This document shows positions 1 to 64,000 of a DNA stretch of 64,000 nucleotides, piece by piece. The notes beneath the pieces are model-generated. The model searched no databases. It was not told where the DNA came from and saw nothing but the letters and a program-made list of their open reading frames with translations. Numbering within the stretch: the stretch's first letter is position 1; each line of letters starts with the position of its first letter. Where the stretch lies: positions 656,298 through 720,297 of the forward strand of contig CP011213.1 of assembly GCA_001029735.1 (NCBI GenBank). The letters run 5' to 3'. Position numbers and translations under genes: made by a program. The stretch is from Berkelbacteria bacterium GW2011_GWE1_39_12 (GTDB lineage: Bacteria; Patescibacteriota; UBA1384; UBA12157).

Positions 1-246
1 GTTTTACTTGCTTTAACGTGGTTCGGTTTGGTGATTTCAATGATCATATCGACGCTTCTACTTCCGCCAAGGCCGCGAGGCATGGGAAGACGTAAAAGTT
101 TTGAAATGCTGGCTCAATGGGTACTAACGCCGATTACTGCCATCTTTTTCAGTTCTCTGCCAGCAATCGATGCTCAAACTCGATTTATGCTAGGTAAATA
201 TATGACATTTTGGGTTACGGAAAAAAAGGCGGTTAAGAATGCGTAA
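1..246 (+). CDS. C-terminal fragment of a membrane protein whose start lies upstream of the window (frame open from base 1)
   Basis: Frame 1 is open from position 1 to the stop at 244-246. The hydrophobic C-terminal segment overlaps the next gene start (ATGCGTAA). Confidence 0.4.
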   Translation, partial: VLLALTWFGLVISMIISTLLLPPRPRGMGRRKSFEMLAQWVLTPITAIFFSSLPAIDAQTRFMLGKYMTFWVTEKKAVKNA

Positions 247-1954
247 ATGGCTAGTGGCTATTTTGGTGGGAGTCTTTCTAGGCGCATTTGCTTTGCAAAT
301 TTATGCTGCCAAATCTGATTCACAGACTACTGACGAAGCGATCCATCTCGTGGCAGGCTATACATATTTAACCAAAGGTGATTTTCGATTAGATCCAGAA
401 CACCCGCCTTTGATAAAAGAATTATCAGCACTGCCGTTACTCCTTGCTAACCTTCGTACAGATTTTACCTCAATGTGGGACAATGCTGGCAATTATTATT
501 ATGACTCTTGGCAAGAAGCAAGAGTATTGGGCGAAAAGCTTCTTTATGGCTGGGGGAATGATGCCGGTAAAGTTTTATTATTAGGTCGACTTGCGCCAAT
601 ATTACTCACTTTGATTTTGGGCTTTTTTGCTTTCTTTTGGGCAAAGAAATTGTATGGGGAAAAAGCCGGTGTCTTAGCGGCTTTTTTAGTTTTATTTTTT
701 CCCAATATTTTATCCCACGGTCATTTGATCAATACCGACTTAGGATTAACTTTATTTACCTTGATCGCTGTGTACTTCTGGGGTAAATTTCTAAAGCATA
801 TAAATATAAAAGAAAATTGGTTAAATTTATTATTGGCTGGGATTTTTTCAGGCCTCGCTATGGCATCCAAGTTTACTGCTATAATACTATTTTTTATTCT
901 TTTAATTTTAGCGATTGTGAAATTAGCCCAAGATAAAAAACAATATGCAACGGCGTTTTTTAGTTATTTATTAGTTTTAGTGATTTCATTTTTTGTCGTT
1001 TGGTCAACCTATGGTTTCTCATTGCAATCGCCGCCAGAAATAAAGGAGGGCTTGTCGGAAAAAGTTACTTTTGAAATTAGAAATTTTAATAAATTTTATG
1101 ATAGTTTTGATGTGTTTCAGTCAGAAAACTCCGCAGAAGTGCCAAGCCAATACAATAATGTTTATGCTTTCGTCCGTCCTGTTTTAATTCCTGCAGATTT
1201 TTTTAAAGGTTTTGTTTTTGTTACCACTCATGCTTTGGGCGGTCACGGCTCATTTCTTTTGGGTATGAATTCCAATGACGGCTGGTGGTATTATTTTCCG
1301 GTCGCTATTTTTTTTAAAACACCTATCCCGATTTTTATCTTATTTACATTGGCGATTATCTACCGAAAAAAATTAAGTGCCAAAGATAATTTTGACGAGT
1401 TGTTGTTGATAATGCCGCCGGCCATCTATTTAACGCTTGCCATGGTTTCCAAAGCTGATCTTGGTATAAGACATATTTTGCCGATTTTTCCTTTTATCTT
1501 TATTTATATTTCAAAAACGATTAATATTTTTCATTTTTCAAGAAAAAATTGGTTAAAAGTAATCGTCGCCGTCTCCGTTGTCTGGTATTTAGTAAGTGCT
1601 TTAATTTCTTTCCCTGATTATTTGTCGTACTTTAACGAATTTGCACTAGGTCCAAAAAATGGTCATAAAATTTTGACTGACTCTAATTTAGATTGGGGAC
1701 AAGATATTTATCGTGTCAAAACCTATATTGATCAAAATAATGTTGAAGTTAGTTATATGACATATCCATGGGATGGTCAGATGGCACTTAATTATTACGG
1801 CTTAAATTATCCGGAATTAAAGCCGGACAATACCAATGCAAAAGGCTATGTCATAATTTCTGCAACTTATTACGAAACGAACGCCTACAAGTGGATTAAA
1901 CAGTATCCGGCCAAACAAATTACGCCTGGTGTTTATTTGGTTGATATTAATTAA
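239..1954 (+). CDS. Polytopic membrane glycosyltransferase, GT39 (ArnT/PMT-like) family
   Basis: 571-aa ORF with about 10 hydrophobic helices in the N-terminal half and a large C-terminal soluble domain, which is the typical GT39 layout. Family call is by architecture and motif memory only. Confidence 0.55.
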   Translation: MRKWLVAILVGVFLGAFALQIYAAKSDSQTTDEAIHLVAGYTYLTKGDFRLDPEHPPLIKELSALPLLLANLRTDFTSMWDNAGNYYYDSWQEARVLGEKLLYGWGNDAGKVLLLGRLAPILLTLILGFFAFFWAKKLYGEKAGVLAAFLVLFFPNILSHGHLINTDLGLTLFTLIAVYFWGKFLKHINIKENWLNLLLAGIFSGLAMASKFTAIILFFILLILAIVKLAQDKKQYATAFFSYLLVLVISFFVVWSTYGFSLQSPPEIKEGLSEKVTFEIRNFNKFYDSFDVFQSENSAEVPSQYNNVYAFVRPVLIPADFFKGFVFVTTHALGGHGSFLLGMNSNDGWWYYFPVAIFFKTPIPIFILFTLAIIYRKKLSAKDNFDELLLIMPPAIYLTLAMVSKADLGIRHILPIFPFIFIYISKTINIFHFSRKNWLKVIVAVSVVWYLVSALISFPDYLSYFNEFALGPKNGHKILTDSNLDWGQDIYRVKTYIDQNNVEVSYMTYPWDGQMALNYYGLNYPELKPDNTNAKGYVIISATYYETNAYKWIKQYPAKQITPGVYLVDIN

Positions 1955-2044
1955 GGCCAGGTTGATTTATTGTTGGTTTTAAGATATAATTGGTATGCTA
2001 AATACGGAAAATCTATTTTTGCTATAATGAGTATGAAGATATTT

Positions 2045-2122
<78 letters not shown>

Positions 2123-2196
2123 GCGGGTGTAGCTCAATGGTAGAGCGCGAGTTTTCCAAACTTGATACGAGAGTTCGATTCTCTTCACCCGCTCCA
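2123..2196 (+). tRNA. tRNA-Gly (anticodon TCC)
   Basis: Acceptor GCGGGTG/CACCCGC, discriminator T, anticodon stem CGAGT/ACTTG with loop TTTCCAA, encoded CCA. Only 2 nt separate it from tRNA-Pro. Confidence 0.8.
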
Positions 2197-2306
2197 CTGA
2201 TTATTTTGCGCCCGTAGTAAAGCTTAAATTTTTCGAATTTGAATAGCAGGTCGCTTTCGCGCCCGTAGATAGCTAATTCTTTCAGAATTTAATAACAGTG
2301 CGCTTT
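2197..2306 (+). repeat. Two tandem ~50-nt degenerate copies of the tRNA-Arg 5' end (GCGCCCGTAG + hairpin + ...GCGC), immediately upstream of the real tRNA-Arg
   Basis: Units at 2209-2259 and 2260-2306 both start with GCGCCCGTAG, the first 10 nt of the downstream tRNA. Each then has a short hairpin with a TTCG-like loop and ends in CAG-GCGC. Confidence 0.5.
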
Positions 2307-2382
2307 GCGCCCGTAGCTCAGCGGATAGAGCGCAGGGTTTCTAACCCTAAGGTCGTAGGTTCGAGTCCTACCGGGCGCACCA
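2307..2382 (+). tRNA. tRNA-Arg (anticodon TCT)
   Basis: Acceptor GCGCCCG/CGGGCGC, anticodon loop TTTCTAA, T-loop TTCGAGT, encoded CCA. Confidence 0.85.
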
Positions 2383-2438
2383 AAATTATTATTAATTAAA
2401 CCAGCCAAAAGCTGTTTTTTGTTTCTCTAGAGGAAATT

Positions 2439-3461
2439 ATGCGTACAAAAATTATTTGTTCCATCGGTCCAAATACCGAAAGCCCAGAAAAAATTAAAGA
2501 ATTAATTGAAAACGGCATGGGTGTGGCGAGAATGAACTTCTCTCACGACAGCCATGAGAATCATGCCAAAAGAATTGATCTTGTTAGAAAATGGTCAAAA
2601 AAATTAAAGAAAAATGTCGAAATTCTTTGCGATTTACAGGGTCCAAAAATCCGAATTGCTGATTTTAAAGATGCTCCGCGAAAAATTCATGATGGACAAA
2701 AAGTTGTTTTAACATCAAATATTGCAGAAGCAGTGGACAAAGAAATCATGATAAATGATCCCTATGTTCACTCAGACGTTAAGCCAAAAGACATTATTTT
2801 AATTGAAGACGGTTTAATTGAATTGGTAGTCGAAAAAGTTATTGACCATAGGATGTATTGCAAGGTAATTCGTGGCGGTGATATTTATCCTAAAAAAGGC
2901 GTAAACTTACCACTTACTAAGACAACCACCAATTCGATTACAGATAAAGACAAAAAGGATTTAGAGTTTATTTTAACTAAGAATCCTGATTGGGTTGCGA
3001 TTTCATTTGTTCAGACTGAAGAAGATGTAAAACAGCTTCGCCAGCTAATGGGCAACAGCAAAGCTCGTGTTATGTGTAAAATTGAAACTGCTGTTGCCTT
3101 CGATAATATCGATTCCATTATTCGGGCAGCTGACGGCATTATGGTGGCAAGAGGCGATTTAGGTGTAGAAATGCCATTTGAAAAGTTACCAATTTTACAA
3201 AAACAAATCATAAAAAGATGCAATTACGAGGGTAAGCCGGTGGTAACTGCGACTCAAATGCTTTCCTCAATGGTTTCAGCCCCATTCGCCACTCGCGCTG
3301 AAGTTTCAGATATTGCGAATGCTGTTTACGACGGAACTGATGCAGTTATGATGTCAAATGAAACAACTGTTGGCAAATATCCAGTTGAAGCATTAATTAC
3401 AATGAGAAAAGTTGTTGAAGCGATTGAAGATTACATCTATCATCGAGAAAACAAACTGTAA
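2439..3461 (+). CDS. pyk: Pyruvate kinase (short form, 340 aa, lacks the C-terminal regulatory domain)
   Basis: N-terminus TKIICSIGP...GMGVARMNFSHDSHENH matches the pyruvate kinase signature TKIVCTIGP...GMNVARLNFSHG. The alpha/beta barrel and cap domain are present. Confidence 0.8.
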   Translation: MRTKIICSIGPNTESPEKIKELIENGMGVARMNFSHDSHENHAKRIDLVRKWSKKLKKNVEILCDLQGPKIRIADFKDAPRKIHDGQKVVLTSNIAEAVDKEIMINDPYVHSDVKPKDIILIEDGLIELVVEKVIDHRMYCKVIRGGDIYPKKGVNLPLTKTTTNSITDKDKKDLEFILTKNPDWVAISFVQTEEDVKQLRQLMGNSKARVMCKIETAVAFDNIDSIIRAADGIMVARGDLGVEMPFEKLPILQKQIIKRCNYEGKPVVTATQMLSSMVSAPFATRAEVSDIANAVYDGTDAVMMSNETTVGKYPVEALITMRKVVEAIEDYIYHRENKL

Positions 3462-3508
3462 AATTTAGCTTGAGAAAATGCCCTTTTTCTGGTAGAATAA
3501 GGGAGTAT

Positions 3509-3584
3509 GGTGGTCGTAGCTCAATGGCAGAGCTCCAGTTTGTGGCACTGGAGGTTGACGGTTCGAGTCCGTTCGACCACCCCA
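3509..3584 (+). tRNA. tRNA-His (anticodon GTG) with extra 5' G(-1)
   Basis: G(-1)+GTGGTCG acceptor pairing CGACCAC, discriminator C, anticodon loop TTGTGGC, T-loop TTCGAGT, encoded CCA. Confidence 0.85.
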
Positions 3585-3716
3585 CAAAAAATCAAGGTGT
3601 TAAAGCCTTGATTTTTTGTATCTGTATTGTTGAGAATTTTCTAAACTTGTATAATAAGAATGTATTAATTAAGAAAAAAGAAAATTGCGCGGCAGTAAAG
3701 CAAATAAAGGAGAACG

Positions 3717-4073
3717 ATGTTGTATACTATTACCAGGTGGATTATCAATGCTTTAGTCTTAATGGTGATTCCTTATTATGTAAGGGGCGTGGAAATCGGT
3801 AATTTTCTCACAGCATTGATTGCGTCTTTAGCCTTGGCACTGGTTAACTCGGTTATTAGACCTATTATACTCTTGCTAACACTACCATTGAACGTATTAA
3901 CGCTGGGTCTTTTTACTTTTGTGATAAATGGTTTGATGTTCTGGTTTGTTGCTTCTTTTGTGAAGGGCTTTGATATCTCAGGGTTTTGGCCGGCATTTTG
4001 GGCTGCCCTGGTTTATTCAATATTTTCTATTGTAATAAATTACTTTATTGGGCCAAAAGAAGAAAGAATTTAA
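3717..4073 (+). CDS. DUF360 / YvlD-like small 4-TM membrane protein ('phage holin family IV' fold)
   Basis: 118 aa with four hydrophobic helices and an N-terminal WIINALVL...P..V.G pattern typical of DUF360. Confidence 0.5.
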   Translation: MLYTITRWIINALVLMVIPYYVRGVEIGNFLTALIASLALALVNSVIRPIILLLTLPLNVLTLGLFTFVINGLMFWFVASFVKGFDISGFWPAFWAALVYSIFSIVINYFIGPKEERI

Positions 4074-4078
4074 TAAAT

Positions 4079-4984
4079 ATGACCGTTATTGAAGTTAAAA
4101 ATCTAAGTAAAAGTTTTGGTAAAGTTAGGGCTGTCGAAGATCTAAATTTTTCAGTGGAAAAGGGTGAGATATTCGGTTTTTTGGGCCCGAATGGTGCTGG
4201 TAAAACCACGACAATAAGATGTATCATGGATTTTGTTAAACCCACAAGTGGTGAAATTAAACTATTGGATAGGAATGCTAACATCAACTCGCACTGCCTA
4301 AAAAATAAGATCGGTTATTTGCCGGGCAATGTTAAACTTTATGAGTCCTGGTCAGGGAGTGATCATTTTTCTCTTTTAGAAGCGATAAGTGGGAAATCTA
4401 ATAATCTATCCATGCTTGTTGAAAAATTAGACTTTAATCCTGGAATGAAAGCATACCAACTTTCTAGTGGAAATCGCCAAAAATTGGGTTTAATTATGGC
4501 ACTTATGCATGAACCAGAAATACTAATCATGGACGAGCCCACTGTCGGATTAGACCCTTTATTACAAAACACGATTTACGATATTCTAGAAGATCTAAGA
4601 TCCAAGGGAACAAGTATTTTTATGTCTTCGCATAATTTACCTGAAGTGGAAAGGCTTTGTAACCGAGTTGGAATAATAAAAGACGGAAAGATGATCGCTC
4701 AAGAAAGTATTGATAACCTAAGATCAAAACGGATTCACAGAATTACGATTAATTTTAATGATAAATTTGCAATACAGGATTTTGTTTTTGATAGCGTAGA
4801 AGTTGTTGAAACTTTTCCTGATAGAATTGTCCTTTCGACAAAGGGAGACATCAATCCTTTGATAAAAAAGCTTTCAAATTACGAAATTCAAGATATTAGT
4901 ATTGAGCATGCTTCATTAGAAGAGGTGTTTCTGGAATTTTATGCGAAAGACAAGACTCAAAAGGAGGATAAATGTGGTCAATAA
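4079..4984 (+). CDS. ABC transporter ATP-binding protein (ABC-2 type)
   Basis: Walker A GPNGAGKTT, signature LSSGNRQKL, Walker B ILIMDEPTVGLD. ATG at 4079 chosen over the upstream ORF start. Confidence 0.85.
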   Translation: MTVIEVKNLSKSFGKVRAVEDLNFSVEKGEIFGFLGPNGAGKTTTIRCIMDFVKPTSGEIKLLDRNANINSHCLKNKIGYLPGNVKLYESWSGSDHFSLLEAISGKSNNLSMLVEKLDFNPGMKAYQLSSGNRQKLGLIMALMHEPEILIMDEPTVGLDPLLQNTIYDILEDLRSKGTSIFMSSHNLPEVERLCNRVGIIKDGKMIAQESIDNLRSKRIHRITINFNDKFAIQDFVFDSVEVVETFPDRIVLSTKGDINPLIKKLSNYEIQDISIEHASLEEVFLEFYAKDKTQKEDKCGQ

Positions 4985-5772
4985 TAAAAAGAAATTTCAG
5001 GGACAGAAGGGGATCGCTATTGATATATAGCGCCTTTTCGGTAGCACTACTTTGGATGTATATTGCCCTATATCCTTCATTTTCAAATCAAACTGGCTCT
5101 TTGGAACAACTGATAGCATCTTACCCCGAAGGTTTTTTAAAAGCTTTTAATTTCGACATAAAAAGTTTTACAACGGTCGAAGGTTTTTTGGCAACGGAAC
5201 AATTTTCTTTTGTGTGGCCGCTGCTTGTAATACTTTTATCGTTAAGTTTCTCGGGAAGTGCTTTTTCTGGTGAAATTGAGGATGGGACAATGCAGATTCT
5301 CTTATCTCAGCCAATAAGTCGACTCAAACTTTTTTTTAGTAAATATCTATCCGGGCTTTTGATGATAATTCTCTTTACTTTTATATCTATCTACACGGTC
5401 ATTCCTTTAAATATGATATATGACATTCCCTATAAATCCGATAATTTCTTTACTTTGATGATTTTGGCTTTGCTCTTTGCGTGGTCAATTTATTCAATTG
5501 GCATTTTTTTCTCTTCAATCTTTTCTAAAAAAGGTAAAGTTTTGTTTGTTACGGGAATGATTTTAGTTGTAATGTATGTGTTGAATATAATTTCGAGCAT
5601 CAAAGATAGTTTGAGTGATTTGAAATATTTTTCTTTTTTTTATTATTTCAATCCAGCAAAAGCACTTGTATATAACCAGGTTGACTACTGGTCTTATTTG
5701 GCTTTTGGTATAGTTATTATCTTTTGTAGTGTGGCGGGTTTGATCTATTTTAACAAAAGAGATGCTATTTAG
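4972..5772 (+). CDS. ABC-2 family transporter permease
   Basis: 266-aa six-helix hydrophobic protein that overlaps the stop of the upstream ATPase. Confidence 0.6.
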   Translation: MWSIIKRNFRDRRGSLLIYSAFSVALLWMYIALYPSFSNQTGSLEQLIASYPEGFLKAFNFDIKSFTTVEGFLATEQFSFVWPLLVILLSLSFSGSAFSGEIEDGTMQILLSQPISRLKLFFSKYLSGLLMIILFTFISIYTVIPLNMIYDIPYKSDNFFTLMILALLFAWSIYSIGIFFSSIFSKKGKVLFVTGMILVVMYVLNIISSIKDSLSDLKYFSFFYYFNPAKALVYNQVDYWSYLAFGIVIIFCSVAGLIYFNKRDAI

Positions 5773-5799
5773 CACATCTCTTTTATTAGTTTTGAGTTT

Positions 5800-6696
5800 T
5801 TAATTTGAGGGTTCTACATTGATACTTGACGCACCGGCACTAATAGTCAAAGTTATTTTGGTATTTGTTTGATCAAAATTAGGGCTTAGGTATGTTTGAT
5901 TATCGATTTTATTATAACCTTCAAAGTTCTTGCCCGTAAGCCCTGTTTTAGCGATAATCTTAACACCTAATTCTTTTGGCGTTTTGATAGTCACGCTGGA
6001 AGCTCCTGTTTCAATGCTTATATTACTTCCGTTTATTACTTCCCCAAGCGTAATATTCATACTTGAAGCACCACTATTTACGTCCAAATTACTTAAAGAA
6101 ATTTTTGAAAAATCTAAGTTCATACTTGCTGCGCCAGCGTTAATAATTAAATCAATTGGAATTTTATCTGTTATTTCGATATTTAATATATTTTTGCCCC
6201 AGACAGAATTGTTAATCTTTGTACTCTTTAAAATAACCGTTGCAGTATCGCCTGATATTGTGGTACTTATATCTGGCTGGTTGTAATTGGAAACTAGGTT
6301 TCCATTAATCAGTTGATTACCATTATCTTTGATATTTAATTCGACTGCGCCTGTGTTGATGATTATTTTCGCTTTTTTTACCTCAGACGGTAAATTCTGC
6401 GAAAAATCATAGGTCTGGCTCGGTCTAGAGAAGATGCGGTTATCTTTATTGACTTTAAAATCACTCGCATTTAATGACACAAAATATATTAGCGCAATAG
6501 CCGCAATAAATGAAATAAGAATAATTAACCAGTTGAACCTGATATGTCTTACCATTAATGTAATACCAAAGAGAATTAATATTAATGGCCAAAATTTTGA
6601 TAATTGGTCAAAATTATCAAATCCCCAAACATTGAAATTTTGTCCAAGAATTATTAAACCGATCACCAAAATTAATAAGCCCCAAAACCATTTCAT
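5800..6696 (-). CDS. LiaF/YvlB-like protein: N-terminal TM helices plus C-terminal DUF4097-type beta-strand repeat domain
   Basis: Three to four TM helices, then repeated G-A-S-S-(M/V/I)-N/T units (GASSMNLD, GASSMNIT, GASSVTIK, GASSINVE) typical of the LiaF C-terminal or DUF4097 fold. Confidence 0.6.
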   Translation of the reverse strand: MKWFWGLLILVIGLIILGQNFNVWGFDNFDQLSKFWPLILILFGITLMVRHIRFNWLIILISFIAAIALIYFVSLNASDFKVNKDNRIFSRPSQTYDFSQNLPSEVKKAKIIINTGAVELNIKDNGNQLINGNLVSNYNQPDISTTISGDTATVILKSTKINNSVWGKNILNIEITDKIPIDLIINAGAASMNLDFSKISLSNLDVNSGASSMNITLGEVINGSNISIETGASSVTIKTPKELGVKIIAKTGLTGKNFEGYNKIDNQTYLSPNFDQTNTKITLTISAGASSINVEPSN

Positions 6697-6740
6697 ATTT
6701 TCTCCTTAGAAAATTTCGCGATAAGTTTTAACTTAGCCAT
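6693..6740 (-). CDS. 15-aa upstream leader mini-ORF (MAKLKLIAKFSKEKI) overlapping the LiaF-like start by ATGA
   Basis: Has its own SD (AAAGGAGAACAT-ATG) and stops at a TGA sharing bases with the main ATG. It is made from a duplicated copy of the main gene's RBS region. Confidence 0.3.
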   Translation of the reverse strand: MAKLKLIAKFSKEKI

Positions 6741-6787
6741 ATGTTCTCCTTTAGAAAAATCCGCGATAATTTTTAATAAAAAATTGT

Positions 6788-7276
6788 CTATTCTGCTTTC
6801 TTTCGTCCGCTTGAAATAATAATTAAGCCGATTGTAATCAGTATTAATGGCCAGAATCTGCCCCAGCTAAACCATGGGAAAATATTGTTAAACAATAGCA
6901 TTAAACCGAAAACCAGAACAATCAAGCCGAAAATTATACTGCCGGATTTTTTCTCGTGATCATACTGATTAGCATAATTATTAGATTTATACTTTACCTC
7001 TTCAGCAACTGATCTAGTATTCGCTTGGAATTTATCTTTGATTTTTTCTTTATCTTTTTTTAGATCTTTTGCTTCTTTTTCGATTTCGTCCCCGTTTTCA
7101 TCGGGAATAAGGAAAATTCCTAAAATATAAAGAATTACACCGATACCGCCCCAAATAGTTAAAATTATAAAAATAATACGGACAATAACAGGATCGATCT
7201 CAAAATATTCGCCTAAACCTTGGGCGACGCCAAAAAGCACCCTTCCTTTTTTTGGTCTAACTAATTCCTTGGTCAT
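6788..7276 (-). CDS. PspC-domain membrane protein (phage-shock protein C family / YvlC-like)
   Basis: N-terminal VLFGVAQGLGEYFEIDPVIVRIIFIIL is the PspC domain signature. A TM helix and a charged linker follow. Confidence 0.75.
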   Translation of the reverse strand: MTKELVRPKKGRVLFGVAQGLGEYFEIDPVIVRIIFIILTIWGGIGVILYILGIFLIPDENGDEIEKEAKDLKKDKEKIKDKFQANTRSVAEEVKYKSNNYANQYDHEKKSGSIIFGLIVLVFGLMLLFNNIFPWFSWGRFWPLILITIGLIIISSGRKKAE

Positions 7277-7294
7277 ACGTCTCCTAATATTAAT

Positions 7295-7990
7295 TTATTT
7301 ATTATCTAATCCAATCAAATCATAAATTTTTTCAGAAGGAATATCAATGTATTTTCCGACAGGAATTCCATCCAGCTTTATTTTCCCAATTCTTATTCTA
7401 ACCAGCTTGGTGACATTTAGGTTGAAATTTTCGCACATTCTACGCACCTGGCGTTTGCGACCTTCAACAATGGTAATACGAAAGCTTCTTTCACTTAATT
7501 TTTCTAGCTTTGCCGGCAAGGTTTTTCGGCCTTCCAACATTATGCCATTTCTTAATTTATTTAAGAAAGTTTCATCGATTGTTTTATCCACTGAAACTTC
7601 GTATTCCTTTTCAACTACTTTCCCTTTGAGAATTTTTTGCGTTAAATCACCGTCGTTTGTCAAAAGGATTAATCCCTCAGACTTGACGTCTAATCTTCCA
7701 ACTGGAAAGACTCGCTCCGGAATCTTAATATAGCTCATTATATTATCTTTGGCGGTTGTATCTGTGGTGCTGATCACCCCTAACGGTTTATTAAAAGCTA
7801 AATAGATATTTTTAGGTTTTGTGTGAGGGATAATTTTTTTATCAACTGATACTTCATCATTGTCACTAACTTTATCTGTCGCAATTGCAATACGACCATT
7901 AATAAAGACTCGTTTCTCTTTAATTAGACGATCTGCTTGTCTTCGTGAGCAAAGGCCAGACGAAGAAATAAATTTATTAATGTTTGTCAT
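7295..7990 (-). CDS. rRNA pseudouridine synthase (RsuA/RluB family, S4 domain + catalytic domain)
   Basis: S4 motif LCSRRQADRLI near the N-terminus and the catalytic motif VGRLDVKSEGLILLTNDG. Confidence 0.8.
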   Translation of the reverse strand: MTNINKFISSSGLCSRRQADRLIKEKRVFINGRIAIATDKVSDNDEVSVDKKIIPHTKPKNIYLAFNKPLGVISTTDTTAKDNIMSYIKIPERVFPVGRLDVKSEGLILLTNDGDLTQKILKGKVVEKEYEVSVDKTIDETFLNKLRNGIMLEGRKTLPAKLEKLSERSFRITIVEGRKRQVRRMCENFNLNVTKLVRIRIGKIKLDGIPVGKYIDIPSEKIYDLIGLDNK

Positions 7991-8025
7991 ATTTTTGTAA
8001 TTTTCGCAATCAAATTTATCATTTA

Positions 8026-8619
8026 TTATTTATCTTTGATTTCAATTTTTTCAATTTTATCGCCGACGGCAATTTGCTTAACTACATCAATACCGGAAGT
8101 CACTTTACCAAATAGACTGTACTGCTTTGGAAGTGAGGGAAGGTTATCTAGACATATAAAAAATTGAGAGCCGTTAGTATCTGGGCCTGAATTGGCCATA
8201 GCAACAGAACCGAGTTCGTAATCGCCTTGTACGGTTTCATCTTCAAACTTGTATCCTGGGCCACCAGTGCCATTACCATTTGGATCTCCGCCTTGGATCA
8301 CGAAGCCTGGTTCAACACGATGAAAAGTTAAGCCATCGTAAAACTTACTATTTGCCAGATAGACAAAATTACTGACAGTTTTTGGTGACTTGTCAGCGAA
8401 GAGTTCAAATTCAATCACGCCTTTATTGGTAGTAATGACTGCTTTTTTGTTTTCGATTTTGTCTTTGCTTAAGATTCCGGGAAAACTTAGGTTCATGATT
8501 GGGTCCTTGCTAGTACCATTAATTGGCTCATCAGATACTTGGCTATCACAGCCGCTGAATAAAAATAAAAAGCCGATAATTAGTGGTAGTAAAAATAATT
8601 TTTTATACATTGTAATCAC
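8026..8619 (-). CDS. Peptidyl-prolyl cis-trans isomerase, cyclophilin type, lipoprotein
   Basis: Lipobox LFSGC after a signal peptide, plus cyclophilin motifs FHRVEPGFVIQGGDP and FFICL. Confidence 0.85.
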   Translation of the reverse strand: MITMYKKLFLLPLIIGFLFLFSGCDSQVSDEPINGTSKDPIMNLSFPGILSKDKIENKKAVITTNKGVIEFELFADKSPKTVSNFVYLANSKFYDGLTFHRVEPGFVIQGGDPNGNGTGGPGYKFEDETVQGDYELGSVAMANSGPDTNGSQFFICLDNLPSLPKQYSLFGKVTSGIDVVKQIAVGDKIEKIEIKDK

Positions 8620-8754
8620 ATTTTACAACTTAACAGATGTTTTTTCAAGTCTTGGTAATTAAAAAATCCGCTTTGAGAAATCTTTCGATAAATCTTAGCG
8701 GATCTTTTAATTCCTTGTTCCAAAAGGTTAAAAACCTTTAGAAACAAGCTCTAC

Positions 8755-9024
8755 TTAGCGTCGTTCGCGCATTGGTCTGGCAACGTTGACGGTCAAAGGT
8801 CGACCTTCAATTTCTTTGCCATTCATGGCTTCGACAGCTTTGTTTGCAGCTTCTTCATCTTTTAATGTGACGAAGCCGAAACCTTTTGAGCGTCCGGAAA
8901 ATTTGTCAGTGATGACTTTGGCTTCAACTACTTCACCGAATTCGGCGAAAAGTTGTCCCAAACCTTCATCATTGGTGCTGTATGGGAGGTTTCCAACATA
9001 CAGTTTGTTCTTTTGTTCTTCCAT
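8755..9024 (-). CDS. RRM-type RNA-binding protein
   Basis: RNP2 KLYVGNL and RNP1 KGFGFVTL motifs in an 89-aa protein. A long structured 5' UTR and a terminator hairpin sit at 8655-8700. Confidence 0.8.
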   Translation of the reverse strand: MEEQKNKLYVGNLPYSTNDEGLGQLFAEFGEVVEAKVITDKFSGRSKGFGFVTLKDEEAANKAVEAMNGKEIEGRPLTVNVARPMRERR

Positions 9025-9242
9025 TTTTCTTTCTTACTCTACCTATAAAGGCAGAGTGGAATTTTACTAATCGACCCCGGTTGACTTTCTCGGGGTATTT
9101 GCATACGCACGAGTACTTTCAATCCGTCGCTACAATCATAACATAGATAAGAGGCAATGTCAAGGTCTGAAACAGGTTTGAAAGATTGACTTTTCTAAAA
9201 ACATTAGGTAGAATATATAAGTTAGTACAAATGAGGAGAAAT

Positions 9243-11057
9243 ATGGATTTAAGAAACGTTGCGATCATTGCCCATGTCGATCATGGCAAAACTACTTTAG
9301 TTGATGGACTATTGAAACAATCTAAAACCTTTCGTGAAAATGAGGCAGAAATGTCTCAGGTTTTGATTATGGATTCAAATGATCAAGAGCGCGAACGTGG
9401 TATTACCATTTTAGCCAAAAATACTTCTGTTCACTATAAAGATACGAAAATTAATATTATTGACACACCTGGGCATGCTGATTTTGGCGGTGAAGTCGAA
9501 CGAACTCTAAATATGGCTGACGGGGCATTGCTTCTTATCGATGCTCAAGAAGGGCCAATGCCGCAGACTAAGTTTGTTTTAAAAAAAGCTTTGGAAATAG
9601 GTTTGAAATTAATTGTTGTTATTAACAAAATTGATAAGCGTGATGCTCATATTTTAGAAACCATCAATAAAACCTATGACTTATTTTTAGATTTAGCGAC
9701 CGACGATTCTCAATTAGATTTTCCAGTTTTATTTTCCATTAGTCGTGATGGCAAAGCTTGGGATGAATTACCGAAAGATTCTACTGAAGCTGCGGACTTA
9801 ACTCCGATTTTTGATGCGATTATAAAATATATTCCGGCTCCGGAAGCAGAAATAGATAAACCGTTCCAAATGCAGGTTTCAACTTTGGATTGGGACAGTT
9901 TTCAAGGAAAATATGCGATTGGCCGAATTACCCGTGGTATCGCTAAAAAAGGTTTGAGTATTGTTGCCCTAAACACAGATGGCGTCAAAGAAAACAGTAA
10001 GATTGACAAGATGTTTACCAGTGAGGGCTTAAAAAGAATCGAAATCCAAGAGGCTATAGCAGGTGATATCATCGCTATAACAGGTATAGCGTCGGCTAAT
10101 ATTGGTGATACTCTTTGTGATGTTTCAACCCCAGAAGCCTTACCTGCTATTAAAATCGAAGAACCAACCTTAAAAATGGCAATTTCGGCCAATACTTCAC
10201 CATTTGCCGGGAAAGACGGACAGTTTTTAACCGGTCGTCAAATTTTAGATAGAATTAAAAAAGAACTCCAGACTAATGTTTCCCTTCGCTTAGAAGAAAA
10301 TGGCACGGAATTTATCCTCTCCGGTCGTGGTGAATTGCATTTATCGGTTTTTATTGAAACCTTACGACGCGAAGGCTATGAACTTCAAGTTGGTAAACCA
10401 CATGTCATCGAAAAAGTGATCGATGGTGTAAAATCTGAACCAATTGAAGAATTAACTGTTGATGTGGATACGGATAAAGTCGGTGCTGTCACCGCCGAAA
10501 TTGGCCGCCGAAAAGGTATTATGATTTCTCAAGAAGAGGGTAGTGATAAATCTACCAGATTAATTTTTGAAATTTCCACACGCGGTCTATTAGGACTAAG
10601 AAACCAGTTATTGACCATCTCTCGTGGTACGGCAGTTATGAACTCGATGTTTCTTCGCTACGAACCACTTGGTACTCCAATTCCAAAATTACGAAATGGT
10701 GTTTTAATTGCTTCAGAAGCGGGCAAGGCTGTCACTTATGGATTAAATATTGCACAGGGTCGCGGTAGTACCTTTATCCCTCCTCAAACAGAAGTTTACG
10801 CTGGCATGATTATTGGTATGAATAACCGTGATGAAGATATTGAAATTAATGTCACCAAAGAAAAGAAACAGACTAATGTTCGAGCTTCCAGCTCTGATAT
10901 TTCTGTTATCTTAACTCCGCCAATTGTTTTGAGCTTAGAACAAGCTTTGGACTTTTTGGAAGATGACGAATTCTTAGAAGCAACTCCAAAAAATTTGCGA
11001 TTACGCAAAAAAATATTGAATGCAACACTACGAACTAAAGCCAGAAAACAGGCATAG
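9243..11057 (+). CDS. typA: Translational GTPase TypA/BipA
   Basis: NVAIIAHVDHGKTTLVD G1 motif, DTPGHADF, NKIDK, and overall EF-G-like length. Start chosen at ATG 9243 with SD GAGGAGAA. Confidence 0.9.
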   Translation: MDLRNVAIIAHVDHGKTTLVDGLLKQSKTFRENEAEMSQVLIMDSNDQERERGITILAKNTSVHYKDTKINIIDTPGHADFGGEVERTLNMADGALLLIDAQEGPMPQTKFVLKKALEIGLKLIVVINKIDKRDAHILETINKTYDLFLDLATDDSQLDFPVLFSISRDGKAWDELPKDSTEAADLTPIFDAIIKYIPAPEAEIDKPFQMQVSTLDWDSFQGKYAIGRITRGIAKKGLSIVALNTDGVKENSKIDKMFTSEGLKRIEIQEAIAGDIIAITGIASANIGDTLCDVSTPEALPAIKIEEPTLKMAISANTSPFAGKDGQFLTGRQILDRIKKELQTNVSLRLEENGTEFILSGRGELHLSVFIETLRREGYELQVGKPHVIEKVIDGVKSEPIEELTVDVDTDKVGAVTAEIGRRKGIMISQEEGSDKSTRLIFEISTRGLLGLRNQLLTISRGTAVMNSMFLRYEPLGTPIPKLRNGVLIASEAGKAVTYGLNIAQGRGSTFIPPQTEVYAGMIIGMNNRDEDIEINVTKEKKQTNVRASSSDISVILTPPIVLSLEQALDFLEDDEFLEATPKNLRLRKKILNATLRTKARKQA

Positions 11058-11125
11058 ATTAGCAAATAAGCGCTTAGATTGTAAAAGCTCATCATTACTA
11101 TTACAATAGTTAAGGAGGGCTTTTT

Positions 11126-12841
11126 ATGAGACAAAAACTTGTAATCAAAAAATTATTTAAGAACAAATCTTTCATTGTCACAGTTTCGATTTTATTGACC
11201 TTTGTACTCTTGTTGGGAGTAGTTATTTATCGTCAAAGAGCCTCAGCTATAGAGCTTACGACGAGTGCGAGCGTGATGATTTATGGAGCAAAAGGTGATG
11301 GTATAACAGACGACACAGCTGCCATTCAGAAAGCAGTAAACTCTGTGAATTTCGTCTATTTCCCAGGTGGTATTTATAAGGTTAGTTATCCGATCACATT
11401 AAGATCAAATGTTAGAGTCCATGGAGCTAGCGCTTCTAGTACTCACATAAAACAGGCTTTCAACACATCTGATTCAAATAAATCATCTGAAGAAAATATT
11501 TTCGTGGTCAGGGGCAATTATCCGAATTTTATAACAAATGTTACTGTTGATAATTTTACGTTTGATGGTATTGCCGGTACAGATTCTATTATAGGGACGG
11601 CGTTAGATGTGATTGATGGACGCAATATAGTATTCAGTGGCAATACTGTAAATAACATGAATTTATTTTCAAGTGGAGTTCACTACCCAATCAATGTTTG
11701 GGATGGGACTTCCGATCCGGCCAGGACTGCAGGATTAACGAACGATTTACAGCTAAATTACAATATTTCTGTCATTAATAATACTGGTGCTATAACTACA
11801 AAATCTCCTAACCGTGGCTTGGCTATTGGCATCAAGTATTCTAGGACTGTTCAGGTTAGCAATAATCGCCTCACTAATTATAATGAAGGCCTAACGTGGT
11901 GGGGTGGAGATGCAAATCCTTCAAGAGGCGGAAAAGTAGGTAATCCTCGTTGGGTTAAAAATTTAACTATTAAGAATAATAATGTTAAAAATACATGGGC
12001 AGGAATCTGGGGATCAATGGGGGATGGTATTTTGGTAGATTCCAATTATGTGGAAAGATGTGATGATGTTTGCCTTGATGCAGAAGGCAGTAATAATGTA
12101 ACCTTTTCAAATAATCAGGCTAAAAATGCCGGTTATGCCGTCTTAGCCACATGGCATTTTTCAAACAATGTTAATTTTGTTAAAAATACTGTTACACAGG
12201 ACGGCAGTTATTACAAAGGTGATAAAGGTAGAAATCTCTATTCTCATAGTAACGATACCAACCTTGTTGGTAATATAAACATTAAGTTAGAGAGTAATTC
12301 ATTAAACTATACAGGTGCTGATGGCATTGGTTATGTTACAAAATCAGCCTCTAGAACATTTAAAGCCAATCTGAACTATTTGAAAAACGTGGTGTTTAAG
12401 TTTGACCAAAATAATAGCTGTGGGTTCCTATTAACAAGTAATACTTTTGATCTTACAAAAAATATTGGGAACGAATCCGTCATCTACGCTGATAAAGTTT
12501 GGCCAGATGGGGCTTCAGCTATTTGCAATGCAGTCGTTCAAAATAACCAAATAAAATCTTCGGTAAATCAAAGTTCAGCTCTTGCTGGGATTGATATTTC
12601 GGCGACTGGCTATAATACAACTACTGATAATACTATTTCCGGCAACAGTATAGCAGGCTTTGCAAAATCCATTCACATTTATGGTAATAGTGGAAATATT
12701 GGTATAATTGAAAAATTTCATATCTTGAATAATAAAGTTTCTGGTCGGATTGTAGATAACTCACCAAAGGGAAGATCAGTGAACGATTTCTCTGGTAATG
12801 TAGATTTTAGCGGTAAAATAATTACACCCGTTGTACAATAA
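11126..12841 (+). CDS. Membrane-anchored right-handed beta-helix (pectin-lyase fold) protein
   Basis: N-terminal TM anchor, then YGAKGDGITDDTAAIQKA (the Pectate_lyase_3 or GH28-type N-terminal motif) and N/G/T-rich repetitive beta-helix sequence. Confidence 0.55.
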   Translation: MRQKLVIKKLFKNKSFIVTVSILLTFVLLLGVVIYRQRASAIELTTSASVMIYGAKGDGITDDTAAIQKAVNSVNFVYFPGGIYKVSYPITLRSNVRVHGASASSTHIKQAFNTSDSNKSSEENIFVVRGNYPNFITNVTVDNFTFDGIAGTDSIIGTALDVIDGRNIVFSGNTVNNMNLFSSGVHYPINVWDGTSDPARTAGLTNDLQLNYNISVINNTGAITTKSPNRGLAIGIKYSRTVQVSNNRLTNYNEGLTWWGGDANPSRGGKVGNPRWVKNLTIKNNNVKNTWAGIWGSMGDGILVDSNYVERCDDVCLDAEGSNNVTFSNNQAKNAGYAVLATWHFSNNVNFVKNTVTQDGSYYKGDKGRNLYSHSNDTNLVGNINIKLESNSLNYTGADGIGYVTKSASRTFKANLNYLKNVVFKFDQNNSCGFLLTSNTFDLTKNIGNESVIYADKVWPDGASAICNAVVQNNQIKSSVNQSSALAGIDISATGYNTTTDNTISGNSIAGFAKSIHIYGNSGNIGIIEKFHILNNKVSGRIVDNSPKGRSVNDFSGNVDFSGKIITPVVQ

Positions 12842-12962
12842 ATCAATTTATTTGGGGCCAATAAGAAAGCTATGATCGATAGAAGTGTGATAGCTTGTTC
12901 TTAAAATAACATCAAAAATAATCCGCTCAACATAGGCATTTCAGCTTCATTTTATATATTTG

Positions 12963-14192
12963 TTAAGCTTTTTCAGTTAGCCTCTTAAGTGCCAAAACAT
13001 ACGATGCTTGTCTTAAATCAACATCATATGTATCAGCTGTTTCGTAAACCGCATCAACAGCCGATTTCATTTTAACTTCCAACTTTTTAAAGACTTCTTT
13101 TTTAGTCATTTTTTCTTTGTGAACATTTTGATACCATTCAAAGTAACTAACGGCCACCCCGCCGGCGTTTGCTAATATATCAGGAATAACCAAAACTTCT
13201 TTTTTGGTCAAAATTTCATCCGCTTTAGAAGTTGTTGGACCATTAGCCATTTCTAAAACAATTTTCGCTTTTATTTTATTAACGTTTTCTGTGGTAATCG
13301 CGTTGCCTAGAGCCGCCGGAACGATGATATCGACAGGCAGCTCTAATACCTCAGCCGGACCAATATTTTTAGCGCCCTCGATACATCCTTTTAACTTGCC
13401 ATTTTTTTCTTTGCATTTAAAAAGATCATCAATGTCTTTAATGCCTTCGGGGATATAAATACCACCGTGTTCTTCAGAAATGGCTACGACTTTGTAGCCT
13501 GCTTTTACCAAAAAAACGGCTAAGTAAAGTCCAACATTGCCAAAACCTTGAATAGCAACTGTTAAATTTTCTGGTTTTTTATATAGTTTTTTAACGATTT
13601 CTTGCAAGACGTAATATCCACCCAAACCAGTTGCTTCTGTTCTTCCTTCTGATCCGCCAAAATCAATTGGTTTGCCGGTCACGACTGCTAACTCTTTCTT
13701 ACCGACTACCTTAGAATATTCCTCAACAATCCAGCGCATGATATTAGGATTCGTGTTGACATCGGGTGCCGGCACATCAAGCTTCGGGCCGATTATTGGT
13801 GCAAGTTTTCGTGTAAATTCGCGAGTTAGCTCCTCTAATTCTGTAACTGATAACTTTTTGGGATCAACACAGATACCGCCTTTTGCACCGCCGAAAGGAA
13901 TATCTACAACTGCATTTTTGATTGTCATAAGCGTTGCCAAGGCTTTCACTTCTGTCATATCAACGTGTTGATGATAGCGCAAGCCACCTTTGTACGGGCC
14001 TTTGGTGTTATCATGTTGAACGCGATAACCTTTGAAAACTTTTACTTTTCCATTGTCCAGTTTGATTGGAATAGAAACCTCAATAATACGATCAGGGTTT
14101 AAAATTTTACTTTCCGAAAATGAATCAAGTGGAATTTTGTTGGCTGCGATTTTTAGTTTTAGCTTAGTTCTCTTCCATGGGTTACTCATCAA
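12963..14192 (-). CDS. gdhA: Glutamate dehydrogenase (Glu/Leu/Phe/Val dehydrogenase family)
   Basis: KGGLRYH, active-site GGAKGGI, and Rossmann GFGNVG motifs. Confidence 0.9.
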   Translation of the reverse strand: MMSNPWKRTKLKLKIAANKIPLDSFSESKILNPDRIIEVSIPIKLDNGKVKVFKGYRVQHDNTKGPYKGGLRYHQHVDMTEVKALATLMTIKNAVVDIPFGGAKGGICVDPKKLSVTELEELTREFTRKLAPIIGPKLDVPAPDVNTNPNIMRWIVEEYSKVVGKKELAVVTGKPIDFGGSEGRTEATGLGGYYVLQEIVKKLYKKPENLTVAIQGFGNVGLYLAVFLVKAGYKVVAISEEHGGIYIPEGIKDIDDLFKCKEKNGKLKGCIEGAKNIGPAEVLELPVDIIVPAALGNAITTENVNKIKAKIVLEMANGPTTSKADEILTKKEVLVIPDILANAGGVAVSYFEWYQNVHKEKMTKKEVFKKLEVKMKSAVDAVYETADTYDVDLRQASYVLALKRLTEKA

Positions 14193-14205
14193 TCCTCCTG
14201 CTTAG

Positions 14206-14460
14206 TTATAAGCCTAATAATTTATTTATCTTTGACTGATCAAATCCTACCACAATTTCATCATCTATCCAAAGCTGAGGAACACCCATTTGGCCTGACT
14301 TTTCAACCATTTCATCTGCGGCATGGTGATCGATTGAGACATCCTTGTTCTCAAATTCAATGCCTTTTTTGTTTAAGTATTGTTTTGCAATTACACACCA
14401 AGGACAAGTCGGTGTTGAAAAGACTATGACTTTTGACTGCTTTTTTGAAGTTTCTTCCAT
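14206..14460 (-). CDS. Glutaredoxin-like protein (NrdH/YruB type, CPWC active site)
   Basis: 84 aa with VIVFSTPTCPWCVIAKQYL, a thioredoxin-fold CxxC motif. Confidence 0.7.
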   Translation of the reverse strand: MEETSKKQSKVIVFSTPTCPWCVIAKQYLNKKGIEFENKDVSIDHHAADEMVEKSGQMGVPQLWIDDEIVVGFDQSKINKLLGL

Positions 14461-14470
14461 GATACCTTTC

Positions 14471-14752
14471 TTATTTAATTATTTCTTGTAGCTTAATTAT
14501 TTGTTTCACTAACGCGATGCCTTTATCTGTTAAACCATAATTCTTTTTTTGGCCGCAGCGTTTTTCTTCGATAATTTTTCTTTTTTCTAAAATTTTCATA
14601 TGATATGATAGTAAATTTTTAGGGATTCCAATTTGTTCGACTAAGTCGCATCCACAAATATTTTCATTGCACTCAAAAAGCTGCAATAGAATTTTAATTC
14701 TGTTTTCGTTAAATATCGAAGTAATTTCCTGCACATTTATTTTTTTATTCAT
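14471..14752 (-). CDS. ArsR/SmtB-family HTH transcriptional regulator
   Basis: 93 aa with a winged-HTH core (ICGCDLVEQIGIPKNLLSYHMKILE). Confidence 0.7.
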   Translation of the reverse strand: MNKKINVQEITSIFNENRIKILLQLFECNENICGCDLVEQIGIPKNLLSYHMKILEKRKIIEEKRCGQKKNYGLTDKGIALVKQIIKLQEIIK

Positions 14753-14807
14753 TGTTCAACCTCTATTGAACTATACTGCGTTAGCGCACTTTTTGTCAAG
14801 TGATTTT

Positions 14808-14840
14808 TAAAAACAGCATCTCACCAGATGCTGTTTTTAA
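14808..14840 (-). terminator. Rho-independent terminator downstream of the ABC-F gene
   Basis: Perfect hairpin AAAAACAGCATCTcaccAGATGCTGTTTTT flanked by A- and T-runs (bidirectional). Confidence 0.5.
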
Positions 14841-14876
14841 ATTAGTCCAATATTACCGATGTTCTTAAAATATAAT

Positions 14877-16328
14877 TTAGATTTTTTCTAAATTTAGTTC
14901 TTCGTCAAATTTTATCTGTGAAACAAAATCAGGCATGTGACTAACCATGATCATGGCGCCTTGATATTCATTTACTGCCTTAGCGATGATTGGTAGATGG
15001 CGAAAATTAACGTGGTTAGTAGGCTCATCTAAAACTAAGAGTCCGGGTTGCATTAATACGAGCCGCGCAAAACTTAATAATCCCTTTTGACCTTCTGAAA
15101 GTTCGTTTACTTTGTGCCCCATCAAGTCTCCTCCAATTAGAAAACCGGCGGCAACAGAACGCAAGGTTAAAATGTCAGTATCATCAATTAGGGCACTGGT
15201 AAGAGAATCAAAAACTGTTTGATCAAAATCTAAATTCGAAAAATCTTGACTGTAATAGCCTGCGCGAACTTCGTCTAAAATTTTTGCATTCTCATTTTTA
15301 CCGGAAACTAAAGATCTTAAAAAAGTGCTTTTACCCACGCCATTTGGTCCAGTGACGATTAAATGCATTTTTTTGCGTAATACTAAATCAACGTTTTTTA
15401 TTTGTGGCTCGTGATTGTGAATTACCTTTATGCCATTAATTTCGACAATTTTTCCAACAATATCTTGAACTGGAATCGTAAAATTTCTAATAGTTTTGTC
15501 TTCGCGTCTAATATCAACCATATCTTCTTCTAGCTCAATGGTTTCGTCTTTTAATTTCTTGGCGAGTTTTCTCATTTTCCCGCCCTTGTTGGCAAAAAAG
15601 TTCACTTTTTCCTTGCGGTCGATAATTGTTCTTTTAAGCTGCGCGTTTTTTCGTTGTTCGCGCTCGACTCGTCGAGTAATTTCTTCTACAACTGAATAAT
15701 AATCGCCGACATAGCTTTCGATTTTCTTGGTGAAGATGTCAAGATAGATAACTCCTTCAGTGAAGCAATTTAGGAAGTCGGCGTCATGGGAGATAACAAT
15801 GACAGTCTTTTCGTACATAACTAAAAATTCAATTAAGCGATCGATTCCTGCTTGGTCAAGGTTATTAGTTGGCTCATCTAGAAGTAAAATATCAGATTCT
15901 TGAATTAAAGCAAATGCCAACAAAAGCCTTGCTTGCTGTCCTCCGGACAATTCGCCGACGCGTCTATCGGTCGGTACATCCAAATTCACAGCAGTCATAA
16001 CCTTATAAATTTTGCTTGGTAAATCGTTCGCTGGCTCGTCGAAAGCTTTGGCAAAGTATTCGTTTACTGTTAGAGAAAAATCGTCACGCGCTACAACCTG
16101 GTGAGCGGTCGCGATAGAAGCATGATTTGTAACGGACACTTGGCCTGACTTAGGTTTTAATTCACCCGTAATTAATTTAAAAAGAGAGCTTTTACCCGCA
16201 CCGTTTTGACCCATTAGCGTTATTTTGGCTGATTTTCTCACGCTAAAACTGGCTCCATCTAAAATGGGCTTTTCGTGTTGGTATTCAAAATACACTTCAT
16301 CAAATCTTAAAATTACTTCTTCGGACAT
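14877..16328 (-). CDS. ABC-F family ATPase (two tandem ABC domains, no TM domain)
   Basis: Two Walker A motifs (GQNGAGKSS, GPNGVGKST), two signature/Walker B sets, and an inter-domain charged linker. Confidence 0.8.
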   Translation of the reverse strand: MSEEVILRFDEVYFEYQHEKPILDGASFSVRKSAKITLMGQNGAGKSSLFKLITGELKPKSGQVSVTNHASIATAHQVVARDDFSLTVNEYFAKAFDEPANDLPSKIYKVMTAVNLDVPTDRRVGELSGGQQARLLLAFALIQESDILLLDEPTNNLDQAGIDRLIEFLVMYEKTVIVISHDADFLNCFTEGVIYLDIFTKKIESYVGDYYSVVEEITRRVEREQRKNAQLKRTIIDRKEKVNFFANKGGKMRKLAKKLKDETIELEEDMVDIRREDKTIRNFTIPVQDIVGKIVEINGIKVIHNHEPQIKNVDLVLRKKMHLIVTGPNGVGKSTFLRSLVSGKNENAKILDEVRAGYYSQDFSNLDFDQTVFDSLTSALIDDTDILTLRSVAAGFLIGGDLMGHKVNELSEGQKGLLSFARLVLMQPGLLVLDEPTNHVNFRHLPIIAKAVNEYQGAMIMVSHMPDFVSQIKFDEELNLEKI

Positions 16329-16350
16329 TTTTTCTCATTAAATTAAAGAT

Positions 16351-16380
16351 AAAAAAAGGCCACAAAGGGGGCCGTTTTTA
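16351..16380. terminator. Bidirectional hairpin terminator (GGCCACAAAGGGGGCC) between the ABC-F start region and tRNA-Glu
   Basis: GC stem with an A-run on one side and a T-run on the other. It serves tRNA-Glu on the minus strand. Confidence 0.5.
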
Positions 16381-16382
16381 AT

Positions 16383-16459
16383 TGGCAGCGCGGACGGGAT
16401 TCGAACCCGTGATCTCCTGGATGAAAACCAGGTATCCTAGGCCTCTAGACGACCGCGCC
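16383..16459 (-). tRNA. tRNA-Glu (anticodon TTC)
   Basis: Reverse complement gives GGCGCGG-TC-GTCTAGAGGCCTAGGAT, anticodon stem CCTGG/CCAGG with loop TTTTCAT, T-loop TTCGAAT, encoded CCA. Confidence 0.8.
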
Positions 16460-16910
16460 ACAAATATTGATAGATACGGCAGTAATACTTTTCATTGTAT
16501 CCTGCGTTAAAAACTGCAATATCACAAATATTGTATCAAATTTTCGCTAACTTGTCTAGGAGCTTGCATTTTATTTGAGTCAGAATACAATAAAAGCGAA
16601 AGGTAGGTGTTTGGATTGAGGAAAAGAAAGCATCCAGATGAGTCTAGCTATGGTCAGTTTCAGGCAAAGAACATGATTAATCGCAACACAGGTTTACTAA
16701 AGTCCAGTATTGGCGCATCTACTCTTCATCCTGACACCCCAATTATTACTAGCCATCGGGATGACTTTAGGAAATCATGGCGACAAATTCATCGGGAATC
16801 AAGGATCTTTTAGGCAGGCTCGATAACGTCGGGCCTTTTTACTCTTTAATTTTATCTTAGAAGGTGGTATAATCATTACAGTTAAACGCCTGTAACAATC
16901 TTCTTCATTA

Positions 16911-16973
16911 GTATTTTGCGCCTGTAGTAAAGTTTCAATTCCTTCGGAATTGGAATAACAAGGCGCACGTAAT
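16911..16973 (+). repeat. Degenerate tRNA-Arg 5'-end-like unit (GCGCCTGTAG + TAAAG + hairpin + AATAACAAGGCGC) directly upstream of tRNA-Arg(TCG)
   Basis: Same architecture as the units at 2209-2306. It begins with the first 10 nt of the downstream tRNA, then a CAATTCCttcgGAATTG hairpin. Confidence 0.45.
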
Positions 16974-17050
16974 GCGCCTGTAGCTCAGCGGATTAGAGCG
17001 CCACGCTTCGGACGTGGAGGTCGGGGGTTCGAATCCCTTCGGGCGCGCCA
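16974..17050 (+). tRNA. tRNA-Arg (anticodon TCG)
   Basis: Acceptor GCGCCTG/CGGGCGC, anticodon stem CCACG/CGTGG with loop CTTCGGA, T-loop TTCGAAT, encoded CCA. Confidence 0.85.
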
Positions 17051-17094
17051 CAAAATCTTTTTGTTTTAATGTTCTGATTGTGTTATATCAGGCT

Positions 17095-17150
17095 TTCAGC
17101 CAGCGGTCGGGGCATCATGCCTGAAGGCGAATCCCTTCGGGCGCGCCAAT
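17095..17150 (+). repeat. Decayed partial copy of the tRNA-Arg(TCG) 3' end with an insertion in the T-loop
   Basis: GGTCGGGG-catcatgcctgaaggc-GAATCCCTTCGGGCGCGCCA matches the tRNA 3' end except for a ~16-nt replacement of the T-loop. Confidence 0.45.
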
Positions 17151-17187
17151 ATTTTAGAACGATGCCTCTTTAAAATATGTGTATTGA

Positions 17188-17259
17188 GGGCCAGTAGCTC
17201 AGTGGTAGAGCGATTGCCTCTTAAGCAATTTGTCGTGAGTTCGATCCTCACCTGGCCCT
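17188..17259 (+). tRNA. tRNA-Lys (anticodon CTT)
   Basis: Acceptor GGGCCAG/CTGGCCC, anticodon stem ATTGC/GCAAT with loop CTCTTAA, T-loop TTCGATC. CCA not encoded. Confidence 0.85.
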
Positions 17260-17263
17260 CAAT

Positions 17264-17410
17264 ACAACATATTTTAGAAACTAGCAATTTGTCGCGAGTT
17301 CGCCAACGGCGAGTTGGCATTTTGCTCACATGGCCCTCACTGTAAAAGTTAAGCAATTGTCGTGGTTCGCCTGCATATTCGCAGTCGTGCTCCTCACCTG
17401 GCCCTCCAAA
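17264..17410 (+). repeat. Two successive degenerate copies of the tRNA-Lys 3' half, each with a hairpin-forming insertion replacing the T-loop
   Basis: Copy 1: GCAATTTGTCGCGAGTTCG-ccaacggcgagttggcattttg-CTCACaTGGCCCTCA. Copy 2: AAGCAATTGTCGTGGTTCG-cctgcatattcgcagtcgtg-CTCCTCACCTGGCCCTCCA. Confidence 0.5.
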
Positions 17411-17413
17411 AAA

Positions 17414-17944
17414 TCACCCTTGAGGTGTTTTTTTGTTTGTTTCTGCAAAATTTTTAACCGCCTTTAGTTCTTCTACTCTGATATCGGCCTTACCATGCAA
17501 GGGAAAATGCATGACATAAAGAGCAGTATGGTCGATATCTTTCTGCCAACCAAAGGCAAAATCTTTCAAACCAGAGAATTTTTCGTAGGTTAACCTGCCG
17601 ACAAAGCAGACTACTTTAGGCTTGACTGTTTTAACAATGCTTAATAGCCGCTTTTTTCCTAATAATTCTTCACCCTTTTTTAAGTCAGCGATGTCTCTAC
17701 TGGGACGATCGATCATATTTACAATGCCTAAATGATAAACTTGGTTGAACTTTTTGTCGTAAATTTCCTTTAATTTAGAATCTTCACTGAAATCTTTAAT
17801 TTTTTCGTTTATTACTCCGGCTCTCGCTAAAAGGTACCAGAAAGTTTTGTTGTTAGAGAAGGGGACGCCTCGATTGAAAGATCCAAAATGAGGGTTTATA
17901 CCGACAAAAACTATATTTGAATTTTGATAGTGATATTTAATCAT
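17414..17944 (-). CDS. G/U mismatch-specific DNA glycosylase (Mug/TDG, UDG family 2)
   Basis: IVFVGINPHFGSFNRGVPFSNNKTFWYLLARAGV closely parallels the E. coli Mug active-site region [35 protein letters not shown]. Confidence 0.75.
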   Translation of the reverse strand: MIKYHYQNSNIVFVGINPHFGSFNRGVPFSNNKTFWYLLARAGVINEKIKDFSEDSKLKEIYDKKFNQVYHLGIVNMIDRPSRDIADLKKGEELLGKKRLLSIVKTVKPKVVCFVGRLTYEKFSGLKDFAFGWQKDIDHTALYVMHFPLHGKADIRVEELKAVKNFAETNKKTPQG

Positions 17945-18029
17945 TAAAAATACTATAGTAAAAATCTCGAGCGCGATCTATGTGTGAGTATTTAAAAAAA
18001 AGCTCAAAACTGATATATTAATAGCAGAG

Positions 18030-18824
18030 ATGAAAAAATATTTAATTTATTTTAAAGTTGGTTTCTTAGATTTATTGGCCTACAAGGCCGATTTTATTAT
18101 TTATATTGTCGTAAATATGGTTTTTTTCTTTGTCTTTTTAGCATTATGGAAAAGTATTTACACTGGTTCCGGAATTACCGAAATAAATAATTATTCCTTA
18201 AACAACACGATCACATATTATTTTATAACCTCGTTTCTTTTTCGCCTTGATCCGACTTTTGCCATGTATTTAAACCAAACAGTTTGGAATGGTAGCTTTA
18301 CAAATGATCTAGTTAAGCCTTGGAATGCGCTTTTTGTTGATTTCATTTACACTCTGAACGAACTTTCCCTTCGAGTTTTACTCTATCTACCTTTTAGCTT
18401 TTTTATTTTTATTGTCTCTTTTCAGTACATCAATATCCCAAGTGGAATCAATTTTATTTATTTTATCATTACGGCATTTTTAGGAATTATTTTGGCTTAT
18501 TGTTTTTACCAAATCATCCATACGCTCTGCTTCCACTTTGGAGATCAAGATAATAATATAAATTTAATAAGTTTCATTGTTGCTTTTTTAGCAGGCGGCA
18601 CTTTTCCATTGGCTTTTTTGCCAGAACAAATCAGATCAATATTTTTGGTTTTACCTTTTAGATTTTTATTCGACACGCCGGCAAATATATTTTTGGGCAA
18701 ATTAGGAAGTCATGAAATCTTTTTTATTTGGTTACAAATGCTTCTTTGGTCGGCGTTATTTTTTGTCGTTTACTATCTAATTTACAAAAGTGGGTTAAAG
18801 AAATATACAGGGACGGGAAGATAA
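18030..18824 (+). CDS. ABC-2 family transporter permease (first of two)
   Basis: 264-aa polytopic membrane protein in an operon with a second permease and an ATPase. Confidence 0.55.
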   Translation: MKKYLIYFKVGFLDLLAYKADFIIYIVVNMVFFFVFLALWKSIYTGSGITEINNYSLNNTITYYFITSFLFRLDPTFAMYLNQTVWNGSFTNDLVKPWNALFVDFIYTLNELSLRVLLYLPFSFFIFIVSFQYINIPSGINFIYFIITAFLGIILAYCFYQIIHTLCFHFGDQDNNINLISFIVAFLAGGTFPLAFLPEQIRSIFLVLPFRFLFDTPANIFLGKLGSHEIFFIWLQMLLWSALFFVVYYLIYKSGLKKYTGTGR

Positions 18825-19615
18825 TGAAAAAATATTTTTTAATTAATTGGATCATTTTTAAAAACGCTTATATTCGCGATAAGAAAGTGCCAGGCGCGGT
18901 TTTTGCTGGCGTTATGTTTCACTTAGTAGATATTGCGATGATTATAATATTTTTTAATATTATTTTTTCTAACACTTCCAGCTTGGCTGGTTGGAACTTT
19001 TATCAGGTTCTATTTTTATACGCTTTTGCAAAATGCATCGTTTCTATAAACAGCGGGTGGATAAAAGGTGGCTTGAATGACTTTGCCACAGAATTAATTA
19101 GACGAGGTGGTTTTGACTTTTTTATGACTAAACCAGTTAATCCGATGATCTTAGTATCTATGAGCCGTCCAAGATTATACGCATTTATCGCGGGGATATT
19201 TGAGGTCGGATTATGCTTTTACGCAATTTTTGCTGGACATATTAACATAGGGTTAGCAAACATTTTTTGGTTTATTATCTTAGCGATTTTGGTAAATATG
19301 CTTTATTATTTCTTGCAAGTTCTGACAGTCGTACCCGCTTTCTGGTTTATTAAGCTTTGGTCCTTGCAGGATTTAATGAGCCGTTTTAATCAAGTGATGC
19401 GCTATCCTGCTGGTGTTTTTCCGCCGGTTATTCGTTTTATATTAATGAGCGTTTTCCCGATCATAGCCATATCATTTATCCCGGCTCAAACGCTTTTTTA
19501 TCCACCTAAAATAGAGTATATTATCTATATCATATTAATTACTTTAATCTTCGGCATGATAACAAATTTTCTTTGGAAGCTTGGTCAAAGTCGCTATTCC
19601 AGCGCATCGAGTTAA
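18824..19615 (+). CDS. ABC-2 family transporter permease (second of two)
   Basis: Start ATG at 18824 overlaps the upstream stop (ATAATG). Six hydrophobic helices. Confidence 0.55.
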   Translation: MKKYFLINWIIFKNAYIRDKKVPGAVFAGVMFHLVDIAMIIIFFNIIFSNTSSLAGWNFYQVLFLYAFAKCIVSINSGWIKGGLNDFATELIRRGGFDFFMTKPVNPMILVSMSRPRLYAFIAGIFEVGLCFYAIFAGHINIGLANIFWFIILAILVNMLYYFLQVLTVVPAFWFIKLWSLQDLMSRFNQVMRYPAGVFPPVIRFILMSVFPIIAISFIPAQTLFYPPKIEYIIYIILITLIFGMITNFLWKLGQSRYSSASS

Positions 19616-19618
19616 AAA

Positions 19619-20581
19619 ATGAATATTATTTCATCTAAAAATATTAGTAAAAAATTTGTTAAAACCACTTTTAGTTGGTCCAAATTTTGGCAGTTGCAAA
19701 AAGAAGAAAAAATTGCAGTTAAGGATTTAAACATAGAAATCGAAGAAGGTGAGTTTGTCGGATTTTTAGGCCCCAATGGAGCAGGTAAAACAACTTTCTT
19801 AAAAATGCTCTCTGGTATAATGCACCCAACCTCAGGGGAAGCGAAAGTTTTGGGTTTCACTCCGTGGGAAAGAGATCATAATTTTCTTCGCCAAATTGCC
19901 ATTGTTATGGGGCAAAAAAACCAACTTTGGTGGGATTTGCCGGCAATCGATTCTTTTAACATGTTGAAAGAAGTTTATTCGGTGCCGGAGGCGGAATTTA
20001 AAAAGAACTTAGAAATGATGATTGAAACATTGCAAATCAAAGATTTGCTCTCAAAGAGACTACGCAATATGTCGCTCGGCGAAAGAATGAAGTGTGAACT
20101 CGCAGCCTCGTTCTTGCATAGTCCAAAAATTATTTTTCTTGACGAACCAACTATTGGTCTAGATGTTGTTTCGTCTAAATCGGTTAGGGAATTCCTAAAA
20201 ACAATTAATCGCGAAAAGAAATGTACATTAATCTTAACCAGTCACTACATGGGCGATATTGAGGCGCTATGTAAACGAGTAATCATTATTGATAAAGGCG
20301 AAAAAATGTACGACGGTGACTTAAATGAACTTAAAACAAAATATGCGCCGGAAAAAAAGATCGAAATATTTTTAGAAAATTTAGAAGACAAAGAAAAATT
20401 CGCACATCTTGGTGGTAAAAAAAATATCATCGAAAATAAAGGCATTATTCACGCGCCAAAAGAAGAAATCGGTGCGATTGTTAAAGATGTCTTCACTCTG
20501 TTTAATGCGGAAAACATTATTATTTCTGAGGCTGATACAGAAGAAGTTATTACAAAAATTTTCAAATCAAAAAAATATTAA
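19619..20581 (+). CDS. ABC transporter ATP-binding protein
   Basis: Walker A GPNGAGKTT, signature LSLGERMKC, Walker B IIFLDEPTIGLD. Confidence 0.85.
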   Translation: MNIISSKNISKKFVKTTFSWSKFWQLQKEEKIAVKDLNIEIEEGEFVGFLGPNGAGKTTFLKMLSGIMHPTSGEAKVLGFTPWERDHNFLRQIAIVMGQKNQLWWDLPAIDSFNMLKEVYSVPEAEFKKNLEMMIETLQIKDLLSKRLRNMSLGERMKCELAASFLHSPKIIFLDEPTIGLDVVSSKSVREFLKTINREKKCTLILTSHYMGDIEALCKRVIIIDKGEKMYDGDLNELKTKYAPEKKIEIFLENLEDKEKFAHLGGKKNIIENKGIIHAPKEEIGAIVKDVFTLFNAENIIISEADTEEVITKIFKSKKY

Positions 20582-20582
20582 A

Positions 20583-21314
20583 ATGAAAAAATTTATTTTA
20601 GTCGGTCTCTTGTTTATAACGCTAGCATTGGGGCATTTTGTTGGTAATCAAAACAATAATAAGAATTTTATTACCGAAAAAAATCCGAAAAAAAACGATC
20701 AAGAGAAATTACCCGTTATTAAAGAGACGCAAGAAGCAGCAATTCCTAAAGAATATTTGATCAGAAATGTTCCGTTTATTTCTCAAGCGCCTTTTGCAAA
20801 TTGGGATGAGTTACATGACGAAGCTTGTGAAGAAGCCTCGCTTGTTATTATTGATTATTATTTAAGCGGAAAAGATTTAAATGCCGATTTGGCTGAAAAG
20901 GAAATAAAAGAACAAGTGAACTGGGAATTGAATTTTTTTGGTTCGCACAGAGATTTAAATACCAACGAAGTTGTTACTTTAGCAGAAAATTATTACAATA
21001 TGCATAATTTAACTGTAAAAAAAATAAATTCGATTGACGATATTAAAAAAGAAATAAGCCAAAATCATTTAGTTATTGTTCCTGCTGCAGGCCGCGATTT
21101 AAAAAACCCAAACTATCGTTCACCTGGGCCGATTTATCATATGCTAGTAGTTTCTGGATATGATGAAAATCATTTTATTACTCAGGACGTTGGTACTAAG
21201 CGAGGACAGAACTATATTTATGATGAGGATGTATTGTTTGATGCTATTCATGATTGGACGGGAACTGGTGATACGATTGAAAGTGGAGCGAAGAATACTA
21301 TTATAGTGAATTGA
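20583..21314 (+). CDS. Secreted or membrane-anchored protein with C39-like peptidase domain (Peptidase_C39_2 / YvpB-like)
   Basis: Signal/TM segment, then VPFISQ...DEACEEASLVIIDYYLSG (Q...C...SL..Y.G pattern) and HMLVVSGYDENHFITQDVG (H.vV.GYD pattern), the catalytic Cys/His arrangement of C39-like domains. Confidence 0.5.
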   Translation: MKKFILVGLLFITLALGHFVGNQNNNKNFITEKNPKKNDQEKLPVIKETQEAAIPKEYLIRNVPFISQAPFANWDELHDEACEEASLVIIDYYLSGKDLNADLAEKEIKEQVNWELNFFGSHRDLNTNEVVTLAENYYNMHNLTVKKINSIDDIKKEISQNHLVIVPAAGRDLKNPNYRSPGPIYHMLVVSGYDENHFITQDVGTKRGQNYIYDEDVLFDAIHDWTGTGDTIESGAKNTIIVN

Positions 21315-21396
21315 CTTTATTTCTGACTCTGATAAAATAGAGATATAGGTTTTTAAAAATTTTAAATCGGAAGATTTATTCTTATGGAGAAATACA

Positions 21397-22887
21397 ATGT
21401 TGAATTTAATTATTTACGTAGCGGCTGCTGCAATTGGCGGTTCTGCTTTGGGTTATGCCGGTCGCATTTATATTGCAAAAAAACAAAAAGATTTATCGGA
21501 TCAGAAGCAAAGAGAAATAATTTTAGAGGCTAAAGACGAAGCCCTTAAGATTCGTGAAGAAGCTAAGAAAGAAGAAGAAAAATTTAGAAAAGAAATCCAA
21601 GAACTCGAACGTAATCTTCGCCGACGCGAGGAACTTTTGGATAAAAGAATTGAAAATAACGATTTAGACCGTGATAATTTGAAGAAAAAGGAACAGGAAA
21701 TTGATAAGATCAAAACTGAAATCGGTCAAATCAAAGACAAGCATCAGCAGACCTTAGAAAAAATTGCGAAGATCAATAAAGAAGAAGCTTTGCAAATATT
21801 GCTTAAGAATATCGAAAAAGAATACAAAGAAGATTTAATTCGCAAAATTAAAGAACAAAAAGAGATTGCTAAAGAAGAAGCGCAGACGGTTGCCAGAGAA
21901 ATTTTGTCGACCGTGATCCAGAGATTGGCGTCGGAGCATACTGTTGAGACAACGACAACCGCAGTTCATATCCCTTCAGATGAAATGAAGGGGAGAATTA
22001 TTGGTCGCGAAGGTCGCAATATTCAGATTTTTGAAAAAGAAACTGGTGTTGATTTAATTATCGATGATACTCCCGACACGGTTATTATTTCCGCTTTTGA
22101 TCCAATTCGTCGACATGTGGCGAAGGTGGCTTTAGACAAATTAATTGCTGACGGCAGAATCCATCCGACCAGAATTGAAGAATTAGTCAAAAAAGCCAAA
22201 GAAGAAATAGGTCAGCAAGTCAAAGAAGCCGGTGAAGCGGCAGCTTACGAAGTTGGTGTGGCAGGGCTGCATCCGGACTTAATTAAAATTTTGGGTCGGT
22301 TAAAATTCAGAACCTCTTATGGCCAAAACGTTCTACAGCATTCGATAGAAACGTCTCAGATTGCTGGCCTATTAGCAGCTGAACTTGGTGCCGATGTTAA
22401 TTTGTCGAAAAAAGCTGGACTTTTGCACGATATCGGTAAGGCTGTGGATAGTGAAATTCAAGGTGCCCATCACCATATTAGTTATGACATTGCCAAAAAA
22501 TACGGCATTTCTGAAGATGTTTGTCATGCCATTTTGGCTCATCATGATGATGTTGAAGCTAAAACCGTTGAGGCTATCGTGGTCAAAGCGGCAGATGCGA
22601 TTTCATCAAGCCGACCTGGGGCAAGACGAGAAAGCTATGAAAATTATATTAAACGTCTAGAAGAATTAGAAAATATTGCAAACTCTTTTCCGGGTGTGGA
22701 AAAAACTTTTGCGATTCAAGCTGGCCGTGAAGTTCGTATTATTGTGAAACCTGAAGCGATAGATGACTTGAGCGCAATTCAGCTTTCAAAAAATATTGCT
22801 AAGAAAATTGAACAAGATTTACAATATCCTGGTACGATTAAGGTCAATGTTATTCGTGAAACTCGCGCGGTAGAATTCGCAAAATAA
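21397..22887 (+). CDS. rny: Ribonuclease Y
   Basis: N-terminal TM helix, long coiled-coil, KH motif GRIIGREGRNIQ, and HD domain (HSIETSQIAGLLAAELG...LLHDIGKA). Confidence 0.9.
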   Translation: MLNLIIYVAAAAIGGSALGYAGRIYIAKKQKDLSDQKQREIILEAKDEALKIREEAKKEEEKFRKEIQELERNLRRREELLDKRIENNDLDRDNLKKKEQEIDKIKTEIGQIKDKHQQTLEKIAKINKEEALQILLKNIEKEYKEDLIRKIKEQKEIAKEEAQTVAREILSTVIQRLASEHTVETTTTAVHIPSDEMKGRIIGREGRNIQIFEKETGVDLIIDDTPDTVIISAFDPIRRHVAKVALDKLIADGRIHPTRIEELVKKAKEEIGQQVKEAGEAAAYEVGVAGLHPDLIKILGRLKFRTSYGQNVLQHSIETSQIAGLLAAELGADVNLSKKAGLLHDIGKAVDSEIQGAHHHISYDIAKKYGISEDVCHAILAHHDDVEAKTVEAIVVKAADAISSSRPGARRESYENYIKRLEELENIANSFPGVEKTFAIQAGREVRIIVKPEAIDDLSAIQLSKNIAKKIEQDLQYPGTIKVNVIRETRAVEFAK

Positions 22888-22915
22888 GTCCGCCAGCAGG
22901 CGGAAAGGAGGGGAA

Positions 22916-23191
22916 TTGACAAAAGACGAACTTATTGCGAAGGTGTCAGAAAAATCAAATACTTCTATTTCCGAAGCGACTGCTATTATCGATGCTTTTA
23001 CTACACAAATAAAAGATCAACTTTCGAAAGGCGAGAAAGTTACTATCTCTGGCTTTGGTGCATTTATGCTCTCGAAACGCGGCCCTAAAACTTTTGTAAA
23101 TCCAAAAAACGGTAAATCAATCGATCTGCCGGAAAGAAATTTACCGCATTTTAAGGCCGGCCCTACTTTTAAAAAGTTTTTACAAAAATAA
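22916..23191 (+). CDS. hup: DNA-binding protein HU
   Basis: TTG start after SD GGAAAGGAGG. MTKDELIAKV...ISGFGAF...FKAG matches the HU/IHF fold. Confidence 0.85.
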   Translation: MTKDELIAKVSEKSNTSISEATAIIDAFTTQIKDQLSKGEKVTISGFGAFMLSKRGPKTFVNPKNGKSIDLPERNLPHFKAGPTFKKFLQK

Positions 23192-23195
23192 GAAG

Positions 23196-23447
23196 TTAAT
23201 CTCTTTCAGCTTCTTCTTCAATTTGTTCTAAGAGTTTATAATAATTTGGAATTTCTTTGAGGTGAGCAAAAGCGATTTTGCCAGTTAAAATAGGATCGTC
23301 GTTTGTAATGTTTGTTTCTGGGTCGTGAGAACCATGTTCCAACTCCACATTCATGCCTAAAGTAAATTCTTCCAAACTAAAAACGTCCCAATCAACACCA
23401 ATACGATCTCCAGTTTCTTTTGCTTGTTCGTTTGCGAAGTGATTCAT
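23196..23447 (-). CDS. Hypothetical small acidic protein
   Basis: 83-aa ORF, convergent with hup, with no recognisable motif. Confidence 0.35.
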   Translation of the reverse strand: MNHFANEQAKETGDRIGVDWDVFSLEEFTLGMNVELEHGSHDPETNITNDDPILTGKIAFAHLKEIPNYYKLLEQIEEEAERD

Positions 23448-23861
23448 ATGTTCTCCTTTTATTGATTATTGGTCGAGAACCTCATACTGTCTTTGAGCTC
23501 GCTCGACACTTATTATCTAACCACAACTTGATACTGCAATTCAATACTGAACTGGGCAAATTACTATCCACTAAAAACTCTGGCAATTTGCAACCGACAG
23601 TAGTATATTACAGTTATGAGCGATGATAACAATGACATTTTAAGTATGCTTGAGCAAGGAAGTAGCGAGCCGACCGATACATCTGGCGATGCTGGTTTTG
23701 TTGGCGTTGGTGACAATGGTGAAACCATTACATTGGGCGAAAAGACAGGGTGCACACAAGATATCAAGTCGGGTGACAACCAGAAACGGTAAGCACTTTT
23801 TGTTTGAACTAAGCATAAACAACTGCACTAAATATTTAATAAATAAATGGATGGAGGATTG

Positions 23862-24251
23862 ATGGGCGACGAATCAATGAGCGGATATTCACCAGAACAA
23901 AAAGAGCGTAATTTTGCAGCATTTGTTTATCTTACAGCGCTGTTTCCAGGCGACCTTGCTTGGGGCGCTTATGCTGTATTTGGCTATCTTCAAGGTAGCA
24001 AGCAACTGCCAAAATTTGTTGAATTCCATCTCAATCAGTCAAAGAAATTTCTTCTTTGGAGTTGGCCAATTCTTGTACTCATTTTACTACCAATCGCTTT
24101 AATGATGATAATTCCGACGCTTAGCAACAATCTGCTTTATGTTGGTACAGCACTTGCAGGTGTCTGGCTTGTTGTTATTTTCTCCGTTACTATCAAGGCA
24201 ATAGTGGAAGCACGAGCTGGCCGTTGGACAAAACTCTGGCCGAACAAGTAA
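23862..24251 (+). CDS. Small membrane protein, DUF4870-like
   Basis: SD GGAGG 6 nt before ATG 23862. EQKERNFAAFVYLTALFPG...FHLNQS followed by two TM helices resembles the DUF4870 pattern. Confidence 0.4.
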   Translation: MGDESMSGYSPEQKERNFAAFVYLTALFPGDLAWGAYAVFGYLQGSKQLPKFVEFHLNQSKKFLLWSWPILVLILLPIALMMIIPTLSNNLLYVGTALAGVWLVVIFSVTIKAIVEARAGRWTKLWPNK

Positions 24252-24282
24252 CCTCTCAAATTTTTCGTTTTTCAATACAACT

Positions 24283-24307
24283 AATCCCTCGCAAGGGGAT
24301 TTTTTGG
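24283..24307 (+). terminator. Rho-independent terminator after the DUF4870-like gene
   Basis: ATCCCTCGCAAGGGGAT hairpin followed by TTTTTT. Confidence 0.5.
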
Positions 24308-24483
24308 TATATACCATATACAGTATCTATTGAGCAATTTGTTACTACATATGGTATTTGATTGTAAGTGACACCAGAGTATGAAAAACTACTCTCATTC
24401 TGTGTTAGTCGGGATGCGAGATTCGGGCTGTGGCTTTACTCACGACCGCGTGCCTAAAGGCAACGTCCCGTTTATTTACGATG

Positions 24484-24557
24484 TCGGGGATGCGAGATTC
24501 GAACTCACGACCTCATCGTCCCGAACGATGCGCGCTACCAGGCTGCGCTAATCCCCG
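24484..24557 (-). tRNA. tRNA-Pro (anticodon CGG)
   Basis: Reverse complement: CGGGGAT-TA-GCGCAGCCTGGTAGCGC-G-CATCG-TTCGGGA-CGATG-AGGTC-GTGAG-TTCGAAT-CTCGC-ATCCCCG-A. CCA not encoded. Confidence 0.75.
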
Positions 24558-24928
24558 ACATCGAAAATAAGAAACAGCAGGATGCGCGCTAGTATACTAG
24601 TTCTTACGAACGGGCAGGCTGCGCTACACCCCGAATAGCTCCAATTGTAATTTGAAAATGTTTTCAAATTTCTAAATCAAATCTTAACAGAGTTAATTAT
24701 ATCTTAAAATCAATTAAAATCAAATTAAAAACCCCTCATGTGAGGGGCTAGCCACTCTGTATTAAGTGGCTAAAGATGCGTCTTTCTTAAGATATTGCAT
24801 GATTGCTTTACCGATAGTACCGCTTGTCCCGTATTTGCACAATCAGATCTGTTTAGTCAGTAAACTCTTTCTGTTGAGACCAAAATATGGTAATATTTAT
24901 CTGTTAAAGAAATATTGCAAGGATTTAT

Positions 24929-25004
24929 GCCCTCGTAGCTCAATGGATAGAGCAAGCCCGTCCTAAGGGAGAGGTTGGCTGTTCGAATCAGCCCGAGGGC
25001 ACCA
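24929..25004 (+). tRNA. tRNA-Arg (anticodon CCT), anticodon stem with two non-canonical A/G pairs
   Basis: Acceptor GCCCTCG/CGAGGGC, T-arm GGCTG-TTCGAAT-CAGCC, anticodon loop GTCCTAA, encoded CCA. Only three Watson-Crick pairs in the anticodon stem. Confidence 0.6.
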
Positions 25005-25141
25005 GTGTATTTTCTTCAAAAAAAGAAAGGCCATAGGTGTAACTCCTGCCACCTTTAGGCATGCGGGCACCATTTACATTGCAAAAAATTCCTCGTATGA
25101 TTAGTATGAAATGTATGAATTACTAATCAAAAAGGCAAAAT

Positions 25142-25357
25142 ATGTTCGATTTTAAAAATATGCCTTGTGGCATAACCTCCATCGGTGAACGCGGTCAGGT
25201 TGTTATTCCTGTAGAAATTCGCGAAAAATTAAATTTAAAAAAAGGTGAAAAACTATTAGTCTTTTCCAAAGGCGATAATTTTATCGGCATGGTAAAAGCG
25301 GAAGAAATGGGCAAACATCTAAAAGAAATGCTTTCTAAAATAGAAGGGGATAAGTGA
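25142..25357 (+). CDS. AbrB/SpoVT-family small DNA-binding protein
   Basis: GQVVIPVEIREKLNLKKGEKLLV is the swapped-hairpin AbrB/MazE motif. The stop overlaps the ABC ATPase start (ATGA). Confidence 0.6.
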   Translation: MFDFKNMPCGITSIGERGQVVIPVEIREKLNLKKGEKLLVFSKGDNFIGMVKAEEMGKHLKEMLSKIEGDK

Positions 25358-26310
25358 TGGAAAAAGTCATCGATGTCAGTAATCTAGTTAAAAAATATGG
25401 CAATTTTACCGCCGTTAATGGGATTTCCTTCGAAGTTGAAAAAGGTGAGGTATTTGGACTTTTAGGCGAGAATGGTGCGGGTAAAACTACTACTCTGGAG
25501 ATGATCGAAGGTTTGAGAAAGCCGAGTTCTGGTGAGATAAGTGTTTTAGGTTTTGATATTAACAGTCATTTAAGAGAAATTAAAGAGAGAATTGGTGTTC
25601 AATTGCAGTCATCGGCCTATTATCATTTTTTAACCTTAAAAGAAATTTTAGATTTATTTAGCGGATTTTATAAAAAACATTCCGATCCAAAAGAATTGCT
25701 TAAAATGGTGCATTTGGAATCTAAAGCGAATAATTTTGTCGATAAAATGTCTGGTGGCCAACAGCAAAGATTTTCAATTATTGCGAGCTTAATCAATGAT
25801 CCGGAAATTGTTTTCTTAGATGAACCAACTACCGGTTTAGATCCGCTGGCTCGTAGACAAACTTGGGACATTATCTCAGAAATAAAAAAACAGGGTAAAA
25901 CTATTATTTTAACAACTCATTATATGGAAGAAGCGGAAATCCTTTGTGACCGCGTTGCTATAATGGAAAAAGGTAAGATTGTTGCGATGGATAAAACGCA
26001 TCAATTGATTGAACATACTAAGCATCCTTATAGAGTGGAATTTATTCTAGAAAAAGACAAGCCGGAAATTATTTCACAACTTCAAAAATCGTGTCGCTTA
26101 GATGAATGTGATATTAAAAAACTGCCAGGCAAAGAAGCGCATTATGAAATGAAATTAAAAACGCAGACCGATTTAAACGAAGCGGTTGGTTTACTACAAA
26201 AAGAAAATCCGGAAAGTTTAACTGTGGGACGGGCAACGTTGGAAGACGTCTTTATTGAATTAACCGGCAAAGCAATTGCTCAGGAAGAAGCGGAGGAAGA
26301 AAATGCTTAA
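25354..26310 (+). CDS. ABC transporter ATP-binding protein
   Basis: Walker A GENGAGKTT, signature MSGGQQQRF, Walker B IVFLDEPTTGLD. Confidence 0.85.
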   Translation: MMEKVIDVSNLVKKYGNFTAVNGISFEVEKGEVFGLLGENGAGKTTTLEMIEGLRKPSSGEISVLGFDINSHLREIKERIGVQLQSSAYYHFLTLKEILDLFSGFYKKHSDPKELLKMVHLESKANNFVDKMSGGQQQRFSIIASLINDPEIVFLDEPTTGLDPLARRQTWDIISEIKKQGKTIILTTHYMEEAEILCDRVAIMEKGKIVAMDKTHQLIEHTKHPYRVEFILEKDKPEIISQLQKSCRLDECDIKKLPGKEAHYEMKLKTQTDLNEAVGLLQKENPESLTVGRATLEDVFIELTGKAIAQEEAEEENA

Positions 26311-27385
26311 ATTGTTTTTAGCTAATTTAAAAATGATGGTACGTGGACGTCAGGCGTTGTTTTGGGCGTTGATGTTCCCTTTAATGTTTACAATTATTTT
26401 CGGGTTTTTCTTTGGTAGCGGATCGGGAAGCGTTGGCACAGTCGTTCTGATAAATAATTCTAATACAGAGTTGGCGCAAGGTCTTGATAAAGCTCTCTCA
26501 GAAAGTGATGTTTTGAAAGTTAGGAAAGGTGTGAACGAACAAGACGCAAGAGATTTATTAAAGAAGAATCAGATTGGCGCTATTATCGAGGTACCGGAAA
26601 ATTTTGGTGCGCCGATTCCGTCGGCACCGAAAAATATCAAAGTGATTGAAGATCCGGCAAATTCACAAGTGAACTCAGTTGTAAGCGGTTTTATAAATCA
26701 ATTTTTTATTCAAACTGACTATCAAATCAATCACATTCAACCGAGTTTTTCGATTGATGTCGAAAAAACTAATAATCGCACATTGAATTACTTTGACTTT
26801 GTTTTAATGGGTTTAATTGGTTTGGCCCTAATGAACTCGTCTGTTCAAGGCATTGCCATTACGATGGCTAATTATCGCGAAGATAAGATATTAAAGCGTA
26901 TTACCACGACGCCGTTAGCGCCTTGGAAATTTGTGGCTGCGGAAGTCCTTTCGCGTTTAATGTTAAACGTTTTGCAAATTGGTTTAATATTGCTAATTGG
27001 TTATTATGGTTTTAATGCACACATTTACGGAAATCTTGGTTTACTTTTAATTTTCTCATTAATTGGCGGTCTTCTTTTCCAATGTATCGGATTTATGATT
27101 GCTGCATTTGCCAAAACAACTGACGCTGCTCAAGGTATGTCTGTGGCTGTAACAATTCCAATGATGTTTTTAGCTGGCGTATTTTTTCCAATCGACCAGT
27201 TGCCAAAATGGTTACTAACTATTGTCCAGTATTTACCGCTTGCGCCATTACTTAGAATGGTTCGTACTATTGGTCTTGAAGCGGGTAATCCATTTTCTAA
27301 TCCTTTAAATATTGAAATTGTCATAGGTTGGATCGTTGTTACACTAGTAATCTCCATATGGAAATTCAGGCTTTCTGACGAGTAA
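26303..27385 (+). CDS. ABC-2 family transporter permease
   Basis: SD GGAGGAAGA before ATG 26303. N-terminal TM, large periplasmic loop, five C-terminal helices. Confidence 0.65.
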   Translation: MLKLFLANLKMMVRGRQALFWALMFPLMFTIIFGFFFGSGSGSVGTVVLINNSNTELAQGLDKALSESDVLKVRKGVNEQDARDLLKKNQIGAIIEVPENFGAPIPSAPKNIKVIEDPANSQVNSVVSGFINQFFIQTDYQINHIQPSFSIDVEKTNNRTLNYFDFVLMGLIGLALMNSSVQGIAITMANYREDKILKRITTTPLAPWKFVAAEVLSRLMLNVLQIGLILLIGYYGFNAHIYGNLGLLLIFSLIGGLLFQCIGFMIAAFAKTTDAAQGMSVAVTIPMMFLAGVFFPIDQLPKWLLTIVQYLPLAPLLRMVRTIGLEAGNPFSNPLNIEIVIGWIVVTLVISIWKFRLSDE

Positions 27386-27429
27386 AAGGAATTGATTTTT
27401 TCATGAAAATCTGATAGAATACATTGGAT

Positions 27430-27758
27430 GGGGCTGTATAGATTCGACGGGAAAAGTTCCTAATAATTTCAAGCCGAGCAGGTTACGAGTCTCGTAAAAT
27501 CCGTGACAAAATCAAACGAAAAACCTTCGTTTACCCCTGCTTTAGCTCTAGCTTAATCGCTTCGGCTAGCAGCGTCTCCTCATTTGTCGACTGAATGAAT
27601 GATACGAGGCGTTACAAATCAGTCTGCTGCTTATTGAGATATCTTTGGTAAATAGGCAAAAGAAAACGAAAGAACAATTTTGCTTCGCAAAATTTAAGCT
27701 TGTCAATGATTATTAATGCTTTTTTTGGACAGGAGTGCAATTCTCCTCAGCTCCACCA
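27430..27758 (+). ncRNA. ssrA: tmRNA (SsrA)
   Basis: 5' GGGGCTG...GATTCGACGGG matches the tmRNA tRNA-like 5' end. Internal tag reading frame ends ...GCT TTA GCT CTA GCT TAA (…PALALA*). 3' T-arm AGGAG-TGCAATT-CTCCT, acceptor CAGCTCC, then ACCA. Confidence 0.8.
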
Positions 27759-27791
27759 AATGAGAATCAGAAAATTTCTGGTTCTTTTTTG
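27759..27791 (+). terminator. tmRNA terminator
   Basis: GAATCAGAAAATTTCTGGTTC hairpin followed by TTTTTT. Confidence 0.55.
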
Positions 27792-27990
27792 TTGCTCGCA
27801 AACCAGATAATAGGGCTTATTTGAGGGGTGCAAACTTTTTCGTGAGAATTTACTATTATTTCGCCCGGAAACAGCAGTTGTTTACACTTTACCCGACTGG
27901 CACGATCAAGTTCCTTCCAGACCATGAGTTTTTGGTCGATAAACTTTAACGAGAAACGAATGAAGGTCTCTATGATTCTACCAATTTATA

Positions 27991-28100
27991 CCATTTCGAC
28001 GATTTTCGACCTTTTTCGACCAATACCGACAATTACCGACAATATCCGAGGTTTTTCGAGGATTTTCCACTATTTTCCATTAAAACCACTGTTTTCCAAT
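27991..28100. repeat. Eleven directly repeated 10-bp units (iteron array, consensus NNTTTTCSAC, grading into DnaA-box-like TTTTCCACT)
   Basis: Units read ccatttcgac, gattttcgac, ctttttcgac, caataccgac, aattaccgac, aatatccgag, gtttttcgag, gattttccac, tattttccat, taaaaccact, gttttccaat, at exactly 10-bp spacing. Confidence 0.7.
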
Positions 28101-28270
28101 GAAATTCAAATTGCATCAATGATCACAAGATCTTCGACACCTGTTTGGCGCCGTGTGCCGATTTGTGCACTCCTTGCAGCGTTGGTCCAACTCATGCTCG
28201 ACAGATACAAGTGCTTGAACTATAATCAATGTAATATTACCTACCTATTTAATTAAACGTGGGGGGGGGA

Positions 28271-28918
28271 ATGATGGATATTGATAGAATATTTTGCGAA
28301 CCCAAATTTTCAAAAGATGAATACATCTCAAAATATGGTGATGGGTATTCTAATTTGTATTTATTAAGAAAAGACATCTGGTGGTGCCGCGGAATCGATC
28401 CAAGTACTAAAACTAAAATATCGAATGATGCCGGCGCTCCATTCGCGGCTTTTTTATTGATCAGGATTCTTTTTAACTACATCGTCCACCTCTCTGGTAC
28501 AGATTACCAAAATTACATAAGAAAATACTTACCAACAGATCTTTCTGCAAAAGAGGCTGAAATTTTAAACCGCCTACGAAATGCACTCGAGCACTTAAGC
28601 TACAACTTAGTATGGACGCCGGACATCAAAAAAGGTGAAAAAGGTAAAATAATTTATTTCGCAGTAACTGAAGAAAATACTGAATCTCTCATGGAAATGA
28701 TAGATGAACAAGAAAATGAAGAAACGTGGATCGTGAATATAGACCAATTACATCAGGCCATTGAATCATCTATAAATATTCTATACAAAGATGTGATCAA
28801 GAATGATCAACTCTCTAAAGATATATTAGCTCTTGCGGGTGCGCATAGCATGCATGTAGTAGAAAAGAAGATTTTATTAGATACAGTAAAAAGCAGAAGT
28901 AAAAGTCATAACATATGA
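28271..28918 (+). CDS. Hypothetical protein with HEPN-type Rx4H motif (Abi_2/AbiD-F-like?), start abutting a G9 tract
   Basis: LNRLRNALEHLSY contains R-x4-H, the HEPN/Abi_2 catalytic motif. A G9 homopolymer at 28261-28269 directly precedes ATG 28271, and an in-frame GTG lies at 28259. Confidence 0.4.
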   Translation: MMDIDRIFCEPKFSKDEYISKYGDGYSNLYLLRKDIWWCRGIDPSTKTKISNDAGAPFAAFLLIRILFNYIVHLSGTDYQNYIRKYLPTDLSAKEAEILNRLRNALEHLSYNLVWTPDIKKGEKGKIIYFAVTEENTESLMEMIDEQENEETWIVNIDQLHQAIESSINILYKDVIKNDQLSKDILALAGAHSMHVVEKKILLDTVKSRSKSHNI

Positions 28919-30121
28919 AATTATTATTAAAACCTATAAATTCCTTTACCTTTCAGGATGTATCTGACTTCTGTTCCGAAGGCTATCTTGAAAATGTCCA
29001 ATTAGACTACAAAAAGGACTTTTCACCAAAAGGTGTCGCAAAGCATTTTGCATCTTTTTCTAATACCAGAGGGGGTCTAATTATATTTGGAGTTGAAGAG
29101 GATGAAAAGACTGGCAAACCTACAAAGTGGGATGGTTTGAACAATGATTGTAAATTTGAAGATCAAATATACCAACGACAAGGAAGGTAAGGTTTTTGTT
29201 TTATTAAGGATTTTTGAGGGAGATAGAACCCCATATTATATTCTTAACGACCCAAATATTTACATCAGAACCGGCAGTATAACAAAAAGATTTGAAGAAA
29301 TTGCACATCCCGATGTTCAAAAAATGCTCTTCGAAAAGAAGAATGAAGCCAAAAAGACATGTAATTTAAACAATGAAATAGCTGCTTCAATTTACGACAA
29401 CAAAATAAACCAGAGCCAGCTTGAATTAGACCGAATGAAAGCTACTGAATTACAAAAACCGGAAGAAGATAGAAAAAAATTGTTTTCCAAAAGATTAGGG
29501 ATTGATGGTGTTTCGATATCTGCCATAACCCTTCAGCCTTATTATCCGGCAAAAAACATGGTTCAGCCAAAAACACTAATGGATGAAATTAACGAATACA
29601 GGGTACTTCTACATCAAGCGCATTACCCACAACAAGAACGAAGTTTTACCCCTATACCAAATGGCATTTTTGCCTTCCATTATAACGATAGGAGTGGCGG
29701 CATAAGATCTGAACAAATATTTACGAACGGATTATTTTGCGACTATTTTGATATATCAGAATACAACCCAGATACAAAAGAAAAAGTATTAGCCATTTCA
29801 CACTTGATCGTGAGGCTAAAATTAATATTACATTCTGCTAGGAAATTTTACGTTAAATATGGTTATCAGGGTGGCCTAACTGGAAATATCAACATCACAA
29901 ATACTGCTGATGCAAGATTGGGCGATATACATAGATTTGATTGGGGTGATTTAGAGCTAACTTTCCTGCCCAGCTTGAACGTTCCATTTGAACTGGACAC
30001 TGTTATCCTAAATGACGATGAGAATCTGAAGTTGTTTCTAAGAGATAGAATCGAAGAGATATATTGGTGTTTTGGACTTGATGTTGTACCAAAAAGCCTC
30101 ATGGACGCATTGCTGGCATAG
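28915..30121 (+). pseudogene. AlbA_2 / Schlafen-like domain protein, disrupted by a frameshift near 29140-29190
   Basis: Frame 1 (28915-29190) encodes ENVQLDYKKDF...VAKHFASFSNTRGGLIIFGVEED (AlbA_2 core). Frame 2 (29144-30121) continues with KIKYTNDKEGKVFVLLRI...YIRTGSITKR, the usual downstream part of the same domain. Confidence 0.55.
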
Positions 30122-30204
30122 TGCTAATCCTTTAAGGGATATTGAAACCGTTGTCTAACTTGTATCTCTCGAATTCGAATGATAGGATCTAGCGCCAGCG
30201 CTTA

Positions 30205-30252
30205 GTTTCCTCAAGGATAGGGTGCAAACTTTTAACAATCAGCTCCACCAGT
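30205..30252 (+). repeat. Degenerate copy of the tmRNA 3' end (att-like) followed by a terminator-like hairpin
   Basis: GGGTGCAAACTTTTAACAATCAGCTCCACCAG compares with tmRNA GGAGTGCAATTCTCCTCAGCTCCACCA. It is followed by AACAGGtcaaaatCCTGTTTTTTTT. Confidence 0.5.
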
Positions 30253-30352
30253 ATCAAAATAACAGGTCAAAATCCTGTTTTTTTTGTATTAAAAAAGGCT
30301 CGCGAGGGGTCGTGATATTCTCACAAGCCTTTTTCGCGAGCCATTAGAATGC

Positions 30353-30745
30353 TCACCTTTTGAAGCCATCGAAATGACTTCCTTTGTGCTTGACGATATT
30401 TGGTGGAAATGCTGAGAGTTCCTCGGCGAAATGAGCAAGCTGTACTTTCTCTGCCTCAATTGCTTTCATTTGCTTGTTCAGTTGTTCGATTTGTAGCTCT
30501 ATGCCCAGTTTTCCAATTTCACTTGAATCAACATGGTCTTCGCATACGCTTCCGATGAACCACTCTTTTCCTTCTGCGTAGAGTAGAATGGCATAAAGTG
30601 GTTGTCCTGGGGTGACGGGCTCTTTACCCACAACGCATCGAATCTTTTTCCAGCCATTGTCGGAAAACCATGGTTCCGAAGGTGCTTTACTTGGACTTAT
30701 GACAATTCGGATTGCCGACTCTGACGTTGTTGAATTACTGTTCAT
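30353..30745 (-). CDS. Hypothetical protein (islet cargo)
   Basis: 130-aa ORF with an RBS and no recognisable motif. Confidence 0.35.
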   Translation of the reverse strand: MNSNSTTSESAIRIVISPSKAPSEPWFSDNGWKKIRCVVGKEPVTPGQPLYAILLYAEGKEWFIGSVCEDHVDSSEIGKLGIELQIEQLNKQMKAIEAEKVQLAHFAEELSAFPPNIVKHKGSHFDGFKR

Positions 30746-30892
30746 TTCCGATCAGCCTCCTAGATGTGCGGTTTGTCTTTTTTAGACACTACATAATAGC
30801 ACATATAAAATTTAAAGTCAATCCTTTCAGTGATAATCATTTAAGGAATGTATCTAATATGTATTGTTCATAATCTAAATACAGAATTTCTC

Positions 30893-30990
30893 TCCATCTT
30901 CTGGTTTCAGCAATGATTTCGTGTAAACTTTTTCCGACCAGCTCCACTTAAATGAGAATCAGAGACCATTTCTGGTTCTTTTTTGTTATT
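30893..30990 (+). repeat. Second downstream copy of the ssrA 3' region including a near-identical terminator
   Basis: ...ATGATTTCGTGTAAACTTTTTCCGACCAGCTCCACTTAAATGAGAATCAGAGACCATTTCTGGTTCTTTTTTG compares with ssrA ...ATGATTATTAATGCTTTTTTTGGACAGG...CAGCTCCACCAAATGAGAATCAGAAAATTTCTGGTTCTTTTTTG. Confidence 0.6.
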
Positions 30991-31040
30991 ACAAATAGTC
31001 GATAGTTAATTATTCCTATAGCCTATGATATGATCGTCTT

Positions 31041-31709
31041 ATGAAACTACTTTTAACCTCAACTGGAATTACCAATAAAACAATCGAAAATAAATTTATC
31101 GAAATGGTCGGCAAACAACCCGAAGAGATGATTGTGGCTTACATTCCAACGGCCGTAAATGTTGCTCGGCCAACGGATAAACGCTGGATTATTAATAATC
31201 TTATTGGTCTCGATAAAATGAAAATCGGAAAAATAGACCTTTTGGATTTCTCTGCGATTCCCCAAGAAATTTGGCTTCCAAGATTAAAACAAGCCGATGT
31301 AATCATGGTTGGTGGCGGAAACCCCTATCATTTGATCTATTCAATGAAAAAAGCTGGTTTAGATAAAGTTCTAAAAGAGCTATTGGAGGAAAAAGTTTAT
31401 GTTGGGTGTAGTGCAGGCTCGGTGATTTTAGGAAAAGATATTGTCACCACTGCCCCTAAAAAATATTGTGAAGAAATCCCTGAATTTGAAGGGGATAAAG
31501 CGTTAGAATATATTGATTTTAGTATTAGGCCACATTTTTATAATCCCGACCGTCCTCAGTACACCGATGAAACAACTCAAGAATTAACAAACAATTTTCA
31601 GTCAACTTTTTATGCCATTGACGACAATTCGGCAGTTGTAATAGATGATGATCAAGTAAACGTGATTTCTGAAGGCAAGTGGAAAAAGTTTGAACCGATA
31701 ACTAAGTAG
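31041..31709 (+). CDS. pepE: Peptidase E (S51 family dipeptidase; Asp-X dipeptidase / cyanophycinase-like)
   Basis: LLLTSTG N-terminus. VIMVGGGNPYHLIYSMKKAGL and VYVGCSAGSVILG align with E. coli PepE IVIVGGGNTFQLL... and LYIGWSAGANLA (catalytic Ser region). Confidence 0.7.
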   Translation: MKLLLTSTGITNKTIENKFIEMVGKQPEEMIVAYIPTAVNVARPTDKRWIINNLIGLDKMKIGKIDLLDFSAIPQEIWLPRLKQADVIMVGGGNPYHLIYSMKKAGLDKVLKELLEEKVYVGCSAGSVILGKDIVTTAPKKYCEEIPEFEGDKALEYIDFSIRPHFYNPDRPQYTDETTQELTNNFQSTFYAIDDNSAVVIDDDQVNVISEGKWKKFEPITK

Positions 31710-31858
31710 CTCTAAATATTTTCAAAAATAGAATCAGAATAAATCTCTGTTTTTTTGTATTATTAAACTCTTTAATATTGACTTATCTTTATTTTTGCCT
31801 TAAAATAAACAGTTCTTGAGTAACAAGAGCGCGTGATTTCGGAACTAGGAGGGTGCAC

Positions 31859-32956
31859 ATGAAAAAACTGCTTTTTATTTACCACGGTGGTACAATCGGT
31901 CAGATTCCGGAAATACGAGAGGGTGGCCGAATTATTCTTGTTGTGCCAGCTGATGGAAGTCAGTTTCGTGAGGTTTGCTTACCAATTATCAGTCAGTATG
32001 ATGACTTCTTTGAAACTACGTTCGAGGTCATTACTACAAAGGATTCGACGAACCTTAATCAGAAAGATTGGGAAAAGCTCATCTTTAGGATAAAGAAGGC
32101 ACAGGATGATGAAGGTTTCGATGCTGTCGCAATTGCACACGGGACGGACACGTTGCCCTATACTGCAACTGCTCTGTCTCTTGCGTTGCATGGAAGAACT
32201 CCTGGTAGAACAGGTCTACGAATTCCCGTTTGCGTCACAGGTGCCCAGAACCCGATTTATGACGAAAAAGGGGATGGGCGCACGAATCTTGCTCGTATGC
32301 TTGAAACTCTCAAGCAGGCGATCATCCTGGGTATTGCTGATGTGATGGTTAACTTCGACAAACGTGTATTGCTTGGTTGTCGGACGCTGAAAGTAAGTGA
32401 GCGACGATATGACGCTATGCAGTCATTGTCTTCGCCGGACGTTGGTGAAATTGATAGCTCAGGTGTCCATCTTAACTCGAGCTTACTTCGCAAAAGAGCA
32501 GATGCAGAAGACAAATTGCTTCTTGCACCGAAGTTCGGTCGTGGTGTGGTCGGCATTGAGCTTGTGCCAGGGCTTGAGCCAAGTCTGATTCTTGGATTTA
32601 TCGCCAATGGTGGTGTGGCTGGGATGGTTCTAAAGTCGCTAGGGGAAGGTAATGTTTGTTGTGAAGGTGAGTTCAGCCTAATCCCAGCAATCAAACGAGC
32701 GACTGAGGAATATATGACGCCGATTTTCATCACCACAAAGTTCGCTGGTGGAAGCTCGGGGGCATGTCATTACGAAACCGGTTACGAAGCCATAAAAGCT
32801 GGTGGCATTGCCTGTTTTGATCATACAGACGTGGCGGTTGATGTGAAGGTGATCTGGTTGATTGGCAATGGCATATGTGCCACTGTGGATGATTTCAAAA
32901 AAGCGATGGCTACAAGCTTCGCTGGTGAAGTTACTCCTCCTACAGAGTTGGTCTGA
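31859..32956 (+). CDS. L-asparaginase (asparaginase/glutaminase family)
   Basis: IYHGGTIG (the TGGTIAG motif with catalytic Thr) and AIAHGTDTL (the HGTDT motif). SD GGAGGG before ATG 31859. Noticeably GC-richer than the flanks. Confidence 0.8.
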   Translation: MKKLLFIYHGGTIGQIPEIREGGRIILVVPADGSQFREVCLPIISQYDDFFETTFEVITTKDSTNLNQKDWEKLIFRIKKAQDDEGFDAVAIAHGTDTLPYTATALSLALHGRTPGRTGLRIPVCVTGAQNPIYDEKGDGRTNLARMLETLKQAIILGIADVMVNFDKRVLLGCRTLKVSERRYDAMQSLSSPDVGEIDSSGVHLNSSLLRKRADAEDKLLLAPKFGRGVVGIELVPGLEPSLILGFIANGGVAGMVLKSLGEGNVCCEGEFSLIPAIKRATEEYMTPIFITTKFAGGSSGACHYETGYEAIKAGGIACFDHTDVAVDVKVIWLIGNGICATVDDFKKAMATSFAGEVTPPTELV

Positions 32957-33085
32957 GATGATCGAACTTACGGGCCCCTCGTTATTGTTATACGAAGGGT
33001 CCTTTTTATATACGAATACATTTATATAACATAGCGCCAATCAAATAAGGGATGCATCTAATCTAAACCGCTCATATTCTGAATG

Positions 33086-33155
33086 CAGGATCTCTCTCCA
33101 GCGCCTGGTTTCGGCGATGATTTCGTGTAAACTTTTCCGACCAGCTCCACCAAAC
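33086..33155 (+). repeat. Third downstream copy of the ssrA 3' region
   Basis: TCTCTCCAGCGCCTGGTTTCGGCGATGATTTCGTGTAAACTTTTCCGACCAGCTCCACCAAA is about 85% identical to 30893-30953. Confidence 0.55.
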
Positions 33156-33407
33156 TTCGCCACAATAGATTGTGGCTTCGCTTGGCGAGCCATATATAAA
33201 AGCAGAAGTTTGCCCAGCGTAGTCCCACGCCGTTACACTCTGTGGTTCATTAGTACTCATCGGGAAGCATTTTTATTTGTATCTTTCGTAATCTGAATAA
33301 AGTATTTTTGTACAGCATGTTTTTATTAATTGAAAATATATTTAATTGTAAAAAGAGCTTTTTTGTGCTATCATCACTGATGGATTCTGAAAAGGAGGAT
33401 TTCCGAT

Positions 33408-33869
33408 ATGGTAAACGAGAAAGAGGGTACGTGTAACATCATTTCGTCCTTTGATCCCGGAATTTGGAGCGACATCCGCAGGGCCAATGAGTACATGACT
33501 CAGTCTGCAATGACACACTTCCTTAATGCCGAAGAAAGAATAGCACTAGCTCAGTTCATCAACGCTATGAGATGTGCATATGTTCGCTGGGAGGGCAACC
33601 CGGTGGAGGAACGTATAGCGGCGCTGAAAGCAATGCGGCTACCATCAGAAGATAATGGTCTGAATACAGTGAAACAAGTTGCACACGATGGGCACAACCC
33701 GTCTGAATTACGGATTATAGCTTTAAACAAACTCTACGAAGCCCAGATAAAGTTTAGTTTCAACGAACGGCCCGCTATTAGATCATTCATTCATGACATT
33801 AGTGTGCATGCATCCGATGATGCCGTTTGCACCGAGGCCCGACGCCTCTACCACCTTCTATCCATATAA
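33408..33869 (+). CDS. Hypothetical protein (GC-richer islet cargo)
   Basis: 153-aa ORF with SD AAAGGAGGA and an extended -10 box, and no recognised motif. Confidence 0.35.
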   Translation: MVNEKEGTCNIISSFDPGIWSDIRRANEYMTQSAMTHFLNAEERIALAQFINAMRCAYVRWEGNPVEERIAALKAMRLPSEDNGLNTVKQVAHDGHNPSELRIIALNKLYEAQIKFSFNERPAIRSFIHDISVHASDDAVCTEARRLYHLLSI

Positions 33870-33879
33870 GTGTCCCTAG

Positions 33880-33911
33880 GTCCCCGGAATGATTACATTC
33901 CGGGTTTTTTA
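33880..33911 (+). terminator. Rho-independent terminator
   Basis: CCCCGGAATGattaCATTCCGGG hairpin followed by TTTTTT. Confidence 0.55.
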
Positions 33912-34074
33912 AATTTTCGATTCGTCGGACTTCGACGAGATAAGGATCTGTTCCGAATCGATTTTGATGTAGACATGCGTGTATCGTCGGCTGTGAAGAT
34001 GTTTGTCAATGAGAGGAATTGGCAAGGGTAATTTGATAATACTAAAAGCATGTAGTTAAAAGTTTTTTTAGCTT

Positions 34075-34125
34075 ATGTTATGATCATCGTATGAAACTAC
34101 TATTAACCTCGACAGATAATTGTTT
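34075..34125 (+). repeat. Direct repeat of the pepE promoter-proximal/5' coding region (about 85% identity to 31021-31075)
   Basis: TAGCTTATGTTATGATCATCGTATGAAACTACTATTAACCTCGACAGATAATT compares with TAGCCTATGATATGATCGTCTTATGAAACTACTTTTAACCTCAACTGGAATT. It encodes MKLLLTSTDNCL* and lies just before rsgA. Confidence 0.55.
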
Positions 34126-34131
34126 GTAATT

Positions 34132-35214
34132 ATGAATATTTCACTTCAAAATTTAGGCTTTGATGAATACTTTGTAACACTCTGTAAAGAACTGCGGATC
34201 GAGCTAGATGCTGTGGCTCGAATCATTGCAGAACATAGGGGACTTTATATTGTCAAAAACCTGAAGGGTGATTTTCAAGCAAAAATTACTGGAAAACAAA
34301 TATTTACCGCATCTTCACGGGAAGACTATCCGGCAGTAGGAGACTGGGTTGTGATTAAAATGGCCGATGATAATCAAGCGATTATCAAACAGATATTGCC
34401 AAGAAAAACCATTCTTAGAAAAACGGTAGTTTCGCGAAAATCTACCGATAAAACAAAGAGCCAAATTATTGCCGCCAATGTTGATATTGCGTTCGTGGTG
34501 GAATCCGTAGACAGAGATTATAGCTTGAACCGTTTTGAAAGATATTTTTCTTTAGCTGAGGATGGAAAAGTTAAGCCCTCAATTATTTTAAACAAAGTGG
34601 ACTTAATTACGAAAGATGAGCTGGAAACTAAAATTGCTGAGATACAAAATCGATTTAAGGATTGCACGGTTGTCCCTACCAGCACAGCAACTCAAGAAGG
34701 CATAGAACTCTTAAAAAACTCACTGTATCCAGGAAAAACTTATTGCTTCCTGGGATCATCAGGAGTTGGTAAATCATCTTTGATCAATATTTTACTTGGT
34801 GAAAAAGTTGCAAAAACAGCAGAGGTCGGCCAGAGTACTGAAAGAGGTAAGCATACGACTACCCATCGCGAAATGTATTTTTTAAGTGGTGGAGGAATTG
34901 TGATCGATAACCCTGGAATGCGTGAAGTCGGTTTGGCTGATTCTACGGAAGGGGTTAAGACAACTTTCAATGAAATTGCAGATTTGGCAAAACAATGCCA
35001 ATTTACGGATTGCACACATATTCATGAATCTGGATGCGCTGTAAAAGAAGCGATAGATTCAGAATTATTCAGTAAGGAAAAGTATGAAAATTATATTCAA
35101 TTGAAAAAAGAAGCAGATCATTTAGAAATGACAAATTATGAAAAAAAGTATAAAGAAAAAAAATTCGGAAAAAGTTTGAAAAATTATCAGAAACGAATAA
35201 AAGATTTCGAATAG
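34132..35214 (+). CDS. rsgA: Ribosome small-subunit-dependent GTPase A (RsgA/YjeQ, circularly permuted GTPase)
   Basis: Permuted G motifs (NKVDL...; GSSGVGKSSLIN; DNPGMREVGL) and C-terminal zinc knuckle CQFTDCTHIHESGCAV. Confidence 0.8.
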   Translation: MNISLQNLGFDEYFVTLCKELRIELDAVARIIAEHRGLYIVKNLKGDFQAKITGKQIFTASSREDYPAVGDWVVIKMADDNQAIIKQILPRKTILRKTVVSRKSTDKTKSQIIAANVDIAFVVESVDRDYSLNRFERYFSLAEDGKVKPSIILNKVDLITKDELETKIAEIQNRFKDCTVVPTSTATQEGIELLKNSLYPGKTYCFLGSSGVGKSSLINILLGEKVAKTAEVGQSTERGKHTTTHREMYFLSGGGIVIDNPGMREVGLADSTEGVKTTFNEIADLAKQCQFTDCTHIHESGCAVKEAIDSELFSKEKYENYIQLKKEADHLEMTNYEKKYKEKKFGKSLKNYQKRIKDFE

Positions 35215-35370
35215 AATTTTTTCTGGTATTTAGATTCTTGCAAAAAGACTGATGTATTCTTTTTTTAAATAACGTTGAAATGTGACAGCAGAGCATTTTT
35301 CTATTTATTTATCATCTTTGTAAGATTTTTGTATTAAAAAAGCAGGATTGGTTACCTGCTTGTTGTGAAA

Positions 35371-36161
35371 CTAGCCTGCACCGTCTGGCGCACCTACTTG
35401 GCTCAGTCCACCAGTACCATGGAGAAACACCATGGCGTCTTTATTGCCACCGCAAAGGACGTAAGTCGATGTGCCCAGTAAGATGCAATCGCGCTCTAAA
35501 ACGCCATTCCATGACGACAGTCCCCACTTGTCTGTAATGTAGAGCCGATCGCCGCCAAAGCAGACCTGTTCGGCTGCCTTGACCTTGTCCACCATCTGAA
35601 CTCGGCCTTTGGTACTGACAGTGTAAAGACGAGATTCCTTATTCTCGTCTGCCGTGAAGTAAATCACCCCACCTGGAGTGACAGTAATTGATTTCAGTTT
35701 CAATCCAAGGTTGACTACTGTCGGTTTGTTGTGATTAACAATAACCAGACAGCTGTCCCCACCAAACACCATTAGTTCAGCGGAGAATGCCGGTCGAACT
35801 GGCTTGACGAACGCTTGCTTGAACAGAACCTCCGAGTTGGTTCCACTATTCCAGCGTCTAAGCCGTCCATTTTTGTCATAACCGACTATCGTCCCACCAT
35901 CCGCGATCGGGCAACTCGTCCGAATTCCGGTTAGCTCCATGGGTGAAACGCCAAAGGGATCCTGGTTTGGGCGTATTTCGGCTACTTTCCGTCGACCAGC
36001 GCTAGAAATACTCCGTCGTTATAGCTGACGGAGTCAAAGTCAACCTGAGGGCTGATTTTGCCCAGGAAATCCAGAGGGCGGTCGGTGGGCGGGCCACCCG
36101 CCAAAACCGGTAGTGCAACCAACAAGATCAGTATTACTGAAAAACAGAGTAGCTTTTTCAT
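35371..36161 (-). pseudogene. Secreted hypothetical protein split by a frameshift (signal-peptide ORF 36161-35984 + body ORF 35940-35371)
   Basis: Minus-strand ATG at 36161 with SD GGAGGAGAA encodes MKKLLCFSVILILLVALPVLAGG... and stops at 35984. The 189-aa body ORF is open in another frame across the junction. Confidence 0.4.
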
Positions 36162-36302
36162 TTCTCCTCCATAATCTCTTCCATATCACATGGAAGGAAT
36201 GCATGAGGTTAATTCAGCCTTTTTCATGAAAAAGTCAACACTTACAGTTGAACTTCGAGTGCTTAAGAATTTACAAAAGCTGGAGAGACAAAATAGAAAA
36301 CT

Positions 36303-36713
36303 TTATTTTTTTTCCAAGAGTTCTCTGTAGGCTTGTTCGTCGCCATAGGGTAAAAAATCTTCTTGATGTGGTTGTCGAATAAATCCGTTGACCTCTTTAT
36401 GTTTAATGCCGCACCAATATTTTTCTGTATCGCCACAAATTCTAACTAAATATGCCGCGAAACCATTGGCGTAACCGCAATACATGCAATAAAATTTGTC
36501 GAGTGGGGATAAATAAGTGAGCTTTTGGCGATCGATTCTGATATAGTTGCTTCTTTTTACGATCGGTATACCGTATAGCGGAAAGGCGACATGATGATAA
36601 ATCTCAAGAAAAAAGTCCAAAATTAGGAGTGGGATTGACATGCCCCAGATAAATGGCATGGCCAATCGATGTCTCAATGCTTTATGTGGGATTTTGGAAA
36701 TTTTTTTATACAT
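36303..36713 (-). CDS. Hypothetical membrane-associated Cys-rich protein (CMYCGYANG...YWCGIKH)
   Basis: 136 aa with one TM helix and a conserved-looking Cys cluster. Family not recognised. Confidence 0.35.
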   Translation of the reverse strand: MYKKISKIPHKALRHRLAMPFIWGMSIPLLILDFFLEIYHHVAFPLYGIPIVKRSNYIRIDRQKLTYLSPLDKFYCMYCGYANGFAAYLVRICGDTEKYWCGIKHKEVNGFIRQPHQEDFLPYGDEQAYRELLEKK

Positions 36714-36816
36714 AAATATATTTAAACATGTTAGTTAAAGTTGTGCAACCGGTTGATTATCCTTTTCTGCTATGTTAGAATTATTTTGAAATCGGATTTC
36801 CATCTGGAGGCTTAAC

Positions 36817-37305
36817 ATGACAAGAGATTATGCGGTTGAGAACGTCAAGAAAGTATTGAGCAAAGCCATGACAGATGTTTTTGAAAAGCTTGACATCACG
36901 GTAATGGGTGTAGGCTGGTCACTTCGAACAAGAGACGATTATGTAATCGTCGAGAAAGATTTTATCGGCGGCTCAGGTGTTAGTCTGCCGGGGCGCGCAG
37001 AATGCCTCGATTTTGCTGACATATTCGTTCGCCAACTTTATATGTACCTGTGCGCCAAAGGTAATGTGTTGAGCCGCCAAAGCGGCGAACAGCCAGGTGC
37101 CATTGTCACCGATCATTATATCTTTTCTATTTATGGTCAACATTCGCCGGCGCTGGCCGATGAAACTATCTGTCTCGTCGCCGCTGTTCGTCTTGGCTGG
37201 ATCACTCTGACAAAGGCCATCGAAATGGCCAAGATTACTGATGACAATCATCCAGACGGAAATACAGTTTTCCTTGGAAACAATTGGAATTTGCATGATC
37301 TCTAG
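36817..37305 (+). CDS. Hypothetical protein (GC-richer)
   Basis: 162-aa ORF with SD GGAGG-like and no motif recognised. Confidence 0.35.
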   Translation: MTRDYAVENVKKVLSKAMTDVFEKLDITVMGVGWSLRTRDDYVIVEKDFIGGSGVSLPGRAECLDFADIFVRQLYMYLCAKGNVLSRQSGEQPGAIVTDHYIFSIYGQHSPALADETICLVAAVRLGWITLTKAIEMAKITDDNHPDGNTVFLGNNWNLHDL

Positions 37306-37440
37306 ACCGAATAAAATCGGTCTTTTTTAATTAAAAATTACGTTGACAAGATGTAAAGAACACTTTACAATGAGCTTGAAAGAAATAAAAAATGGACAAG
37401 CAAAGCTTGTCGCGGAATTTTTCTAAATAAAGAGAAAAAT

Positions 37441-38142
37441 ATGAAAATTGAAATACATCGGGTTTCGAAACAATTAAAGATACTTCGCGAACAAAAACAG
37501 CTAACTCAAGAAGAGCTAGCAAAGAGTTTGGGTGTTTCGCGTCAATCAATTATCGCTTTAGAGCAAGGAAAAAGTTTGCCTTCGCTACCTTTGGCTGTAG
37601 CTTTTTCAGAAATTTTCGAAACGCCATTTGAAGCTATTTTTTGTATCGAAGAAAAAATAAATAGTCATATTAATTTTAATGACCACGAGGAGGTGAGGAA
37701 TTTTATGTCCAATGATTTAAGTCCATGGTCCCCGATGCGCGAAGCAAGTCATCTTCATGAAGTAATAGATCGTCTTTTTGACGAAAACTGGCCGCAGGTT
37801 AAATCGCCGCAGTTACCAACAATGAATGTATATGAAAAAGACACTAACGTGGTGGTTGCTGCCGATGTGCCTGGTATTAAAGAAGAAGATCTATCTATCG
37901 AGGTCGGTGAAGATACATTGACCATTAGCGGAGAGAGAAAAACCGAAGAGGAAGTCAATGAAGAAGATTTTTATCGAAAAGAAGTAAGTACGGGTTCTTT
38001 CTCTAGAACTGTTCAGCTACCGGCTATTGTTGATAAAGAAAAGGCTGAAGCGGAAATTAAAGATGGTCAATTGATCGTTACTTTACCTAAAAAAGCAGCA
38101 GTTTCGCCAAAGATCACCAAAATTAAAGTCAAAAAGGCATAG
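37441..38142 (+). CDS. In-frame fusion of XRE-family HTH domain (N-terminal 88 aa) and Hsp20/alpha-crystallin small heat-shock protein (C-terminal 145 aa). Internal SD+ATG at 37705 could express Hsp20 alone.
   Basis: N-terminal LTQEELAKSLGVSRQSIIALEQGKSLPS is the XRE HTH. C-terminal VYEKDTNVVVAADVPGIKEEDLSIEV...GQLIVTLPK is the alpha-crystallin domain. No stop between them. GGAGGTGA lies 8 nt before ATG 37705. Confidence 0.6.
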   Translation: MKIEIHRVSKQLKILREQKQLTQEELAKSLGVSRQSIIALEQGKSLPSLPLAVAFSEIFETPFEAIFCIEEKINSHINFNDHEEVRNFMSNDLSPWSPMREASHLHEVIDRLFDENWPQVKSPQLPTMNVYEKDTNVVVAADVPGIKEEDLSIEVGEDTLTISGERKTEEEVNEEDFYRKEVSTGSFSRTVQLPAIVDKEKAEAEIKDGQLIVTLPKKAAVSPKITKIKVKKA

Positions 38143-38214
38143 ACGCCGTTGACACAAATCCATTAACAGAGTATAATTAATTTGTTAAATATATTCTGAA
38201 GGGAGATTTTTTTA

Positions 38215-38772
38215 ATGTTAGTTATTAGACTCCGTCGAACCGGTAAGAAACATGAACCAACCTATCGTATTGTTGTAACAGATCAGAGAAAATCTGTTTA
38301 TTCACCGTATGTTGAAATGCTTGGAACTTTTAATCCAAAAACCAAACAGGTGGTTATTGACAAAGAAAAAGCCATTGAATGGATGAAAAAAGGTGCCAAA
38401 CCTTCCCACACGGTCTCAAAAATCTTCGTCAAGGAAGAGATGAAGCATGACAGTATTGTTGTTAAAAAATTCCGTGCTATTTCTAAAAAAGAATTAGAAA
38501 GACAGAAAGCGGAAGATGAGGCTGAGAAAATTAAAGAGCAGGCTGAAAAAGAAGCAGCCAAAGAGGCTTTTGAAGCTCAAGTAGAACAAGAAAAGAAAGA
38601 AGCGCCGACTGAAGATCCGTTGCAGGCAGCTGCAGCTGAAGCTATTGCTGAAGATAAAGCAGAAGAAGCAGAAAAAGTAGAATCAGAAGTAAAGCCAGCT
38701 GAAAAGGAAGAAGAGACAAAGCCAGTCGAAAAGCCTGTAGAAGCTGAAAAGCCAGCTGACGAAAAAGCTTAA
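38215..38772 (+). CDS. rpsP: 30S ribosomal protein S16 with long Lys/Glu/Ala-rich C-terminal extension
   Basis: MLVIRLRRTGKKHEPTYRIVVTD...VIDKEKAIEWMKKGA is canonical S16. Residues about 80-185 are a low-complexity tail. Confidence 0.85.
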   Translation: MLVIRLRRTGKKHEPTYRIVVTDQRKSVYSPYVEMLGTFNPKTKQVVIDKEKAIEWMKKGAKPSHTVSKIFVKEEMKHDSIVVKKFRAISKKELERQKAEDEAEKIKEQAEKEAAKEAFEAQVEQEKKEAPTEDPLQAAAAEAIAEDKAEEAEKVESEVKPAEKEEETKPVEKPVEAEKPADEKA

Positions 38773-38775
38773 TTT

Positions 38776-38880
38776 TCGAAATATGGTCAACTGAATGCAT
38801 ATTGACGCAGAATTTCTAACGAAATATGGTCAAAAGAATGCATATTGACGCCGAATTTCTTACGAAATATAATGAAATTG
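38776..38880 (+). promoter_or_regulatory. Tandemly duplicated sigma70-type promoter (two ~45-nt units; second unit TTGACG-N17-TATAAT)
   Basis: Unit 1 has TTGACGcagaatttctaacgaaaTATGGT. Unit 2 has TTGACGccgaatttcttacgaaaTATAAT. Each unit also carries GGTCAA...TTGAC dyad symmetry. Confidence 0.5.
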
Positions 38881-38952
38881 TAGCAAATAGAGTAATTGAA
38901 GGCAGTAACGCAAATTGGTCGAGTTGCTGCTAAAGTAATCGGAGGAGTTGCA

Positions 38953-39297
38953 ATGAACGAAAACGCAGATCAAGCATTTGTTGAAACAGTTGTCAAAGCC
39001 ATTGTAGATCACCCAGACGATGTCAAAACCAATCGATCAGTTGATGAAATGGGAGTTTTAATCGAGCTCACCGTTAATCCTGAAGATATGGGCAAGATTA
39101 TCGGCAAAGAGGGTCGCACGGCAAAGTCAATTCGAACCCTTCTTCGTGTCTTGGGCGCAAAGAATAATGCCCGCGTCAACTTGAAGATCATCGAACCAGA
39201 AGGTGGAAAAGAAGTAAAGGCCACAGAAGAGACTCCAGCTGAATCGCCTGCAGAAGAAAAATCCCTTGAAGAGGGTCAGGCTACAGAAGTAGTCTAA
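38953..39297 (+). CDS. KH-domain RNA-binding protein (YlqC/UPF0109-like) with acidic C-terminal tail
   Basis: IIGKEGRTAKSIRTLLRVLG is the KH GxxG motif. It sits between rpsP and trmD as in the conserved rpsP-ylqC-(rimM)-trmD operon. Confidence 0.75.
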   Translation: MNENADQAFVETVVKAIVDHPDDVKTNRSVDEMGVLIELTVNPEDMGKIIGKEGRTAKSIRTLLRVLGAKNNARVNLKIIEPEGGKEVKATEETPAESPAEEKSLEEGQATEVV

Positions 39298-39398
39298 GTA
39301 TAGCTTAAATATTGTTATCAAAGGACCGCCGCAGTCCTTTCTGACGAGTTTTTCTCGCTCGGAAAAGATTGAAGGCGGTCTTTTGTTAGAAGGAATAA

Positions 39399-40064
39399 AT
39401 GAAATTCAAAATAATCTCAACTCAGCCACAGATTTATGATTCGTTTTTAACAACGGGTCTAATTTCTCGTGGTATCAATAAAAAAATAATCGAAATTGAA
39501 CTCTATAACCTGCATGATTTTGCCTTTGATAAGCACAAATCAATTGACGACTCTCCTTATGGCGGTGGTGCTGGCATGGTCTTGCGCGTTGATGTTGTCA
39601 GTAATGCCATTAAGAAACTAAAAGGTAGAAAGAAAATAAAAACTATTTTACTCACACCTCAGGGAAAGGTCTTTAATCAAGCTGACGCAAGAAGACTGGC
39701 AAAGGAAAAAGAGCTTATTTTTATCGCTGGTCGTTTTGAGGGTTATGATGAAAGGATTAGAAATCTTGTTGATGAGGAAATCTCGGTTGGTGATTTTGTG
39801 CTTACTTCCGGCGACTTACCAACTATGACGATAATTGATTCAACTTCCCGTCATGTACCCGGATTTATCGAAAAGGAAGCATCGATTCAGGAGGAATCAT
39901 TTGTAGAGAATTTACTTGAGTATCCGCAGTATACCCGCCCCGAAGTCTTTAATGACGAAAAAGTGCCGGAAGTACTACTTTCTGGAAATCATGCGGTGAT
40001 TGCAAAATGGCGCAAAGAAAAACAATTAGAAAAAACAAAAAAACGACGACCTGAGCTTTTGTGA
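39399..40064 (+). CDS. trmD: tRNA (guanine37-N1)-methyltransferase
   Basis: SPYGGGAGMVL, FIAGRFEGYDERI, and LTSGDLPTMTIIDS (SPOUT knot motifs). Confidence 0.9.
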   Translation: MKFKIISTQPQIYDSFLTTGLISRGINKKIIEIELYNLHDFAFDKHKSIDDSPYGGGAGMVLRVDVVSNAIKKLKGRKKIKTILLTPQGKVFNQADARRLAKEKELIFIAGRFEGYDERIRNLVDEEISVGDFVLTSGDLPTMTIIDSTSRHVPGFIEKEASIQEESFVENLLEYPQYTRPEVFNDEKVPEVLLSGNHAVIAKWRKEKQLEKTKKRRPELL

Positions 40065-40300
40065 AAATACACAAAGACATAAACAAGGGCATTTGTTAAG
40101 ATGGGTTTGCCAAATCAGCATGAAGTAGGTGGGGGAAAGGGGGATAGTTCAACCTCAAATTCATGCTTTGAAGGCAAATTTGAACAAGAAGGGACTAATC
40201 AAAGTGTCCCATTTACCATCTCACGGCGTTTACGCTTCGTCGTGAAAAGCCCATGACATCGGCCATGGGCTTTGTTCATTATTAACCAATTCTTTCATTT

Positions 40301-40330
40301 GACTTTTACGGGTAAAAAAGGTACAATAAT
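40301..40330 (+). promoter_or_regulatory. Candidate promoter for rplY (TTGACT-N17-TACAAT)
   Basis: TTGACTttttacgggtaaaaaaggTACAAT lies about 45 nt before the GTG start. Confidence 0.4.
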
Positions 40331-40373
40331 CTTACATTATCACAGCAATTTGTTAAAAATTTTGGAGAAAAAA

Positions 40374-41084
40374 GTGGAAAAAGTTATTTTAAAAGCAGAA
40401 AAAAGGGAAGTTTTGGGCAAAAAAGTTCAAAGCTTAAGAAATAACGGACTAGTTCCGGTTGTTTTGTATGGCAAGGATTTTGATAATCTGAGTTTATCGG
40501 TTGCAAAAAATGAATTTGAAAAAATTCTAGAAAAAGCCGGAACCTCTACTATTGTTGATCTTGAAGTTGATGGAGAAGGCAATCACAAGATTTTACTTCA
40601 TGAACCACAATACGATGCAGTTACTGGACAAATACTTCACGCGGATTTTTACAAAGTTAATATGAAAGAAAAAATTCACACTGAAATTCCATTAGAATTT
40701 GTTGGTGTTTCTGCTGCCGTTGCTGATTTAGAAGGCAACTTAATTATCAATAAAGATGCTTTAGAAGTTGAGTGTTTGCCGGATGCTTTGGTTAATCGAA
40801 TTGAAGTTGATATTACGGCTTTGAAAACATTTGAAGACTCAATTAAAATTAGTGATTTAAATATCCCTGAAGGCATAGAGATCTCAGCTGATCCAGAAGA
40901 AGTAGTTGTATTAGTTACTGCTCCACGATCAGAAGAAGAACTTGAAGCGATGGAAGGCGAAGCCGCGGCAGATGCAGAAAAAGCTCAGATCGAAAATATT
41001 GAAGCTGCTTCAGCGGCAGAAAAGGCTGAAAAAGAAACTGAAGAAGGTGCTGACGAATCTACTCCAACTGAAAAGAATGAATAA
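40374..41084 (+). CDS. rplY: 50S ribosomal protein L25 / general stress protein Ctc, with acidic C-terminal tail
   Basis: GTG start after GGAGAAAAAA. KAEKREVLGKKVQSLRNNGLVPVVLYGK matches the L25 N-terminal domain, and a Ctc-type beta-barrel C-domain follows. Confidence 0.8.
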   Translation: MEKVILKAEKREVLGKKVQSLRNNGLVPVVLYGKDFDNLSLSVAKNEFEKILEKAGTSTIVDLEVDGEGNHKILLHEPQYDAVTGQILHADFYKVNMKEKIHTEIPLEFVGVSAAVADLEGNLIINKDALEVECLPDALVNRIEVDITALKTFEDSIKISDLNIPEGIEISADPEEVVVLVTAPRSEEELEAMEGEAAADAEKAQIENIEAASAAEKAEKETEEGADESTPTEKNE

Positions 41085-42117
41085 AACATATTACTTACTA
41101 ACATTTGGTTGCCAAATGAACGTAAGTGATTCGCAAAGAATCGAATCAAAATTAAGTGATTTAGATTACAAACCAGCCTCTGAAAAAGAGGCTGGTTTGG
41201 TAATTATCAACGCCTGTTCAGTTAGGCAACATGCCGTTGATCGGATTTGGGGTCATTTTAAAAAATGGGCCGATCAAGACAAAAAGCAAATTCTGGTCAC
41301 CGGCTGTGTAATTAAAAAAGACCGCAGTGTTTTTCGTGGCAAAAACGTCGCCTTTTTTGATATTAAAGATTTAAACAATTTAGATAAAGTTCTTGCCGGA
41401 TTTACACACAAAGAAGATGAAAAGTTTGAGTATTTTTCAATTATGCCAAAGTTGTCTGGTAAAATAGCGTATATTCCAATAATGACAGGTTGTAATAATT
41501 TTTGTTCTTACTGCGCCGTCCCATATACACGAGGCAGAGAAGTCTCTCGTCCAATTGAAGAGATATTAACAGAAGCCAGAGCAGTCCTTGAAAGCGGCTA
41601 CAAAGAGATTTTATTACTGGGACAGAATGTAAATAGCTACGAATATGATTTTGCAAAACTACTAATAGCAATAGATATGATCCCTGGTGATTTTAAGTTT
41701 AATTTTATGTCTTCGAATCCACATGATATGACTGACAATATTGTGAAAACATTTGGAAAGTTAAAAAAATGGCCGAACGAACTACATATTGCAATGCAAT
41801 CAGGTGACGATGAAATATTAAAAAAAATGAATCGAAAATATAACTCAGAAGAATTTTTTAGTTTAATTAAAAAGATTAAAGAGCAGGTCCCTGATGTTAA
41901 GTTGTCGACGGATATTATTGTTGGATTTCCCGGAGAGACCAAAGAGTTGTTTTTAAATACTTTAAATATTTGCAAAAAAATCAGCTTTTATAAGGCATAC
42001 ATATTTAAGTACTCGCCACGTTTGGGTACGGTTTCAGCCAAAATGTCGGATGATGTTAGTGATGAAGAAAAGAAAAGACGCTTTGAAGAGTTAGATCAGC
42101 TAATAAACAAAAGATAA
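41077..42117 (+). CDS. MiaB-family radical-SAM methylthiotransferase (short, no TRAM domain)
   Basis: MTTase N-domain LLTFGCQMNVSD, radical-SAM cluster CNNFCSYCAVP. 346 aa ending right after the radical-SAM barrel. Confidence 0.75.
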   Translation: MNKTYYLLTFGCQMNVSDSQRIESKLSDLDYKPASEKEAGLVIINACSVRQHAVDRIWGHFKKWADQDKKQILVTGCVIKKDRSVFRGKNVAFFDIKDLNNLDKVLAGFTHKEDEKFEYFSIMPKLSGKIAYIPIMTGCNNFCSYCAVPYTRGREVSRPIEEILTEARAVLESGYKEILLLGQNVNSYEYDFAKLLIAIDMIPGDFKFNFMSSNPHDMTDNIVKTFGKLKKWPNELHIAMQSGDDEILKKMNRKYNSEEFFSLIKKIKEQVPDVKLSTDIIVGFPGETKELFLNTLNICKKISFYKAYIFKYSPRLGTVSAKMSDDVSDEEKKRRFEELDQLINKR

Positions 42118-42120
42118 ATT

Positions 42121-43911
42121 CTAATTAACCCGAACTTGGAACTTTAAATTGATTCCGTTTCCCGGATTGGGCGCCATACTTGACCAAGTAATAGCATTGC
42201 GTGCAGGATCATAAACTCCCATACCTGTTGCGGAATTGGGAACGTAGGTTGTACCATTTGGTATTTCGTCTGTAATAGAGAGTTTTTTTAACACTCCACT
42301 GGTTGTATTGTTGTAAGTTATTGTGTAAGTGATGATTTGACCAGAACTTGATTCTAATCTATCGGCTGATTTTATAATAACTTGTTTTTTAACCAAAATT
42401 TCGGTTGGCGACAAGGAATTAATAGCGACGTTTTTTATTACCATTCCTAAATCGTTAAAATAGTAGTCATAACCTTCGGGTGCATAGAGTTTGAGATTAG
42501 TGCTTTCCATATTTGGCAGTAAAACATCAGTTGCAAATGCACTTTGGTTATTTACTAATATGTTTACTTGCGTATTTTTTAACCAATTATATATTGGCCT
42601 GGGTATAAAAGAGGAGTCTTGATCGTATTGACCATTACGCATAATTCCGTATCCGTAATCATCAATTTGCTGGGCGTTTTTGAGGATATAGTTTGCTGGC
42701 AGTGCTGGTAATACAGCTCCCGGGCATAAATTTTGTGGGTCTGACTGATTGTTGTTGTAATCAGAACATTCGTTTGCATTAGTGCCATGAAATTGGTAAA
42801 TTATTGCCTTTTGAAAGACCGATGAGGTTATGTTCTCTAGTATCCTTTGACTTAATGTTTTACAATTTTCATAATCAAAACCATCAGAATCGTAAATTAA
42901 TTTACCCTCGGCATTTTTAGGGAGATCGGTCCACTTACATTCCGCGGGGTCGTCGCTTGTATTTGTGGGCGTGTTCCATGTTCTGGGGTAACCTAGAGCC
43001 GTCTGAATTTCTCCGGCATCAAGTCCGATAGCAGTTGTCCAAAGGGGTTTTCCATAATCATAATTTTGATCCATTATCTGTCGAATTTCATTTCCTCGAT
43101 TTGTAAAATTTTTTCTAAATGTGTGAATATTGGCAATGTCAAACCAGCGCCTGCCACTCCCACCGGCACCGTCGTAGATGCCTTGTATAAAATTGTCTCC
43201 TTCCATTTGCAATTGATCAGCAGGGTAATCGAGACCTCCCATAATAACTAACGCTTGTGGATTTGAAATTTTTATTGTGCTATAGGCATTAGAGAGCATG
43301 CCAGCATAGTTAACACCCATGTCATGTAGTGAAAGGCCGTTGTATTCACCAAAAAGATCTGTTGAGCCGTTTCTCACATCCATTCCACTCCAGAGCTCCC
43401 AGTATGTAACCTGTGGAAATTGCTTTGCCATATCCCCGGCAAAAGCAGCAAAGTGTTTGTAGGTATTGTAGCGGTTTTCATAATTAACGTTAGTAGGGCA
43501 GTGGTCTTTGATGCAAAGAATATTAACAATTGGTTCCACTTGTTTATTCTTCATTGTTTGAATTTTATTTTGCCATTCCGTAATTTTTTCTGGCCGATAA
43601 ACTCCTGGGCTTGATTCTATGTCATTCCAGTCCATCGTCGTTTCGACCATTCTTATGCCTAGCGGTTTTACTGAATTGAGTGCATTAGTGTTGCCGGCAT
43701 CTGAAATTTGGATTCCTGTTTCGGGGCGTTTATCCCAAATCCATAGTTTCAAGTAATTTGAATTAACTTCATCGTAACTTTTTATTTGGACTGAGTAATC
43801 TTTGCTGTGATCATCTTGAGCGTAGGTTTTTTTAATATCAAAATTTGACAAATTAAAAACCGAGGAATATATAATTCCAATAATTATTATTGTCCTTAGT
43901 AACCTTGTCAT
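42121..43911 (-). CDS. Secreted protein with glycoside-hydrolase-like central region and C-terminal DUF11-type repeat domain
   Basis: N-terminal signal/TM, Trp/Tyr/Asn-rich catalytic-looking core, and C-terminal QIITYTITYNNTTSG...DEIPNGTTYVPNS resembling the DUF11 'conserved repeat domain'. Confidence 0.4.
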   Translation of the reverse strand: MTRLLRTIIIIGIIYSSVFNLSNFDIKKTYAQDDHSKDYSVQIKSYDEVNSNYLKLWIWDKRPETGIQISDAGNTNALNSVKPLGIRMVETTMDWNDIESSPGVYRPEKITEWQNKIQTMKNKQVEPIVNILCIKDHCPTNVNYENRYNTYKHFAAFAGDMAKQFPQVTYWELWSGMDVRNGSTDLFGEYNGLSLHDMGVNYAGMLSNAYSTIKISNPQALVIMGGLDYPADQLQMEGDNFIQGIYDGAGGSGRRWFDIANIHTFRKNFTNRGNEIRQIMDQNYDYGKPLWTTAIGLDAGEIQTALGYPRTWNTPTNTSDDPAECKWTDLPKNAEGKLIYDSDGFDYENCKTLSQRILENITSSVFQKAIIYQFHGTNANECSDYNNNQSDPQNLCPGAVLPALPANYILKNAQQIDDYGYGIMRNGQYDQDSSFIPRPIYNWLKNTQVNILVNNQSAFATDVLLPNMESTNLKLYAPEGYDYYFNDLGMVIKNVAINSLSPTEILVKKQVIIKSADRLESSSGQIITYTITYNNTTSGVLKKLSITDEIPNGTTYVPNSATGMGVYDPARNAITWSSMAPNPGNGINLKFQVRVN

Positions 43912-43927
43912 CTCCCTCCTTTGTCTC

Positions 43928-45667
43928 CTAACAAGTTTTTTCGTCTAAGATTTCAATAAGTTCTGAGATTTTTTGCGTAACTAATTCTTTGGTTCCACGA
44001 GTTCTAATGGTAATGGTTTGATCGTTTTCTTCTTTATCGCCCAGAACGATTGTATAAGGAGTTTTTTTAATTTCAGCCTCGCGAATTCTTTTGCCGAGCG
44101 ATTCGTTACGGCTGTCAATTTCCACTCTAAATGCCGCCAGTTCTTTCGCGACTTTTTTGGCATATTCGTTGTGCACTTCGGCGACTGGAATAATTGTGAT
44201 TTGTGTTGGAGAAAGCCAGAATGGAAAAGCTCCGGCAAAGTGTTCGATGAGTAATGCTATAAATCTTTCGTAAGAGCCAAGAATTGCACGATGCACCATC
44301 ACCGGCGAGATTGATTCGTTATTCTCGTCAGTATAGGTTAATTCGAATCTTTTTGGTGTGGCAAAGTCCAGTTGAACTGTTGGAATTTGTACATCTCTTC
44401 CCATAGCATCCTTAAACATAAAATCAAGTTTAGGACCATATAGAGCAGCTTCACCTTCATGTTTTATGGCCCCCAGCTCCATCTCATTCGAAATTTCCTC
44501 AAGCATCCTTTCGGCATGATCCCAATCTTCTTTTGTTCCAATATATTTCTCTGGATGATCGTAATCTCTTACCGACAAAGAAACTTTATGATTTCCCCAC
44601 ATACCAATTTCTGAATAAAAATCTTTAATGATTTTTACCATATTCATAACTTCTTCTTTGACTTGGTCAATGCGGCAAAAAGAGTGGCCATCTTCTACTG
44701 TGATAGCAAAAACACGAGACAAGCCGCCGACTTCACCCGTTTTTTCAGCACGATATTGTTTATCTGATTCCATATAACGAATTGGCAGGTCTTTGTATGA
44801 CCTCATTTTTGAGGCGTAAATTTGAGTTTGATGAGGGCATTGAACTGGCTTTAAAACAAAGTTTAACCCGCCTTGCGAACTTACGCGAAAAAGTTCATCG
44901 CCGAACTTATCGGCGTGCCCAGATATCTTGAAAAGGTCAATTTTTGCTAAAGACGGGCAGCTTACTTTTTGGAAACCATATTGCCGGCAAATCTTTTCGA
45001 CTTTCTTTTGTAATTCATCCTTAATAATTGTACCCTTTGGAGTATAAAGTGGGAGTCCTGGCCCAACCAAATCTGAAAAAACGAAAAGATCAAGCTCCTT
45101 TCCTAATTTTCTATGGTCCCGTTTTTCCGCTTCGATCATCATCTCTTCATATTGTTTTAATTCGTCTTTGGTTTGGAAACACGCGCCGTAGATTCTTTGG
45201 AGCATTTTATTTTCTTCGCTGCCGCGCCAGTAGGCGCCTGCAATTTTTGTCAATTTCCAGCCTGCATTTTCCAATTCTTTAGTCGATTTGATGTGAGGAC
45301 CTTTGCATAAATCAACAAAGTTTCCAGTTTTATAAAAAGTAATTTCGTCAGCTGGCAAATCTTTAACTAATTCTAGCTTGTAATCTTGGCCGGCTTTTTC
45401 TAATAATTCTTTAGCTTTATTTAATTCGACCTCTTCTTTCTCGAAAGGTAAATCTTGTTTTATTAAGGCCTTCATCTTTTCTTCAATCAGTGGTAGGTCT
45501 TCAGGTATAAGAGTACGAGGCAGATCGAAGTCGTAATAAAAGCCATTGTCTACTGCTGGCCCGACTCCAAGTTTTGCTTCTGGGAACATTTCTAAGATGG
45601 CAGCGGCTAACAGATGAGCGCATGAGTGACGTAAAGTATCTAATCGGTTGTTTTTTTCATTTGACAT
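43928..45667 (-). CDS. thrS: Threonine--tRNA ligase (no N-terminal TGS domain)
   Basis: Editing-domain HSCAHLL, class II motifs RDHRKLGKELDLF, FRVSSQGG, GSYERF, and an anticodon-binding C-terminus. Confidence 0.85.
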   Translation of the reverse strand: MSNEKNNRLDTLRHSCAHLLAAAILEMFPEAKLGVGPAVDNGFYYDFDLPRTLIPEDLPLIEEKMKALIKQDLPFEKEEVELNKAKELLEKAGQDYKLELVKDLPADEITFYKTGNFVDLCKGPHIKSTKELENAGWKLTKIAGAYWRGSEENKMLQRIYGACFQTKDELKQYEEMMIEAEKRDHRKLGKELDLFVFSDLVGPGLPLYTPKGTIIKDELQKKVEKICRQYGFQKVSCPSLAKIDLFKISGHADKFGDELFRVSSQGGLNFVLKPVQCPHQTQIYASKMRSYKDLPIRYMESDKQYRAEKTGEVGGLSRVFAITVEDGHSFCRIDQVKEEVMNMVKIIKDFYSEIGMWGNHKVSLSVRDYDHPEKYIGTKEDWDHAERMLEEISNEMELGAIKHEGEAALYGPKLDFMFKDAMGRDVQIPTVQLDFATPKRFELTYTDENNESISPVMVHRAILGSYERFIALLIEHFAGAFPFWLSPTQITIIPVAEVHNEYAKKVAKELAAFRVEIDSRNESLGKRIREAEIKKTPYTIVLGDKEENDQTITIRTRGTKELVTQKISELIEILDEKTC

Positions 45668-45790
45668 TTTTTTACTCCTGATAACATCTTATCTTAAAAA
45701 CAGGAGTATTACAAGATATAATCTTGATAAATGTTTAGTTTTCAGCTATAATGTTTTTGCGTTAAGACTATGCTGTTTTGGAGGAAATCT

Positions 45791-46036
45791 ATGTCCGAAG
45801 AATCGAGATATCCACAAGGGGAAGATGCCCTGGCTTTCACAGTCGACGATCTCCCCGTCAGTGACGAATCGAAGACAACGCTTACTGATTTCGGCATCGC
45901 CAATGTTGGCGATATTGTCCGAGTAGGAAAAACTGCCATTGACTCTCTAATCGGAGGAGAAGAGACGGAAAGAATCCACGACGTTACTCGTCAGATGGGC
46001 CTCGAGTCGGCCATTTCTAAACAAGAGCAAGCTTAG
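45791..46036 (+). CDS. Small helix-hairpin-helix DNA-binding protein (RNAP alpha-CTD-like)
   Basis: SD GGAGG 6 nt before ATG 45791. LTDFGIANVGDIVRVGKTAIDSLIGG has the HhH GhG pattern. Confidence 0.4.
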   Translation: MSEESRYPQGEDALAFTVDDLPVSDESKTTLTDFGIANVGDIVRVGKTAIDSLIGGEETERIHDVTRQMGLESAISKQEQA

Positions 46037-46069
46037 AGACCAATCGTATTTACGGTGGTCTCTTTTTAA
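46035..46069. terminator. Bidirectional terminator shared by convergent HhH gene and tmk
   Basis: AGAGACCaatcgtatttacGGTGGTCTCT hairpin followed by TTTTT. Confidence 0.55.
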
Positions 46070-46743
46070 ATTAACTTTTCGTTTTGGAGTAAAGCAATTA
46101 TTTCTTGATGAATGTCTTCAATCGTTCTTAGTTCGCCTTTTTTATTAATACAATTCAATCTGCGGACATGACTATAATGTTTTGAAAGCCAAAGATACTG
46201 CTTTTCAGCTTCAAATAAGTGATCTTTATTTGCTTCGTGAATGTCACGTTTTTTGGAAGTATAATTTCTTTTTTCTTTTTTATCAACAAGATCTTGAGTG
46301 AATTTGGTCGGCACATGCAAAAAAACTATGAGATCTTCTTTAGGAATTCCATTGGCAACATACTCTAACTCTTCATTCCATTTAATATATTTTTTGCGTT
46401 CTTTGGGCGGTAGATTTGCTGATTGATGGGCCATATTGGAAAAGGTATATCTGTTGGCAATAACGTGATGGCCCATTTTTAGATGTTTTTCAATGTCATT
46501 CTTAGCTCCTGCACGATCCATGGCGTAGGTAAGCGATACTAAATATGGGCTGGCTTGTTTTACATCTCCAAATTCACCGTTTAAATAGCGACCGACCATT
46601 TTTCCGAAAAAAGTTTCATAGCGAGGGAAATCAGCTAGAAAAACCTTCTTCTTTTTCTTTTTCAAATGATCGATCAGTAGCTTTACTTGAGTACCTTTGC
46701 CTGATCCGTCAGTTCCTTCTATGACGATAAACTTACCCTTCAT
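46066..46743 (-). CDS. tmk: Thymidylate kinase
   Basis: FIVIEGTDGSGKGTQ P-loop and DRY-type motif region. Confidence 0.9.
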   Translation of the reverse strand: MKGKFIVIEGTDGSGKGTQVKLLIDHLKKKKKKVFLADFPRYETFFGKMVGRYLNGEFGDVKQASPYLVSLTYAMDRAGAKNDIEKHLKMGHHVIANRYTFSNMAHQSANLPPKERKKYIKWNEELEYVANGIPKEDLIVFLHVPTKFTQDLVDKKEKRNYTSKKRDIHEANKDHLFEAEKQYLWLSKHYSHVRRLNCINKKGELRTIEDIHQEIIALLQNEKLI

Positions 46744-46756
46744 TTTATTCCTAAAT

Positions 46757-48142
46757 CTAATCTAGATTTACGATTATATTTTTGGCTAATAATGGGTGTA
46801 CTTCCTTTACTTTTTTGTAAACTTCCTGAGCAATGCGGCGGTAGGAGATGTGACCAGCAGGTCCTGTACGGAGTTTTACGAAATGATAGACTTCTCTTAA
46901 ATTCATCGTGATCAGTGTTCGTTTTTTATACCCAAGCGGCACACAGTATTGAGCTTCCATTGGAAACTTTTTTGCAATTTTTTTGTATGTTTTGTCGGCT
47001 CTTTCCATAACCTCTTCGTACTCATTTTTTAAGCCAGCCTCAACAATTTCTTCGGGGGTGGAATAGCCGTGTTCAGTGGTGGCCAACTGATTGGTTTGAG
47101 TTGCCATACGGTGTCTTTGAATATCGCGGAAGGCGCCATAATCCATTAAGATATCGAATGTGTAAAAAGTATGTTCAAACTCTCGCGGTGCTTGGTCTTT
47201 TCTTTGGATTTTGCTTACAGCTGTGTCGATAATTTTTTCTTTTTCTTTATTACTCATTTTTTTAACTTGCGATCTAATTTGGCTGTAAGGCAGGGAAGAA
47301 TATTTGTAAATCAAGCTCGTCAATACTTTTTCTTCAGCGTCTTCATCGTATTTAACTAAAGTGGTTGATTCAGCTTTTTTAGGATCAATTTTTCCTAAAA
47401 TCTTGTGTGAAAGCAACGATAAGTCTTGGGTTGTGTCTACAATGAAATCATCCTTGGCTGCAAACTTAATCAATGTTGGAATTGTTTTAATTGTTGCCTT
47501 GCGAATTTCTTCGGCGATTTCTTGCAATTCTCCCAATGGTTGGGAAAGCATTTTGGTCACGGCATAATCCAATTGCCTGGCGTTAACAGTCATACCCATA
47601 TTTGTCTGAGTAGCAATTGGTAATAGATAACGACAGCTGTCAAAAACCTTGTTTCGAGTTCGTGACGCATAAAGCTTATCGTCCATTCCCTTTTCTTGTG
47701 GATATTTATTTTCAATAAACGTATACATTTTTTTAACAATTTCGTTGTAAGATTCGAAATAAAAATCGACCGCTTGTTCATAAAGTTTACCTAAGTCGTT
47801 TTCCATCAAAACTTTTGGTTTATAATATCTGTTTCTATCAAACTTTTGGTAACGCGTAGATTTTTCGGTGTAAGAAGCTAAACGGTTATCTTCTAAAAAT
47901 TTGGTAGCCAAAATGGAGATGTTTTCAAAAGCCATTGAGAGTACGGCGTGTTCTGCAACAGACTTGTGTCCGTAACCGATAATCCATTTTTCGTGAAATT
48001 TTCTAGATTTATCAGCATCAAGCTCTTGGATTATTTGATCGAACGGTTCGGGCGAGCGCGAACATTTACCGAATGTAACCGAAACAATTTCTGGATTATA
48101 ACCGACTAATGGATAGACTCTTCTTTTGGCTCCGTATTTCAT
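46757..48142 (-). CDS. thyX: ThyX-family (FAD-dependent thymidylate synthase-like) protein, atypically long (461 aa) with a divergent motif arrangement
   Basis: YGHKSVAEHAVLSMAF (the HxSxxEH motif), ASYTEKSTRY (the SxxQxSxRY motif, but RHR is replaced by DNR here), and a later RDIQRHRMATQTNQ. Lies between tmk and glyA. Confidence 0.55.
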   Translation of the reverse strand: MKYGAKRRVYPLVGYNPEIVSVTFGKCSRSPEPFDQIIQELDADKSRKFHEKWIIGYGHKSVAEHAVLSMAFENISILATKFLEDNRLASYTEKSTRYQKFDRNRYYKPKVLMENDLGKLYEQAVDFYFESYNEIVKKMYTFIENKYPQEKGMDDKLYASRTRNKVFDSCRYLLPIATQTNMGMTVNARQLDYAVTKMLSQPLGELQEIAEEIRKATIKTIPTLIKFAAKDDFIVDTTQDLSLLSHKILGKIDPKKAESTTLVKYDEDAEEKVLTSLIYKYSSLPYSQIRSQVKKMSNKEKEKIIDTAVSKIQRKDQAPREFEHTFYTFDILMDYGAFRDIQRHRMATQTNQLATTEHGYSTPEEIVEAGLKNEYEEVMERADKTYKKIAKKFPMEAQYCVPLGYKKRTLITMNLREVYHFVKLRTGPAGHISYRRIAQEVYKKVKEVHPLLAKNIIVNLD

Positions 48143-48152
48143 TTTTCTCCAA

Positions 48153-49385
48153 TTATTCTAGTGGAAACTTTTTTGCTAATTTTACGACTTCTTTTTCTAA
48201 TTTATTTTTTGCTTCTTTTTTCATTAATGTGGCGGCAATTAATTTTGCCACAATTGTCATTTCCTTTTCTTTCATCCCGCGAGTAGTTAGTGCAGGCGTA
48301 CCAATGCGGATGCCGGAGCCAATAAATGGCTTTTCTGGATCAAGTGGAATTGTGTTTTTATTGCAAATTATGCCAATTTCCTCGAGCATTAATTGCGCAT
48401 CTTTGCCTGTGATTTGTAATGTTCTTAAATCAACGAGCATTAAATGATTATCGGTCCCGTTTGAGACAATCTTAAATCCATGTCCTTGTAATTCTCGAGC
48501 CAAGGCTTTAGCATTTTTGACGATTTGTTTCGCATAAATTTTAAAGTCCGGGTCGAGAGCTTCGCCGAAACAAACTGCTTTTGCCGCAACTTGATTATCA
48601 TGTGGGCCACCCTGTAATCCTGGAAAAACGGCTCGATCAATTTGCTTTTGAAATTCTTTTTTACAAATTATCAAAGCGCCTCGTGGGCCGCGCAATGTTT
48701 TATGTGTTGTGCTCATTACAAAGTCGGCATAAGGAAAAGGGGATGGATGAGCGCCGCCAATTACAAGACCGGCGATATGTGAAATATCAGCCAATAAATA
48801 GGCATTAACTTTTTGAGCAATTTCAGCAAATTTTTTAAAGTCGATTGTTCTGGAATACGCAGTAGCGCCGCAAATAATTAATTTCGGTTTTTCTTTTTTG
48901 GCGATTTTTAAGATCTCGTCATAGTCTAACATTTCAGTTTTTTCATCGACGCCATAGAAAGCAAAATCAAAAATTCTGCCAGGAAATGATATTGGCAAGC
49001 CATGAGTAATGTGTCCGCCTTGATCTAATTTCATACCCATGATTTTGTCGCCTGGTTCTAAGACAGAGCTATAGACAGCTAAGTTGGCAGGGGAGCCCGA
49101 GTAAGGCTGAACATTAGCATGCCATTTTGTTGGCGAAAGCTTAAACATTTTAAGAGCACGATCTTTGGCAATTTCTTCAATTTGATCAACATAAATTTCA
49201 CCGGCATAGTAGCGAGCGCCTGGATAGCCTTCTGAATACTTATTACTTAAAATTGAGCCCAGTGCTTCGCGAACTTCTAAGCTGGCATAGTTTTCCGATG
49301 GAATTAAATCGATTGTTTCATTTTCGTATTTTTCTTCAGCGGAAATCAACTTAGCGATTTTTGGGTCTTTTTTTGAGATGGACAT
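48153..49385 (-). CDS. glyA: Serine hydroxymethyltransferase
   Basis: LIPSENY, GYPGARYY, and PLP-lysine region STTHKTLRGPRG. Confidence 0.9.
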   Translation of the reverse strand: MSISKKDPKIAKLISAEEKYENETIDLIPSENYASLEVREALGSILSNKYSEGYPGARYYAGEIYVDQIEEIAKDRALKMFKLSPTKWHANVQPYSGSPANLAVYSSVLEPGDKIMGMKLDQGGHITHGLPISFPGRIFDFAFYGVDEKTEMLDYDEILKIAKKEKPKLIICGATAYSRTIDFKKFAEIAQKVNAYLLADISHIAGLVIGGAHPSPFPYADFVMSTTHKTLRGPRGALIICKKEFQKQIDRAVFPGLQGGPHDNQVAAKAVCFGEALDPDFKIYAKQIVKNAKALARELQGHGFKIVSNGTDNHLMLVDLRTLQITGKDAQLMLEEIGIICNKNTIPLDPEKPFIGSGIRIGTPALTTRGMKEKEMTIVAKLIAATLMKKEAKNKLEKEVVKLAKKFPLE

Positions 49386-49401
49386 TTAGTGTCCTTTCTA
49401 A

Positions 49402-49938
49402 TTACATTTTGTCGTAGGTTTCCAATTCATTTTTTAAAACTTCTAATTTAATTTTAGCTTTTTTAAACATTGCCCTAGTGTCTTTGGCCGCATTATATTT
49501 TTTTTCACAGACTACTCTTTTTATACCACAATTTATGATCATCTTGGCGCAATTTACACAAGGCTCATATTTTCCATAGAGTGTGGCGCCTTCAAGAGCT
49601 ACCCCTAATCTAGCAGCCTGGCAAATTGCATTCTGTTCCATATGAATGGTTCTTACGCAATGAGTGGTCATCTCGCCGTTTTCATGTACGGTTTGTTTTA
49701 GCTGGTGACCAACATCATCACAATGAGGGAGTCCTTTTGGAGAGCCAACATAGCCTGTTGTTAAAATTTGCTTGTCACGAACAATTACACATCCACCCCG
49801 GCCACGATCGCAAGTGCTACGTTTTGCGACGGTTTTAGCTATTTCCATAAAGTATTCGTCCCAATCAGGACGGATATATTTTTCTGCTTTCTCTTCTACT
49901 TTTTGTTTTTTTTTGTTTGTAGCTTTTTTTCGAGGCAT
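49402..49938 (-). CDS. Deoxycytidylate (dCMP) deaminase
   Basis: Zinc ligands in VRTIHMEQNAICQAA (HxE) and YEPCVNCAKMII (PCxxC). Confidence 0.8.
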   Translation of the reverse strand: MPRKKATNKKKQKVEEKAEKYIRPDWDEYFMEIAKTVAKRSTCDRGRGGCVIVRDKQILTTGYVGSPKGLPHCDDVGHQLKQTVHENGEMTTHCVRTIHMEQNAICQAARLGVALEGATLYGKYEPCVNCAKMIINCGIKRVVCEKKYNAAKDTRAMFKKAKIKLEVLKNELETYDKM

Positions 49939-49946
49939 TAAAGCTC

Positions 49947-50501
49947 CTATTTATTTTCGGTGATTATTTTATCGATTGTTTTATACAGGTCTTCCTTAGT
50001 TTTGGAATTATCAATTAAATAATCTGCGTTTTCTTTGCAATAAGAAAGTACTTGCGAACTTTTGCCAGACATTTCGAGATCTTCTCGGTGTTTAAGATCT
50101 TCTAAACTCATTTGCTGTTCCTCGATTTTTTCCGGATCATTTTCACTTCTTTTTTTCATGCGTTCAAAACGTAATTCTATTGGAGCATCGACAAAGATTA
50201 ATTTAAAGTCTTCGATAGTATGTAGATAGTCAACTTCGCCTGGCTGCCTGACAGACGATAGGGCAAGATTCTTTTTTGTTTTTTCTTTAACAGCTTTTTT
50301 TGCTAAAGCGCCTGGACCAATTTTTTTTAAAAATTCATTTCCTAATATCCGAAGGTTTTCTCGTTCTACGGTTAAGCCACGACGACGCGCTTCTTCTCTT
50401 AAAATATCAGAACATGAAATATGTTGAAAATCTTTTTCAATTAAATATTCGGCGATTGTGTCTTTGCCGCCACCGAAAGTACCGGAAATTCCTAGTATCA
50501 T
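49947..50501 (-). CDS. P-loop nucleoside/nucleotide kinase (unclassified; CoaE- or dNMP-kinase-like)
   Basis: ILGISGTFGGGKDT is a Walker A motif. At 184 aa it is the size of an NMP kinase and sits inside the dTMP cluster. Confidence 0.45.
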   Translation of the reverse strand: MILGISGTFGGGKDTIAEYLIEKDFQHISCSDILREEARRRGLTVERENLRILGNEFLKKIGPGALAKKAVKEKTKKNLALSSVRQPGEVDYLHTIEDFKLIFVDAPIELRFERMKKRSENDPEKIEEQQMSLEDLKHREDLEMSGKSSQVLSYCKENADYLIDNSKTKEDLYKTIDKIITENK

Positions 50502-50545
50502 ATTTTTCTCCTGAAAAATTCCGCGATGAGCTTTAGCTTATCCAT

Positions 50546-50971
50546 TTATCTCCTGCCTGTGCTGCCAAAGCCGCCAATGCCACGGCTGGTTTTAGTTAAT
50601 TTTTTTACTTCAACTATATTAGCTGTAATAATCGGCTGAATTAATAACTGGGCAAGTTTATCGCCTTTGTTAATTTCATATGTTTTATTACTTAGATTAA
50701 TTAAAATAACTTTGTATTCGCCGCGATAGCCGGCATCAATGACTCCACCTAAGCAATGGATGCCTTCCTTAATTGCCAATCCGCTTTTGTCCCAAATTAA
50801 CGAGACATAATCCTCTGGCAACTCTAAAGCAAATCCAGTAGCAAAAGCATATCGCTCAAATGGTTGAAGAATTTTTGATTCAACAGAAAACATATCCATT
50901 CCAGCGTCATTTGGATGAGCATATGAGAGAATCTTTACATCTTTATTTAGCTTTAAAAATTTAATCTGCAT
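50546..50971 (-). CDS. dut: dUTP diphosphatase
   Basis: AGMDMFS, and GVIDAGYRGEYKVILIN (dUTPase motifs III and IV). Start placed at MQIKFLKL. Confidence 0.85.
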   Translation of the reverse strand: MQIKFLKLNKDVKILSYAHPNDAGMDMFSVESKILQPFERYAFATGFALELPEDYVSLIWDKSGLAIKEGIHCLGGVIDAGYRGEYKVILINLSNKTYEINKGDKLAQLLIQPIITANIVEVKKLTKTSRGIGGFGSTGRR

Positions 50972-51079
50972 TTCGCTTCTAATAGTAAAGTTAAGCTTTA
51001 AAAAATGCAAATTTTCAGGTATAATATGGGTGAGCAAAAATTGCTCATCGCGGAATTTCCTTGAAAGGAAAATATTGAC

Positions 51080-51496
51080 ATGTCAATTGCATACAACAAA
51101 AAAGCCAACTTGGAATACGAGATTTTAGAGAAGTTTGAAGCGGGGATAGTTCTTTCTGGTCTCGAAATTAAAATGATTCGTGCCGGCAAAATAAATTTGA
51201 ACGGTACTTATTGTCGTGTTTTAAATGGTGAGATTTTTGTTTTAAATATGCATCTTGGTGGAGTTGATGAACCGGAAAGAAGCCGCAAACTTTTAATGCA
51301 TAAAAGTGAAATCCAATATCTAGCTTCAAAGACAGAACAAAAAGGTTTATCTATTGTCGCATTGGCTGTTTATATAAAAAAAGGAAAGGCGAAGTTAGAG
51401 ATTGGCCTTGCTCGCGGCAAAAAAATATACGATCACAGAGAACAGCTAAAGAAAAAAGATATTCAACGCCAAAAGCAGCGAGAACTCGTGGATTAG
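51080..51496 (+). CDS. smpB: SsrA-binding protein
   Basis: KKANLEYEILEKFEAGIVLSGLEIK matches the SmpB N-terminus, with a basic C-terminal tail. Confidence 0.9.
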   Translation: MSIAYNKKANLEYEILEKFEAGIVLSGLEIKMIRAGKINLNGTYCRVLNGEIFVLNMHLGGVDEPERSRKLLMHKSEIQYLASKTEQKGLSIVALAVYIKKGKAKLEIGLARGKKIYDHREQLKKKDIQRQKQRELVD

Positions 51497-52005
51497 AATT
51501 TATAAATAAAGAAACTTTGTTCTTTTACTTTTATTTTTTTATACAGTTTAAGTTTTTTGATCTCAAAACCCTTAGAAATTAATACAGCGCCCTTTTTAAT
51601 CTCGGTTTCAAATTTGGTGCTTAATTTCTCTAGCAGGTCAGGTAAAAAATAGCAGTAAATTAGGTTAGCCTTTTTTATTTCGGCGTCTTTTACGTTTTTA
51701 AAAATTACTTTTATCTTTTTATTAGTAAATGTCTTAATTTTAGATAATAAAAAATAAAACGGCGAAATTTCATATCCGATAGCTTCCATATCTAGGTCTG
51801 ACGCTTGTTTTAAAATTTCTCCATTACCAGACCCTAGCTCGCAGAATAGGTTATCTTTTTTGGCAAATAATTTGATAATCTCAGACGTGGTTTTTTTATC
51901 ACTTTGGACGTAAACCGTGCCGAAAATAATAGAAATCAAATTCGATAACTGCCAGAGAAATAAAATCAAGGATCCAATCACAATTAGAATATACAATATT
52001 ATCAC
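51493..52005 (-). CDS. Membrane-anchored class I SAM-dependent methyltransferase (putative)
   Basis: N-terminal TM helix. ELGSGNGEIL is the SAM motif I (E/DxGxGxG). Confidence 0.45.
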   Translation of the reverse strand: MIILYILIVIGSLILFLWQLSNLISIIFGTVYVQSDKKTTSEIIKLFAKKDNLFCELGSGNGEILKQASDLDMEAIGYEISPFYFLLSKIKTFTNKKIKVIFKNVKDAEIKKANLIYCYFLPDLLEKLSTKFETEIKKGAVLISKGFEIKKLKLYKKIKVKEQSFFIYKF

Positions 52006-52109
52006 TCTTAGATTGTGGGCTAAAATATTAAAAATGTAAAATAATCACAAAAGAAAAAAGAGCCAGGTGGCTCTCTTTTCTAAATTTTGTTTTTCTTATC
52101 TTACATTTT

Positions 52110-52742
52110 TTAGTAAATGTAGCCCAAAATCCTACCGTTGCTTGCGGAAATGGTTCTTTGAGAAAGAATTCCGAAGCCTTTGTAGTTCATTTCGTTAAGG
52201 GTAATTTCATCACCATTAACGCCGTCTACCATGGCAACGTGACCGGCACTACCACCTTCAGATGTGACCATAATTGCGCCAACCTGCGGTGTGTTACCTG
52301 TCGCAAAACCAGAGTTTCTGGCACCGCTTAGCCAAGTAATTGCATTACCTGACCAAGGGATGAACCGTCTCGAAGAGACGTAATAGGTGCAATAGCCGTA
52401 AGGAAAGCGGTGAGCGCTTTCGCTAACGTTAGATGCAACTACTGGAGCAATTGCCTTACGAGTTACACTCGTAGCTTTTACTACAGTTTTGGGTTTCTTA
52501 ACTGGCACTTCAATGGTAATTTGCGTTTCAGTGACTAACGGTTTTTGAATGAATTCTGTCGGCACAAAAACGTAGGAAGCTGAAGCTTGATCCACATTGC
52601 TATTAGACACAACCGGAGCAACATTTTCGATCGCTTTTTTAGCGTTCGCGATGTTGTTCCAGGAGCTATCGGCCGCATGCGCTTTTGGCAAGCTCATGAA
52701 GCTTAGTCCGAATAGGGTAGTGGCTGCAAAAATACCAAGCAA
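52110..52742 (-). CDS. Secreted CHAP-domain cell-wall hydrolase
   Basis: Signal peptide. FPYGYCTYYV (catalytic Cys region) and GHVAMV (His region) are typical of CHAP amidase/peptidase domains. Confidence 0.7.
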   Translation of the reverse strand: MLGIFAATTLFGLSFMSLPKAHAADSSWNNIANAKKAIENVAPVVSNSNVDQASASYVFVPTEFIQKPLVTETQITIEVPVKKPKTVVKATSVTRKAIAPVVASNVSESAHRFPYGYCTYYVSSRRFIPWSGNAITWLSGARNSGFATGNTPQVGAIMVTSEGGSAGHVAMVDGVNGDEITLNEMNYKGFGILSQRTISASNGRILGYIY

Positions 52743-53171
52743 AGTCGATGCTTTGCTAAAATCCCGTCCTTTTTGGGAACGATTTTTGTTTTTGAAGGTG
52801 CCTTGACTCTGAAATTCTCCTTGTTCCTGTCCCCGTGCGGGGGCTTGTTTCTGGTTTTTTAGTTTAGCCAGGAGCCCCGAGGATTCAGTACAAATAATGA
52901 ACCTCCGATGTGAGTATCAATAACTAAATACCACCCTTGATAAACATTCCCCATGCATTTTTCAACAGGCCCTAAAGCTTGTTCAAAAAAACTTTAATGT
53001 TCATATCAACTATTGATTACTCGATCGATTGCGTTTTTTACAACGCAGTTACTATTTTAACATATGGGTAAAGTTTGTCAACCCCTAGAGGCTAAATTGG
53101 TTTAAATATTGAAAAATTGCTTAAAAAGGGGTAGAATAAAGGCAAGATTAAATGCAGAGTTAGGAGAAAAA

Positions 53172-54182
53172 ATGGAAAATCGCATTAAAATTGATGTATC
53201 ACTCGGATCCATTCTCAAGGTAGCCTTAGTCGTGCTTGGCTTATGGTTCTTTTTTGTAGTGCGAGATGTCTTATTGTTGTTTTTTATCGTCCTAATTATA
53301 GTTGCGGCACTTGGGCCTCTTGTTGATAAAATGAGTAAATTTATGCCAAGATTCCTTTCGGTTCTGATTTTAGCTATTATTTTCTTGGGGATTTTAACCG
53401 CCGTCGGTTTTCTTTTTATCCCTCCTTTGGTTTCCCAGATTAGTCAGTTGGCAGTTAATATCCCGGTGATAGTGAATAAATTGGGGCCAGTATATCATAG
53501 CCTTCAAGCTATTATTCCTAGCTCCCAGAGTAATATCTTAAATCTTTCGTCACAATTGGAAGGGATCACATCGGGGATATACACAACCACGGTCGGCTTT
53601 TTTACTGGGTTAGTTGCGTTATTAACAATTATTGTCATGTCATTTTATATGCTTTTGGAACAGAATTCGATTAAAAGTTTTGTTTACGAAATAGTGCCTT
53701 ATCGTTACAGGGAAGTGGCTGTTGATTTATTAAAAAAGATTTCAGACAAAATGGGCAGTTGGCTCCGAGGACATGTTCTTTTGATGTTAGTCGTGGGTCT
53801 TCTTGATTTCATTGCTTTAAGCTCTGTCGGCGTCCCTTATGCTCTAACTTTGGGTTTATGGGGTGGTTTAACTGAAGTTATTCCTTATATTGGTCCATGG
53901 TTAGGCTTACTTCCTGCGGTAATTATTGCTTTTACAATATCGCCGATAAAAGCTTTAATTATTATTATTGTTTACTTTTTAATTCAGCAATTAGAATCAT
54001 CGTTTTTTGCCCCTAAAATTTTAGGGAAAGCAGTCGGCTTGTCACCAGTAATAATTATCCTAGCTTTGTTAATCGGTGGTAAATTAATGGGGATATTAGG
54101 TGTGATCATCGCTGTGCCTGTAGCTGCTGCTCTAAGCGTACTCTTTCAAGAATGGCCAGAACTCAAGAAAATAAAATCTTAG
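53172..54182 (+). CDS. AI-2E family transporter (PerM/YdiK-like, UPF0118)
   Basis: Eight TM helices with LGLWGGLTEVIPYIGPWLG and GILGVIIAVP, characteristic of PF01594. Confidence 0.8.
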   Translation: MENRIKIDVSLGSILKVALVVLGLWFFFVVRDVLLLFFIVLIIVAALGPLVDKMSKFMPRFLSVLILAIIFLGILTAVGFLFIPPLVSQISQLAVNIPVIVNKLGPVYHSLQAIIPSSQSNILNLSSQLEGITSGIYTTTVGFFTGLVALLTIIVMSFYMLLEQNSIKSFVYEIVPYRYREVAVDLLKKISDKMGSWLRGHVLLMLVVGLLDFIALSSVGVPYALTLGLWGGLTEVIPYIGPWLGLLPAVIIAFTISPIKALIIIIVYFLIQQLESSFFAPKILGKAVGLSPVIIILALLIGGKLMGILGVIIAVPVAAALSVLFQEWPELKKIKS

Positions 54183-54272
54183 TTGTATTTATAAACTCAA
54201 CCGTGTAAATTAAAAACGGTGTTAGCTTAGGTATGTTTGTTGAAACTTAACAACCAAGAGAGGAGGATCCCA

Positions 54273-55370
54273 GTGATTGAAAGCGGGCTACTAGTGCGGA
54301 AACTGAGACTGGAACCTGTTGATACTTCAAGCTGCGCTTACATCAATTCCGGGGTCAAACTGAATGGACGAGGTCCCGAACTTGGTGTCAGGGTGCAGCC
54401 GATTATCAGGATAAATGGCAAGCTTGTTACCGCGAAAGGCGATAAGATTGCACTTTATCGAAGAAACGGTGATGGTTCTTATCATGTCGTAAATGATGAG
54501 TTCGTAACACCTTACGGTAAGTATGATGCAGCTGAAGATCTGATCTTCGACAATATCAATGGTGGTAACTTCGCCACCTGCAATATGGTCGAACCGATTA
54601 AGATCAGTGATTTTCCAAAGGATATCCGCGAGAGATTAATAAATCAGACGCCAGTAGAATTTCGCCATCTTCTTACAGCCGAAAGAACATCAGTTCCTGG
54701 TTACTTCAGAGTTGAGGACAAAAAGGCGATTCAGATTGGTGAAATAACGGCACCTTGGAAATACTATGGGATCAAGAGCTTAACTGAATTGCCACGAGTG
54801 CGGGGAGAAAAGTTCTTTATCGGACGGATTTTTCACTCTCCGTATAGTGATAAACCGGAGATTGTTCTTTTCCATCGGAAGAAAGGCGGAAGGCTTTGTA
54901 CCAACGAGCTAGGTAATTTGGAGCCTGTGGCTTCCTTTGCCGCGCTGGCGCCAAAAGATTCTAACGCTGTGTTAGGCATCAGCTCTGCTGTTGACTTCGT
55001 CGACGGCTGTTGGCTGGTCTTCTTCCATGTAGTGACTTCACTGGAACCAGATCGTGAATATCATCACGGCTTCTTCCTACTTGATCCTGACAACCCAACA
55101 AAAATTATTGCCTTTTCAGAACGAGATGTTCTAAATCCTTCACATTTCTGTTGTGACGGTGACGCTGTCTGTCAATACGCCGTTTACTTCCGGAACTTTA
55201 TTTACAACCCGTATCGGAAGACAATCGAAAGCGTTGTTTCAGCGAGAGATATGGATATCAACCATATTCGTGCCAACTGGACCTCATGGAGGTCTGTCAT
55301 TCGGCCAGTCAGAGGTCGAGAGCTAACTATTAACCTTTCAAACAATAGTCATGCCCGCATTTTAATATAG
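54273..55370 (+). CDS. Hypothetical protein (GC-richer; beta-propeller / glycosidase-like?)
   Basis: GTG start after AGAGGAGGA. 365 aa, no confident motif. Composition differs from the flanks. Confidence 0.35.
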   Translation: MIESGLLVRKLRLEPVDTSSCAYINSGVKLNGRGPELGVRVQPIIRINGKLVTAKGDKIALYRRNGDGSYHVVNDEFVTPYGKYDAAEDLIFDNINGGNFATCNMVEPIKISDFPKDIRERLINQTPVEFRHLLTAERTSVPGYFRVEDKKAIQIGEITAPWKYYGIKSLTELPRVRGEKFFIGRIFHSPYSDKPEIVLFHRKKGGRLCTNELGNLEPVASFAALAPKDSNAVLGISSAVDFVDGCWLVFFHVVTSLEPDREYHHGFFLLDPDNPTKIIAFSERDVLNPSHFCCDGDAVCQYAVYFRNFIYNPYRKTIESVVSARDMDINHIRANWTSWRSVIRPVRGRELTINLSNNSHARILI

Positions 55371-55410
55371 TGCGGGTTTTTATTTCTTTGCATTTCTACT
55401 CGTCTTTTCA

Positions 55411-55545
55411 TATAATTAAGCCGACAGCTTAATTTCGGAAATTTGCACAGCAAATTATAATTAAGCCGACAGCTTAATTTCGGAAATTTGCACAGCAAAT
55501 TATAATTAAGCCGACAGCTTAATTTCGGAAATTTGCACAGCTTAT
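55411..55545. repeat. Three perfect tandem copies of a 45-bp unit (TATAATTAAGCCGACAGCTTAATTTCGGAAATTTGCACAGCAAAT)
   Basis: Identical units start at 55411, 55456 and 55501, followed by a partial fourth. Each contains the TTAAGCcgacaGCTTAA and TTTGCacaGCAAA palindromes and a TATAAT hexamer. Confidence 0.8.
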
Positions 55546-55592
55546 AATTAGCACAAGAATTTGACTCATCATTAATTATTCTTTGGAGCAAA

Positions 55593-56675
55593 GTGAATCA
55601 ATCATCTGATAATCCATTGAGTCTGGATTTTAAATTTAATCTTAAAACTCTGATTGTTATTCTGCTCTTTGCGGTAGGACTTTATTTTTTATTTCCAAAG
55701 CTCATTGGTGTACCTGAAGCTCTGAAATTAATCTTACATGTCAATAAATGGTATTTAGTTTTAGCTTTAATATGCGAATTACTATCCTATGTAGGGGCTG
55801 CTACTCTTTTAGGGGTTATTTTACAGGCTCTAGGCTACAATGTTGGATTATATAAGCGCTTTAAAATTTCTTCAATTGCAGCTTTCGCCATCCATTTTTT
55901 TCCAGTTGGTTCGTTTGGCGAAGGCGCAGTTAATTACTATTTCTTACGCAAAGAAAAAGTAGAAGCCGGGTCAATCTTGTTGATGCTGGCACTTCGAATT
56001 ATTTTTACTTATGCTTCGTTTCTTTTGCTTTTTTTGTATGGCCTAGCACTTGTGCCAACTGTGCCACATCTAGAAGTTTCACCAAAAATAGTTTCTTTAG
56101 TAATTTTTATACTCATTGCCGGATTAGCCATATATCTTTTTTATCTTTACAAACATAAAGATAAGTTTCGTAAAACATGGAATAAATTTTTACGTTTCTT
56201 AGATAACTTCGCCTCTAGGATCAGAGGAAAAGAAATTTCCCAAGCCAAAGAATCAGAAGTATTTGAAGATATTTATAGTGGTATTGGACTGTTTAGTAAA
56301 AAAAAGAGATCATCACTTTACGCACTTTTGGCCGGCATTATGTATTGGATGGGTGATATAGCTTGTTTTTATTTCGTCTTTTTATCTTTTGGCTACCATA
56401 TTTCTTGGGGGGTTTTAATTTTTGGCTATGGAGCTGCGTCACTACTTGGCATGGCATCATTTATTCCTGGCGGTCTTGGAGTTGTGGAAGGAACAATGGG
56501 GTTGATGTACAGCGGTCTAGGCGTACCGAGCTCCTTAGCCTTAATGAGTATTTTGGTCTTTAGATTCTTTTCTTTTTGGATATGGATACCGTTTGGGCTC
56601 TATTCATTTATTAGTATGGGAAAAGAAAAAAAGAAATCTGGTAACGAAAATCTTTCAAATTTCCAAATAAAATAG
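55593..56675 (+). CDS. Flippase-like membrane protein (lysylphosphatidylglycerol synthase TM-region family / UPF0104)
   Basis: GTG start. Eight TM helices with the LPG_synthase_TM pattern (FPKLIGVPEAL...; GEGAVNYYFLRK). Confidence 0.65.
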   Translation: MNQSSDNPLSLDFKFNLKTLIVILLFAVGLYFLFPKLIGVPEALKLILHVNKWYLVLALICELLSYVGAATLLGVILQALGYNVGLYKRFKISSIAAFAIHFFPVGSFGEGAVNYYFLRKEKVEAGSILLMLALRIIFTYASFLLLFLYGLALVPTVPHLEVSPKIVSLVIFILIAGLAIYLFYLYKHKDKFRKTWNKFLRFLDNFASRIRGKEISQAKESEVFEDIYSGIGLFSKKKRSSLYALLAGIMYWMGDIACFYFVFLSFGYHISWGVLIFGYGAASLLGMASFIPGGLGVVEGTMGLMYSGLGVPSSLALMSILVFRFFSFWIWIPFGLYSFISMGKEKKKSGNENLSNFQIK

Positions 56676-56731
56676 AACATTTACGTGATATAATTAGTTT
56701 GGTCGATCAAAATAAATAAGGATTTCCAAAA

Positions 56732-56944
56732 ATGAACAAATTAAATGCTGTCGATTGGATTGCTTTGATTTTGGTCATCATTGGCGCTATTAACTGGGGA
56801 TTGGTAGGTTTCTTCCAATATGATCTAGTTAAAGCGATCTTTGGCGACATGACCACAATGAGTAGAATCGTTTATGACTTGGTTGGTTTAGCAGGTCTTT
56901 ATCTTATCTATCTTGTGATGGTGCTTGGTCGAAAAGAGATGTAA
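56732..56944 (+). CDS. DUF378-family small membrane protein
   Basis: 70 aa, two TM helices, and INWGLVGFFQYDLV typical of DUF378. Confidence 0.6.
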   Translation: MNKLNAVDWIALILVIIGAINWGLVGFFQYDLVKAIFGDMTTMSRIVYDLVGLAGLYLIYLVMVLGRKEM

Positions 56945-56954
56945 CTCTTTCTCA

Positions 56955-56985
56955 AAAATGAGCAACAGGTGTTGCTCATTTTTGT
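56955..56985 (+). terminator. Rho-independent terminator
   Basis: ATGAGCAACAggtgTTGCTCAT hairpin followed by TTTTG. Confidence 0.5.
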
Positions 56986-57053
56986 ATTGCAAGTTAAATA
57001 ATTTAAGTTTTTAAAATGATATGATTTATGTGTAAACGAAAAAAAGAGGCAAA

Positions 57054-57617
57054 ATGTATAAACCAAAAGATTATGGACAACTGCTGGGGCATGGAGTTTT
57101 AAGCGATGAATTATTAAATACTCATTTTAAATTGTATGAAGGTTATGTAAATAACACGAATCAAATGTTAGAACTTCTGGATAATATAGATCCTGGGACA
57201 CTTGAATACTCGGAAATTCAGCGAAGATTTTCATGGGAATGGGACGGAATGAGATTGCATGAGCTTTATTTCGATAATTTAACTGAGGAAGAAAAAGACT
57301 TTAACATTAACTCTGAATTAGGCAAAAAAATCAATGAGATTTACGGTGACTTTGAAACTTGGAGAAAGAATTTTCTTTCAGTTGCCTCAATGCGGGGGAT
57401 TGGATGGACGATTTTATATTATGACGAATCTTCAAAAGAGCTTTTCAATGTTTGGATAAATGAACATGATGGCGGACATTTTGTTGGCTGTAAACCTATC
57501 CTAGTTATTGATTGTTTTGAGCACGCTTACTTTCAAGATTTTGGGTCTAAAAGACCCGACTATTTAGAAAAAATCTTTTCACATATTGATTGGGAAAAAG
57601 TAACTGAAAGATTTTAG
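57054..57617 (+). CDS. Superoxide dismutase, Fe/Mn family (divergent N-terminal His pair)
   Basis: C-terminal DCFEHAYFQDFGSKRPDYLEKIFSHIDWEKV aligns with SOD DVWEHAYYL.YQNRRPDYI..FWNVVNWDEV. N-terminal YVNNTN aligns with YVNNLN, but only one His sits in the usual HHxKHH position. Confidence 0.6.
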   Translation: MYKPKDYGQLLGHGVLSDELLNTHFKLYEGYVNNTNQMLELLDNIDPGTLEYSEIQRRFSWEWDGMRLHELYFDNLTEEEKDFNINSELGKKINEIYGDFETWRKNFLSVASMRGIGWTILYYDESSKELFNVWINEHDGGHFVGCKPILVIDCFEHAYFQDFGSKRPDYLEKIFSHIDWEKVTERF

Positions 57618-57619
57618 CA

Positions 57620-57655
57620 CTAAAAAAACGAGGGTAAATTACCTCGTTTTTTTAG
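57620..57655. terminator. Bidirectional terminator between SOD-like gene and rubrerythrin
   Basis: ACGAGGGTAAATTACCTCGT hairpin with an A-run on one side and a T-run on the other. Confidence 0.5.
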
Positions 57656-57661
57656 TATAGA

Positions 57662-58219
57662 TTATCTTAATACATTAAGTTGCATGTACCAGCCATGTGG
57701 TTTTCCGCAAGCAGGGCAAATATCCGGAGGAGTTTTGCCATTATGGATATAGCCGCAATTTAGGCATTTCCATTCCACTTCTTCCTCTGCTTCAAAAAGT
57801 ATATTATCTTCTAACATTTTGACTAGTTTTAAGTATCTTTCTTCATGTTTTTCTTCAACTTCACCAATTTCTTTAAACATGTCGGCAATTTCTGTTTGGT
57901 CTTCTTCTCTGGCGATTTTTTCAAAACCTGGGTACATGGTACCCCATTCGTATTTTTCGCCGTCAGCAGCAGCCTTAATATTTTCAATTGTTTTTCTGAC
58001 CGCATGAATATTGTACGTATTCGTCATTTCAGCTTGATCTTCGATAAAATGCAATTCTCTCTCAGCATGCGCTCTTTCATTGTCTGCAGTTTCTTCAAAG
58101 ACTCTGGCGACCCATTCAAGACCTTCTGCTCGTGCTTGTTTGGCAAAAAGAGTGTATTTGTTTCTTGCCATCGATTCGCCGGCAAAAGCTTTTAGTAAAT
58201 TTTCTTGTGTTTTACTCAC
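57662..58219 (-). CDS. Rubrerythrin
   Basis: Ferritin-like di-iron motifs (E..AH twice) plus C-terminal rubredoxin-like CLNCGYIH...CPACG. Confidence 0.85.
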   Translation of the reverse strand: MSKTQENLLKAFAGESMARNKYTLFAKQARAEGLEWVARVFEETADNERAHAERELHFIEDQAEMTNTYNIHAVRKTIENIKAAADGEKYEWGTMYPGFEKIAREEDQTEIADMFKEIGEVEEKHEERYLKLVKMLEDNILFEAEEEVEWKCLNCGYIHNGKTPPDICPACGKPHGWYMQLNVLR

Positions 58220-58260
58220 GATTTTCTCCTTCTTTTTAACTAACTAATTCAATTTTACAT

Positions 58261-58689
58261 TTAAAGTAGTTTAAGAGCAATCGCATTAATACAATACCTT
58301 TTGTGAGTTGGCGGTGGTCCATCGTTAAATACATGCCCCAAATGCGCATTGCAACGAGCACAGCTTACTTCTGTTCTTATTATGCCAAAACTGCTGTCTT
58401 CCTTTTTGATTACATTTAGCGGGGAGATTGGTTCAAAAAAGCTTGGCCAGCCAGTGCCTGATTCAAATTTCGTGCCGAAATTAAATAAAGCCGTACCGCA
58501 ACATACACAGCCATAAATTCCTTTTTCTTTTGGTGGTACTGGACAAATGCTTGAAAATGCTGATTCAGTGCCATGCAGTCGTGTTATTTTGTATTGGTCT
58601 GGCGTCAAAATCTTCTGCCATTCCGAGTTTGTTTTGTTTATTTTTTCTACTTCTTCCAGTTTGTCTATTTTAGGGTTATAAATTTTCAT
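58261..58689 (-). CDS. msrB: Peptide-methionine (R)-S-oxide reductase
   Basis: Zinc CxxC pairs and catalytic RCNAHLGHVFNDGP...RYCINA. Confidence 0.9.
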   Translation of the reverse strand: MKIYNPKIDKLEEVEKINKTNSEWQKILTPDQYKITRLHGTESAFSSICPVPPKEKGIYGCVCCGTALFNFGTKFESGTGWPSFFEPISPLNVIKKEDSSFGIIRTEVSCARCNAHLGHVFNDGPPPTHKRYCINAIALKLL

Positions 58690-58690
58690 T

Positions 58691-59191
58691 TTAAATATGG
58701 CATCCTTGTCCTGGGTGCTTAAGAAAATATTTCTGATGATAGTCTTCGGCTTTGAAAAAAGGTCCTGCCGACTCTATTTCCGTCACTATCTTACTTTGTA
58801 ATAAACCAGTCTCTTCCATTTTACGTCTAGATTTTTCTGCCATATTTTTCTGATGTTCAGTTGTGTAAAAAATTGCTGATCTGTACTGAGATCCGACATC
58901 TGGTCCTTGTCGGTTGATGGTCGTCGGGTCGTGGATTTGCCAAAATGTACTTAATAAATCGTTAAAAGAAACTTTTTTAGGATCATATACAACTTCTACT
59001 GTTTCGGCATGACCAGTCATATTTGAACAAACTTGCTCATAGGTGGGGTTTTCTGTTTTTCCACCCATAAAACCCACTTCTGTTTTTAACACTCCAGAAA
59101 TTTTATAAAATGCTTCTTCAACACCCCAAAAACAGCCGGCTGCAAAAAATACTTTTTCATATTTTTCTGTTGTCATAATTGTATTATACAC
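58691..59191 (-). CDS. msrA: Peptide-methionine (S)-S-oxide reductase
   Basis: GCFWGVE active-site motif. Confidence 0.9.
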   Translation of the reverse strand: MYNTIMTTEKYEKVFFAAGCFWGVEEAFYKISGVLKTEVGFMGGKTENPTYEQVCSNMTGHAETVEVVYDPKKVSFNDLLSTFWQIHDPTTINRQGPDVGSQYRSAIFYTTEHQKNMAEKSRRKMEETGLLQSKIVTEIESAGPFFKAEDYHQKYFLKHPGQGCHI

Positions 59192-59246
59192 TTCTAAAGC
59201 AATGTTTAATTGATCTTTTTGTTAAAAAGTGATAGGATTGATTGAA

Positions 59247-60482
59247 ATGCAAAACATATTTGATGTGGCTATTATTGGCGGAGGACCAGCAGGAATGATG
59301 GCGGCGATCACTGCTGCAGAAAAGAAAAATAATTCATCTGAATTATCCGTGGTTTTGTTAGAAAAAAATGATTCCCTGGGCAAAAAAATTTTGGCTACTG
59401 GTAATGGCCGTTGTAATCTAACCAATCGTTTCGCAGAAAAATCCCGTTATCACGGCGGCGATCAGCAATTTATCTCTAATGTACTATCATCTTTTGATCA
59501 ATTCAAAACTATGCAATTTTTCGAAGAGCTAGGGATTGTTTTAAAGGAAGAGGATAATGGCAGGATTTTTCCAAGAACTAATCAAGCACAAACAATCATT
59601 GACGCGCTAAATCATAGACTGCAAGAAGATAAAGTAAATGTTAGATTGAATTCTATTGTCAAACGGATATCCAAAAACAGTGGTAATTTTGAAATTACGC
59701 TTAACGATGGCACTGTGATAAATTCAAAAAAAGTTGTTATAACCGCAGGCGGAAAATCATCTTCCCAATTTGGATCTACTGGCGATGGCTATTATTGGGC
59801 AGAGAACTTAGGCCACAAAACGACAGAAACTTATCCAGCTTTAGTTCCTTTAGAGACGGTGGAAGATTGGCCAAAGGAGTTGTCAGGTCTGCGTTTAGAG
59901 GGTAGAACCTTTGTAACCGATGGTGATAAAATAATTTCTGAAAAAAATGGCGACATTTTGTTCACCCATTTCGGTCTTTCTGCTCCTTCGGTTATGGCAC
60001 ATGCGGGACGCATTGCTCCGTTTTTTAATCACAAATTAACAATTCATTTAGATATTTTCTTGGATTTGAGCGAAAAAGATTTGGATAGTACATTAATTAA
60101 GATTTTTGAATCAAGCGGGAAAAAGGAATTAAAAAACGCGCTTTCTGGCATACTGCCGAATAACTTATCGCCTGTTGTTTTGAGATTATTGGAAATTCGA
60201 GCTGAAAAGAAAACTGCCGAAATAAGTAAAGAAGACAGGCTTAAAATTGTTAAATTCTTAAAAGATATTCCATTAGAAATAAAACAAACCCGGCCTTTCA
60301 AAGAAGCTCAGGTGACAAGCGGGGGAGTAGCACTCGACGATATTAATGAAAAGACTTTAGAGTCCAAAAAAACAAAAGGTTTATATTTTGCTGGGGAAAT
60401 ATTAGATGTTGACGGCGATTCTGGTGGTTTTAACTTACAATGGGCATGGTCATCTGGCCATCTTGCAGGTAACCTTCAATAG
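59247..60482 (+). CDS. HI0933-like / BaiN-family NAD(P)/FAD-dependent flavoprotein
   Basis: DVAIIGGGPAGMMAA dinucleotide-binding fold, then GNGRCNLTN, characteristic of the HI0933 family. Confidence 0.8.
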   Translation: MQNIFDVAIIGGGPAGMMAAITAAEKKNNSSELSVVLLEKNDSLGKKILATGNGRCNLTNRFAEKSRYHGGDQQFISNVLSSFDQFKTMQFFEELGIVLKEEDNGRIFPRTNQAQTIIDALNHRLQEDKVNVRLNSIVKRISKNSGNFEITLNDGTVINSKKVVITAGGKSSSQFGSTGDGYYWAENLGHKTTETYPALVPLETVEDWPKELSGLRLEGRTFVTDGDKIISEKNGDILFTHFGLSAPSVMAHAGRIAPFFNHKLTIHLDIFLDLSEKDLDSTLIKIFESSGKKELKNALSGILPNNLSPVVLRLLEIRAEKKTAEISKEDRLKIVKFLKDIPLEIKQTRPFKEAQVTSGGVALDDINEKTLESKKTKGLYFAGEILDVDGDSGGFNLQWAWSSGHLAGNLQ

Positions 60483-60983
60483 TTAAATTCTATCTTCATC
60501 TTTTTCCGTTTTCAATTCAAGGATGCTCAGATACCCGAGTAAAATACCAAGTGTCATAAACCAAATAAAACCTAGAAGACCAAAAATCCAATAGATCTTT
60601 TTTTTGCCAAATTCATAAGCTGATTTTCCAATTAAGCAGGCCATGAATATCATGACAAATATTTCTAAAATATTTATATACAAAATAAATCCCTGCAAAT
60701 AACGCATTAATATATCCAAGATAATTTTTAATGAGAATAGAATTAAAAATTTTTCAGTAAACTCTTGAAAGAAAATATCAGTAGATCTAGTTTCTATTCC
60801 TTTTGAAAAAAACTTTTCAATTTTTTTTGATTTAGAACAAAAAATCAAAAAAATCCCGGTTATTAACCAGAAGAAGTAATCCCAACTGAAGGCCTTATTT
60901 ATTACCACCAAAAATAACGTCATTGAGGAGATAATGACGCCAAATAGAAGTGAATAGATTTTGTAGTTTTTATTATTTTGCAT
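60483..60983 (-). CDS. Hypothetical membrane protein
   Basis: 166 aa with four hydrophobic helices and no motif. Confidence 0.35.
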   Translation of the reverse strand: MQNNKNYKIYSLLFGVIISSMTLFLVVINKAFSWDYFFWLITGIFLIFCSKSKKIEKFFSKGIETRSTDIFFQEFTEKFLILFSLKIILDILMRYLQGFILYINILEIFVMIFMACLIGKSAYEFGKKKIYWIFGLLGFIWFMTLGILLGYLSILELKTEKDEDRI

Positions 60984-61050
60984 AATTTCGCAGTGTTTCT
61001 AAGTCGTTTGCTATTATAGGCTGTTTTCGGAGAAAAGTCAAGGCTCGATA

Positions 61051-61620
61051 CTATTTTAAAATTATTCGTTTGATTTCTGCTAGGTTTGATAAGACAAAAA
61101 TAATTAAATATATTGTGACTCCCGGAAAAATAACTAAATTTTCAAACCATTCTCCGGTTGCCACGCGAAATCCATTAAGCGGTTTTGGTGGAATGCCAAA
61201 AAAGCGATGATAAGGGAACAATAATGGAATTCCCTCGTTGGTGAACATATCAGCGAGAAGGTGGAAAAAGTAAGAAATAATCGTACAGATAAAAACTAAA
61301 CGAGTATCGATTCCCCAATAAGGAGGAAAAGTTTTGAATAAATAATAAAATCCTATACTAACGATGATGATACCCAATAATGAATGAGTAATGTTGCGGT
61401 GTTCTAAAAAAGGATCAGAAATTTTAGCAAAAACATGTCCAAACGGTAAAATGTGCCAAAGTTTCCCGGTTGGCTGATCAACGTCTGGTAGTAATGCTGC
61501 AATATAAGAAAAAACTAAAACGGCGCTTAAAGTTGCCGGATTATAGGTTGAATTAGAATTGACTAAAAAACATGTGAATCCTGAGGTGAGCCTGATTATT
61601 TGATGTGTTTTTGCTGTCAT
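61051..61620 (-). CDS. Membrane-bound metal-dependent hydrolase (YdjM/DUF457-like)
   Basis: LLPDVDQPTGKLWHILPFGH and FEHRNITHS His/Asp-rich motifs within a multi-TM protein. Confidence 0.55.
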   Translation of the reverse strand: MTAKTHQIIRLTSGFTCFLVNSNSTYNPATLSAVLVFSYIAALLPDVDQPTGKLWHILPFGHVFAKISDPFLEHRNITHSLLGIIIVSIGFYYLFKTFPPYWGIDTRLVFICTIISYFFHLLADMFTNEGIPLLFPYHRFFGIPPKPLNGFRVATGEWFENLVIFPGVTIYLIIFVLSNLAEIKRIILK

Positions 61621-61654
61621 AGCTCTATTTTACTCTTTAAGTTAAGCCTCCTCA

Positions 61655-61685
61655 AATTAAAAACCCGCTCATAAAGCGGGTTGAT
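61655..61685 (-). terminator. Rho-independent terminator for the 61686-62252 gene
   Basis: The minus strand reads CCCGCTTTATGAGCGGG followed by TTTTT. Confidence 0.5.
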
Positions 61686-62252
61686 TTAGGATGCGTTGAT
61701 CAACTCAAAGGCCCTTTCGATTTCTAAGGCAGCATCGTATATCCTGTTGGTTCGGACAGAAGACGGTAATGTAAGGTCAAGCTCACAGTAGGACAAGATT
61801 CTATCGCAGCCTCTGGTTTGTATTTCTGATTCGGCCAGAAATTGACAAAGTGTTTCTACCTCAAAGAGGGAAAGGCCATTTCGCGCCACAATCTCGTCGA
61901 AAACTTCCGAAGGGATCGTGCGTTCATAAATCGACCGAGGCGAGCCGCAGTATTCTGATAACCAAATTACTTCTTGCATTTGTTTGTCCGGTGTTGAATA
62001 AGAAATAAGCGGGGTGCCAAGTTCCCTGCTAATTTCTCTGGTTAATAGTTTGATGTTTTTCCCCTTCCCATAGAAATAGAAAGAATAGACAAGCTGTCTG
62101 CAATCATAATGGTAGCAATGTTTAGCCTTTACAATTACTCTATCGGCGGTCTCTTCATCTATTATTATCTTGAAAAACTCGCCGTCTTTGGCTTCCAGCA
62201 AAGAAGTAATAACAGGGAGACCATCAAGCGCTATTTTCCAGAATAGTTTCAT
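61686..62252 (-). CDS. Hypothetical protein
   Basis: 188-aa ORF with no motif. Confidence 0.35.
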   Translation of the reverse strand: MKLFWKIALDGLPVITSLLEAKDGEFFKIIIDEETADRVIVKAKHCYHYDCRQLVYSFYFYGKGKNIKLLTREISRELGTPLISYSTPDKQMQEVIWLSEYCGSPRSIYERTIPSEVFDEIVARNGLSLFEVETLCQFLAESEIQTRGCDRILSYCELDLTLPSSVRTNRIYDAALEIERAFELINAS

Positions 62253-62408
62253 GTCTTCCTCCTATTTGAGAATTAGATTTCTAAGGAAATCTAATTCTTT
62301 GTATTGTTCAGGTGCTCGTTCTCTCTATTAGAACAGATTATTCTACTTTTATTATATCAAAAAGTCAAGAAAAAACCCGGCGCACTGGCGACGGGTTGGT
62401 GGGTTGGT

Positions 62409-62552
62409 TAGCCAAAGACTGGTACTGGCATTATGTCTTCGCCGATCCAGTCTGGATCTGGTGGTTCGGGCATCATTTTTGGAAAGCTTTGGTCATCTGC
62501 TAGTGCTTCTTGTGTCTCATCGTCTTCCGTGCGTTTTTCCAAATTATCCATT
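62409..62552 (-). CDS. Unlisted small acidic ORF (47 aa, MDNLEKRTEDDETQEALADDQSF...) with strong SD
   Basis: The minus strand has TAAGGAGGAGAAA before ATG at 62552. The ORF runs to a stop at 62409 and has hairpin+T-run terminators on both sides. It is absent from the supplied ORF track, which starts at 60 aa. Confidence 0.3.
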
Positions 62553-62827
62553 TTCTCCTCCTTAAGACAAAAAACCGCCTTTGTTGGCGGTGCTCTTTGA
62601 GAAACCTATTTTGTTGTAATGCTTTAGATGATCCGCCACTCATCAAAACTGAGATCTTTTTTGAGATCTTTACTAATGATGTTTAGTTTGGCGCAATTCA
62701 TATAAGGCATCGTATTCATTTTATCAAAAATTTTGTTGAAAAACAAGTAAATTAGCAAATTTGCTTTTTTAATTACAATAGGTTAAAACAAATGGGAGGA
62801 GTTAGAATCTTGAAAATGAGGTGTGTG

Positions 62828-64000
62828 ATGGAAGAGTTTGATTTTGCCAGAGCGCTGACGGAAATTATTGGAAAAAGAGATGCAATGTCTGAACAAATAA
62901 GACCAATGATGGCTGAAGAAGCCACTAAAAGAGGTCAGAATGCAGACTATATAAAGACGGGAAAACTCTCCAATATTACGGTTGACGACTACTTAAGAAA
63001 AGATCCGATGTTGGCTGCTTGGTGGAATATGCTCGATTGTCTAGCTGAGGGCTTTTTCAAACATGCATTTGATTATTGGTCAAAGCTTAGGGATAGGCTT
63101 GACAAGGACGATATTGATTTGTATGCCAAGGTGATGATTGAAGAGGCTTGTCATAGCACGGAAACGGAAAATCTTTTCACCTCCAGCGGCTACTTTTGGC
63201 TTCTGAGAAAACTCGATGCTGGTGAGCTGGATACTTATGTTGATTTCGAGTTGGAGAAAGAAATCATCAACCGAGGGTTCTGGCAGTATGCCGGCAAATA
63301 TTTCTCTAAGGCAGGGTATCCCTGTTCTTACGATGTGGATGATTTTGAATTGATACAGAAATATCTAACACGTGTAGATCTGAGGACTGTGAAGGATCAT
63401 GCAAATCTTGTGCTTTGGGGAAGTCTGCCTTGGCCGAACAAATCTTACCAAGATGCGGTAAAGCAAGTTGAGCCAGAGCTTTCGCGAGATGAAATAGTTG
63501 TTCTGATTCGTCCGATTATAGATCGAGCAATTCACGAAGCAAGAATTGACGAATGTCGTCATGATCATATGGATGAAATTATGGTCCGCTGTATTCGAAT
63601 TTACGATTCGTATCTCGATCATCCAGTGATTCAAGATTTGCTAAAGGAATCAATCAAAGAAGTGTTATATGATATTTCCTCCTCTTATGGCTGGGAAAAC
63701 GCCAAGATTTTTAAGCAGTTAATCAATTTGGTTCTGCTTAATGATTTTGACCTGATTCAGCTTGCCAGTAAGTCGTTGCCGGACATACCTAATCTAGGGG
63801 TCTATTTGGTGGAGAATAATCTAGATCCTTGCTACTTTAACCGTGAGGTCCAGGTAAAGGTTTGCCAGATGATTAAGGACGGTGTGGCTTATTGGGAAAT
63901 TCACGATAGGAGTGCTATTGTACCTTATCTTGCCTGTATACAGCAGGCAGTTAAAGCCGGTTGGCTTGATCGCGAATGGGCAATTGGTTATGTTCAGCCC
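62828..64000 (+). CDS. Large hypothetical protein, open to the window end (over 391 aa, 3' partial)
   Basis: ATG at 62828 after GGGAGGAG. I translated it manually and found no stop through 64000. It is missing from the supplied ORF track, presumably because it has no in-window stop. Moderately GC-richer. Confidence 0.5.
   Translation, partial: MEEFDFARALTEIIGKRDAMSEQIRPMMAEEATKRGQNADYIKTGKLSNITVDDYLRKDPMLAAWWNMLDCLAEGFFKHAFDYWSKLRDRLDKDDIDLYAKVMIEEACHSTETENLFTSSGYFWLLRKLDAGELDTYVDFELEKEIINRGFWQYAGKYFSKAGYPCSYDVDDFELIQKYLTRVDLRTVKDHANLVLWGSLPWPNKSYQDAVKQVEPELSRDEIVVLIRPIIDRAIHEARIDECRHDHMDEIMVRCIRIYDSYLDHPVIQDLLKESIKEVLYDISSSYGWENAKIFKQLINLVLLNDFDLIQLASKSLPDIPNLGVYLVENNLDPCYFNREVQVKVCQMIKDGVAYWEIHDRSAIVPYLACIQQAVKAGWLDREWAIGYVQP

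Follow-up and report, generated by a model that had tools for sequence, protein, structure and literature searches.

The ssrA islands of Dehalococcoides are inserted in the T-loop of the tmRNA gene and share a 20-bp direct repeat, and the 3′ end of a serine recombinase gene, dsiB, always overlaps their attL (McMurdie et al. 2011, PMC3146451). Their six-gene integration module comprises DsiB, DsiA, RecF-like, ParB-like and Mom-like proteins and one more; many islands carry no integration module, and the portion of DsiB that overlaps attL was reported as divergent and probably non-functional (PMC3146451). More generally, in island arrays at tRNA and tmRNA genes (Williams 2002, 2003; Islander, PMC4383910), each island restores the gene that it enters, and repeated use of the same attB leaves an intact target followed by displaced 3′ fragments in the same orientation. 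The classic arrays involve tyrosine integrases, longer identity blocks and one integrase per island. Large serine recombinases (LSRs) also target the 3′ end of an essential single-copy gene in SCCmec, where the ccrAB pair acts at rlmH/orfX, and such elements, like accretion-formed cis-mobilizable elements, occur as tandem composites, some of them without recombinases. The SSV1-type integrases are tyrosine recombinases of archaeal viruses whose integration partitions their own gene, separating a short N-terminal part from the catalytic part, and the gene is intact in the excised form only. To our knowledge, few mobile elements have been described in Patescibacteria (the candidate phyla radiation, CPR).

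The window analysed here, 64,000 nucleotides of the genome of Berkelbacteria bacterium GW2011_GWE1_39_12, very probably contains a decayed tandem array of at least four small elements, each inserted at the ssrA 3′ end by an LSR. Such an array is of a known kind, its nearest counterpart being the Dehalococcoides ssrA islands, from which it differs in its Patescibacteria (CPR) host; an ssrA-island array is new for CPR bacteria, and the conserved, split-off recombinase tail described below is an unusual feature. The target gene is intact at 27430..27758 (+), where Rfam calls a full-length tmRNA (RF00023, 114.7 bits, model positions 1-374) and ARAGORN makes no tmRNA call. Its last 11 nt, CAGCTCCACCA (27748-27758, +), constitute the att core in core match searches; the exact 11-mer occurs in the window at 27748, 30240 and 33142, always on the + strand, and a further core, that of copy C, reads CAGCTCCAC at 30939 (+). 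Allowing at most one mismatch gave four matches, three of them the ssrA-region cores and the fourth within smpB, against a shuffle expectation of 0.33, and no shuffle reached four. Intact target and displaced same-orientation 3′ fragments are thereby found on one replicon, as in Islander-type arrays.

The first-pass annotation had described these repeats as the last 30-100 nt of ssrA, T-arm included, with a further ~60 nt of ssrA-like sequence in the later copies. That repeats exist was confirmed, but of ssrA itself they contain no more than the final 11-13 nt (at 30240, 30939 and 33142). In local alignment identity ends at the 3′ strand of the acceptor stem and the T-arm is not duplicated, a different layout from the 20 nt of the Dehalococcoides T-loop site. 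The ~60-110 nt that copies B, C and D share beyond it cannot be aligned with the ssrA of the window or of two other genomes (L100, L004) and bear a protein-coding signature on the opposite strand. The likeness noted among the later copies was borne out: C and D are 80% identical over 98 nt, and the mutual alignments of B, C and D span 80-125 nt. These repeated segments are element DNA and not part of ssrA.

About 110 nt to the left of each core forms a conserved "arm", whose minus strand encodes 36 codons from a GTG inside the core, in the way that a conserved motif lies just upstream of each repeat in Dehalococcoides. Arm B with its core (30116..30250, −; core 30240-30250; tblastn E 3.5e-9 and DNA alignment) is degenerate, with an in-frame stop and a 10-nt insertion, and belongs to a subtype ending ...LDNGFNIP of which an intact counterpart is known (P0124). 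Arm C with its core (30827..30947, −; core 30939-30947) retains an intact 36-codon tail ORF at 30947..30840, VELVGKSLHEIIAETRRWREILYLDYEQYILDTFLK followed by a stop, while the tail ORF of arm D (33029..33152 with its core, −; core 33142-33152) has lost its frame through a 1-nt deletion at codon 5; of the full tails in the window, two out of three are broken. A fifth, partial remnant without a core (KILYSDYERYK) lies at 33262..33316 (−; nhmmer E 0.006, tblastn), and three other genomes (L004, L101, L108) also carry tandem arms or att scars. Across six arm copies from five genomes the differences fall mostly at third codon positions (102, 72 and 189 at positions 1, 2 and 3) and the stop position is common to all six, a pattern suggesting that the displaced tail is under purifying selection, unlike the divergent DsiB overlap. 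No conserved RNA structure was found in the arm alignment (-2.27 kcal/mol, covariation term 0.02). An integron was considered and rejected: there is no IntI-type tyrosine recombinase, and the arms, devoid of a conserved hairpin by the same values, are conserved in sequence and codon pattern.

The source of the arms is indicated by a relative, L106, whose tmRNA lies at 15637..15324 and whose recombinase ORF (13811-15379, 522 aa) is convergent with ssrA and overlaps its last 56 nt. Residues 5-141 match Resolvase PF00239 (42.9 bits, cut-off 23.3) and the N-terminus reads ...ALCRVSSVSQ, consistent with a predicted N-terminal resolvase-type catalytic domain with its catalytic serine. Weak matches below threshold follow in the right order (PF07508, Recombinase, E 0.014, residues 197-267; PF13408, Zn_ribbon_recom, E 0.18, residues 298-328), NCBIfam XisF matches residues 195-460 (E 3e-10), and a sequence search returned no PDB relative. 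A reverse-strand LSR gene of ~520-540 aa beside attL, with its 3′ end crossing attL into ssrA, is the Dehalococcoides-type feature and is present in L106; the likeness is one of layout, and the CcrB model reaches only E 1e-4 on this recombinase. The integration module is often missing in both groups, and here its DsiA, RecF, ParB and Mom components were not detected, no such Pfam domains occurring in the ORFs beside the L106 recombinase. The islets are also far smaller than the Dehalococcoides islands, at 0.7-5 kb.

The L106 recombinase ORF crosses the core in the arm's V-E-L reading frame, and a full arm stands at the element's other end, 5.1 kb from the core at ssrA; because of this crossing, we infer that the arm is the C-terminal tail of the recombinase in its excised form. 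At the L106 attR, an older recombinase 3′ remnant, a terminator, the core and the arm form one 95-codon ORF (P0123), and three independent recombinase 3′ ends run into the core in precisely that frame. In the window, the statement that no integrase is present holds for intact genes, as the 64 kb contain no intact recombinase or integrase, but an LSR pseudogene remnant of the last ~80 codons adjoins ssrA at 27773..28003 (−), as the L106 gene does. It is 62% identical to L106 recombinase residues 423-499 (tblastn, E 5e-28), with one in-frame stop. No tyrosine recombinase was found in the window, and the enzyme implied by the "classic" footprint proves to be a serine recombinase. An integrase inside each island, as expected by Islander, is absent from the window and present in L106. 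A tandem repeat with a 10-nt period (8.4 copies, TTTCGACGAT-like; Tandem Repeats Finder) occupies 27994..28077, starting at the end of the recombinase homology.

Intrinsic terminators directly follow cores 0, B and C in a terminator scan. The current ssrA terminator (27762..27792, +; terminator scan and alignment to L100) differs from the L100 and copy C version by a 2-nt deletion and one substitution, and read on the minus strand it lies within the recombinase frame (tblastn, L106 recombinase). The 2-nt deletion puts the remnant out of frame with the core, and the V-E-L frame returns once it is restored, a relation read from tblastn HSP coordinates. Besides ssrA, the GAATCAGA...TCTGGTTC terminator occurs in copy C only (30954..30986, +; terminator scan, comparison to L100), with a local alignment score of 70 between the two against a shuffle maximum of 31. 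The terminator ascribed to every copy is thus real for C, but copy B has a different one (AACAGG...CCTGTT then a T run, 30261..30287, +; terminator scan) and copy D has none. The copy C terminator has the same sequence as the one native to ssrA in L100, and the window's own is the variant, the pattern expected if the distal copy keeps the older flank; 30954..30986 is, on this comparison, probably a displaced older ssrA 3′ flank.

The islet-free site that the first-pass annotation proposed to seek in a related genome was found in L100, where the order ABC permease-ssrA-terminator-guaA-HSP20 is syntenic on both sides and the ssrA locus carries no islets and no arm copies. Island absence at the same site, another Islander feature, is thus seen in a distant genome (HSP20 68% identical, ssrA 80%), and at this distance L100 is not a true strain-level empty site.

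Successive site-specific integration at the ssrA 3′ end followed by decay, as originally proposed, is supported by three independent lines: the remnant after ssrA that is homologous to the intact, ssrA-overlapping L106 recombinase; the syntenic L100 locus without islets; and the copy C terminator shared with L100 where the window's own is variant. In the proposed mechanism, the free circular element would carry attP within the 3′ end of its recombinase gene, which on the minus strand would pass through an antisense copy of the ssrA terminator (...NKKEPxMVSDSHL) and then cross the 11-nt core (G GTG GAG CTG, V-E-L) into the 36-codon tail. Recombination at the core would give ssrA its last bases back together with the element's terminator, leave the recombinase gene convergent with ssrA and ending in 15-17 codons of ssrA antisense, and carry the tail, together with the core and the former ssrA flank, to the distal end of the element (attR). 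Integration would in this way cut the gene's own last 36 codons off, and every new insertion would drive earlier elements outward; the newest element would be 27759-30250, still with about 80 recombinase codons, all others being without a recombinase gene. The excised form, its expression of a tailed recombinase and the order of insertion are the conjectural parts of this scheme. No circular form and no recombinase ORF with the 36-aa tail appeared in any database searched. Copy D lies beyond the copy with the "ancestral" terminator and has no terminator in its right flank, so simple accretion order fails for some junctions. Two observations fit the model poorly: arm B, which belongs to the newest element, is the most degenerate, and the window's remnant lacks the catalytic domain.

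The cargo of islet 1 (28259..30121, +) consists of an orphan ORF (28259-28918, +) and a frameshifted AlbA_2/Schlafen-domain gene (28915-29190 plus 29144-30121, +; Pfam PF04326, E 3.9e-7), with no PHROG and no PADLOC matches. Islet 2 holds a 130-aa orphan ORF, ORF130 (30353..30745, −), which has no Pfam, PHROG or PADLOC family match and a single homologue (82% identity) in a set of 5.8 billion proteins. Between cores C and D (genes spanning 31041..32956, +) lie a pepE-like peptidase S51 gene (31041-31709, +; Pfam) and an asparaginase gene, ansA (31853-32956, +; Pfam), and beyond core D an orphan 153-aa ORF, ORF153 (33408..33869, +), is followed by a terminator at 33883-33904. The GC contrast claimed for the cargo applies to ansA (47%), to the ORF153 segment at 33153-34031 (43%) and in part to 35215-37440 (43%), but E1 and pepE, at 36.5% each, match the genome (37.5%).

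An unlikely alternative, which overlaps the decayed array and differs from it only in present-day activity, is that the islets are still-functional, cis-mobilizable cassettes without recombinases, their att sites usable by a serine recombinase that acts in trans, encoded at another place in the genome or brought by an incoming element, with ssrA as a gene-capture platform. In favour of such cassettes, the units are of one or two genes each, measuring 0.7, 2.2 and 2.5 kb here and 0.77 kb in L004, with a single-gene unit in L101; arm C is intact; and the junction of arm, core B, terminator and ORF130 homologue is kept together in another metagenome (L105). The Dehalococcoides islands without integration modules were interpreted likewise (PMC3146451). 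Contigs of same-population assemblies break inside the array region, which would agree with mobility, yet all other assemblies of the population have the same gene order and no circular junction was found. Decay is favoured by the damage to two of the three full arms, to the AlbA_2 cargo gene and to the recombinase, and by the lack of an intact recombinase in the 64 kb.

Less probable still is that the arm ORF is an independent micro-protein gene, such as a directionality factor or regulator, starting at the core GTG. A GTG, or an adjacent ATG or TTG, does stand at the same place in all copies, arm homology stops about 12 nt past the stop codon, and the ORF is intact in five integrated contexts without a recombinase (C, L003, L004, L005, L101). 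However, what precedes the GTG changes from junction to junction, without a ribosome-binding site or promoter common to them, B and D show decay in situ, and the shared frame of the three recombinase 3′ ends argues for a recombinase tail.

If the arm is that tail, the gene resembles the SSV1 type in that attP would lie inside the recombinase gene and integration would split it; unlike SSV, the enzyme is a serine recombinase in which only the last 36 codons would be exchanged for ssrA antisense, the catalytic domain being kept when integrated. Tentatively, and with considerable doubt, we suggest a recombinase with two integration-state C-termini, the 36-aa tail when excised and 15-17 ssrA-antisense residues when integrated, whose exchange might switch directionality or activity; recombinase-less islets with an intact tail and core might still be substrates, and ssrA a cassette-capture site in reduced CPR genomes. 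The tail swap would then do a job normally left to a separate directionality factor, and codon-level conservation of the split-off tail offers a testable idea, that of a serine integrase sensing its integrated or excised state. The locus and its relatives represent a family of ssrA-targeting serine-recombinase elements in Candidatus Berkelbacteria that mark where these small genomes acquire orphan or defence-like genes (AlbA_2, AbiE, CapR/DUF4379), and compact attB/attP pairs with an 11-nt core in the near-universal tmRNA 3′ end may interest integrase prospectors. The window itself gives the more modest result of a decayed island array, distinguished from the classic tRNA and tmRNA arrays by its serine recombinase, its 11-13 nt of identity (plus terminator) and its single pseudogene remnant, and from SCCmec by its ssrA target, its one recombinase gene in place of the ccrAB pair and its orphan-gene cargo.

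The reported repeat of the pepE 5′ end was confirmed, its promoter and first 8 codons (30982-31063) recurring at 34032-34113 (+) with 76% identity (alignment score 64, shuffle maximum 29). Products of this kind could come from a local duplication at the ssrA 3′ flank, or from unequal homologous recombination there, but as an account of the whole region without site-specific integration such an origin is largely refuted and has hardly any probability left, given arms not derived from ssrA, unrelated cargo in each compartment with differing GC in ansA and the ORF153 segment, a recombinase remnant adjoining ssrA and an intact recombinase-bearing element at the same site in L106. The pepE promoter duplication is not predicted by the integration model, nor is a ~200-nt repeat in L004 that extends from the core into coding sequence and likewise resembles a product of duplication or homologous recombination. 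The repeat had been taken as the right edge of the region, which instead remains variable to about 37440. In its diverged second copy the pepE segment makes up a leader ORF of 12 codons, whose end lies 2 nt short of the rsgA start codon at 34132.

The window carries a complete tmRNA gene (ssrA) at 27430-27758 on the plus strand, which matches the full Rfam model with 114.7 bits and is absent from the ARAGORN output for the window. The last 11 nt of this gene, CAGCTCCACCA (the core), recur exactly at 30240 (copy B) and 33142 (copy D), and as the variant CAGCTCCAC at 30939 (copy C), all on the plus strand. A search for the core with at most one mismatch gave four matches against 0.33 expected, a number reached by none of the dinucleotide shuffles, and local alignment confined ssrA identity to the core at all copies with the sole exception of copy C, where the core is joined by the ssrA terminator (alignment score 70, against a shuffle maximum of 31). 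Intrinsic terminators directly follow the cores of ssrA, B and C. The first-pass annotation had read this arrangement as successive integrations into the ssrA 3′ end, and this reading holds, given the recombinase remnant and the islet-free relative described below. The repeats do exceed chance on alignment, and they are shorter than claimed: no copy of the T-arm exists anywhere, and the 80-125 nt shared to the left of the later cores, taken for ssrA-like sequence, do not resemble ssrA. The T-arm of the window tmRNA is itself unusual (GGAGTGCAATTCTCC).

Copies B, C and D are mutually alike over these 80-125 nt, here called arms (C and D are 80% identical over 98 nt), and each arm encodes, on the minus strand, 36 codons beginning at a GTG inside the core (TG GTG GAG CTG, read as V-E-L). 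The minus-strand frame is intact in copy C (VELVGKSLHEIIAETRRWREILYLDYEQYILDTFLK, then a stop), whereas it is broken in copy D by the loss of 1 nt at codon 5 and in copy B by an in-frame stop together with an insertion of 10 nt; part of a fifth arm is present at 33262-33316 (nhmmer E value of 0.006). A metagenome scan with the peptide recovered it intact in three contigs (L003, L004 and L005), a further arm copy is present in L101, and the stop occupies the same position in all relatives' copies. Across six copies, differences fall at codon positions 1, 2 and 3 in numbers of 102, 72 and 189; judged by this distribution, the arms carry a protein-coding substitution pattern. The idea that the arms form a structured RNA, or a hairpin like that of attC, was rejected, since their alignment yielded no conserved secondary structure, and descent from an ssrA that has lost its T-arm was rejected because, beyond the core, nothing aligns to the ssrA of the window, L100 or L004. 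A helix-hairpin-helix protein like the C-terminal domain of RNA polymerase alpha was dropped for want of family matches.

The arm peptide had no match by word index among 5.8 billion proteins and was not found in GTDB genome representatives, and viral contigs held neither the peptide nor the recombinase; weak arm-like matches in L006 and L007 (phage-like 279-kb contig) were put down to chance, the search pattern having imposed the resemblance. Searching exhaustively with HMMER for the 36-aa peptide gave three short ORFs from public gene calls, 59-95 aa long (P0123, P0124 and P0126), which read through the antisense of the terminator, the core and the arm and are not independent genes.

One of these, P0123, lies on the 542-kb contig L106 (ERZ25039512), a relative with an intact element. 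There, the tmRNA gene (15637..15324) is overlapped in its last 56 nt by a convergent ORF of 522 aa (13811-15379), which contains a Resolvase catalytic domain (42.9 bits) and shows weak matches, in the correct order, to Recombinase and zinc-ribbon domains, as well as weak ones to XisF and CcrB; on these matches the ORF is classed as a divergent large serine recombinase. It had no match among PDB sequences. Its C-terminus reads ...EKVCTPQISPIIWFVSNKKEPDMVSDSHL-VEL-GRIALPSKKRFDNL before the stop, in which VEL is the core, in the same frame as in the arm ORF, and KKEPDMVSDSHL corresponds to the ssrA terminator read in antisense. The opposite end of the element, about 5.1 kb from the recombinase, carries a full arm, after which come a degenerate core, a terminator and what is left of the 3′ part of an older recombinase gene. 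This older remnant, terminator, core and arm form a single continuous ORF, P0123, a junction that would show how the excised form ends at its C-terminus. Rfam matches in L106 include a LOOT RNA (12475-12601) within the element that bears the recombinase and, just beyond this element, a DUF3800-V RNA (8910-9005) beside an AbiEi/AbiEii pair.

We propose that the free element would carry its attachment site inside the 3′ end of its own recombinase gene. By integrating at the final bases of ssrA, the element would restore that gene and supply it with the element's terminator, leave the recombinase convergent with ssrA and bearing a short foreign tail, and push the old flank, along with the core and the true 36-codon tail, out to the distal end of the insertion, while repeated integration would build an array with the newest element closest to ssrA. 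The predicted attP junction, joining arm and core to the recombinase 3′ end, is ...GTGTAAACTTTTT..CAGCTCCACCAAATGAGAATCAGA... We infer the existence of this excised form, as well as any function of the tail; the form was not found with the protein word index, among viral contigs or in the 90% cluster of the L106 protein, which has one member. Outside this case, a recombinase gene split by its own integration is known from SSV-type archaeal tyrosine integrases.

The window retains a trace of such a gene. The stretch 28003..27773 (minus strand) is 62% identical to residues 423-499 of the L106 recombinase (E value of 5e-28), with one in-frame stop, and restoring a 2-nt deletion in the terminator returns it to the V-E-L frame, as deduced from the HSP coordinates, so that three independent recombinase 3′ ends enter the core in the frame of the arm. 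The motif GTG[CT]AAACTTTT has only four occurrences in the window, one per arm and one in the remnant; a fourth arm scrap at 27826-27846 was rejected, as it sits inside the recombinase 3′ coding region. Thus, the earlier statement that no integrase is present is right for an intact gene, none being found within the 64 kb, and wrong for the pseudogene remnant at 27773-28003; the array is one of integration, with a recombinase that is of the serine type and still present in remnant form. Exactly where the recombinase homology stops, a 10-nt-period tandem repeat begins (27994-28077, 8.4 copies of an TTTCGACGAT-like unit that grades into TACCGACAAT and ATTTTCCA), which looks like iterons or protein-binding sites.

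The window sequence traces to assembly GCA_003509005.1, and databases assign its HSP20 protein to Candidatus Berkelbacteria; the groundwater runs SRR1658469, SRR1658471, SRR3309327 and SRR6487450 contain the window population, and a 915-kb contig is available. An islet-free site in a related genome, of the kind that the first-pass annotation proposed to look for, is found in L100, a distant, syntenic relative (HSP20 68% and ssrA 80% identical). It shares RNase Y, HU, an ABC ATPase and a permease with the window on the left and HTH-HSP20, S16, KH and TrmD on the right, and its permease-HSP20 interval contains only ssrA, the terminator and guaA; L100 has no arm copies. The L100 ssrA terminator is identical to that at window copy C, while the window's own ssrA terminator differs from it by a 2-nt deletion and one substitution, which marks distal copy C as apparently retaining the older flank, as would be expected of an attR site. 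The arm-core-terminator-ORF130 junction recurs in another metagenome (L105), and L004, L101 and L108 each show att scars in tandem. In L108 (640-1010), two scars lie about 100 nt apart, as an arm-core-terminator of the L004 type, 56 nt, and a core-terminator of the window/L100 type, after which a histidine kinase gene follows. The L101 islets (2747-5911) encode a 501-aa protein that combines four DUF4379 treble-clef zinc fingers with a CapR domain, and a second protein, of 483 aa, that matches EAD8 weakly, which suggests conflict or defence cargo. The ssrA neighbour is an ABC permease in the window and L100, and CHAP, methyltransferase and smpB genes in L004 and L103, which have ssrA in opposite orientations; in L106, ssrA adjoins HTH-HSP20, several kb off the CHAP/methyltransferase/smpB cluster. 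These differences suggest inversions around the att region. A genome scan with an HSP20 alignment yielded nothing but generic helix-turn-helix proteins of unrelated phyla.

The closest known system is that of the Dehalococcoides ssrA genomic islands, which are tandem and bounded by a short ssrA repeat (PMC3146451). Here, however, insertion is in the acceptor 3′ strand rather than the T-loop, the repeat is 11-13 nt rather than 20 nt, the islets are much smaller, no accessory integration module accompanies the L106 recombinase, and the split-off gene part is conserved at the codon level. The array follows the Islander principle of a regenerated target gene and a displaced fragment, which also covers tandem arrays (PMC4383910). 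An integron is excluded for the window array, which has neither IntI nor structured cassette sites. The array in the window represents, in decayed form, a type of structure already known; what is new is an element family in a candidate-phyla-radiation lineage with a conserved tail split from its recombinase by integration.

The first compartment (27759-30250) contains the recombinase remnant, the 10-nt-period repeat, one orphan ORF and an AlbA_2 gene with a frameshift, the second (30251-30947) the orphan ORF130, the third (30948-33152) a pepE-like gene and an asparaginase gene (47% GC), and the fourth (33153 to ~34031) the partial arm and the orphan ORF153. The cargo ORFs had no match in PHROGs or PADLOC. 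The AlbA_2/Schlafen-domain gene (28915-30121) is split by a frameshift near 29150-29190, and since L019, a Logan contig of the same population, ends at ~29155, this site may be polymorphic or hard to assemble. Comparison with L100 places the end of the variable region at ~37440, beyond the right edge first proposed; between rsgA and HSP20 lie orphan ORFs at 35371-35940 (minus) and 36817-37305 (plus), with 48-50% GC and no att scars near them.

Some junctions lie outside the model. Copy D stands beyond the copy with the ancestral terminator (C), and its right flank has no terminator and resembles the flank of the L005 arm. The duplication of the pepE 5′ end noticed earlier is real (30982-31063 and 34032-34113, 76% identity, score 64 against a shuffle maximum of 29) and places the pepE promoter and first 8 codons in front of rsgA. 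In L004 (4200-5260), a direct repeat of about 200 nt brackets a 0.77-kb single-gene islet; the repeat starts at the core, takes in the terminator, the promoter and the 5′ leader, and ends at codon 7-8 (MEFSEVA), such that two otherwise unrelated genes share a start. In the window as in L004, the repeat stops about 22 nt inside a coding sequence. Neither duplication is predicted by the recombinase model. Within 34032-34134, the copied promoter and 8 codons of pepE make up a leader ORF of 12 codons (MKLLLTSTDNCL, then a stop), and as its stop lies 2 nt ahead of the rsgA ATG, captured pepE signals may provide both transcription and translational coupling of rsgA.

Follow-up and report, generated by a model that had tools for sequence, protein, structure and literature searches.

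Two overlapping genes beside a bacterial tmRNA gene raise the question of whether the locus encodes one phage defence system, two, or something else. The genes were found in a window of 64,000 nucleotides (the whole stretch of DNA analysed here) from the genome of Berkelbacteria bacterium GW2011_GWE1_39_12. A preliminary description had proposed a partly inactivated toxin/defence pair on a mobile ssrA islet, consisting of a protein related to HEPN or Abi RNases and a frameshifted AlbA_2 gene. We consider it moderately probable that the locus is a decayed ssrA islet with two independent defence candidates, a HEPN-type RNase encoded by ORF1 and a dead Schlafen (pSlfn) gene.

The ssrA islet

The tmRNA (ssrA) gene lies on the forward strand at 27430..27758, where it matches Rfam model RF00023 with 114.7 bits (E = 4.4e-44); ARAGORN did not detect it. 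The 3' end of the gene, CAGCTCCACCA (27748-27758, + strand), forms the left copy of a direct repeat, and a second copy at 30240..30250 (+ strand) delimits the first islet on the right. Exact copies begin at 27748, 30240 and 33142; the stretch 30938-30948 is a near-copy, CAGCTCCACtt. When one mismatch or fewer is allowed, the tmRNA 3'-end pattern has 4 matches in the window, compared to an expectation of 0.33. The terminator-like hairpin that follows the tmRNA gene (27762..27786, + strand) has been duplicated together with the tmRNA end at 30938-30985. The tmRNA gene and the repeats of its 3' end bear out the proposal of a mobile ssrA islet. Of the attributes of tmRNA-targeting islands, border repeats of the tmRNA 3' end are present and an integrase inside the island is absent; none of the ORFs scanned from the tmRNA gene to rsgA (27759-34120) has a recombinase domain. 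The segment 27759-30250, which is identical base for base in five contigs that were assembled independently and come from different samples, would be a decayed integrative islet at the tmRNA 3' end of a Candidatus Berkelbacteria genome, without a recombinase of its own. Its cargo would be two independent single-gene defence candidates, probably co-transcribed. A literature search gave no earlier description of ssrA islets in bacteria of the candidate phyla radiation (CPR).

Several sequence elements accompany the two genes. The iteron array reported beside them is present as an array with a 10-nt period at 27994..28077 (strand not applicable; TRF, 8.4 copies, 74% matches), and no such array was seen beside ORF1 relatives in the other genomes that were looked at. 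A promoter-like sequence, TCGACA-17-TATAAT (28198..28226, + strand), is a consensus match only (11/12) and is located 45 nt 5' of ORF1. It is followed by a G-rich ribosome-binding stretch at 28260-28268, read from the sequence. A terminator-like hairpin with a T-run (30261..30279, + strand) lies 3' of ORF1 and the pSlfn gene, and the two genes are flanked by a 15-nt inverted repeat.

The ORF1 family

ORF1 (28271..28918, + strand; the open reading frame starts at 28259) is intact, encodes 215 amino acids and belongs to an unannotated family with the pattern D35 ... R103-N-x3-H108. The string LNRLRNALEH, to which the preliminary description had drawn attention, does occur in this ORF as residues 99-108 (codons 28565..28594, + strand), a candidate active-site motif with which predicted helix 93-108 ends. 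By itself the string is weak evidence, as we estimate that a protein of this length would contain roughly 0.2 R-x4-H arrangements by chance, but near-total conservation across the family indicates that more than chance is involved. In an alignment of 64 family sequences, R103 is present in 63 and H108 in all 64, and position 104, directly after the arginine, holds N (53), H (5) or D (3) in 61/64. Position 35, which lies in predicted helix 28-39, is acidic in 61 of the 64 (59 D, 2 E). These three, D35, R103 and H108, are the only near-universal polar residues. C39 is kept in 58/64, with A, S, G, T or L in the remaining six.

The family is rare; a profile search recovered 77 clusters among 1.84 billion representatives. 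The five close homologues are each full length and share 53-61% identity with ORF1, and this close subfamily has so far been found only in genomes assigned to CPR lineages (Berkelbacteria, Saccharibacteria) and on unassigned metagenome contigs. A tblastn search with ORF1 of annotated plasmid and phage collections gave no match, and a literature search gave no earlier description of the family. Giant proteins with very strong profile matches proved to be irrelevant: the matches are ADGRF3_N repeats of animal adhesion GPCRs and lack the R..H motif.

Close relatives of ORF1 are often appended on the 3' side of restriction-modification or nuclease modules. The gene order in a Saccharibacteria element is HTH, methylase, ResIII helicase, HEPN_AbiU2, ORF1 relative, wHTH, MvaI/BcnI nuclease and serine recombinase, and a scan of GTDB genomes for ORF1 relatives returned a single locus, which was this same element. 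A second close relative has a methylase-Mrr fusion on its 5' side, another follows a protein whose helicase-C and TnsA-like matches are weak and below threshold, and another follows an HD-domain protein. The four distant family members that were looked up are stand-alone genes, three of them surrounded by housekeeping genes and the fourth close to a DNA methylase, and the link to defence therefore holds for the close subfamily only.

Is ORF1 a HEPN ribonuclease?

HEPN proteins are recognized by an Rx4-6H motif with N, D or H after the arginine, positioned where the end of helix 3 passes into a loop, and by an acidic residue upstream (PMC3710099). ORF1 has the Rx4-6H motif and the polar residue after R, and in the predicted structure the motif is found at the end of a helix. 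In the AF2 model, which has a pLDDT of 93.7, helix 93-108 terminates at H108. The residues RNALEH, on whose helical setting and conservation the first HEPN assignment had depended, are helical and very highly conserved. These features suggest that ORF1 is a divergent HEPN-type, metal-independent endoribonuclease. The enzyme would probably be dimeric and would cut host or phage RNA upon infection, in a defence of the abortive-infection or growth-arrest kind; both the RNase chemistry and the defence role are inferred.

At the level of profiles, ORF1 resembled none of the established HEPN families. Searches of Pfam, NCBIfam, PADLOC and PHROGs with ORF1 returned noise only (JAB, E = 0.011; MtrH, E = 0.033; phrog_2109, E = 0.071). 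Pfam HEPN/Abi profiles matched neither the 64 family members nor the family consensus, and no other family recurred; a HepT-like match in one member (E = 0.043) is at chance level for 64 scans. Abi_2 (PF07751) did not match ORF1 at E <= 1 or its 64 relatives at E <= 0.1. Sequence searches of the PDB with the family profile and consensus gave only the nucleophosmin C-terminal domain and similar weak matches, and hhalign assigned a probability of 0.2% to an alignment of the family with the AbiU2 protein encoded beside one homologue. Foldseek found no HEPN structure and no other match to the model in the PDB (best E = 0.11, TM 0.15), so that HEPN membership is unproven, and since neither profiles nor Foldseek gave a HEPN match, the label "HEPN" for ORF1 derives only from the motif and its position in the secondary structure. 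Of the original HEPN/Abi reading, the motif, its conservation and its place on the helix have stood, and the expected Abi_2 or HEPN profile match and HEPN-like solved structure have not materialized.

Alternatively, ORF1 would be an enzyme or regulator of undescribed, non-HEPN fold that had arrived at R-N-x3-H by convergence, for example a D35/C39/H108 hydrolase. No HEPN profile matches any of the 64 members or the consensus, the confident model resembles no solved structure, and its sole fair match, in BFVD, is an unnamed viral protein (A0A0H4TI24; E = 2.3e-3, TM 0.42/0.51). Moreover, the model surrounds the motif with extra N- and C-terminal helices and with an inserted sheet of three strands that follows it and is non-canonical for HEPN. 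The strong conservation of C39 also fits; however, its replacement in six members makes it unlikely to be catalytic, and the cysteine hydrolase was ranked low. Foldseek is weak on small helical bundles. HEPN families, furthermore, are mutually undetectable by plain profile searches (PMC3710099), whereas N, H or D after the arginine, an invariant histidine, an upstream acidic residue and a helix-end position are specific HEPN hallmarks. We regard the non-HEPN alternative as possible, though on the unlikely side. A more far-reaching form of it is doubtful: ORF1 would found a structurally new, non-HEPN enzyme family whose R-[NHD]-x3-H site evolved independently, and would act alone in defence, carried on ssrA islets and downstream of restriction modules.

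It is very improbable that ORF1 is instead a regulator, excision factor or replication factor of the islet that binds the 10-nt array. The gene does lie about 200 nt 3' of the array, on an islet that has no other candidate maintenance gene. Its relatives, however, have no such arrays beside them, and are found either on their own in chromosomes or directly 3' of restriction-modification, helicase/nuclease-like or HD-domain genes; Pfam detected no DNA-binding domain in ORF1 or its family, and conservation is centred on the R/H/D triad, a pattern typical of enzymes.

A Schlafen gene inactivated by a deletion

The second gene (28915-30121) is split between two frames. Its 5' fragment (28915..29190, + strand; 91 aa) contains DYKKDF...FSNTRGGLIIFGVEED and E26-x4-D31-x-K33, and matches PF04326 (SLFN_AlbA_2) with E = 3.9e-7 and 31.1 bits, above the Pfam gathering cutoff of 25.3. 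The 3' fragment (29144..30121, + strand; 325 aa) is in the +1 frame and carries the end of the Slfn domain with YIRTGSITKR, a long coiled-coil helix and a C-terminal domain. When the fragments are joined, PF04326 extends over 116/118 model positions (E = 1.7e-9, 38.7 bits). The AlbA_2 assignment is therefore upheld for the N-terminal fragment and the joined protein alike.

The break was located by comparison with P0007, an intact homologue that is 67% identical. DNA and protein alignments reveal a deletion of 50 nt with its junction at 29173..29174 (+ strand), which shifts the frame by +1 and removes about 17 conserved codons (QSAQNVEPYPNFEIHTT), and with them one of the core strands of the Slfn domain. 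The junction is identical in 5 assemblies, and because the islet is identical base for base in these independent assemblies, the deletion is real and the Schlafen gene is therefore a pseudogene. Sequencing error is ruled out as the source of the frame break by this identity, and programmed frameshifting is ruled out by the nature of the break, a 50-nt deletion rather than a slippery site. The frameshift originally reported is thus a genuine feature of the population.

Prokaryotic Schlafen nucleases (pSlfns) are single-protein anti-phage tRNases that defend against phage by tRNA cleavage (Perez Taboada et al., Nat Microbiol 2026, PMC13056530). Their catalytic motif is Ex4(E/D)xK, and tRNA cleavage and phage protection are on record for RorSlfn5 and EcoSlfn7 only (PMC13056530). 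The gene in the window encodes E26-NVQL-D31-Y-K33, and in the family alignment E26 is found in 46/47 sequences, D/E31 in 47/47 and K33 in 47/47. The family profile matches SLFN14 in the PDB (E = 2.3e-5), and the P0007 model (pLDDT 90.5; coiled coil 149-196, alpha/beta domain 218-418) matches the SLFN13 N-domain (E = 3.3e-4), SLFN14 (E = 5e-4), 2kyy and the SAMD9 tRNase. The C-terminal alpha/beta domain, a putative sensor, matched no Pfam family and no PDB structure. One homologue occurs with type I/IIG restriction-modification genes and an OLD-family nuclease, and another beside a faint AbiTii match; the defence context first proposed is thereby borne out for close relatives of both genes.

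By homology to the tested pSlfns, the ancestral protein was probably a tRNase with a defence function, in which an N-terminal Mn-dependent tRNase domain with Ex4DxK would have been joined by a coiled coil to a C-terminal sensor. The 50-nt deletion within the nuclease domain has inactivated the gene in the Berkelbacteria lineage. The view of AlbA_2 as an accessory nucleic-acid binder is not supported: Ex4DxK is present, and in proteins of this architecture the domain is itself the nuclease effector (PMC13056530).

Two genes rather than a pair

The TGA of ORF1 overlaps the ATG of the next gene (ATGA at 28915-28918). This 4-nt overlap, which suggests translational coupling, a single promoter-like and a single terminator-like site that bracket both genes, and the inverted repeat around them might indicate one toxin-antitoxin or sensor-effector system that bypasses the break by programmed +1 frameshifting, but such a system is scarcely credible given that the deletion has removed conserved residues and a core strand, that the 3' neighbour of close ORF1 relatives is always different (a wHTH gene, a 109-aa ORF, a 51-aa Zn-ribbon ORF), that intact AlbA_2 homologues have no adjoining ORF1 relative, and that ORF1 remains intact in a population whose supposed partner is dead. 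An AlbA_2 neighbour was found in 0/8 distinct ORF1-family contexts, and an ORF1 relative in 0/2 contexts of AlbA_2 homologues. The proposed toxin/defence pair is not sustained by these counts, and the best reading of the sequences is that ORF1 and pSlfn are two separate defence genes and not a toxin/antitoxin pair.

Comparison with known defence systems

The Schlafen gene shares with characterized pSlfns an N-terminal PF04326 domain, Ex4DxK, similarity to the nuclease lobe of SLFN13/14, a one-polypeptide architecture whose C-terminal domain varies, and homologues in defence islands. It differs from annotated pSlfns in its unmatched C-terminal domain, which places it among the 17% "unannotated fusions" (PMC13056530), and from known pSlfns in the long coiled-coil linker between domains and in that the window copy is a pseudogene. 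The CRISPR-associated Schlafen (Cash, PMC13462974) is related to proteins of this kind.

The HEPN Abi proteins (Abi_2/AbiD-AbiF PF07751, AbiU2 PF18734, AbiV; PMC3710099) resemble ORF1 in having R-[NHD]-x3-H at a helix end and an upstream acidic residue, and in being mostly helical products of a single gene of about 200 aa. Close ORF1 relatives likewise occupy restriction/defence neighbourhoods, one of them directly 3' of an AbiU2 gene. Profile similarity and a structural match are absent, however, and ORF1 has a beta-sheet insert and extra terminal helices. PrrC and RloC, HEPN anticodon nucleases linked to restriction-modification, offer another parallel, as close ORF1 relatives are putative HEPN RNases directly behind restriction-modification genes, an arrangement that suggests they act as a back-up should restriction be blocked. 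Unlike PrrC and RloC, ORF1 lacks an N-terminal domain of the ATPase/ABC type, and no restriction-modification genes adjoin it in the window. HEPN-MNT (HepT/MntA) type II/VII toxin-antitoxin systems also combine a small Rx4H protein with an overlapping adjacent gene, but ORF1 has neither a nucleotidyltransferase nor any other conserved partner.

Implications

The main outcome is a corrected annotation, in which two independent genes replace a toxin/antitoxin pair; no major concept is altered. The Schlafen gene is a dated, unambiguous case of a pSlfn defence gene that has decayed on a mobile islet, and it points to a pSlfn subfamily with an uncharacterised C-terminal domain that is a putative sensor. 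ORF1, with a confident model and no solved relative, is a cheap target for structural and biochemical study. Immunity has been little explored in CPR bacteria, the source of its closest members. Should ORF1 prove to be an active RNase, the HEPN-type defence repertoire would gain a family that has been missed by Pfam, NCBIfam, PADLOC and PHROGs.

Layout of the two genes

Every feature named in the preliminary description was found where it had been placed, including ORF1 (28271-28918, 215 aa) with its motif LNRLRNALEH, which spans residues 99-108. ORF1 and the Schlafen-type gene that follows it (gene 2, 28915-30121) are co-oriented and overlap by 4 nt, the stop codon of the first and the start of the second sharing the ATGA at 28915-28918. 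Both lie on an integrase-less islet beside ssrA, ORF1 intact and gene 2 internally deleted. A promoter-like site (TCGACA-17-TATAAT) is located 45 nt upstream of ORF1 and a terminator-like hairpin follows gene 2; these are consensus matches only (11/12 for the former). A 15-nt inverted repeat (28198-28212 and 30158-30172, 14/15 complementary) exactly flanks the two genes, its left arm overlapping the -35 hexamer of the promoter-like site. This repeat could be a chance occurrence or could mark the ends of a two-gene cassette.

A broken Schlafen nuclease

Gene 2 is very probably the pseudogene of a prokaryotic Schlafen nuclease (pSlfn). Its first part, ORF 28915-29190 (91 aa), matches PF04326 (SLFN_AlbA_2) above the gathering score, and ORF 29144-30121 (325 aa) encodes the rest of the protein, shifted to the +1 frame. 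Joined, the two cover the whole PF04326 model (E 1.7e-9), which upholds the original AlbA_2/Schlafen assignment, and match 49 database proteins, almost all of them uninterrupted and 415-445 aa long. The closest intact homologue, P0007 (418 aa), is 67% identical over its full length. Protein alignment showed that about 17 residues (QSAQNVEPYPNFEIHTT in P0007) are missing from the window protein exactly at the frame break, and DNA alignment placed a single 50-nt gap in the window at the junction 29173/29174. The frame shifts because 50 is not a multiple of three. Five contigs from independent assemblies of different samples agree at every base of the complete first islet (27759-30250), across the deletion junction as well, which shows the lesion to be real and fixed in the population. 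The reported frameshift is a 50-nt deletion; a homopolymer sequencing error and a slippery site are both ruled out as its cause.

In the N-terminal domain of the AlphaFold model of P0007 (pLDDT 90.5), the residues lost correspond to strand 98-102 together with the last part of helix 81-90. Foldseek matched this domain to the SLFN13 N-domain (E 3.3e-4), SLFN14, the RecG-related AlbA_2 domain 2kyy and the SAMD9 tRNase, and the gene-2 family profile matches SLFN14 by sequence (E 2.3e-5). In 2026, pSlfns were shown to be single-protein anti-phage effectors, in which an N-terminal Slfn domain with a catalytic Ex4(E/D)xK motif performs Mn-dependent tRNA cleavage (PMC13056530). The C-terminal sensor domains attached to it vary widely, 17% being unannotated, and some 70% of pSlfn genes have a known defence gene within 10 kb (PMC13056530). 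Like the tested pSlfns, gene 2 carries the motif in its N-terminal Slfn domain, as E26-NVQL-D31-Y-K33, and among 47 relatives the catalytic positions are E in 46, D or E in 47 and K in 47. The Slfn domain gives way in the P0007 model to a long helix (149-196), then to an alpha/beta domain (218-418) for which Pfam and the PDB yielded no match; this is the putative, uncharacterised C-terminal sensor of the subfamily. One intact homologue comes after a type I/IIG restriction-modification set and an OLD-family nuclease, and another adjoins a gene with a faint AbiTii match; both contexts looked up are defence-type settings. Gene 2 is an already known kind of protein, inactivated here. Its AlbA_2 domain had been taken for an accessory nucleic-acid binder; in the pSlfn architecture that domain is itself the effector. 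The ancestral gene 2 would have cleaved tRNA when triggered by phage, as tested pSlfns do, with the C-terminal domain as the probable sensor.

Integration remnants downstream of ssrA

A complete tmRNA gene (27430-27758, + strand; Rfam, 114.7 bits) precedes the islet; ARAGORN missed it, its output for the window consisting of nine tRNAs. Exact copies of the tmRNA's 3'-terminal 11 bases (CAGCTCCACCA) lie at 30240-30250 and 33142-33152, and a near-copy, CAGCTCCACtt, at 30938-30948 has a duplicated tmRNA terminator behind it (27748-27795 being similar to 30938-30985). The window holds four copies of the tmRNA end, one with the terminator duplicate; a pattern search permitting one mismatch gave 4 matches versus 0.33 expected. 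These repeated ends indicate that short integrated segments are stacked downstream of ssrA, and ORF1 and gene 2 belong to the first of these, 27759-30250. From the tmRNA gene to the core gene rsgA (34120-35214), none of the ORFs shows a recombinase domain. The islets are remnants, and the region as a whole looks like several of them stacked. An NCBI protein from a Candidatus Berkelbacteria genome is identical to the 325-aa ORF of gene 2, and the same DNA was found again in groundwater metagenome assemblies of project PRJNA268031.

A 98-nt repeat (30835-30932 and 33039-33136, 80% identity) lies ahead of two tmRNA-end copies. Between two copies are genes for a peptidase S51 (PepE-like) and a type I asparaginase (31041-32956), and another part of the PepE 5' region recurs at 34032-34113. 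The GC content of the asparaginase region, 0.47-0.49, exceeds that around it (about 0.37), and the region may therefore be metabolic cargo brought in from elsewhere. A 130-aa ORF (30353-30745, - strand), annotated as a gene in every assembly of the locus, lies in the short stretch that separates the tmRNA-end copies at 30250 and 30949; it matches no family in Pfam, NCBIfam, PADLOC or PHROGs. Ahead of ORF1, the sequence first described as an iteron array repeats with a 10-nt period over 8.4 copies (27994-28077), and its unit drifts from TTTCGAC through TACCGAC and TCCGAGG to TTTCCAC; it could represent recombinase or excisionase arm sites, iterons or regulator binding sites.

The ORF1 family and its HEPN-like signature

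ORF1 had no significant match in Pfam, NCBIfam, PADLOC or PHROGs. A word-indexed search returned only four non-identical relatives (54-61% identical, all 214-225 aa), and when 1.84 billion representatives were searched exhaustively with a profile, 77 clusters emerged at E <= 1e-3, most of them 180-250 aa proteins aligned over nearly their full length. Conservation was counted in a 64-sequence alignment. H108 is present in 64/64, R103 and L102 each in 63/64, C39 in 58/64 (A, S, G, T or L in the remainder) and E165 in 49/64; position 35 is D in 59 and E in 2, and residue 104, after the arginine, is N in 53, H in 5 and D in 3. HEPN proteins carry the motif Rx4-6H, in which the R is followed by N, D or H; it sits where helix-3 ends and passes into the loop, and many HEPN families have an additional conserved acidic residue upstream (PMC3710099). 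In the AlphaFold model of ORF1 (pLDDT 93.7, pTM 0.86), R103-H108 form the C-terminal end of helix 93-108, D35 lies within helix 28-39, and a three-stranded sheet (127-156) stands between the motif and the next long helix (157-177).

The HEPN/Abi reading of the preliminary description held in part: the RNALEH residues are helical in the model and conserved, so that its own refuting condition, a motif that is non-helical or varies, does not apply, but no HEPN or Abi model matched any of the 64 family members or the family consensus. A HepT-like match of one member (E 0.043) is at chance level over 64 scans. Also negative were hhalign against an AbiU2 protein encoded beside an ORF1 homologue, a search of PDB sequences with the ORF1 profile and consensus (nothing relevant), and Foldseek against solved structures (best E 0.11, TM 0.15); the only fair structural match was an unnamed viral protein in BFVD (E 2.3e-3, TM 0.42/0.51). 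With neither a HEPN profile nor a solved structure matching it, we label ORF1 HEPN-like, by motif and predicted secondary-structure position, and not a proven member. Whether it is truly a HEPN domain is close to an even call, and a defence-related enzyme using the R/H pair is moderately probable. The alternative, a new fold with a convergent motif, is favoured by the missing matches and opposed by the conserved, helix-borne motif, and we consider it rather unlikely. At a minimum, ORF1 represents a new family that belongs to, or borders on, a known kind of defence RNase.

Very strong matches to the helix-hairpin part of the ORF1 profile, positions 82-123, came from giant adhesion GPCRs of animals that are rich in ADGRF3_N repeats (P0058, P0062 and P0071; E down to 4e-38, summed over 25 repeats); these proteins lack the R..H motif. 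The nucleophosmin C-terminal domain gave a similar weak match; a shared helical-hairpin sequence pattern is probably responsible. P0093, a distant member of 450 aa, combines an ORF1-like domain with a C-terminal region weakly matching the 8xMP octameric membrane protein family (E 5.5e-5, sub-cutoff), and may be a membrane-effector fusion.

Gene neighbourhoods

Close relatives of ORF1 occur in four distinct contexts, all with nucleic-acid enzymes directly upstream. One, a Candidatus Saccharibacteria element (L002/L023, 1151-10003) adjoining a large serine recombinase, is a compact defence island with the order HTH, N6/N4 methylase, ResIII/SWI2-SNF2 helicase, HEPN_AbiU2, ORF1 relative, small wHTH (DUF4143-like), MvaI/BcnI nuclease and LexA-fused methylase. 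The wHTH gene is also listed as TM-wHTH, and the closing LexA/S24-fused DNA methylase is an unusual fusion. Elsewhere the upstream gene encodes a methylase-Mrr fusion, a protein whose helicase-C and TnsA-like endonuclease matches are weak and below threshold, or an HD-domain protein. Four distant family members are stand-alone genes, one near a methylase and three among ordinary metabolic genes. The neighbourhoods therefore support a defence role for the close subfamily, and much less so for the whole family.

Each context has its own downstream neighbour (a wHTH gene, a 109-aa ORF or a 51-aa zinc-ribbon ORF); the Schlafen gene holds that place in the window alone, and a fixed partner for the ORF1 family is not supported. 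In this population ORF1 has stayed intact beside a dead Schlafen gene, which speaks against an obligatory antitoxin role for the Schlafen protein. The proposal of a partly inactivated toxin/defence pair is not supported. ORF1 might instead be a maintenance or regulatory factor of the islet that binds the 10-nt array, but no such array was seen beside its relatives elsewhere and its conservation pattern is enzyme-like, which makes this highly improbable. Still less credible is a real two-gene system relying on programmed frameshifting, given the 50-nt deletion and the lack of conserved pairing.

Proposed function and significance

As a HEPN-like enzyme, ORF1 would be a metal-independent endoribonuclease in which R103 and H108, together with N104 and D35, may make up a HEPN-type site that probably spans a homodimer. 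The enzyme would stay silent until infection and then cleave RNA, leading to growth arrest or abortive infection. PrrC and RloC back up adjacent restriction systems, and by analogy ORF1 relatives may do the same. The annotation of the locus is corrected, since a toxin/defence pair formed by ORF1 and gene 2 is not supported. The ORF1 family escapes current annotation libraries, and ORF1 is a cheap, well-defined target: its model is confident, mutation could be directed at three residues, and intact homologues exist.
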